Assembly: GCA_046759165.1 (NCBI GenBank)
Contig: JBHIBS010000021.1
Coordinates: 1-28,014, forward strand
Direction of reading: 5' to 3'
From: a bacterium
GTDB lineage: Bacteria > UBA6262 > WVXT01
DNA: 28,014 bases
This document shows, one piece after another, positions 1 through 28,014 of the stretch (the stretch's first letter is position 1; each line of letters opens with the position of its first letter). Under the pieces are notes generated by a model that was given only the letters and a program-made list of their open reading frames with translations, did no database searches and was not told where the DNA came from. The translations under genes were made by a program, and so were the position numbers.

Positions 1-1537
1 TCTTCTCACTAATCAATTTCTGAGAATCCTGAGCACAGGCAAAAAGAAGTTCTTGGGAATGGATAACCCGTGGTAAGGTAGAAGCATATTCAACTACTTT
101 AGGCACATCAACCGTAGCCGCAATATTAATTCCACAACGGCAAACAAAAACACCTATTCGTATTGGCTCTCCCCGCAGGTCAAATTCCTGAGGTAATTCT
201 TCCTTTATCTCTTTTATTGGCAGTTCAGTCAATAAGGAAGAAGCTGCAGATGCGGCACCGCTCGCTTGCATTACTGTTTCAGGAATATCCTTGGGACCAG
301 AAAAAGTCCCAGCAACAAATATACCTGGTCGAGAAATCGCTACTGGCGTGAAAGAAGATGATTTAGCGAATCCAGATTCATTTAGTTCTATATTAAGCTT
401 ATCTGCCATTTCTTTAATTTTAGCTGTAGATACTAATCCCACTGAAAGAACCACAAGGTCGAATTCTTCTTTGTTTAGACTTCCTTCATCAGTATTATAT
501 TGAATAATTAAATTTTCCTTAATTTGCTCAATTTCTACTGATGAGATACGAGCATGAACAAAACGGGTATGGTAATCATTTTTTGCCCGGTCAATAAATT
601 TATCAAAATCTTTACCAAAAGCACGAATATCCATGTAAAATATTGTTGTCTCAACACCGGGAAGATGCTCCCGTATAATTACTGAATCTTTAGCCGCCTG
701 CATACAACAGATGCTTGAACAATATTCATTGCCCATTTGCATATCCCGCGAACCGACACATTGAATAAATGCTATTTTCTTGGGCTCTTTTCCATCTGAA
801 GGACGTTTGATATGACCCTGGGTGGGTCCAGAAGCACTTAAAATTCTTTCAAATTCAATACTGGTCAAAACATTAGGGAAAGTTTTATAACCATATTCAT
901 CCTTTAATGCCGCATCAAATTCTTCTGACCCTGAGGTGACAATCACACTCCCCACTTCAATATCAATATCTTCTTCTTTCTGGTTAAAATCTATAGCATT
1001 TGCTTCACAGAATTTCTCGCAGATTTTACATTTACCTCTTTGATGATAAATACAGTTGTCTTTATCCATTATTGGTAGAGCAGGAACAGCTTGCGGAAAA
1101 GGAATTCTAATACACTTTGTTTTGCTTAGACCCTTATTATATTCATCTGGTATTTTCACCGGACATTTGTCCATACAAATACCACAACCGGTACATTTTT
1201 CTTCATTAATATAACGCGGTTTTTTCAAGATTTTCGCTCGAAAGTTAGGTGCTTCGCCATTTAAACTCTTTAGCTCAGCATTAGTAATAATCTTAATATA
1301 AGGATGTGCACCGGCTTCTACTAATTTAGGGGAAAGAATACACATCGCACAATCATTTGTGGGAAAGGTTTTATCCAATTGAGCCATTCTACCGCCGATA
1401 CTCGGACCTTTTTCTAATAAATATACTTCAATACACATTTCAGCTAAATCTAAAGAAGCCTGAATGCCAGCAATTCCACCACCCAGGACTAAAACTTTTT
1501 TATAACTGGTTAATTGGTTAATTGGTATATTACTCAC
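1..1537 (-). CDS. hdrA: HdrA-like flavoprotein, double-module type; partial, continues beyond the left edge
   Basis: Not in the ORF track (no stop in window). Manual translation from GTG at 1537 gives MSNIPINQLTSYKKVLVLGGGIAGIQASLDLA, DKTFPTNDCAMCILSPK, CTGCGICMDKCP, PFPQAVP, EFERILSASGP, QCVGSRD, YCSSICCM, GPKDIPETV and RIGVFVCRCGINIA. About 512 codons are visible. Confidence 0.93.
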   Translation of the reverse strand, partial: MSNIPINQLTSYKKVLVLGGGIAGIQASLDLAEMCIEVYLLEKGPSIGGRMAQLDKTFPTNDCAMCILSPKLVEAGAHPYIKIITNAELKSLNGEAPNFRAKILKKPRYINEEKCTGCGICMDKCPVKIPDEYNKGLSKTKCIRIPFPQAVPALPIMDKDNCIYHQRGKCKICEKFCEANAIDFNQKEEDIDIEVGSVIVTSGSEEFDAALKDEYGYKTFPNVLTSIEFERILSASGPTQGHIKRPSDGKEPKKIAFIQCVGSRDMQMGNEYCSSICCMQAAKDSVIIREHLPGVETTIFYMDIRAFGKDFDKFIDRAKNDYHTRFVHARISSVEIEQIKENLIIQYNTDEGSLNKEEFDLVVLSVGLVSTAKIKEMADKLNIELNESGFAKSSSFTPVAISRPGIFVAGTFSGPKDIPETVMQASGAASAASSLLTELPIKEIKEELPQEFDLRGEPIRIGVFVCRCGINIAATVDVPKVVEYASTLPRVIHSQELLFACAQDSQKLISEK

Positions 1538-1569
1538 TTTTTTTCCTTTGTTTGAGATAAGAGATATAA

Positions 1570-1848
1570 CTATTTATCTTTATTATGAAATTGTTCATCC
1601 TTTGTCAGTAGAATTTCATACCAGTCTTTGGCGCCAGGTGGACGAGGGCATATATCTCGCCACTCTAAATATTTATCCTCACTAACACAGTCCATTACCA
1701 AGATGAATTCATCCATACCTTTTGGAAAATAAATATCTTTGAATTCTACACCATTAACTTTGGAAATAGTTTCTCTCAACTGACTCAACAATTTTTTTAA
1801 TTCCCTTGAATTCCTAATTTTATATTCGACATGTTTCAAGATCAGCAT
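1570..1848 (-). CDS. Hypothetical protein (92 aa)
   Basis: Co-oriented ORF filling the gap between cluster genes; GAGGT SD-like sequence upstream; no recognisable family motif. Confidence 0.7.
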   Translation of the reverse strand: MLILKHVEYKIRNSRELKKLLSQLRETISKVNGVEFKDIYFPKGMDEFILVMDCVSEDKYLEWRDICPRPPGAKDWYEILLTKDEQFHNKDK

Positions 1849-1874
1849 TTGAATCTACCTCACTTAACCACTCA

Positions 1875-2993
1875 CTACTCACCAGTTAACCGCCTTTTGG
1901 CTCTTTCTTTCTTCCGTTTTGCAAAAGAGACGATTTTAGCCATCATCTCTGTTTTATGAATTCTTAAATCCTCTCCACTTTTGAACGAAAGTTCGTCAAT
2001 AAACTTTTCTTGCTTCGCACCGTTATAAATTTTTTCACCTCTCCTATTGCGGATAATCGTAGTAGTGTATCCATCTGGCGAACCAAGTCCCCCGACTGAG
2101 ATATCCGCATAATCACTAGCAAAATCCGGACAAGCAAAACAGGCAGGACGGGCAATCTTATCAACTGCCTCAAAAGGCAGGTGTACAATTTTCCCTTTCT
2201 CTAAGGTAACAATTACATCGTCTTTGATATTTAGTTTTTTTACATTTTTTAATTTTATCTTTAAATTTTTTTCTAATTTTTTCCGAGCCTCCTCATCAAA
2301 AGAAAAATTTTCCATACAGAAAAGTCCAATAGTCACAGTGACTATATCTGCCGGGATAACATTCAAAAGTTGCATCTTTCTTGCAGTATAAATCTGACAC
2401 GGTGTTCCCACCATGGCAATACTTTCTAACTTTTCTTTTCCTAAACTTCTTATTTCCGTAATAACTCGTGAATAGGTAGTATATCTTTCCCCAATTTCTT
2501 CCAGATGTAAGGTTTTATCAAAATGTGAGCCAGCCGCCGCGATCAATTCATCAGCTTGAGTAACCAATACTGGCTGACGGGCAAAAGGGCCTATTTTTTT
2601 GGAGACGATTGCCCCTTGGATAAGATGTTTCTTCAAAGCGCAAATTAAAAGCGAAGTTACAACTCCACCATCTGTACAAACATTCCTGACCTTTTTATTT
2701 GTCGTCCTCGCTGAAGTAAGTTTTCGATAAGGACCAATCGGGGCTTCCCAGCCGTATTTTTCTTTCAATTCCCTATTCAACACTTTAATCTGCGGGCAGA
2801 TAAGATAACAGATACCACATTTTAGACATTTATCTTCATCAATAAACTTGGGACTGCCATCTTCTGTTATTTCCAAAGCATTCAGTTCTCCTGCTGAACA
2901 AAACGAGACACAACCACCGCACTTACCACAGATACCTTTTTCTTGAACTTCAGTAATCAAGTCTCTAAAACTTTTTATCTCTTCATTAGACAT
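1875..2993 (-). CDS. FrhB/FdhB-family (F420 hydrogenase/dehydrogenase beta subunit-like) protein with N-terminal 2x[4Fe-4S]
   Basis: CGKCGGCVSFC and CLKCGICYLICP; DGGVVTSLL, VGTPCQ, IGLFCMENF, CFACPDF, ADISVGGLGSP are FrhB-family motifs. Confidence 0.88.
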   Translation of the reverse strand: MSNEEIKSFRDLITEVQEKGICGKCGGCVSFCSAGELNALEITEDGSPKFIDEDKCLKCGICYLICPQIKVLNRELKEKYGWEAPIGPYRKLTSARTTNKKVRNVCTDGGVVTSLLICALKKHLIQGAIVSKKIGPFARQPVLVTQADELIAAAGSHFDKTLHLEEIGERYTTYSRVITEIRSLGKEKLESIAMVGTPCQIYTARKMQLLNVIPADIVTVTIGLFCMENFSFDEEARKKLEKNLKIKLKNVKKLNIKDDVIVTLEKGKIVHLPFEAVDKIARPACFACPDFASDYADISVGGLGSPDGYTTTIIRNRRGEKIYNGAKQEKFIDELSFKSGEDLRIHKTEMMAKIVSFAKRKKERAKRRLTGE

Positions 2994-3465
2994 TGAATTT
3001 TTCCTTGATTTTTGATTTTATTTTCTCTGCTATTTCCTTATCCGGCTTAAAAATATGGTCAATAAAATCGTGGCGAACTTCTTGACTGAATCGATCAAGG
3101 TCATTCACTTGGGTTAATATCTCCCCCGAAATATGATGAGCTTTAATTGCTAAATATCGTAAAATTCGCATGATATCTGTAAAGTTAACTTTCTGGGGAC
3201 AACGAGCATAACAACGATAACAGACAAGACAGAGCCAGATTCTTGGTGAAGAAAGCACCTCCTGACGCATTCCAAAGAGTATTTGCCTGATAATTCGGCG
3301 ACAGTTATATTTTTCATCAATATCAGTAATCGGACAACTCGCGGCACAGGTCCCACAGGCAAAACATCTCTTTATATTTTCTCCTCCCGGTTGAGAAGCG
3401 ATTTCCTCTCGAAAACCTAAATCTAATTTGCTAACGAGAATAGACCTATCATTTTTATCAACCAT
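2986..3465 (-). CDS. hdrC: HdrC-like 2x[4Fe-4S] protein (second copy)
   Basis: CFACGTCAASCP and IWLCLVCYRCYARCPQ. Confidence 0.85.
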   Translation of the reverse strand: MVDKNDRSILVSKLDLGFREEIASQPGGENIKRCFACGTCAASCPITDIDEKYNCRRIIRQILFGMRQEVLSSPRIWLCLVCYRCYARCPQKVNFTDIMRILRYLAIKAHHISGEILTQVNDLDRFSQEVRHDFIDHIFKPDKEIAEKIKSKIKEKFNV

Positions 3466-3481
3466 TTTTTGTTCTCCTCAA

Positions 3482-4612
3482 TTATGATTCAATTGTTTGT
3501 AATTCATCTTCCTTAAATGCAGAAAGTGGTAGTTCTTCATCTAATTTCCTTCCTGCTTCATAATCAAGCATTTTCTGGACTTCATTACTAAGATGGTGAT
3601 ATATCCTGCCCAAAGGTATTTTGTTCGGACAGGCAGCTTCACACTGTCCACAGGCAACACAGGATGTAAGCACATGACTCATTCTGGTCAGATGGAACAA
3701 GAGCATATCCGTAGGCATTTTTAGCAATCCTTTTCTCTTAGCCCAGGTTAAATATTTCTGTTTACTATATTCAAAAATTTCCCCTTCAAATACACATTCT
3801 TTACAATAACATATAGGACAGACACTGCGACAGTTCTGACAATTGATGCAAAGCGAAGAAATTACTTGTAAAAAATCTATATCTTCTTTTTCTATTTTCC
3901 CTTTCTGTTTTTTCCTTTTTTCTTTTTCCTGTTCTACAGCGAGTTTGCGTTCTTTATTTTCAGGGGCATCTTCTAATTTAAGTTCCTCCAGTACTTTCTT
4001 TCCTTTTTCATTTCTTGCCTGGATTACTATTTTTTGATTCCAATCAGTACCTATTAAATTAACCGCTATGTCTGAATTCTCAGGAACAAAATGCCGACAT
4101 AATTGGCAAGCTGTTCTTAATTCCTTTATTTCCTGATTTGTCTGAACTTTTTTGATAAAATCGGCAGTAACCGCCCCATCACCATTAAGTTCTTTATTCT
4201 TAGCAACATAATCATTTACTGAATAAGTTCCAAAACAATCAATTCCTATAACAAGCACATTATCTATTTTCGCTTGTTTCAATTTAACCAATTCAATTAG
4301 AGCTCTTATTTCACACGGTCGCAGCATTACAGCAATTTTCTCACCGCGTTCGTTAGAAATATTATTTTTAACGGGATAAAAATCTTTTATTGTCAGTTTA
4401 GAGACAATTCGTGCTGAATTTACGGGAAGAACCGGAGCCAAAGAATTGATTTTCTTTAAACTGTCTGATTCAGAAACTAATGTCTGAACAACATTTCCAC
4501 TCATTTCTTGAGGAACCAGTACTGCTTCTACAATATTGTTACTAAGGAGTTTTTTGAAAACTTCAGTAAAAACATTATAAAACTTGCTATTTTTTATTTC
4601 TATCTCAGCCAC
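3482..4612 (-). CDS. FdhB/FrhB-like iron-sulfur protein with C-terminal 2x[4Fe-4S], of the type found after hdrA-mvhD
   Basis: LRPCEIRALIEL, IGIDCFGT, RTACQLC, CINCQNCRSVCPICYCKEC, CVACGQCEAACP. Start moved from 4663 to the GTG at 4612 because AGGAGG lies 7 nt upstream. Confidence 0.82.
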   Translation of the reverse strand: MAEIEIKNSKFYNVFTEVFKKLLSNNIVEAVLVPQEMSGNVVQTLVSESDSLKKINSLAPVLPVNSARIVSKLTIKDFYPVKNNISNERGEKIAVMLRPCEIRALIELVKLKQAKIDNVLVIGIDCFGTYSVNDYVAKNKELNGDGAVTADFIKKVQTNQEIKELRTACQLCRHFVPENSDIAVNLIGTDWNQKIVIQARNEKGKKVLEELKLEDAPENKERKLAVEQEKEKRKKQKGKIEKEDIDFLQVISSLCINCQNCRSVCPICYCKECVFEGEIFEYSKQKYLTWAKRKGLLKMPTDMLLFHLTRMSHVLTSCVACGQCEAACPNKIPLGRIYHHLSNEVQKMLDYEAGRKLDEELPLSAFKEDELQTIES

Positions 4613-4677
4613 AGAGTAACCTCCTCTTTTAAGTGTTAGGTATTTTTTCTTATCTGCTACCACCTATCACCCATAAC

Positions 4678-5088
4678 CTAACTTCTAACTGGATTTGGTC
4701 CTTTACTTTTTATCTTCTCCACCATCTCTTTTATTGTCTCAGCAAATCGTTGTCCTTCACTGGCACTAATCCAGCGAAGCCAAACACGATCTTCCTCCAG
4801 GCCTAATTCAGATAAGATTTTCTTCAGTACCGCTACTCTACGACGTACCTTATAATTACCGTTGGTGTAGTGACAATCTCCTGGATGACAACCACCAATC
4901 AGTACACCATCAGCTCCTTCTAATAAAGATCTGAATACATATAAAGAGTCAAGAGCACCACTACACATCAAGCGTATCACTCGTACATTAGTGGGATACT
5001 GAATCCGTGAAGTTCCTGCTAAATCTGCACCAGCATAGGAACACCAGTTACATAAAAAAGCAATAATTTTGGGTTCAAATTCTGCCAT
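4678..5088 (-). CDS. mvhD: MvhD/FlpD [2Fe-2S] adaptor subunit
   Basis: FLCNWCSYAGAD, RLMCSG, GGCHPGDCHY, WISASEG. Confidence 0.95.
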   Translation of the reverse strand: MAEFEPKIIAFLCNWCSYAGADLAGTSRIQYPTNVRVIRLMCSGALDSLYVFRSLLEGADGVLIGGCHPGDCHYTNGNYKVRRRVAVLKKILSELGLEEDRVWLRWISASEGQRFAETIKEMVEKIKSKGPNPVRS

Positions 5089-5109
5089 AATAAGCTCCTC
5101 TATTCTTTT

Positions 5110-5301
5110 TTATTCAGCTTTGACTATACATTCCAGCGGGCAGGCTGCTAGACATTTGGGTGAATCAGCAATGCCCTTACATTCAGTACACTTCTCTGGG
5201 TCAATCACATAAATAGGGTCACCTTCTGAAATAGCTTCGTTCTCACACTCATCAACACAAGCCCCACAGGAACTACATTCTTCAGTAATCTTCATCGCCA
5301 T
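5110..5301 (-). CDS. 2x[4Fe-4S] ferredoxin
   Basis: CSSCGACVDEC and YVIDPEKCTEC...CLAACP. Confidence 0.92.
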   Translation of the reverse strand: MAMKITEECSSCGACVDECENEAISEGDPIYVIDPEKCTECKGIADSPKCLAACPLECIVKAE

Positions 5302-5708
5302 TTTTCTGTCTCCTTTTCAAAGATACGAGATAGAAAGGCTATTCCCTCGTCAAGCCCTAATCGGCATTCTTCCGAGCTCTTACCAGTGGCCTGAATTTTG
5401 ATTTCCCATTCCCAACCAATGTTGTTATCTTCATTTAAGTTATATTTCTTCTCAATAATGAAAGCAAACTCTTTATTTACAGTTGCCCTTTTCCTTTGTC
5501 TCAGAATTTCTTGAGCAAATGATAGCCATGCTATAAGATTTTGAGGTTCGTCTTTTATTTCAAAAATAACGTTTGCAACTGAATAACCGTATTGTCTAAC
5601 AGCCGATTCCTCGGGATGACCTTCACAACAGCTAAAAGTTTCTATGTATGGGATTTTGTTCATAGCCTCGATTAAAGGCTTCATAGCGTCGTCAATACCT
5701 TTAGACAT
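5292..5708 (-). CDS. Hypothetical protein with N-terminal TFSCCEGH motif
   Basis: Co-oriented ORF overlapping the ferredoxin start; AAGGA SD upstream; family unassigned. Confidence 0.75.
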   Translation of the reverse strand: MSKGIDDAMKPLIEAMNKIPYIETFSCCEGHPEESAVRQYGYSVANVIFEIKDEPQNLIAWLSFAQEILRQRKRATVNKEFAFIIEKKYNLNEDNNIGWEWEIKIQATGKSSEECRLGLDEGIAFLSRIFEKETEKWR

Positions 5709-5726
5709 TTTATTTTGTCCTTTAAA

Positions 5727-5972
5727 TTATTTTTCTCTTTTTATTATTATCTGCCAGTCGAGCTCATTTAATTTATCAACACCTAATATTCTCTGACCTT
5801 CATCCTTAAAGTTATGAGGAATATTCTTGGCAGCAGGAGCATGATCCACAATCACTCTAAGAATTTGGCCACTTTCCATTTTTGCCAAAGTCTTTTTTGC
5901 TTTTACCCACGGGAAAGGACATACTTCTCCTTTTAGATTGATAGTCTTGTCAATTTTAATTTCTTCTGTCAT
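5727..5972 (-). CDS. tusA: TusA/SirA-family sulfur carrier
   Basis: 81 aa with LKGEVCPFP (CPxP motif) and GQILRVIVDH. Confidence 0.9.
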   Translation of the reverse strand: MTEEIKIDKTINLKGEVCPFPWVKAKKTLAKMESGQILRVIVDHAPAAKNIPHNFKDEGQRILGVDKLNELDWQIIIKREK

Positions 5973-5986
5973 AAAAATTATCCTTT

Positions 5987-6340
5987 CTAAAAACTAATAA
6001 CCCGCTTACTATCTTTAATTGATTTAGCTAAGTCCATCATAGTCGAAATCTTAATACCTTCTACTAAATCTTCTTGCGTTATACCTTTAGCATTAAGACA
6101 TGTTCCACAAGCATTTACTTTGACATCCATAGTGATCAAGTCTTTAATTTTAGCGGCCAAGTTTAATTCTTTTAATCCTTCCACTTGCTGTTGTCCTTTT
6201 TTCCCTATTAGCACTCCATCATCAAGTAAAAATATTTCCACCTCTATGTCTACTCCCAACATACCCCCGGCTATTCTTAAGGCATTCCATGTTTTCATGC
6301 TTGAATTTCCTTCGTTAATTATTATGGTTATTTTCTCCAT
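5987..6340 (-). CDS. DsrE/DsrF-family protein
   Basis: 117 aa; NALRIA, IFLLDDGV, ACGTC, VISF C-terminus; GGAGG SD upstream. Confidence 0.88.
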   Translation of the reverse strand: MEKITIIINEGNSSMKTWNALRIAGGMLGVDIEVEIFLLDDGVLIGKKGQQQVEGLKELNLAAKIKDLITMDVKVNACGTCLNAKGITQEDLVEGIKISTMMDLAKSIKDSKRVISF

Positions 6341-6385
6341 TTTTTACCTCCTGTGAATTAAGGTTTTAGATTTTTCCCACTATCA

Positions 6386-9300
6386 CTACAGTAAAGCATC
6401 TACTGCTTGCAGTAGTTGCTTTTTCTCGAATCCATATTGTTGACTCGCACCATTAGGGCAACTGGCAACACAAACACCACAACCCTGGCATAAGAGTTCT
6501 ATCACTTTGGCTTTAGTCGTTTCTTCATCTATTTCCCGTGCTTCATAAGGACATACATCTACACAAATCCCACATCCAGCACATAACCTCTCAATCACAC
6601 GCACTGTTCTTCCTGTAGCCTGAATTTTATCCTTAGAAAGAAGTGTAGCAGCTCTTCCCGCAGCTGCCCAGGCTTGAGATATTGTTTCATCAACAAATTT
6701 AGGTGAATGAGCCAACCCAGCAAGAAAGGTCCCATCGGTAGAAAAATCTACAGGACGAAGTTTTATATGTGCCTCCAAAAAGAATTTATCTTCGTTGAGA
6801 GGAACTTTTAGCAGTTTAGTTAATTCCCCATTTTCATTGCCCTGTACAATTCCTGTGCTCAACACTAAAATGTCAGGATTGATCTCAATTCTCTCATTCA
6901 AAATTGGGTCAAACACAGTAACTTGTAGTGTGTTTTGTGTTGTGCGTTTTGCGTTGTCTGGTGGCTGTATTTTTACTTCTGGTTTGCTCTCTAGCTCATA
7001 ACGAATAAAAGTTACACCTTCTTCTCTTGCTTTTTGATAATATTCTTCTTTAAATCCATAGGTTCGAATATCCCGGTAAAGAACAAAAATATTTATATTT
7101 GGATTAATCTCTTTAATTTTTAAAGCATTTTTAATCGCCTGTGAACAACAAACCCGACTACAATAAAGGTCGTCGCCTTCACGAGAACCAACACATTGAA
7201 TCATCACAATGTTTCGCAGCTCGTTGGTCGTAGTTCGCAATTCCTCATTTACAATTTTTTGTTCTAATTCTCGTTGGGTGATGATTCGTTCATCTTGACC
7301 ATAAAAATATTCTGAAGTTTTTCTTTCTTCTGCTCCGGTAGCTACAATCACAATACCATGTTCAAGTTCGTAGTTCGCTGTTCGTTGTTCGTTGTTCGTA
7401 TTTGTGATTATGGATTCGGTTTCTATGGTTGTTTTATAATTACCTACATAACCACCAAATTCAATAATTTTTGCATTCTTATATATATGAATATTTTTAT
7501 TGCTTTCCACCTTTTCAATCATCTCTTTGAGCAATGCCTGAGGATTGGCTCCGTTCAGAGAAAAATAAAGATGACGGAGATTACCACCAAGTTCTTTCTC
7601 CTTTTCCACTAAATAAACTTCAAAACCCTGTTCGGCTAAAGACAAACTGGCTGTCATGCCAGCAATCCCCCCTCCAATCACTAATCCTTTTTTATTTACA
7701 GGAAATGCTGACCGAGTTAATGGTTTTAACAAGCAAGCTTTGGCTACTGCCATAGCAACCAATTCTTTAGCTTTTCTTGTCGCTTCCTGTTTCTCATACA
7801 TATGCACCCAGGAACAGTGTTCCCTGGTACTGACAAATTCTAACAGGTATGGATTAAGACCCGCTTCTCTAATGGTATCTTGAAATAAAGGTTCGTGAGT
7901 GCGGGGAGTACAGGCGGCAATAACAATTCTATTCAACTGATGTTCTTTAATCCGTTCCTTAATTATCCCTTGTGTATCTTGTGAACAGGTATAGAGATTG
8001 TCTTCGCAATAGGCAACATTAGGTAAGGCTTTGGTAAACTTCACCACTTCTTTCACATCCACTACACCACCAATATTGATTCCACAATGGCAGACAAATA
8101 CACCAATTCGTGGCTCCTTCTCGCTTACGTCTATCTGTTCAGGATAGGTTTTTTCTTCCACTAAACTTCCCCGCGCTTCAGATAAAAGGGCAGATACTTT
8201 CCCGGCAGTTGCTGAGCCCTGGATAATTGTTTCAGGTATATCTTTTGGTTCGGCAATCGCTCCGCAAACATAAATTCCCTGGCGGGCGATACCATCACTT
8301 TCTTGGATGGTATTTTCTTTAAAAAATTCGTAAGTTTCTATAAAATTATATTTGTTTAATCTCAGACCCAATATTTCCTTCAATTTTTTTATCTGGGGTG
8401 GGGGGACTAGACCTGTAGATAGGACAACTAAGTCGTATATTTCTTTCCCAAATTTTCCATTATCCGTAACAAACTTGATCAAAAGATCATCACTGCCATT
8501 TGCTCTTTCTACCTGAGGAGAACGGCAGGGGATATAATTCACCCCATATTCAGTCTTTGCTCTTTCGTAATAACGGTCGAACCCTTTACCAAAAGCCCGA
8601 ATATCCATATAATAAATATCGGTCACTAAATCTTTACCTGCATGTTCTTTAGCAACAACTGCTTCTTTTATGGCATACATACAGCAGACTGCTGAACAAT
8701 AAGGATTGCACTCAACATCTCGTGAGCCGACACATTGAATGAAAGCAATTCTTTTTGGTTCTTTTTTATCCGAAGGTCTTTGTAGATGACCACGAAACGG
8801 ACCGGAAGCAGAGAGAATTCGTTCAAACTCTGGAGAGGTAAGAACATTGGGAAACTCACCATAGCCATATTCTAATCTCCGCAGAGGATTGAACCGGTCA
8901 TAGCCAGCTCCCACGATTACTGCACCTACATTTATTTCTTCAATTTGCTCCTTTTGGTCAAAATCTATTGCTTCCGGTCCACAGAATTCTTTGCATACTT
9001 GACAGACTCCACGACTCAAATAGATACAGCGTTCTTTATCGATAACTGGTGTATTGGGTACGGCTTGAGGATAGAGAATATTGATTACCGGGCGTGGACC
9101 CACACCCCAGTCAAACTCAGAAGGAAGAATTCTTATCTCTTCAGAACAGTTATTCTTTGCTTTCATACTACCCATAGGGCAAATGAATTCGCAGGCGCCA
9201 CAACCCAAACAGATGGGGGAATTTTGTTCAAAAGGTGGAATCACCTTCCGTTTAATGCCACGCTGGGCAAATCCAACGATTGCAGCACCCATTTTTTCTT

Positions 9301-9700
9301 TGCACATACGAACACAGAGTCCACAAAGAATACAGTCCTCATTCTTTTTGGGAAACCGATTTTCTTTCACACCTAATTCTTCAGCTACTTCTTTGATTTT
9401 TTCTGAATCTGGACAGCGGGCTAATAAAAGTTCAACCATTATCTTTCTTGTTTTTATCACCCTTTCCGTATCCGTATGCACTACCAATCCATCACAACAG
9501 GGATAAAGACAAGAAGCCTGAATTTTCGATTTACCACCCTCACTTATCTCCACAAGACAGAGTCGGCAGGCGCCGTACGGCGTTAAAGCTTTGTGATAAC
9601 ACAGAGTTGGTATCTTTATTCCCAGTTCTTGGGCCGCTTCAAGTACAGTTGTTCCTTCTTTTACACTAACTTGTTGATTATTAATAGTTAAATTTATCAT
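6386..9700 (-). CDS. Fusion of NuoG/HydA-type N-terminal Fe-S domains with an N-terminally truncated double-module HdrA
   Basis: N-terminus: IPTLCY, GACRLCLVE, ASC, CILCGLCVRMC, CLGCGACEFICP. Then HdrA from YPQAVP onward: EFERILSASGP, QCVGSRD, RIGVFVCHCG, ACTPRTHE, GGGIAG, YCSRVCC, and two C-terminal CxxCxxCxxxCP motifs. Confidence 0.92.
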   Translation of the reverse strand: MINLTINNQQVSVKEGTTVLEAAQELGIKIPTLCYHKALTPYGACRLCLVEISEGGKSKIQASCLYPCCDGLVVHTDTERVIKTRKIMVELLLARCPDSEKIKEVAEELGVKENRFPKKNEDCILCGLCVRMCKEKMGAAIVGFAQRGIKRKVIPPFEQNSPICLGCGACEFICPMGSMKAKNNCSEEIRILPSEFDWGVGPRPVINILYPQAVPNTPVIDKERCIYLSRGVCQVCKEFCGPEAIDFDQKEQIEEINVGAVIVGAGYDRFNPLRRLEYGYGEFPNVLTSPEFERILSASGPFRGHLQRPSDKKEPKRIAFIQCVGSRDVECNPYCSAVCCMYAIKEAVVAKEHAGKDLVTDIYYMDIRAFGKGFDRYYERAKTEYGVNYIPCRSPQVERANGSDDLLIKFVTDNGKFGKEIYDLVVLSTGLVPPPQIKKLKEILGLRLNKYNFIETYEFFKENTIQESDGIARQGIYVCGAIAEPKDIPETIIQGSATAGKVSALLSEARGSLVEEKTYPEQIDVSEKEPRIGVFVCHCGINIGGVVDVKEVVKFTKALPNVAYCEDNLYTCSQDTQGIIKERIKEHQLNRIVIAACTPRTHEPLFQDTIREAGLNPYLLEFVSTREHCSWVHMYEKQEATRKAKELVAMAVAKACLLKPLTRSAFPVNKKGLVIGGGIAGMTASLSLAEQGFEVYLVEKEKELGGNLRHLYFSLNGANPQALLKEMIEKVESNKNIHIYKNAKIIEFGGYVGNYKTTIETESIITNTNNEQRTANYELEHGIVIVATGAEERKTSEYFYGQDERIITQRELEQKIVNEELRTTTNELRNIVMIQCVGSREGDDLYCSRVCCSQAIKNALKIKEINPNINIFVLYRDIRTYGFKEEYYQKAREEGVTFIRYELESKPEVKIQPPDNAKRTTQNTLQVTVFDPILNERIEINPDILVLSTGIVQGNENGELTKLLKVPLNEDKFFLEAHIKLRPVDFSTDGTFLAGLAHSPKFVDETISQAWAAAGRAATLLSKDKIQATGRTVRVIERLCAGCGICVDVCPYEAREIDEETTKAKVIELLCQGCGVCVASCPNGASQQYGFEKKQLLQAVDALL

Positions 9701-10116
9701 TCGCTTTTTTTATGTTCAAAGATAAACTTTATCTCTGGATGGGCTACTGTTAAAATCTTCATAGTCTCTTTCATATTTCCTAAAGGTCTTCTATCCGGAT
9801 GACTTAACTTAAAAGTAGCCATAATCGTTGTCCCTTTACCAACTTCTGATTCTATCTCTAATTTACCTCCACTTTCCTCAGCCGCTTGAGCCAGAAGGGG
9901 AAGTCCTAATCCTACTTTCTTGGTAGTCTTGGTAGTAAAAAACGGATCTAAAGATTTCTTAATCATCTCCTCATCCATTCCCTTACCATCATCCTTGATT
10001 TTAACTGTCAATAGATCTTCTTTTATATTTTCAATGATGCTTATTTCAATCTTTTTAGCCTGCGCAACAATAGAATTTTCTACTATATCTAAAATATGTA
10101 AAGATAAATCCTCCAT
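9697..10116 (-). CDS. Stand-alone HATPase_c (GHKL) kinase-like protein of the hydrogenase-operon type
   Basis: LHILDIVENSI, DDGKGM, DPFFTTK, GLGLPLL, GKGT. Confidence 0.88.
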   Translation of the reverse strand: MEDLSLHILDIVENSIVAQAKKIEISIIENIKEDLLTVKIKDDGKGMDEEMIKKSLDPFFTTKTTKKVGLGLPLLAQAAEESGGKLEIESEVGKGTTIMATFKLSHPDRRPLGNMKETMKILTVAHPEIKFIFEHKKSE

Positions 10117-10854
10117 CTATCGTTTAACCATTCTACCATCTCTATTCAGTAATGCTTTGCCTATTTCATCAACCGTTGCTTCTTCTATAACAAAACAAGT
10201 AACGGATCTGCCTATGTCCTCTAAATAATGTGCATCAGAAAAAGTAACCAAGGGAAAACCATAACTTTCATAATTCCTCGTTCTTAACGGGGTGCGCAGT
10301 TCATAATTCGGAGATAGTTCTAAAGCATCCAAATCTAATCCTTCGGGAATAAAGCCTAATTGACTAATAATACTGAAAGTTTCCTTATCAATATGGGAGG
10401 CAATGGCTAAACCTCCTAAACGGTGAACTAACTTTACAATCTCATCAACAGAGAGACTGGTTGCTCCTATTAATAACTTTTTATTATATCCAATTATCTT
10501 GTCATATTGATCTACAACTAATTGTTCTCCAAAAGCCTCCTGATTATTTTCACCAGATAAATTTTCATAAATGAGATTCTGTATTTCCTGTAGATTTATA
10601 TCATTAAAAAAAGCCAGAATGTGTACTTCTTCTCGAGAAGTTATTTCAAGCCCTCCTAAAACTTGTAATCCTTCTCTTTCTCCTGCCTTTTCTACTGCTT
10701 CCACATTTTCTGCTGAATTGTGGTCACATATCCCAATCACATTCAGATTCCGTTTCTTTGCCTGTTTAATTATTACTGTAGGTAACATCTTTAAATCACC
10801 ACAGGGAGAAAGACACGTATGGATATGTAAATCCACCTTAAACTCCTTTAACAT
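10117..10854 (-). CDS. PHP-domain phosphoesterase
   Basis: DLHIHTCLSPC, ICDHN, EVHIL, ASHID, SDAH. Confidence 0.9.
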   Translation of the reverse strand: MLKEFKVDLHIHTCLSPCGDLKMLPTVIIKQAKKRNLNVIGICDHNSAENVEAVEKAGEREGLQVLGGLEITSREEVHILAFFNDINLQEIQNLIYENLSGENNQEAFGEQLVVDQYDKIIGYNKKLLIGATSLSVDEIVKLVHRLGGLAIASHIDKETFSIISQLGFIPEGLDLDALELSPNYELRTPLRTRNYESYGFPLVTFSDAHYLEDIGRSVTCFVIEEATVDEIGKALLNRDGRMVKR

Positions 10855-10860
10855 TATTCT

Positions 10861-11199
10861 TCATCCAGAAATACCCAAGCTATATAATTTACCAATTAGT
10901 TCAAAAGCAGGCATCTTGCTTACCATAATTGGTATATTTTCACTTTCTGCTCTTTTAACAGTTTCTTCCTCTGGCTCTCTGCCGTTTATTATCACAATTC
11001 CAGATAACTCTTTCATACCGGCCACAGCAACAATATTTTGATGAACTTGCAGTGTAATCCAGAGATCACCCTTGTTGGTATTGGCAATCACATCGCTTAG
11101 AAGATCACTAGCATACCCGCTATTTATCTCCCTATCCAGTTTATTAGCTCCACATCTGATTTCTAAATTTAACTTCTCGATTATTTCTTTCAATTTCAT
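10861..11199 (-). CDS. DRTGG-domain protein (HPr kinase N-terminal-like)
   Basis: GYASDLLSDV, LWITLQ. Start placed at MKLKEI (GAGGTGG SD); the ORF track starts at 11223. Confidence 0.82.
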   Translation of the reverse strand: MKLKEIIEKLNLEIRCGANKLDREINSGYASDLLSDVIANTNKGDLWITLQVHQNIVAVAGMKELSGIVIINGREPEEETVKRAESENIPIMVSKMPAFELIGKLYSLGISG

Positions 11200-11223
11200 T
11201 TTCCACCTCGCTTTGCTCGACAT

Positions 11224-12141
11224 TTAACCAGTTTTCATGTCAATGCTAATTTCTAAATGTGTTCCTTTCCCTATGGTTGAAGTGATATCCATCTTATCAG
11301 CACATTTCTGAATATTATTCAATCCCATCCCAGCTCCAAAACCAAGTTCTCTGACCCAATCCGGAGCAGTTGAATAACCAGGTTCAAGAGCTTTTTCTAT
11401 ATCAGGAATACCCGGACCAGAATCTTTCACATCAATATGAATTTTATCAGGTTGCACCGCAACTACCATCTCTCCGCCTTCAGTGTAAATGAGTAGATTC
11501 ATCTCTGCTTCATAAGATGAAATAGCTGTTCGACGGACAATATCTGGATGAATACCAAGCCGTTTCAAAGTTCTTTTAAGTGCGCTGGTAACCTCGCCTG
11601 CCTGGTTAAAATCTTTACCTTTCACACAATATTGAAAAATTAAAGTGGTCTTATCTGCTATAATATCTTCAAAGATATGGCTTGCTCGGTAACGATGAAT
11701 CTCTTCTTCGTGATAATCAATCTCTAACTCTCGAAGTAATCCCTCAATAATATCACCTTTAGTGATTATTCCCGCCAGTCTCCCGTCTTTCCTGTCAATT
11801 ACTGGAAAACGGCCAAAGCCAGTTTGCTCAAGTTTGCTAACTGCATGAACTAAAGGTTCATCTGCATACAAAGTTTTAACGTCTGGAGTCATCTTTTTCT
11901 CTATTAGGCAATCTTTTCCTCCTTCTGCCAGCCACTTAATAAAATCTTCAATACTTATGATTCCTACTAATTTATCTTCGTTCATTACAGGAGTTCCTGA
12001 TATACGATTGGAACGCAATATCTCTCTTAATTCACTCATCAGCATCTGGGGTTTAACAGTAATTACATTCTGTTTCATTACATCACTTACTTTTAATTCA
12101 TATATTAATTCCTCAACTTTAGTAAACTTTTTTTCGTTCAT
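11224..12141 (-). CDS. CBS-pair domain fused to an RsbT/anti-sigma-type Ser/Thr kinase (HATPase) domain
   Basis: CBS motifs (ISGTPV, LVGIIS, FGRFPV, GIITKGD), then YEAEMN, DSGPGIPDI, GYST, GFGAGMGL. Start uncertain (12141, 12180 or 12225). Confidence 0.85.
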   Translation of the reverse strand: MNEKKFTKVEELIYELKVSDVMKQNVITVKPQMLMSELREILRSNRISGTPVMNEDKLVGIISIEDFIKWLAEGGKDCLIEKKMTPDVKTLYADEPLVHAVSKLEQTGFGRFPVIDRKDGRLAGIITKGDIIEGLLRELEIDYHEEEIHRYRASHIFEDIIADKTTLIFQYCVKGKDFNQAGEVTSALKRTLKRLGIHPDIVRRTAISSYEAEMNLLIYTEGGEMVVAVQPDKIHIDVKDSGPGIPDIEKALEPGYSTAPDWVRELGFGAGMGLNNIQKCADKMDITSTIGKGTHLEISIDMKTG

Positions 12142-12143
12142 TT

Positions 12144-12173
12144 GGATTAGCTCCGATAAATCGGAGCTACTCC
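12144..12173. repeat. REP-like hairpin capped by GGAGTAGC (minus strand)
   Basis: ggattagctccgat-aa-atcggagctactcc; overlaps the upstream gene's TAG stop. Confidence 0.65.
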
Positions 12174-12520
12174 TTTTCATCGCAACCAGGTAATCCTCTT
12201 TTGTACAATCGACCACAGGATTCATACATAGAGAATTTAGTCGCCAAAAGAGGCATCTCTTTCTCCCTGGCTAATTTTATTGTATCATTTTGAGGTTTTT
12301 TACCGCGAACAAAACAGATGGCAACTACCTCAGACATTTCTGCGGTACGAATAACCTGAGGGTTGGTTAGTCCAGTCAGTAATAAAGAGTTTGACTTAAT
12401 AAATGCTAATACATCACTCATCAAATCAGAACCACAAGCCATCTTTATTTCTTTATCTAAGTAATCACCTCCAACGATTACTTCTGCTTCAAGAATCTTT
12501 TTTATCTCTTTTAGTTTCAT
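12167..12520 (-). CDS. DRTGG-domain protein
   Basis: ACGSDLMSDVLAF, LLTGLTN, FVRGK. Start placed at MKLKEI; the longer track ORF runs into a repeat element. Confidence 0.85.
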   Translation of the reverse strand: MKLKEIKKILEAEVIVGGDYLDKEIKMACGSDLMSDVLAFIKSNSLLLTGLTNPQVIRTAEMSEVVAICFVRGKKPQNDTIKLAREKEMPLLATKFSMYESCGRLYKRGLPGCDEKE

Positions 12521-12527
12521 TGTTCCT

Positions 12528-12579
12528 TGGAGTAGCAGACCTGGGTCTGCGTGGACGCAAAACAAGTTTCGCTACTCCA
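12528..12579. repeat. Inverted REP-like doublet (GTAG type)
   Basis: tggagtagc...gctactcca termini enclosing hairpins gcagac-ctgg-gtctgc and gcaaaac-aa-gtttcgc. Confidence 0.7.
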
Positions 12580-12617
12580 GACCTTAATTTCAGTGAAGTT
12601 AGTGTTCTCAGTGGTTT

Positions 12618-14408
12618 CTATTCTATTATCACTGCATCAAACTTACAGATTTCAAAACAGACACCGCATTTGATACATTTTTCTTGTTCAATTCTATGTG
12701 GTTTTTTTCTCTCTCCTGTAATTGCCTCCTGAGGACAGTTCTTTAAACAAAGAAGACATCCAGTACATTTTCTCTCATCAATTAGATATTTTATCAGAGT
12801 TGTACACACTCCAGCTGGACATTTCTTTTCCTTTATATGGGCTTCGTATTCACTCTTAAAATAACGGGTAGTACTCAAAACAGGATTGGGTGCAGTTCCT
12901 CCCAGAGCACAGAGAGAACCATCTTTTACTGCTTGACCTAATTCTTCAAGTAATTCAATATCAGATTCTTTTCCTTTTCCTTCACATATATTGGTTAACA
13001 TTTGATACATCGCCTCAATTCCTTCCCGACAGGAAGTGCACTTGCCGCAGGATTCACCTCTTAAGAAATCAAGGAAATATTTTGCTATATCAACCATACA
13101 GGTATCTTCATCCATAACAATCATTCCCCCAGAACCCATGATTGATCCTGCTTCAGTCAATCGCTCATAATCTATAGGTAAATCGAGCAATTCTTCTGGA
13201 ATACATCCACCCGAAGGACCACCAGTCTGTACTGCTTTAAACTTCTTATCATTAGGAGTTCCACCACCAATATCAAAGACGATTTCACGCATAGTAATAC
13301 CCATTGGAACTTCTACCAGGCCGGTATTTTTCACTTTACCAACAAGAGAGAATACCTTGGTTCCTTTACTGGTTTCTGTCCCTATACTGGAAAACCATTT
13401 GGCTCCCCGGTTAATTATCTGGGGAACATTAGCCCATGTCTCTACATTATTGATATTAGTCGGTTTGCCATTGTATCCCGATTGTGCTGGAAATGGCGGC
13501 CTTATCCTGGGTTCAGGCGTTCTTCCTTCCAGTGAACCAATTAAAGAAGTTTCCTCCCCAGAGACAAATGCCCCTGCTCCTCGCTGTACAGTAATATCAA
13601 AATTAAAACCAGTGCCAAGTATATCCTCCCCTAATAAACCATACTCCCGTGCCTGTTCAATAGCATTTATTAATCTCTTTAATGCCAGAGGATATTCATT
13701 TCTGATATATACAAAACCATGGGATGCTCCGATGGCATAAGCGCCAATTATCATTCCTTCTAAGACAGAATGTGGGTCAGATTCAATAATAGACCTATCC
13801 ATAAATGCCCCTGGATCACCTTCATCCCCATTGCAAATTATGTATTTTTCTTCACCGGGAGAGTTTCTACAGAATTCCCATTTCCTACCAGTAGGAAAAC
13901 CAGCCCCTCCTCTGCCACGTAAACCAGAGTCCTTGGTTTCTTTTATTATCTGTTCTGGAGTCATAGAAGTAAGTGCCTTTACCAATGCCCTGTATCCACC
14001 ACGAGCAATAGATTCATCTATTTTTTCAGGGTCTATTAACCCACGATTCCTTAAAGCAATTAACTGCTGTTTGGAGAAAAAATCGATATCGCTCATCTTA
14101 GGTATGGGCATTTCTTTTTCTGGAGGGGTATACATCAATTTTTTTACTGGTCTTCCTTTCAAGAAATGTTCCTCTACCAGATGAGGAATATCTTTTTCGG
14201 TAAGCATCTGATAAAAAATTCCTTCTGGCTGGACTACCATGATTGGTCCCTGAGCACAAAAACCATTGCAGCCAGTCATTACAATCTGTATTTCATCCTG
14301 AAGGTTATGCTTTTTAATTTCTACTTCAAGTGCTTCTTTTATCTTAAAAGATTTATTTGAGACACAACCAGTGCCTGCACAAACCATCAGGTGAGTTCTA
14401 TATGCCAT
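12618..14408 (-). CDS. NuoF/HydB-type FMN/NAD-binding subunit with extra N-terminal [2Fe-2S] and C-terminal 2x[4Fe-4S]
   Basis: CAGTGC...CNGFC, GLRGRGGAGFPTG, DEGDPGAFMDR, GEETSL, NNVET, GGPSGG, ESCGKCTSCREG, HIKEKKCPAGVC, two CxxCxxCxxxC. Confidence 0.95.
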   Translation of the reverse strand: MAYRTHLMVCAGTGCVSNKSFKIKEALEVEIKKHNLQDEIQIVMTGCNGFCAQGPIMVVQPEGIFYQMLTEKDIPHLVEEHFLKGRPVKKLMYTPPEKEMPIPKMSDIDFFSKQQLIALRNRGLIDPEKIDESIARGGYRALVKALTSMTPEQIIKETKDSGLRGRGGAGFPTGRKWEFCRNSPGEEKYIICNGDEGDPGAFMDRSIIESDPHSVLEGMIIGAYAIGASHGFVYIRNEYPLALKRLINAIEQAREYGLLGEDILGTGFNFDITVQRGAGAFVSGEETSLIGSLEGRTPEPRIRPPFPAQSGYNGKPTNINNVETWANVPQIINRGAKWFSSIGTETSKGTKVFSLVGKVKNTGLVEVPMGITMREIVFDIGGGTPNDKKFKAVQTGGPSGGCIPEELLDLPIDYERLTEAGSIMGSGGMIVMDEDTCMVDIAKYFLDFLRGESCGKCTSCREGIEAMYQMLTNICEGKGKESDIELLEELGQAVKDGSLCALGGTAPNPVLSTTRYFKSEYEAHIKEKKCPAGVCTTLIKYLIDERKCTGCLLCLKNCPQEAITGERKKPHRIEQEKCIKCGVCFEICKFDAVIIE

Positions 14409-14418
14409 TCAACACTCC

Positions 14419-14802
14419 TTATGATACCCGCTCACTTCCTATAGCCAGAGCGTGCTCAGTAACCATCTTGCCACCTATAACATGTTCAGAAAATATTTTT
14501 TCAACTTTTTTTTCAGTTAAATCAACATATTTAACCGGTGTTTCTCCCTTCAGTTCTACTGTAGCCATAGGCTCGCGGCTACAAAGCCCAGCACATCCTG
14601 AAGTGGTAAGAATAACATCTTTAACTTTGGCCTTTTCTATCCGGGCTAAAAAAGCGCTCATTATTTTCCGTGCACCAGCAGCTATACCACAAGTTCCCAT
14701 ATGCACTGTAATCTTAGCTCGTCCAGCTCCTTCACGTAGTATGGTCACTGCTCTCATTTTTTCACTGATTTTTTCTAAATCCTCTGGCTTTAACTTCGCC
14801 AT
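14419..14802 (-). CDS. Thioredoxin-like [2Fe-2S] ferredoxin (HndB/HydD-like)
   Basis: VHMGTCGIAAGAR and SGCAGLCSREP. Confidence 0.9.
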   Translation of the reverse strand: MAKLKPEDLEKISEKMRAVTILREGAGRAKITVHMGTCGIAAGARKIMSAFLARIEKAKVKDVILTTSGCAGLCSREPMATVELKGETPVKYVDLTEKKVEKIFSEHVIGGKMVTEHALAIGSERVS

Positions 14803-14848
14803 CTTACATCCCCTTTAAGAAACCAGCAATAAAATATCAACGAAAATC

Positions 14849-14907
14849 TCTGGAGTCCTTGCGAAAGCAAGGTCGATTACATCCCTCCCTTTCGGGAGGA
14901 CTCCAGA
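14849..14907. repeat. Symmetric double-hairpin element
   Basis: tctggagt-[ccttgc gaaa gcaagg]-11 nt-[cctccc tttc gggagg]-actccaga. Confidence 0.75.
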
Positions 14908-14983
14908 CCCTTCCACCTTAAGAAATTCCTCAGCGATGAACCAGATGTCCTTTTTCTTCTGGTTTCTCCACTCTGGTTACTGG

Positions 14984-15901
14984 TTACTTTGTTTTGTATT
15001 TCTCGATTATTTTGGGAATTTTTGCTTGGTTCATTCTTCCGTATAGGTCTTCATTGACCGTGACTACCGGAGCAAGGCCACAACAGCCCAAACAGCGCAC
15101 TGCTTCTAAACTGAAATTTAGATCAGCGGTAGTCTCGCCAGATTTAATTCCCAAATCACGTTCAAGCCTTTCTAAGATCTTCTGACCACCTCTTACATGG
15201 CAGGCTGTACCGAGACAAACACTGATGATATATTTTCCTCTGGGAATAAGACTGAAGGCATTATAAAAAGTGGCTATATTATATACTTGACTTAAAGGAA
15301 CATTTAATTTACTGGCTACAAACTTAAGCATATTCTCTGGTAAATAGCGATATTCTATATTAATATCCTGTAGGATAGGTACTAGGGATTCTATTTTAGG
15401 TTTATTTTCACTTAGAATTCTGTTAATTTTTTCTTTATCTTCTTTTTCGAATTTTATTTCATCTTCCTTTCTTTCCTGTAAATACGGTATGTTTCTTACC
15501 GGACAATTATTTACACAAACACCGCAGCCGGTACATTTCTCTTCATTTACAAATCTCGGCTTTTTCTTTAAAGTAATAACAAAATTGCCTGGCTCACCCT
15601 GTATCTTTTCGAATTCAGAATAAGTAATCAGTTGAATATTGGGATGCCTCCCGGTATCCACAAGTTTCGGTGAAAGAAGACACATTGCGCAGTCATTAGT
15701 AGGAAATGTTTTATCCAGCTGAGCCATCACTCCGCCAATTGAAGGTTTTTCTTCTACTAAATAGACCTTAAACCCTATCTCCGCTAAATCAAGTGAGGCC
15801 TGAATACCTGCTATTCCACCGCCAACAACTGCCACCGCACCAATTTTCGTTGTGCGGTGGAGATTGTGTTTTGTGCGTAACTCATTCTTAGTACCTTCCA
15901 T
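14984..15901 (-). CDS. Fusion of the HdrA N-terminal segment with NuoE/HydC
   Basis: VVGGGIAG, DKTFPTNDCAMCLLSPK, CTGCGVCVNNCP, followed by LVPILQDI, ATFYNAF, CLGTACHVRG, RCLGCCGLAP. Confidence 0.93.
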   Translation of the reverse strand: MEGTKNELRTKHNLHRTTKIGAVAVVGGGIAGIQASLDLAEIGFKVYLVEEKPSIGGVMAQLDKTFPTNDCAMCLLSPKLVDTGRHPNIQLITYSEFEKIQGEPGNFVITLKKKPRFVNEEKCTGCGVCVNNCPVRNIPYLQERKEDEIKFEKEDKEKINRILSENKPKIESLVPILQDINIEYRYLPENMLKFVASKLNVPLSQVYNIATFYNAFSLIPRGKYIISVCLGTACHVRGGQKILERLERDLGIKSGETTADLNFSLEAVRCLGCCGLAPVVTVNEDLYGRMNQAKIPKIIEKYKTK

Positions 15902-15932
15902 TTTTTTCTAATTTATACCTATTCCTTTCTTA

Positions 15933-15957
15933 GGAGTAGCATAAATTATAATTATGC
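15933..15957. repeat. REP-like hairpin capped by GGAGTAGC
   Basis: ggagta-gcataa-attataa-ttatgc; taggagt at 15931 is also inverse to actccta at 16025-16031. Confidence 0.45.
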
Positions 15958-16091
15958 CCTAAAGTTCTTCCCATTATTTAGACAGTACGGGGTTAAAGAC
16001 CGCAAAGGAACTAAACCAATCCCAACTCCTACAAAGATTAGATTCTTGCCTTTCATCTGAAGTAAAGGAAACCCGTTACCATTTCTTAGTC

Positions 16092-18101
16092 CTATACGAC
16101 TACATCGATCATAGAGAATATTTGTTCTTTAGTAAAATTCTTAAGTTGTGTCGCTCCATTGGGACAAATCGCCGCGCAGGCACCACAACCCTGGCAGAGT
16201 ATTTCTTTCACAGTAGAAATCTTCTTTTTCTCATCAATTTCCCTTGCCTCATAAGAACAGGCATCAACACAGAGACCACAACCACTACAGATTTCTTCAT
16301 CAACAACTGCAATAACCGGATCGTGACTTAATTTATCCTGGCATAAAAGTCCTAAAACCTTACAAGCTGATCCAGAAGCCTGGGCTACTGTAGACGGGAT
16401 ATCTTTTGGTGCCTGGCAGGCACCGGCTAAGAAAATTCCCATAGTAGTCGTTTCTAGTGGTCGTAATTTTGGATGTACTTCAGAGAAGAAACCATGTTCA
16501 TCATAGGGAATCCGTAACTTTTTGGCTAACTCAATTGCTGAAGGATGAGCACAAATAGCTGAGGCTAAAACCACCATATCGGCAGCAATCTCTATTTGTG
16601 TCCCTGAAAGTGTATCTGACCCGCGAACTATGACCTTTCCATCTTTTTCAAATATTCTTGATACTCTACCCTTGAGATATACTGCTCCATCCTCTTCTAC
16701 TGCCCGCGCCCAGAATTCTTCATATCCTTTTCCCGGTGCACGAACATCAATATAAAAGACATAAGCCTGACCATCATGGACTTTATGTTTATAAAGCATC
16801 GCATGTTTTGCCGTGTACATACAACAGATGCTTGAACAGTAAGGAATACCTTTAGAACGGTCGCGTGAGCCAACGCATTGAATAAAAACCACTGACCTGG
16901 GAATTTTTCCATCTGATGGCCTTCTTATCTCTCCACGGGTAGGTCCAGTAGCAGATTGCAAACGTTCGAACTGTATACTATTAATAACGTCTTTAAATCT
17001 ACCATAACCATATTCACCATAAAAATCTCTTCCCAGTTGTTTATATCCAGTAGATACTACTATTACACCCACTTTTTCTTCAATTATTTCGTCCTGTTGT
17101 TCAAAATCTATTGCTTCTGCTTCACAAAACTTTTGACAAATTTTGCATTTACCTGTTTTATAAAAAGTGCAGTTTTCTCGATCAATAACCGGAATATTAG
17201 GTACCGCCTGAGGGAAGGGGATATAGACAGCTTTTCTCATACCCATTCCCTCTTCGTATTCACTGAGGATATTTTTCCTGGGACATTTTTCCTGACAGAT
17301 TCCACAGCCAGTACATTTATCTTCTATTATCGAACGTGCTTTTTTTCTTATTTTTACCTTGAAATCGCCTACTAATCCTGAAATTTCTTCGATTTCTGAG
17401 TAAGTATAAATTTTAATCTTTGGGCTCTGGGAAACTTCAACTGTGCGGGGGGTAAGAATACAAGCCGCACAATCAAGCGTGGGGAAGGTTTCGGCAAGTT
17501 TAGTCATATGACCGCCAATGTAAGGTTCTTTTTCTACCAAAATTACCGGATATCCTCCTTGAGCAATATCTAAGGCAACCTGTATCCCGGCAATCCCTGC
17601 GCCAATTACCAGTGCCTTTTTCTCTACCTCAGAATGAAAAACCTCAAGAGCTTGATCACCTTTCAACTTCTCTAAAATCGAGGAGATAATCTGAACACCT
17701 TTTTCAGTAGCTTTTTCTTTTTCATCTTGGTGTACCCATGAACATTGTTCGCGAATATTGGCAATCTCCATGCAATAAGGATTCAAACCTGCCTTAAGTC
17801 CGGCATTGCGAAAAGTTGTCTCGTGCATTCTTGGAGAACAGGCAGCAACAATTACTCCATTTAATTTTTTCTCTTTAATAGTTTTAGTAATTAGTTCCTG
17901 CCCAGGATTTGAACACATATATTTATAATCAATTGAATGCACTACACCTGGTATCTTCCCAAACTCATCTGCTACTTTTTTCACATCTACTACACCAGCA
18001 ATATTTATCCCACAATGACAGATAAAAATTCCAACACGTGGTAGACGGTTTGTATTTTGTGGTGTTTGATGCTTAGTATTTGGTATTTGATGAGCAGCCA
18101 T
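16092..18101 (-). CDS. hdrA: Heterodisulfide reductase subunit A (canonical single-module length)
   Basis: RVGIFICHCG, ACSPRMHE, NIREQCSWVH, GAGIAG, TFPTLDCAAC, QFERL, QCVGSRD, CSSICCMYTAK, PKDIP, C-terminal ferredoxin. Confidence 0.96.
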   Translation of the reverse strand: MAAHQIPNTKHQTPQNTNRLPRVGIFICHCGINIAGVVDVKKVADEFGKIPGVVHSIDYKYMCSNPGQELITKTIKEKKLNGVIVAACSPRMHETTFRNAGLKAGLNPYCMEIANIREQCSWVHQDEKEKATEKGVQIISSILEKLKGDQALEVFHSEVEKKALVIGAGIAGIQVALDIAQGGYPVILVEKEPYIGGHMTKLAETFPTLDCAACILTPRTVEVSQSPKIKIYTYSEIEEISGLVGDFKVKIRKKARSIIEDKCTGCGICQEKCPRKNILSEYEEGMGMRKAVYIPFPQAVPNIPVIDRENCTFYKTGKCKICQKFCEAEAIDFEQQDEIIEEKVGVIVVSTGYKQLGRDFYGEYGYGRFKDVINSIQFERLQSATGPTRGEIRRPSDGKIPRSVVFIQCVGSRDRSKGIPYCSSICCMYTAKHAMLYKHKVHDGQAYVFYIDVRAPGKGYEEFWARAVEEDGAVYLKGRVSRIFEKDGKVIVRGSDTLSGTQIEIAADMVVLASAICAHPSAIELAKKLRIPYDEHGFFSEVHPKLRPLETTTMGIFLAGACQAPKDIPSTVAQASGSACKVLGLLCQDKLSHDPVIAVVDEEICSGCGLCVDACSYEAREIDEKKKISTVKEILCQGCGACAAICPNGATQLKNFTKEQIFSMIDVVV

Positions 18102-18971
18102 CTATGTTATTCCTTTTCCTTTCAACAGAGTTTCACCTGAGATCATTGCTCGGTCGAGCCCTAAATTTTTCTTATCTATTCCCAGAGCTAAACCGAGCAA
18201 TTGGGTAAAATAGAAGATAGGTAGAGAGAAATCTTTTTTGTATTTCTTATTAATATCCTCTTGTCTCATTTCCAAATTCGCCTGACAAAGGGGACAGGCC
18301 ACTACCAAACACTCGGCACCTGCCTCAGATGCCTCCAACAAAATATCATGGGTCAGTTTTAGAACTATATCAGTACGGCTCAAACCAAGTGGACCACCAC
18401 AACACTCATTTTTATATGGCCAGGAAACCGGCTCAGATCCTAACGCCTTAACCAAATTATCTAAAGAACTGGGTTGTTCGGGATCGTCAAATTCTACTAC
18501 CTTAGGGGGACGGATAAGAAGACATCCATAGTAACAGGCCACTTTCAATCCTTTCAGATCCTGTTTTTTCTGTTTTTGAATATTTTCTAATCCAATTTCG
18601 GTTATCAAAATATCTAAAAAATGACGTACTCTTACATCAGGAATATGTTCAAGGTTGAGAGTCTCTTTTATTTTCTCTTTTATTTGAGGATCTTCGGCTA
18701 AACTCTTTTCAGCAAATTTGAACCGACTGTAGCAAGCAGCACAGAAAACTACCATTTGCTTGCCGATTTTCTCAGCTGACACTATATTCTTTATTGGTAA
18801 AGAAACCGATAGAAGCGTATTGGTAAAATGAGCAGGAGAAGCACCACAACAGGTCCAATCAGGCACTTCCACAAGTTCTATACCAAGAGCATCAGCAGTA
18901 GCACGTGCTGACTCATCGTAATCAAGGGCTGTTGAACGAAGCGAACATCCTGGATAATAAGCGTATTTCAC
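18102..18971 (-). CDS. hdrB: Heterodisulfide reductase subunit B
   Basis: Two CCG domains: YYPGC...WTCCGA...CAAC and YYGC...ECCGG...ACPLC; GTG start with AGGAGG SD. Confidence 0.95.
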   Translation of the reverse strand: MKYAYYPGCSLRSTALDYDESARATADALGIELVEVPDWTCCGASPAHFTNTLLSVSLPIKNIVSAEKIGKQMVVFCAACYSRFKFAEKSLAEDPQIKEKIKETLNLEHIPDVRVRHFLDILITEIGLENIQKQKKQDLKGLKVACYYGCLLIRPPKVVEFDDPEQPSSLDNLVKALGSEPVSWPYKNECCGGPLGLSRTDIVLKLTHDILLEASEAGAECLVVACPLCQANLEMRQEDINKKYKKDFSLPIFYFTQLLGLALGIDKKNLGLDRAMISGETLLKGKGIT

Positions 18972-19079
18972 CCCGCCCCTCCTTGACTCAGAGTATTTCG
19001 ATCTGCTTCAACATATATCACCTAAATGGCCAATAGTTTTTTCGTTAAATAAATACAAAACCAGTGAGGGGGAGCGGGG
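18971..19079. mobile_element. MITE-like 109-bp insertion between hdrC and hdrB
   Basis: Terminal inverted repeats ccccgcccctcct / agggggagcgggg (11 of 13 matching), flanked by the direct repeat TTCA at 18967-18970 and 19080-19083. Confidence 0.7.
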
Positions 19080-19080
19080 T

Positions 19081-19629
19081 TCATTTCTCTGTTCCTTTGA
19101 ATATTTCTTTCATTTTTTTTCCATCTGCTAAAGTAGGAAATATTTTTAATTTTCCTCGTTTAAATAGTTTAGGCCCTTTAAAAATGTCTTTGAAAAAATG
19201 TCCACTGCCTAAATTAAATCTCCCAATCATCTCCACTTCAAATACACGACCATATTTTCTTACAGTGCTCAAAAATAATCTGTTAAAAAGATTGACATCC
19301 TTCTCCGATGGCTTAACTTTCTTACGCAAAGCAATAATCCGTAAAGCGTCCATAACCTTGGCCAGATCAACTTCTCGTGGACAGCGAGTAGTACAGGTTT
19401 CACATCCCGCACAGAGCCAGATCGTTCGACTGGAGAGGACACGTTCTTCCATACTTAATTGAACCATCCTGATAATTTGATTCGGTAAATAATCCATTTC
19501 AAAGACAATAGGGCAACCACTAGAACATTTTCCACATTGATAACAAGAAGAGACTTTCTGCCCACTTTCCTTTTCTATTTCACGAATAAAATCTGACCTC
19601 AAAACATCTATATCAACTAAGCATTTCAA
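19081..19629 (-). CDS. hdrC: Heterodisulfide reductase subunit C
   Basis: CYQCGKCSSGCP and IWLCAGCETCTTRCP; TTG start. Confidence 0.94.
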   Translation of the reverse strand: MKCLVDIDVLRSDFIREIEKESGQKVSSCYQCGKCSSGCPIVFEMDYLPNQIIRMVQLSMEERVLSSRTIWLCAGCETCTTRCPREVDLAKVMDALRIIALRKKVKPSEKDVNLFNRLFLSTVRKYGRVFEVEMIGRFNLGSGHFFKDIFKGPKLFKRGKLKIFPTLADGKKMKEIFKGTEK

Positions 19630-19708
19630 TGTCCCTTCTCCTTATAGAGATTTTAGAGATTTCTAAAAAAATCAGGAATCTTTAAATCACTGTAATCAAT
19701 TGCTAAAA

Positions 19709-20401
19709 TTACCTAAACAACCTTAGGGTTTTCTTTAAAACAAGTGTTTTTGAACCACTTGTAGCATAATAAGTTAGTCTCTCCAATTCTACTGCTATAT
19801 CAATATTTAGTAAGTTTACGAAATCGGGTACCTTCAATCTTACCGCAGCGAAATTCAGAATTAACTTTATCCCGGAGTCTACTACATAGTTAAGTACTTC
19901 TTGAGCCACCATAGCAGGTACTGTAAGAATAGCTATTTTGATTGCATTCTGTTGGACTACTGATTTTAGTTGTTTAATATCTTGAATTTGAAAATCAGCT
20001 TTAACACTACCAATCTTTCTTCTATCATTGTCAAAGGCGGCTACAATTTTAAACCCCTGCTGTTTAAATCCTTTATAAGTTAAAAAAGCAGAACCTAAAT
20101 TCCCCACACCGATTAAAGCTACTTTCCATTCTTTATCTATTCCTAAAATACCCAGTATCTTTTGTTTAAGTTCATCTACTGGATAACCTTTACCTGGAAC
20201 ACCAAACTGGCCAAAATAGGTTAAATCACGTCGGATTTGTGGTGGAGTAAATCCAGTAAGGAAGGCTATCTCTTCAGACCTGATAAAATCATTCCTTCCG
20301 GATTCAGAAAGTACACGATAATACATTGATAGGCGAGTAACAGTTGATTCAGGTATGTTATATTTTGCTTTCGTATATATTATGAAATCATTGGTTATCA
20401 T
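19709..20401 (-). CDS. rex: Redox-sensing transcriptional repressor Rex
   Basis: IPESTVTRLSMYYR, QIRRDLTYFGQFG, GKGY, IGVGNLG, ILNFA. Confidence 0.95.
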   Translation of the reverse strand: MITNDFIIYTKAKYNIPESTVTRLSMYYRVLSESGRNDFIRSEEIAFLTGFTPPQIRRDLTYFGQFGVPGKGYPVDELKQKILGILGIDKEWKVALIGVGNLGSAFLTYKGFKQQGFKIVAAFDNDRRKIGSVKADFQIQDIKQLKSVVQQNAIKIAILTVPAMVAQEVLNYVVDSGIKLILNFAAVRLKVPDFVNLLNIDIAVELERLTYYATSGSKTLVLKKTLRLFR

Positions 20402-20419
20402 TGTTCGTTCAATTGTTTA

Positions 20420-20437
20420 CAGTGAATTTTTTCACAA
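20420..20437. promoter_or_regulatory. Rex operator
   Basis: CAGTGAA-TTTT-TTCACAA versus consensus TTGTGAA-N4-TTCACAA (two mismatches at one end), 19-36 nt upstream of the rex start. Confidence 0.8.
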
Positions 20438-20581
20438 AATATTTGAAAAAAATTTGGGTAACTCTCGCACAATCATGAGTGCAATTAGTTTAACAACTGT
20501 CTTTTCCTTTAAAAAATAAACTATCCCAACGATAATCGAGATAGTTTGTGTTATTTCTACTTTTCAGAATCTCTAAATAAT

Positions 20582-20666
20582 GTTACTTTAGGGTAACTAA
20601 TTGGAGAGAGTCTGCATCAAGGAAGGTGTATGGTTACAATTTGGTAAGTTTTACTGAACAGGTAAC
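20582..20666. promoter_or_regulatory. Three GTTAC-N6/7-GTAAC palindromes; candidate activator binding sites
   Basis: GTTAC-tttagg-GTAAC (20582-20597), GTTAC-aatttg-GTAAG (20633-20648), TTTAC-tgaacag-GTAAC (20650-20666). Confidence 0.5.
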
Positions 20667-20671
20667 CTATT

Positions 20672-22012
20672 TTATATACTATACTCTTTTAGTTTTTGCC
20701 AAAGCGTTTTTCGGCTAATTCCCAATACTTTAGCTGCTTCTTCTTTTCGACCTTCTGTTTTTGCTAATACATTAATAATATACTGCTTCTCAGTTTTTTT
20801 CAGTACTTCTTGAATCGGTTTTATTCCCCATTCTTTTTTTTCTACTTTTAATAGGTTGGGTGGCAAGTCATCAGGTAGAATTTTATTCCCTCTTGAGAGC
20901 GTAACCATACGTTCTATCATATTTTCTAATTCCCGAACATTGCCTGGCCAACTATATTTGGTCAGTCTCTTTAATGCCTCAGGAGAAATTCCTATTTTCT
21001 TTCCTTCTTTAGTGTATCTATTAAGAAAATTTTTAACTAACAATGGGATATCTTCTTTCTTTTCTCGTAAAGGAGGCATAAAAATAGGAATCACATTTAA
21101 GCGATAGAAAAGGTCTTCTCGAAAATTACCTTTGCCTACACTTTCTTCTAAATTTGTCCTACTGGCGGCAATTACGCGTACATCAACCTGAATTGTATCT
21201 GTTCCTCCTAGACGTTCAAATTTTCTTTCCTGAAGAACCCTTAACAATTTCGCTTGTACTCTGGGTGCCATATCATCCACGTCATCTAAAAATAATGCTC
21301 CCCCATTAGCGAGTTCAAAGCGACCTAATTTCCTACTGGAGGCATCAGTGAAAGCTCCTTTTTCAAAACCAAATAACTCGCTTTCCAAAAGACTTTCTGG
21401 CAAAGCACTACAACTTACTTTGATTAAGGGTTTATCCTTTCGAAGACTTAACTGATGAATAGCTTCGGCAGCCAGTTCTTTACCTGTACCACTTTCCCCA
21501 TAAATGAGCACAGTAGCATTGCTTAAAGCAACTACCTCAATCAAGCGATAAATCTCTTGCATCTTCTCACTCTTGCCAATAAGGTTAAACAATTTCCATC
21601 GTTCCCCTAACTCTTCCCAGAGAAAACGATTTTCTTCCTTGAGATTCTGAAACTCAAAAGCTTTTTTAATCAGCAAAAGTAGTTCTTCATTCAGAAAGGG
21701 TTTACTAATATAGTCATACGCTCCTAACTTCATAGCTTCAACTGCATTTTCGATTGTACCAAAAGCAGTCATCATAATCACAATTACTTGCGGAGAGAGT
21801 TCTTTTATTTTTTTCAAAAAGGTAAGACCATTCATTTGGGGTAACTTCAAATCAGCGAGGGCCAAATGGAATTTTGATTGCTGGATTATTTCCCAACCCT
21901 CTTCACCAGTGGTAGCTATAGATACTTCATATCCTTCTTTAACCAAGGCATCCCTTAGACTAATTCGCATAATTCTTTCATCTTCAACAATAAGAATCTT
22001 TTTAGTAGGCAT
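20672..22012 (-). CDS. Sigma-54-dependent response regulator (NtrC/AtoC family)
   Basis: Receiver domain (ILIVEDE, DLKLP, KPF), GESGTGKE, ESELFG, GAFTDA, FREDLFYRL, WPGNVREL, C-terminal Fis HTH. Confidence 0.95.
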   Translation of the reverse strand: MPTKKILIVEDERIMRISLRDALVKEGYEVSIATTGEEGWEIIQQSKFHLALADLKLPQMNGLTFLKKIKELSPQVIVIMMTAFGTIENAVEAMKLGAYDYISKPFLNEELLLLIKKAFEFQNLKEENRFLWEELGERWKLFNLIGKSEKMQEIYRLIEVVALSNATVLIYGESGTGKELAAEAIHQLSLRKDKPLIKVSCSALPESLLESELFGFEKGAFTDASSRKLGRFELANGGALFLDDVDDMAPRVQAKLLRVLQERKFERLGGTDTIQVDVRVIAASRTNLEESVGKGNFREDLFYRLNVIPIFMPPLREKKEDIPLLVKNFLNRYTKEGKKIGISPEALKRLTKYSWPGNVRELENMIERMVTLSRGNKILPDDLPPNLLKVEKKEWGIKPIQEVLKKTEKQYIINVLAKTEGRKEEAAKVLGISRKTLWQKLKEYSI

Positions 22013-22028
22013 AATTTTATTCCTCCAT

Positions 22029-23495
22029 TTATAATACTTTGTACACAGGGTTCAATATTGTAGAATAATCGATTTTCTGAGACAAAGGTAATCTAATTGT
22101 TACTATAGTACCTTCACCCTTTTTGCTTTTTATGCTCATTGTTCCCTGGTGTCTCTGAATAATGTCACGGCTAATCGATAGACCAAGTCCTACTCGTTCT
22201 CCTGTTCCTTTAGTAGTATAAAAAGGTTCAAAAACTTTCTCTAAATCTTCTTCTTTAATTCCCATACCATTATCAATAAACTCAATTTGAATAAATTCCT
22301 TTTCATTTTTGGCCTTTAGTGATGTTCTAATCATCAATTCTCCGCCTTGAGGAAGTGCATCTAATGCGTTGCCAAGCACATTCATAAATACCTGTTGTAT
22401 TTGTTGAGGATCCACTGAGATTTCAGGTAAAGGATCAGCCAAATCCTGTTGAACATTAACTTCTTGCCGGGATAAGCGGTGTTCAATAAAGGTTAATGAT
22501 TCTTTGATCAGTGGATTAAGATTTACTGTTTTTAACTTGAACTTTTCATGCCGAGAGAAATTCAAAAGTCGCTTAACTATACCTTCGATATGGATAATAC
22601 TTTCCAATATTAACTCCAGATACTCTCTTTTTTGCCCCTTAATTTCGGGGGCTTGAAGAACACTCCGCACACAGTTTAACATTCCACCCAAAGGATTATT
22701 AATCTCGTGGGCAATGCCAGCAGCTAATCGTCCTACAGTAGCCATTTTTGCGGTTTGAATTAATTGACTTTGGGTAGATTGAAGCTCTTGATTAGTTCTT
22801 TCTAAATCCCTGGCCATCTCATTAAAGGTTTGGGCAAGCAATCCAACCTCATCTGTTGTCTTAATTCTAAGTTCCTGTTTAAAATTACCTCGTCCAATTT
22901 CTTTAATTGCTTTACTTATTTCTACCAGAGGAGCAAGTATTCTTTTGATTAATAAATAAATACATCCTATACCAATAGTTAAGATTACTCCGATAATTAC
23001 TATTAGTCTGAAAATTGTCGCAGAAATTGCTCTCCTGAATCTCGCTGGCGACATTCCTATATGAAGACTTCCTAAGCTACCCTCTAATATAGGTAGGGCA
23101 AGATCTTGAATTAATCCTTTTTCGGTGTGTAGTAGATGAATATTTTTCTCTCTATTAGGAAAAGTGGCCTCAATTAAACCCGCTGGAAATACTCCAGAAA
23201 AAGTATGGACAACTGGTCTCCCCCCTGTGTTAACAATAAAAACATAAATAACATCCTTCTCCAACTCTACTGTATCGTTCACCAACCGTTGGAGAGAAAC
23301 AACGTCATCAATCAATATTAAATCGACACTTCGGTTTGCTAAATTTCTAGCAATCGAGAATCCTTTATCCTGCAATTCTTTTCTCAGATATCGCGAAGAA
23401 GATTTCCAAATGAAAATAATTATGGCTAAGCCCAGAATGAGAACTCCGATAAGGATAACTCCGATTAGTTTAGTTTTTAAACTAAAATTGACCAT
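22029..23495 (-). CDS. Membrane sensor histidine kinase with HAMP domain
   Basis: Two hydrophobic segments, DEVGLLAQTFNEM, IAHEINNPL, NALDA, DNGMGI, FEPFYTTK, GLGL. Confidence 0.95.
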   Translation of the reverse strand: MVNFSLKTKLIGVILIGVLILGLAIIIFIWKSSSRYLRKELQDKGFSIARNLANRSVDLILIDDVVSLQRLVNDTVELEKDVIYVFIVNTGGRPVVHTFSGVFPAGLIEATFPNREKNIHLLHTEKGLIQDLALPILEGSLGSLHIGMSPARFRRAISATIFRLIVIIGVILTIGIGCIYLLIKRILAPLVEISKAIKEIGRGNFKQELRIKTTDEVGLLAQTFNEMARDLERTNQELQSTQSQLIQTAKMATVGRLAAGIAHEINNPLGGMLNCVRSVLQAPEIKGQKREYLELILESIIHIEGIVKRLLNFSRHEKFKLKTVNLNPLIKESLTFIEHRLSRQEVNVQQDLADPLPEISVDPQQIQQVFMNVLGNALDALPQGGELMIRTSLKAKNEKEFIQIEFIDNGMGIKEEDLEKVFEPFYTTKGTGERVGLGLSISRDIIQRHQGTMSIKSKKGEGTIVTIRLPLSQKIDYSTILNPVYKVL

Positions 23496-23497
23496 TC

Positions 23498-24430
23498 TTA
23501 ATACTCTATCTTTTTAACTAAATTACGCATTGAACGAATAGAATCGTACATCTGGTCATCTCCTCTAATGAATTTATCAATCATAATCTTTTTGAGTATT
23601 TCCTTGCCTTTTGTTTGTTTATCCAAGTTTGTAAATATTTGATATAATTTTTTCTTTATATCTGGGTCAAGCCCTTTCGGGACCACCACCGGTGGTATAC
23701 CAAAAGCAGGAGATTTAAGAATAATTTTAGCTTGGGAAGTTAACTCAGGACGAGTTAACGCTAAGTAATCCCAAATTAAACTATCTACGGCTGCTCCATC
23801 CACTAAACCTTTGGCTACTGCAATAATTGAATTATCATGACTATGAGTAAAGATTGTTTTATAAAAATATGTCTGTGGTGTAAAATTCTTTTTAGCCAAA
23901 AGATATGTGGGAAATAACTTGCCACTATTGGAAAGAGGGTCTGTGAAAGCAAAAGATTTCCCTCTAAGCTCTTCAAAGCTATCAATTTTACTATCCCGAT
24001 GTACAATAATATACGAGAAGTATTGGGCTTGCCCATTAATTACAGGAACTACTAAGAGCTCTACACTTCCTCCCTCTTTTAGTTCGACATAAGCATCAGT
24101 ACAAATGAAAGCCGCTTCTAACTTACCTTCTTCCAAAAGATCATTTATCTCTTTATATGTCCTACGTTGTACCAGAATTATTTGTTTCCCTATTTTTTCT
24201 GAGAGATAGTTAAATAATTCTTGATAATAAGTAAAAGTTTCTCGTGGGGAAATAATCGCCGCTACCCCGATACGAAGTACTTCTTGGGAATATCCCTCTT
24301 CTAGTATTTTCTGAGGTTGTTTCTTTTCAAAAAGAAAGATTTCTGTCACTCCCTTTTGCTCACTACAGCCAGAAAGGACTCCTGCCAAAACACCTAAAAA
24401 TAAAAAATAAATTCTTATTCTTTTAATCAT
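23498..24430 (-). CDS. PhnD-type (phosphonate-binding fold) extracytoplasmic lipoprotein, probably a sensor partner
   Basis: Lipobox LSGC; QRRTYKEIN, AFICTDAY, YFSYIIV, FAFTDPLSNSG, SHDNSI, DGAAVDS. Start placed at MIKRIR, overlapping the end of the upstream gene. Confidence 0.88.
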   Translation of the reverse strand: MIKRIRIYFLFLGVLAGVLSGCSEQKGVTEIFLFEKKQPQKILEEGYSQEVLRIGVAAIISPRETFTYYQELFNYLSEKIGKQIILVQRRTYKEINDLLEEGKLEAAFICTDAYVELKEGGSVELLVVPVINGQAQYFSYIIVHRDSKIDSFEELRGKSFAFTDPLSNSGKLFPTYLLAKKNFTPQTYFYKTIFTHSHDNSIIAVAKGLVDGAAVDSLIWDYLALTRPELTSQAKIILKSPAFGIPPVVVPKGLDPDIKKKLYQIFTNLDKQTKGKEILKKIMIDKFIRGDDQMYDSIRSMRNLVKKIEY

Positions 24431-25550
24431 TATATTTCTTTCCATTTTTTCGTACATAAATCGAAGGAATTTTCATTTCTCCCCGATAAAGAGCAACTAA
24501 AAGGCGGGAAATATTTATCCCAAATTTTTCCCTCAATTCATCTCTAACCCGCTGGTCTGACTTAGGGATTCTTTCTTTTTCTATAATTTCTTTAATAAGT
24601 CCTTTTACAATTTCTTTTCGGCGAGGAAAGAAAAATTTAAGTGGTTTTTCCTCACCGCATGGTAGTTCAACACTCTTATATCGGATAATCCGACAGACAT
24701 AGCTCGGTTGCAAACCCATATTGATGGCTAAGTACTTCTGTGTAAGCGGTTTTAAATCGAAGGGATTTTCTGAGTCCAGATAGGTACGTTGATACTTTAT
24801 AATACCCTCTAATATATGATGGAGTACTTTTTTACGGTTATTGATCAGTCCTAAATTCCAAAGTAATGTACCAAGCTCTTCTTTTTCTCTCTCGGTAAAG
24901 AAACCTTGCTTTTTCAATTCCTCAATTTTCCCATAATCGATTACATATCTTCCTCGATATAAGTTAAAAATAGAATAACCAATTGTATATCCTCCTTTAC
25001 CATCTTTCTCGATAGAAGCGATCTTTGTGTAATATATCTCATTAACTCTGTCATATACGGGGTGCTGATGAAATTCAGTTTGAATAAATATCTCATCAAT
25101 TAAATCCCTTATCTTTTTTATCTCTTCTACCGATAAACTACATTCAGCTACTATTTCTGAATCAAGGACAGGAATTTCACTTAAAAAATATTTTTTAAAT
25201 TTATCAATCCCTAAGTTTCTAATCGTCTGGACGGCATCTTCTTTAGCACTTAAAAGGGATTGTATATCTAAAGAACTTTTGTCTGCGAAAATATCTTCTC
25301 TAAGTTCATAAAAACTCGAAGATAGACTTGACCAAGGCAATCTTTGATATTTGATAACCCTGTCCTTTTTAAAATTATTTGTATTTGTAGATATCAATTC
25401 CTTGAATAACGATGAGTTCTCGGTCTCCTTGATAAAATTTCTAAATTTCTTTTCCGATAGAGTCATAAAACTGGCCAGTTTCATCCCTCCGATTAATCTA
25501 ATGACCTGTTTCGGCTTTTGTTCTAATACCGGTCCCTTTTCCCAAAGCAT
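24423..25550 (-). CDS. Divergent sigma-54 (RpoN)-like protein
   Basis: Region-I-like N-terminus; C-terminal LKPLTQKYLA...PSYVCR...PLKFFF...SDQ...ISRLLVALYR...IPS parallels the RpoN DNA-binding domain and RpoN box. Confidence 0.78.
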   Translation of the reverse strand: MLWEKGPVLEQKPKQVIRLIGGMKLASFMTLSEKKFRNFIKETENSSLFKELISTNTNNFKKDRVIKYQRLPWSSLSSSFYELREDIFADKSSLDIQSLLSAKEDAVQTIRNLGIDKFKKYFLSEIPVLDSEIVAECSLSVEEIKKIRDLIDEIFIQTEFHQHPVYDRVNEIYYTKIASIEKDGKGGYTIGYSIFNLYRGRYVIDYGKIEELKKQGFFTEREKEELGTLLWNLGLINNRKKVLHHILEGIIKYQRTYLDSENPFDLKPLTQKYLAINMGLQPSYVCRIIRYKSVELPCGEEKPLKFFFPRRKEIVKGLIKEIIEKERIPKSDQRVRDELREKFGINISRLLVALYRGEMKIPSIYVRKNGKKYND

Positions 25551-25610
25551 AGCAAATACTTCCTCACTTCAAAAAAAGTAATAATGTCTGCCATTTGTAA
25601 CACTATATAA

Positions 25611-25639
25611 ATTATAAGCATTATTAAACATCTAGTCAA
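25611..25639 (-). promoter_or_regulatory. Sigma-70 promoter for the rpoN-like / sensor operon
   Basis: TTGACT-17 bp-TATAAT on the minus strand, about 60 bp upstream of the ATG at 25550. Confidence 0.75.
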
Positions 25640-25730
25640 GTGCAAAATTGGTCTAACCGTAGTAAGAGAGAAGGTTTCCTTTTCGTAACATAAACATCCA
25701 ATTTTCCTTTTCAATGAGACTAGATAACAT

Positions 25731-26458
25731 AAATTCGATATTGTGGGTGTCTGTAAAGTAGATAGGTTAAATCGCATCCTCAAAGATTTCATAAAAATGT
25801 CAATTTCAAAGAGAAAAGACTATTTTTAAACAAAAAAGAAGCAAAACAACCAAGAAAAATTTTTCAGACTTACTTAAAAACTGAATCCTTGAGGCCTACC
25901 ACTAAAATAATCAATACTAAGGGGTTTAGCACTAAAGAATGGTTTTCTCGGGATGGCAACAAAAGAGGCGGGAAGAAATTTGACTGTAATAATTTATCAA
26001 AAACGCTTAATAATGTACTTTACATTGGTAAAATCAAGCATAAAAGAAATCTATATGAAGGTAATCAGCCAGCTGTTGTTGACGAAAAAACATCTGAGCA
26101 AGTTCAGAAAATATTAAAAAATAACTTTCGTATGAAAACATCTATTAATCAAGATAAATCTCATTTTTATTTAAAAGAGCTTATCCGTTGTCCTTATTGT
26201 GCTTCTACAATGACACCAAATTTCTGTTATTCAAAGGAGAAAAAATATTTTTACTATAGATGTACAAAGCTTCAGCGCATAAGTAAAGATCAATGTAAAT
26301 ATGGAAGCGTCCCTGCAAGGGCGATAGAATGGGTAGCTGTTGATAGATTGAAATTTTTATTTGAGAATGATACTACTGTCAACAAAATCAGGCTCTATCG
26401 CAGTTGTAGAATCAACATGTTTTGTTTAAGAAGGACAAAGATTAACAACGTTCTGTAA
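25731..26458 (+). pseudogene. Decayed large serine recombinase
   Basis: KFDIVGVCKVDRLNR (resolvase DRLxR motif) from 25731; then LNKKEAKQPRKIFQTYL...LNNVLYIG...QPAVVD (recombinase domain) and LIRCPYC...YYRC (zinc ribbon). Internally deleted, with no intact start and a truncated C-terminus. Confidence 0.8.
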
Positions 26459-26475
26459 TTAAAGAGTGGCTGTCC

Positions 26476-27561
26476 CTATTTTCCCAGGTTGGATTCTGCT
26501 TCTTCTACCAGTTCTTTTATGAGCTCTTTCACTGATACTATCCTGTCTACTCTGTATGCATTAAAGCCGACAAATACGAAGCCATCTTTTAAACGCCCTT
26601 CAGAAGCATTAAGCAATGCTTCAGCAATACAGTAAGGAGCTTTGCTTGGGATGCATGTCTTTAAACATTGGTAGGAGCAATCGAATTTAATCTCGCCCCT
26701 CTCTGATTTATCGAGAAATCCATTCCGTATTGCTCTGCCGGGCATTCCAACAGGGCTGTGAATGATAATGATATCTTCTTTTTTTGCATTTATATATGCC
26801 TGTCTAAATTCCTCTGCTGCATCACATTCATAAGTACATGCAAACCGTGTACCCATTTGTACTCCAGAAGCACCTAATTTCAACATACGGGCAATATCCT
26901 TGCCGTCATATATTCCACCAGCAGCGATAATAGGTATTTTTCTTTTTTGTCCATTTCCATATTTTTCTGCAACCCTAATGACTTCAACGAGTATGTCTTC
27001 CAGTTTTGACATTGTAGTTTCATTTTCTAATTCTTTGAAACTGAATCCAAGATGACCACCAGCCAGAGGACCTTCGACAACAATTCCATCGGGAACATAG
27101 TTATATTTTTTTATCCAGTTTTTACAGATAATTTCTGCTGCCCGTGATGAAGATACTATTGGACAGATTTTGGCTTTTGTGCCTTTAACAAGTTTTGGTA
27201 AATTCATCGGTAACCCTGCTCCTGAAAAAATTATATTTATACCCTCCTTTGCTGCTGTTCTTACCAGTGCAGGATAGTTGGTTTGAGCAACCATTATATT
27301 TGCCGCAAGTATCCCTGTCGTAAGCATTTTTGCTTTTCTTATCTGGACAATTAGTTCTCTTACATCCGCCTTTTCGTATTCACTCATATAGAAATGACTT
27401 TTTATACCGCCTATGAGTGCGGCTGAGATGGTGCCGACAGATCCTTCGTTAGCAACTGCAGAAGCTAATTTTGCTAATGAGATTCTCACACCCATTCCAC
27501 CTTGTATAATCGGAGGGTTTATCTTTGAGTCTCCAATGATTAAATCGGGTAATTTTCCCAT
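26476..27561 (-). CDS. Nitronate monooxygenase / FabK-like FMN enzyme
   Basis: PIIQGGMGV, SGAGLP, PIVSS, VEGPLAGGHLG, IAAGGI, GVQMGTRF, SPVGMPGRA. Confidence 0.92.
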   Translation of the reverse strand: MGKLPDLIIGDSKINPPIIQGGMGVRISLAKLASAVANEGSVGTISAALIGGIKSHFYMSEYEKADVRELIVQIRKAKMLTTGILAANIMVAQTNYPALVRTAAKEGINIIFSGAGLPMNLPKLVKGTKAKICPIVSSSRAAEIICKNWIKKYNYVPDGIVVEGPLAGGHLGFSFKELENETTMSKLEDILVEVIRVAEKYGNGQKRKIPIIAAGGIYDGKDIARMLKLGASGVQMGTRFACTYECDAAEEFRQAYINAKKEDIIIIHSPVGMPGRAIRNGFLDKSERGEIKFDCSYQCLKTCIPSKAPYCIAEALLNASEGRLKDGFVFVGFNAYRVDRIVSVKELIKELVEEAESNLGK

Positions 27562-27604
27562 AACAGTATCCTGCTTATCTCTATGCTGTTTACATAAAAA
27601 TTTA

Positions 27605-27613
27605 ATTATATCA
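27605..27613 (-). promoter_or_regulatory. Extended -10 promoter element
   Basis: TG-A-TATAAT on the minus strand, about 44 bp upstream of the ATG at 27561. Confidence 0.55.
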
Positions 27614-27905
27614 CAAATCTAAAGATAATAGAAGGGAAGATTTAGATTTTAGATATAGCACTGACAGAGGTGAACGTTTAGGACCTGGATTCACAATCGC
27701 ATAATTAACTCGGTTTGAAAGAAATCTTTCTGCAAAAATCAGATGAAACCTGCACAAAGAGCTGGAATTCTAAATTTGTATCTTTGTTACGATTTCCCGC
27801 AGAAAGAATTTATGCTGTTTTGGCACAATCGAAAAAATTGTGAAAGGGAAAAATTACCAAAAATTTACTTCCAAATTATCTTCAAAAACCGCCCTCATTC
27901 AAGGA

Positions 27906-27981
27906 TGGTGGAGCAGAGGGGATTCGAACCCCTGACCTCATCCGTGCGAGGGATGCGTTCTCCCAACTGAACTACTGCCCC
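27906..27981 (-). tRNA. tRNA-Ala (anticodon CGC)
   Basis: GGGGCAG/CTGCTCC acceptor stem with G3:U70, CATCC-CT-CGC-AC-GGATG anticodon arm, GTTCGAA T-loop, encoded CCA; 76 nt. Confidence 0.97.
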
Positions 27982-28014
27982 GTCGGCTTTCGCTCCGCGA
28001 AATCCTCGCAAGTG

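Follow-up and report, generated by a model that had tools for sequence, protein, structure and literature searches.

The 28,014-nucleotide stretch of bacterial DNA analysed here (the window) carries an hdrA gene that is broken by other genes, with each half fused to a subunit of an NADH-linked redox module. The locus raises the question of whether the gene is ruined or working, and, if working, which electrical contact the fusions provide. We consider, with a probability of roughly 0.8, that this stretch functions as an operon encoding a soluble multi-subunit redox complex, in which a tandem HdrA split in its inserted ferredoxin domain reassembles in trans.

Pfam and BLASTP analyses bore out the claim of an earlier note that hdrA is split within its ferredoxin domain and that each half is fused to a module subunit (Table 1). 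One open frame (14984-15901, minus strand, 305 aa; chain A) comprises HdrA residues ~165-278 and an entire NuoE/HydC. The other (6386-9700, minus strand, 1104 aa; chain B) runs from a NuoG/HydA-type Fe-S N-terminus into HdrA from residue 279 and on into a second HdrA-like module. Because this second module continues after residue 525 of chain B, the domain order identifies the split gene as a BamE-type, tandem HdrA. Against the 669-aa HdrA of the window (HdrA669), BLASTP aligned chain A residues 25-138 to residues 165-278 (52% identity, ungapped) and chain B residues 193-512 to residues 279-592. Since the first match ends at 278 and the second starts at 279, the halves join without overlap or gap, and the switch points fall at ~15487 and ~9124, in agreement with the ~15485 and ~9125 first proposed. 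The halves were also collinear with an unsplit tandem paralogue on the same contig and with 18 unsplit tandem HdrAs of other genomes. Two intact paralogues had been noted in the window; HdrA669 is whole, but the other (2-1537) is of the unsplit tandem type and stops at the contig end. Its residues 6-128 match chain A residues 14-136 (63% identity), its residues 111-512 match chain B residues 160-583 (45% identity), and it reads CPVKIPDEYNKG across the junction.

Table 1. Coordinates of the features of the split hdrA locus and its flanks.
Feature	Positions	Strand	Evidence or remark
HdrC (19629-19081) and HdrB (18971-18102)	18102..19629	-	Pfam Fer4_8 and CCG
Canonical 669-aa HdrA (HdrA669)	16092..18101	-	Junction reference; between hdrB and split gene
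Chain A, HdrA-N fragment, residues 1-138	15488..15901	-	BLASTP, 52% to HdrA669 165-278; 63% to unsplit paralogue
Chain A, linker from HdrA-N fragment to NuoE part	15434..15487	-	Sequence variable, length constant
Chain A, NuoE/HydC/BfuC part	14984..15433	-	Pfam PF01257 (2Fe-2S_thioredx), residues 160-303, E 2.9e-50
127-aa thioredoxin-like [2Fe-2S] ferredoxin	14419..14802	-	Pfam PF01257, E 1.8e-05
596-aa NuoF/HydB/BfuB	12618..14408	-	Pfam
Five accessory genes	9697..12565	-	Pfam
Accessory DRTGG	12565-12167	-	Pfam
Accessory CBS+HATPase	12225-11224	-	Pfam
Accessory DRTGG	11223-10861	-	Pfam
Accessory PHP	10854-10117	-	Pfam
Accessory HATPase	10116-9697	-	Pfam
Chain B, NuoG/HydA/BamI-like Fe-S N-terminus, residues 1-175	9176..9700	-	Pfam Fer2_4 (1-78) and Fer4_21 (4Fe-4S dicluster, 120-177)
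Chain B, linker from NuoG-like part to HdrA-C part	9125..9175	-	Length-conserved
Chain B, HdrA-C fragment, residues 193-525	8126..9124	-	BLASTP to HdrA669 279-592
Chain B, second HdrA-like module, residues 526-1104	6386..8125	-	BLASTP and Pfam
DsrE-like (6340-5987) and TusA (5972-5727)	5727..6340	-	Pfam; between chain B gene and mvhD
MvhD (FlpD) adaptor	4678..5088	-	Pfam PF02662, E 8.1e-54
Unsplit tandem-type HdrA paralogue	2..1537	-	In-genome reference for unsplit state; cut by contig end at residue 512

The junctions are no assembly artefact, because contigs from other public runs bridge both of them (~9124 by X2 8958-10155, X3 8802-9810, X4 8866-9165 and X6 9083-9292; ~15487 by X2 15182-15901) and the same architecture is found in 26 independent assemblies. 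Among the joints listed from these contigs, none linked ~9124 to ~15487. The bridging contigs of X4 and X6 stem from other studies.

The HdrA part of chain A presents the GxGxxG FAD-binding beta-alpha-beta unit, DKTFPTNDC71-A-M-C74 and the cysteines C123, C126, C129 and C133, which make up the first CxxCxxCxxxCP motif of the inserted ferredoxin domain; Pfam matched FAD/NAD Rossmann families at residues 23-60 and a single 4Fe-4S motif at 118-136. In 26/26 homologues, 36-38 residues separated the CP motif from the LxPILQ motif of NuoE. The NuoE part holds a [2Fe-2S] site (C229, C234, C270, C274) with four invariant cysteines, and its best solved relative is HydC (8a6t_C; query 157-303 on chain 15-161, E 1.9e-49).

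The NuoG-like part of chain B has a [2Fe-2S] site (C34, C45, C48, C64) and, at C123-C133 and C164-C174, a pair of [4Fe-4S] motifs, of which the second ends in the NuoG-type CPxG; all these cysteines are invariant, and this part lacks the H-cluster domain. Its best solved match was 9mqx_A, a 247-aa NuoG-like protein (query 2-183 on 5-187, E 5e-44), and HydA1 (8a6t_A) was matched at E 1.9e-30. The following linker measured 18 residues in 22 of the 26 homologues, 19 in three and 21 in one. The HdrA-C fragment supplies the inserted ferredoxin domain with its second half (C225, C233, C236, C240, all invariant) and also carries the remainder of the first FAD (TrxR-like) domain and a [4Fe-4S] motif (C323-VGSRD...C335-S-x-x-C339-C340). 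In the second module, residues 530-763 match HdrA669 21-255 and residues 771-1104 match HdrA669 334-669 (BLASTP); it begins with an Fe-S domain (CHCG...), continues with a second FAD domain that has neither the inserted ferredoxin nor the TFPTxDC cysteine, and ends in a 2x[4Fe-4S] domain.

The genes are tightly spaced on a single strand, with a 4-nt overlap where the chain B gene begins. The intervening DNA had been described as a HydC-HydB-HydA(N-term) cassette of HydABC type. These subunit types are present, but eight genes rather than three subunits separate the fusions, and the module is of the Bfu/HydBC NADH-ferredoxin type, without a hydrogenase H-cluster domain. Among the eight is a complete bifurcating-type NuoF/HydB, composed of an N-terminal [2Fe-2S] Trx-like domain, an FMN/NADH core, SLBB, NADH_4Fe-4S and a C-terminal 2x[4Fe-4S] domain, which matches the bifurcating NiFe-HydB 7t2r_B over its full length (query 2-593 on chain 3-594, E 2.1e-257). 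The 127-aa-type ferredoxin is a separate ORF in many related loci. The five accessory genes probably have a regulatory role and are optional in the family, being present for example in L004, L007, L009, L010, L013, L016 and L020 and absent for example from L006, L008, L011, L012, L018 and L019.

The two fusions travel together. Public loci with HdrA-N::NuoE also held NuoG-N::HdrA-C with the same breakpoint in 26 of 30 cases, as the earlier note had expected, and in the remaining four the contig ends 751-4120 nt past the first gene. Conversely, an HdrA-N piece lies upstream in all 35 loci with a NuoG-N::HdrA-C ORF; it is fused to NuoE in 26, and the other nine, including L078, show an in-frame TGA or a separate HdrA-N piece. 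Twelve loci apparently encode the HdrA-N piece apart from NuoE (it stops directly past the CP motif in seven, and its frame differs from that of NuoE in five more), so this piece should be able to act in trans even when it is not fused to NuoE. GxGxxG, DKTFPTNDC-x-M-C and every Fe-S cysteine were invariant in the 26 chain pairs at 46-58% identity, and record titles of related loci named ~17 phylum-level groups. The invariance indicates that the split pair is under purifying selection. The fusion was found in none of the eight genomes of the window's own family, which fits transfer.

A single cassette insertion into hdrA, as first suggested, is right in that a module splits the gene, but too simple: in backbones that are closely related by a FastTree phylogeny, this loop can be unoccupied, carry a cis NfnB-like domain or be divided by the Bfu module. 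These related tandem HdrAs have flanks in common, with HdrBC or a QmoC-like gene upstream and MvhD downstream. Past the junction, the single-chain L060, with the cis NfnB-like domain, is 79% identical to L022 and L019, which are split, and it shares their QmoC-like and MvhD flanks.

The predicted complex of the two chains rebuilt the FAD Rossmann sheet and the ferredoxin domain in trans, as had been proposed. The ipSAE values were 0.92, 0.91 and 0.92 against 0.05 for the best of three controls. The calibration mark was reached by 58/80 solved complexes and 2/110 mismatched pairs, and holds only roughly for this model, which was run with our own alignments and ligands. Partner pLDDT was at least 81, and the runs agreed in at least 91% of contacts. 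In the model, Rossmann strands meet through B258-264 and A22-26, the ferredoxin domain is joined through B220 and B244-247 on one side and A117-119 on the other, and B488-491 contact A30. The high score may stem from solved single-chain HdrA structures (5odc and others) that the predictor has learned, as is likely when the two chains are halves of one split gene; the model shows that the fold can be rebuilt, and binding of the chains is a prediction. With one four-cysteine motif in chain A and three within residues 1-240 of chain B, the pair has 16 cysteines, enough for four clusters. In the alignment to unsplit tandem HdrAs, C164-C174 of chain B falls on the same motif as C123-C133 of chain A, and another pairing of motifs into clusters is therefore possible.

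The neighbouring genes suggest further partners. HdrC and HdrB are the probable high-potential output subunits; in L001, L010, L023, L029 and L040 their genes lie immediately upstream of the HdrA-N::NuoE gene, and a QmoC-like gene takes their place in other phyla. HdrA669, whose counterpart lies just upstream of the fusion also in L018 and L021, is a candidate member of the complex. MvhD is probably part of the complex: its gene lies at most 2.5 kb downstream of the NuoG-N::HdrA-C gene in 27 of 35 related loci, and six of the eight loci without it have at most 518 nt of contig remaining. The DsrE-like and TusA sulfur carriers may serve as substrates or partners, but only in this genome; the related loci listed in the Pfam survey gave no DsrE or TusA match, and a DsrE-like ORF lies downstream of the fusion gene also in L003.

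The split falls in the first, presumably bifurcating, FAD module. Under the proposed wiring, the two chains would restore a single FAD site together with a single 2x[4Fe-4S] ferredoxin domain. The three-chain Bfu/HydBC-type module would then be, topologically, a giant insertion in the inserted-ferredoxin loop, and the inserted ferredoxin domain would serve as the electrical contact between this module and the HdrA flavin, as the shortness and constant length of the two tethers suggest. In methanogen HdrA this arm serves free ferredoxin, and in benzoyl-CoA reductase it serves BamBC. The high-potential electron would pass to HdrBC here and to a QmoC-like membrane subunit in other phyla. With two bifurcation modules in series, the net reaction may be the reduction of a disulfide or persulfide (a quinone in other phyla) linked to NADH and ferredoxin, or the reverse.

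The closest known system is the electron module BamDEFGHI of class II benzoyl-CoA reductase (BCRII), which shares with the split loci an MvhD downstream and HdrBC or a QmoC-like subunit upstream; in the literature we found no description of the split HdrA layout. As described in the BCRII preprint, electrons from the NuoG-like BamI go to the C-terminal ferredoxin domain and the MvhD-like BamF, not to the inserted ferredoxin domain, and this wiring of the only solved analogue counts against an inserted-ferredoxin contact. Nor does the proposed wiring offer an encoded partner for the conserved MvhD port. The same trans-assembled complex could be wired as in BCRII, with electrons from the NuoG-like clusters reaching the bifurcating FAD by way of the C-terminal ferredoxin domain and MvhD. 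In that case the fusions would be assembly tethers only, and the inserted ferredoxin domain would stay a low-potential exit to free ferredoxin or back to the NuoF ferredoxin site. We hold this wiring to be possible though doubtful. It follows the route I3 to E1/E2 (C-terminal ferredoxin) to BamF to bifurcating FAD given in the preprint, employs every encoded part, and agrees with the frequent adjacency of MvhD and with the invariant C-terminal 2x[4Fe-4S] cysteines. However, the inserted ferredoxin domain is the attachment point of both tethers, and these are short and constant in length across phyla, which suits neighbouring domains better than long-range tethers, and the cis NfnB-like NAD(P)H domain that close relatives carry in the same loop cannot reach the distant port.

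It is improbable that the HdrA pieces are uncoupled, with HdrA-N a redox-active extension of NuoE (CxxC, one Fe-S motif) and chain B running on its second FAD only. The second module does have its own GxGxxG and Fe-S motifs, and one of the two FADs of BamE is called structural in the BCRII preprint. Against this, GxGxxG and the FAD-contacting parts are invariant in both pieces, the lone four-cysteine motif of chain A has no partner on its own chain, the two pieces always co-occur, HdrA-N variants that stand alone have no NuoE that they could extend, and the modelled complex scored 0.92 against 0.05 for the best control. A mobile cassette that killed hdrA, or that must be excised, is highly unlikely, as the earlier note had argued from the open frames: a truncated recombinase-like ORF does lie ~10 kb away (25889-26458) and the eight same-family genomes lack the fusion, but both halves are in frame with cassette genes, their motifs are invariant in the 26 pairs and over the ~17 phylum-level groups, no direct repeats flank the two junctions, no base-composition step crosses the region, and Pfam detected no recombinase within the cassette.

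The split layout recurs in many bacterial phyla, and it looks like a working coupling of two energy-splitting modules.

The genes from position 20401 down to position 2 all share the minus strand and are separated by short gaps; their order of transcription is presented in the table below. The window is the entire contig C21 of a 1.89 Mb genome (165 contigs, 92% complete). A canonical 669-aa HdrA (HdrA669), a tandem HdrA split over two genes and an unsplit tandem HdrA truncated by the contig end were all observed; therefore, three HdrA types occur together on one contig.

Genes of the locus in order of transcription, with window coordinates
Feature	Coordinates	Strand	Remark
Rex, HdrC, HdrB, canonical 669-aa HdrA		(-)	upstream part
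HdrA-N::NuoE, 305 aa	15901-14984	(-)	next after the 669-aa HdrA
127-aa [2Fe-2S] ferredoxin, then 596-aa NuoF/HydB-type protein		(-)	3' of the 305-aa gene
Five accessory genes: DRTGG, CBS+HATPase, DRTGG, PHP, HATPase	9697-12565	(-)	
NuoG-N::HdrA-C, 1104 aa	9700-6386	(-)	start overlaps the preceding gene by 4 nt
DsrE-like, TusA, 138-aa ORF	5292-6340	(-)	between the 1104-aa gene and mvhD
Second set: MvhD, two FrhB/FdhB-like proteins, HdrC-like protein, 92-aa ORF, unsplit tandem HdrA	2-5088	(-)	

The 305-aa protein (chain A) contained the start of HdrA, namely the FAD-binding GxGxxG Rossmann start followed by TFPTxDC with the Cys197-type ligand, and G27, G29, G32 and DKTFPTNDC71 were invariant in 26/26 homologues. 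Its residues 25-138 aligned to residues 165-278 of HdrA669 (52% identity, ungapped), and an entire NuoE domain followed at residues 160-303. In the 1104-aa protein (chain B), residues 1-175 were an Fe-S part of the NuoG/HydA type; beyond an 18-residue linker, residues 193-512 aligned to HdrA669 279-592, and residues 530-1104 formed a second HdrA-like module. The aligned ranges of the two chains therefore place the joint of the halves between residues 278 and 279 of HdrA669. As the earlier note had proposed, the joined halves were collinear with the full-length HdrA, with neither overlap nor gap at this point. In the partial paralogue at 2-1537, an unsplit HdrA of this tandem type, CPVKIP-DEYNKG takes the place of the CPVRNIP and SEFDWG of the two chains. 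Both fusion points were spanned by contigs from other public runs, which differed from the window at few positions or none; among these runs, two belong to other studies.

The CxGSRD...CSxxCC pattern is the [4Fe-4S] motif of the HdrA TrxR-like domain. Chain B carried it as C323-VGSRD...C335-S-x-x-C339-C340, with a second copy at C836...C847, C851 and C852, and all of these residues were invariant. The inserted 2x[4Fe-4S] ferredoxin domain was not contained in either chain, as its first four-Cys motif was located in the 305-aa protein and its second in the 1104-aa protein; as modelled, this domain can only form in trans. None of the curated NCBIfam models attained its cut-off on either fusion protein: the HdrA2 model gave 799.3 bits for the 1104-aa chain and 169.3 for the 305-aa chain (cut-off 1100), and the HdrA model gave 602.1 bits (cut-off 1400). 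The names that these genes bear in the source annotation include 'NuoE' and 'FAD-dependent oxidoreductase'.

The remaining parts correspond to the HydBC-type NADH/ferredoxin bifurcating module (Bfu). The 596-aa NuoF matched 7t2r_B end to end (E 2.1e-257), and its Pfam domains (4-80, 159-329, 440-524 and 541-592) comprised all of the BfuB features tested: the N-terminal [2Fe-2S] Trx-like domain, the FMN/NADH core and the C-terminal 2x[4Fe-4S] domain. The BfuC counterpart (NuoE/HydC) was identified as PF01257 at residues 160-303 of the 305-aa protein, with C229, C234, C270 and C274 invariant and an E-value of 1.9e-49 against HydC (8a6t_C). Residues 1-175 of the 1104-aa protein presented the [2Fe-2S] site and the two four-Cys motifs of the BfuA N-terminus. 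NuoG/HydA carries a His-ligated cluster motif, which was not evident in residues 85-100. No Pfam match to the H-cluster domain (Fe_hyd_lg_C) was found in the 1104-aa protein or the other scanned window ORFs and, judged from its sequence, the likeness of this protein to the [FeFe] hydrogenase HydA is limited to the N-terminal Fe-S part. By domain content, class II benzoyl-CoA reductase (BCRII) had equivalents of its BamD, E, F, G, H and I together in one locus, as HdrB+HdrC, the split tandem HdrA, MvhD, NuoE, NuoF and NuoG-N; the tungsten AOR family (BamB/BamC) was absent from the Pfam matches of 29 scanned window ORFs.

A search of 5.8 billion proteins showed that the best 120 clusters listed shared 62-85% identity over 89-98% of the 305-aa protein, and in all of them the NuoE family was accompanied by FAD or Fer4 families. 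A genome scan, with one genome per species, returned 80 related loci (L001-L080). HdrA-N and NuoE were found in a single stop-free ORF with a start codon at 30 of these, and 26 of the 30 also held a downstream ORF with NuoG-N, HdrA-C and the second module, so that the two fusions co-occur with the same breakpoint, as anticipated. This second ORF was interrupted one further time in L037. At the remaining four loci, the contig stops 751-4120 nt past the first gene, within the cassette. Two further loci (L002 and L036) contained the first fusion and were left out of the tally by the start-codon rule; both contigs stop early. The host groups in the records were Bacillota, Cloacimonadota, Stahlbacteria, Spirochaetota, Ignavibacteriota, Planctomycetota, Bacteroidota, Fibrobacterota, Acidobacteriota, Gemmatimonadota, TA06, Sumerlaeia, Thermodesulfobacteriota, Thermoplasmatota and others. 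The distribution was patchy: among eight genomes of the family to which the window belongs (completeness 83-96%), none carried the fusion, and it was present in just two, distant, genomes among 40 relatives searched.

Across the 26 aligned pairs (46-58% identity to the window proteins), the FAD motif, DKTFPTNDC-x-M-C and all Fe-S cysteines of both chains were invariant. The linker from the NuoG-type CP motif to the HdrA-C start was 18 residues long in 22/26 pairs, 19 in three and 21 in one, and the stretch from the HdrA-N CP motif to the NuoE LxPILQ motif measured 36-38 residues in 26/26. Both linkers are thus nearly constant in length and variable in sequence.

Chain A held a single CxxCxxCxxxC motif without a partner, and three were located in the first 240 residues of chain B. 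When aligned to 18 unsplit tandem HdrAs, the C164-C174 motif of chain B coincided with the same motif as that of chain A; we place C164-C174 in the NuoG part, as it ends in CPxG and matches HydA and 9mqx_A. With this assignment, the 16 cysteines would serve four clusters, spread over a di-cluster domain of the NuoG type and the inserted ferredoxin domain of HdrA. The complex, whose modelling the earlier note had called for, was predicted from chain B 180-525, chain A 1-150, FAD and two 4Fe-4S clusters, with a 26-row alignment per chain. The FAD and ferredoxin folds made contact across the chains, with ipSAE values of 0.92, 0.91 and 0.92 (0.05 for the best of three controls), a partner pLDDT of at least 81 and contacts that agreed to at least 91% between runs. 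The lowest-error contacts were B258-264/A22-26, B220 and B244-247/A117-119, and B488-491/A30; in the model, they lie in the Rossmann sheet, ferredoxin domain and FAD site. The mark used was reached by 58/80 solved complexes and 2/110 mismatched pairs, a calibration only roughly valid here, and the score denotes likeness to a solved fold rather than binding, because the halves of this fold have been solved as one chain.

The same scan revealed that this loop of tandem HdrA exists in two further states. Unsplit tandem HdrAs of ~1000-1070 aa (22 ORFs in 18 loci) were found in Bathyarchaeota, Methanoperedens, Thermoplasmatota, Chloroflexota and others. Single chains of ~1490-1580 aa (nine ORFs in eight loci) carried an insert of ~400-490 residues at the same loop; in L060, the only one confirmed by Pfam, the insert was a Fer4_20 + Pyr_redox_2 (NfnB/GltD-like) domain at residues 161-550. 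Chadwick et al. 2022 (PMC9012536) mention an NfnB-type interruption of HdrA in ANME-1. The flanks are common to all three forms. MvhD started within 2.5 kb 3' of the fusion gene in 27/35 split loci; six of the other eight had at most 518 nt of contig left, and L011 and L040 had room with no match. It was also located 3' of nearly all unsplit forms and of five insert forms. Upstream, HdrC and HdrB were identified in L001, L010, L023, L029 and L040, and a ~385-404-aa protein in ten other loci; tblastn with the L019 copy gave similar upstream genes in nine loci besides L019. The L019 copy (8827-9990, ~388 aa), with an HdrC-like Fe-S start, gave a full-length qmoC match (E 1.7e-48) at 165.9 bits, below the NCBIfam cut-off of 300. 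Homologues of this gene, again upstream of the fusion gene, were noted in L003, L005, L009, L013, L016, L022, L025-L027, L060, L069 and L048. QmoABC comprises HdrA-like flavoproteins on the QmoC membrane subunit, and Flx-Hdr and Qmo are systems of sulfate reducers. The QmoC-like sequences suggest that the complexes with this partner are membrane-anchored and quinone-linked.

After the junction, the cis-insert chains L060 and L069 resembled the Acidobacteria split forms (79% and ~74%) more than the Chloroflexota insert forms (just 46-49%). The QmoC-like and MvhD neighbours of L060 and L069 shared 72-86% identity with those of the split loci L019 and L022. We read the loop as a putative socket whose occupant was exchanged. 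A single origin of the split was unsupported, since the FastTree phylogeny of the post-junction region (no outgroup) required the 'split' label to change at least four times on starred branches. The L060 insert shared 48% identity with the GltD-like NuoF tail of L001 and L003 and 41-45% with the Chloroflexota inserts, figures too similar to favour one source of the insert. The NuoF of some split loci (L001:6660-10214 and the long ORFs of L003, L005, L020, L023 and L029, of which Pfam was run on L001 only) bore a Fer4_20 + Pyr_redox_2 (GltD/NfnB-like) C-terminus in place of the 2x[4Fe-4S] tail.

Variants of the first gene were also identified. An in-frame TGA occupied the second Cys of C-A-M-C (TFPTNDCAM followed by TGA), at the same codon, in 11 Thermodesulfobacteriota-type loci (L030, L031, L041, L042, L032-L035, L038, L039 and L043), making it a candidate selenocysteine in the CxxC pair. 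The corresponding pair of BamE is described in the available part of the BCRII preprint as a redox-active disulfide (10.64898/2026.04.10.717634). The frame continued into NuoE at 4/11 TGA loci; at the other seven (L032-L035, L038, L039 and L043), HdrA-N stopped right after the CP motif and NuoE was a separate gene. Five more loci (L044, L056, L066, L078 and L080) had HdrA-N and NuoE in different frames. From these sequences, an HdrA N-fragment of ~130 residues encoded separately from NuoE appears to exist. The NuoG-N::HdrA-C gene was kept in all variant loci whose contig reaches far enough, so the constant feature is the split and not the NuoE fusion. Elsewhere in the window's genome, a second NuoE homologue (G000:C16:6625-7098), 56% identical to the NuoE part, had one in-frame TGA inside the match; a NuoE homologue with an in-frame TGA was also observed in the relative G008.

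Other features of the window were noted in passing. The five accessory genes, found in some split loci and missing from others, were always located between NuoF and the NuoG-N::HdrA-C gene where present, and look like an optional regulatory insert within the cassette. The DsrE-like protein, TusA and the 138-aa ORF, the last without any Pfam or NCBIfam match, are possible sulfur-carrier substrates; a DsrE-like gene also lies 3' of the fusion gene in L003. The 181-nt spacer that separates the 305-aa gene from that of the ferredoxin folded at -62.9 kcal/mol (z = -3.64). It contains a strong hairpin with 24-nt arms (14849-14907), precisely at which the contigs of other runs showed small indels, joints and loose ends. 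The promoter scan (41 sites against a mean of 43.8 in shuffled sequence) and the terminator scan (13 against 12.1) of the window had no bearing on operon structure, and the sole Rfam match at the gathering threshold was a tRNA at 27909-27981. A 375-aa ORF at 24423-25792 contained the sigma-54 DNA-binding domain alone and was overlapped by an upstream 89-aa ORF without a family match; by its sequence, this region may be a split or frameshifted rpoN. The sole plus-strand gene thereabouts, a 189-aa ORF (25889-26458), carried just Recombinase and zinc-ribbon-recombinase domains; large serine recombinases are usually much longer.

The closest described counterpart of the domain set is the electron module of BCRII (BamDEFGHI), each subunit of which has a counterpart here by domain content. 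As far as the available text of two sources goes, the Geobacter metallireducens enzyme comprises NuoE-like BamG, NuoF-like BamH and a short NuoG-like BamI with one [2Fe-2S] and two [4Fe-4S] clusters, together with BamE, a fused HdrA dimer whose first FAD is bifurcating, MvhD-like BamF and HdrBC/HdrD-like BamD (10.64898/2026.04.10.717634; Schut et al. 2022, PMC9304861). The NuoG-like part of the window has an equal cluster count. However, the Bam subunits are separate and BamE is one chain, whereas the first FAD module of the window is split, with its halves fused to the NuoE and NuoG counterparts, and BamB/BamC (tungsten AOR) are lacking among the scanned window ORFs. Like HdrABC-MvhAGD of methanogens (5odc, whose chain 5odc_A matched the 1104-aa protein better than any other solved structure, E 2.6e-174), the window proteins have the FAD (TrxR-like), inserted and C-terminal ferredoxin and N-terminal Fe-S domains and the Cys197-type ligand. 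The methanogen HdrA, however, is a homodimer of one 650-aa chain partnered by a hydrogenase, while that of the window is a fused heterodimer-like tandem with complementary domain loss, split, and has an NADH/ferredoxin partner.

With respect to Bfu/HydABC (7t2r, 8a6t, 7q4v; Schut et al. 2022), the window NuoF has all BfuB domains, the NuoE part resembles HydC and the NuoG part the Fe-S N-terminus of HydA. The BfuA counterpart, in contrast, lacks an H-cluster, NiFe, pterin or other catalytic domain, and the role of 'third substrate' falls to an HdrA flavoprotein with covalent links to both the BfuA and the BfuC counterpart. The main text of Schut et al. 2022 (PMC9304861), in its available portion, describes no such fusion, and the operons are possibly tabulated there, e.g., as 'Bam'. 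As described in the accessible parts of PMC9012536 and PMC11237513, the NfnB-interrupted HdrAs share the inserted-ferredoxin loop as the graft place for an NAD(P)H-handling module. They are single chains, whereas the graft of the window is a three-chain module whose host domain is shared by two polypeptides; the ANME HdrA3/4 of the same sources has the reverse module order, the Cys197-bearing module being first in the window. Flx-Hdr is cited in PMC6037941. FlxABCD-HdrABC is likewise an HdrA system linked to NADH, and it has an MvhD-like adaptor; its NADH module is FlxA as opposed to the NuoEF type, and neither Flx nor Qmo is known to involve a split HdrA. Tandem HdrAs, NfnB-type interruption and Bfu-HdrA coupling are already in print. 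An HdrA split over two chains fused to NuoE and NuoG parts was not described in the literature searched, including the available portions of PMC9304861, PMC11237513, 10.1101/2024.09.26.615249, PMC9012536, PMC5736913, PMC6305446, PMC6037941 and 10.64898/2026.04.10.717634, and an earlier mention is possible.

Given that no BamBC family was found in the scanned ORFs and that two short links tie the NADH module to the inserted ferredoxin domain, two wirings have to be weighed. According to the one we prefer, with a probability of roughly 50%, electrons would pass through the inserted ferredoxin domain. The other would follow BCRII, where, in the part of the preprint available, BamI leads to the C-terminal ferredoxin domain and BamF, and the inserted ferredoxin domain leads to BamBC; the site split in the window contacts BamBC there, and BamI docks at another place (10.64898/2026.04.10.717634). 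The conserved MvhD port speaks for this second arrangement, but the short and fixed linkers and the cis NfnB-like analogue both favour the inserted-ferredoxin route, and we consider the BCRII-like wiring rather unlikely. That the split is an excisable element is improbable, as no direct repeats were found at the two junctions, which argues against this explanation short of excluding it.

We tentatively propose, at somewhat less than even odds, that the loop has been plugged more than once by NAD(P)H modules, either a cis NfnB-like domain or a three-chain Bfu splitting the host gene, and swapped between near relatives, the split form placing a second bifurcation module on the low-potential arm of the HdrA flavin. 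HdrBC, DsrE and TusA nearby suggest a protein-bound disulfide or persulfide as the substrate in the window's genome, and the QmoC-like partner suggests a quinone in other genomes. If the proposal on the loop is true, two bifurcating flavins would act in series via the low-potential branch, an undescribed wiring whose sink would be a disulfide/persulfide carrier or the quinone pool, and this series wiring appears widespread in uncultured anaerobes of many phyla.

In methanogens, the low-potential arm of the HdrA flavin serves ferredoxin reduction. In BCRII, according to the available part of the preprint, it drives benzene-ring reduction, and a structure with HydBC-type and HdrA-type bifurcation modules in series was reported recently for this specialised aromatic-ring reductase (10.64898/2026.04.10.717634). 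The present genes offer a defined set for probing the use of this arm outside methanogens, and the three states of the loop (empty, NfnB insert and Bfu split) can be compared for how bifurcation modules wire together. The split also provides a natural example of a split Rossmann FAD site. The operon suggests that two-stage machines are common in anaerobes across phyla and serve other ends, namely disulfide/persulfide carriers in this genome and, in others, a quinone link of the QmoC-like kind. Their form would be more intimate: as modelled, the FAD-binding fold and the di-cluster ferredoxin fold would each be made of two polypeptides.
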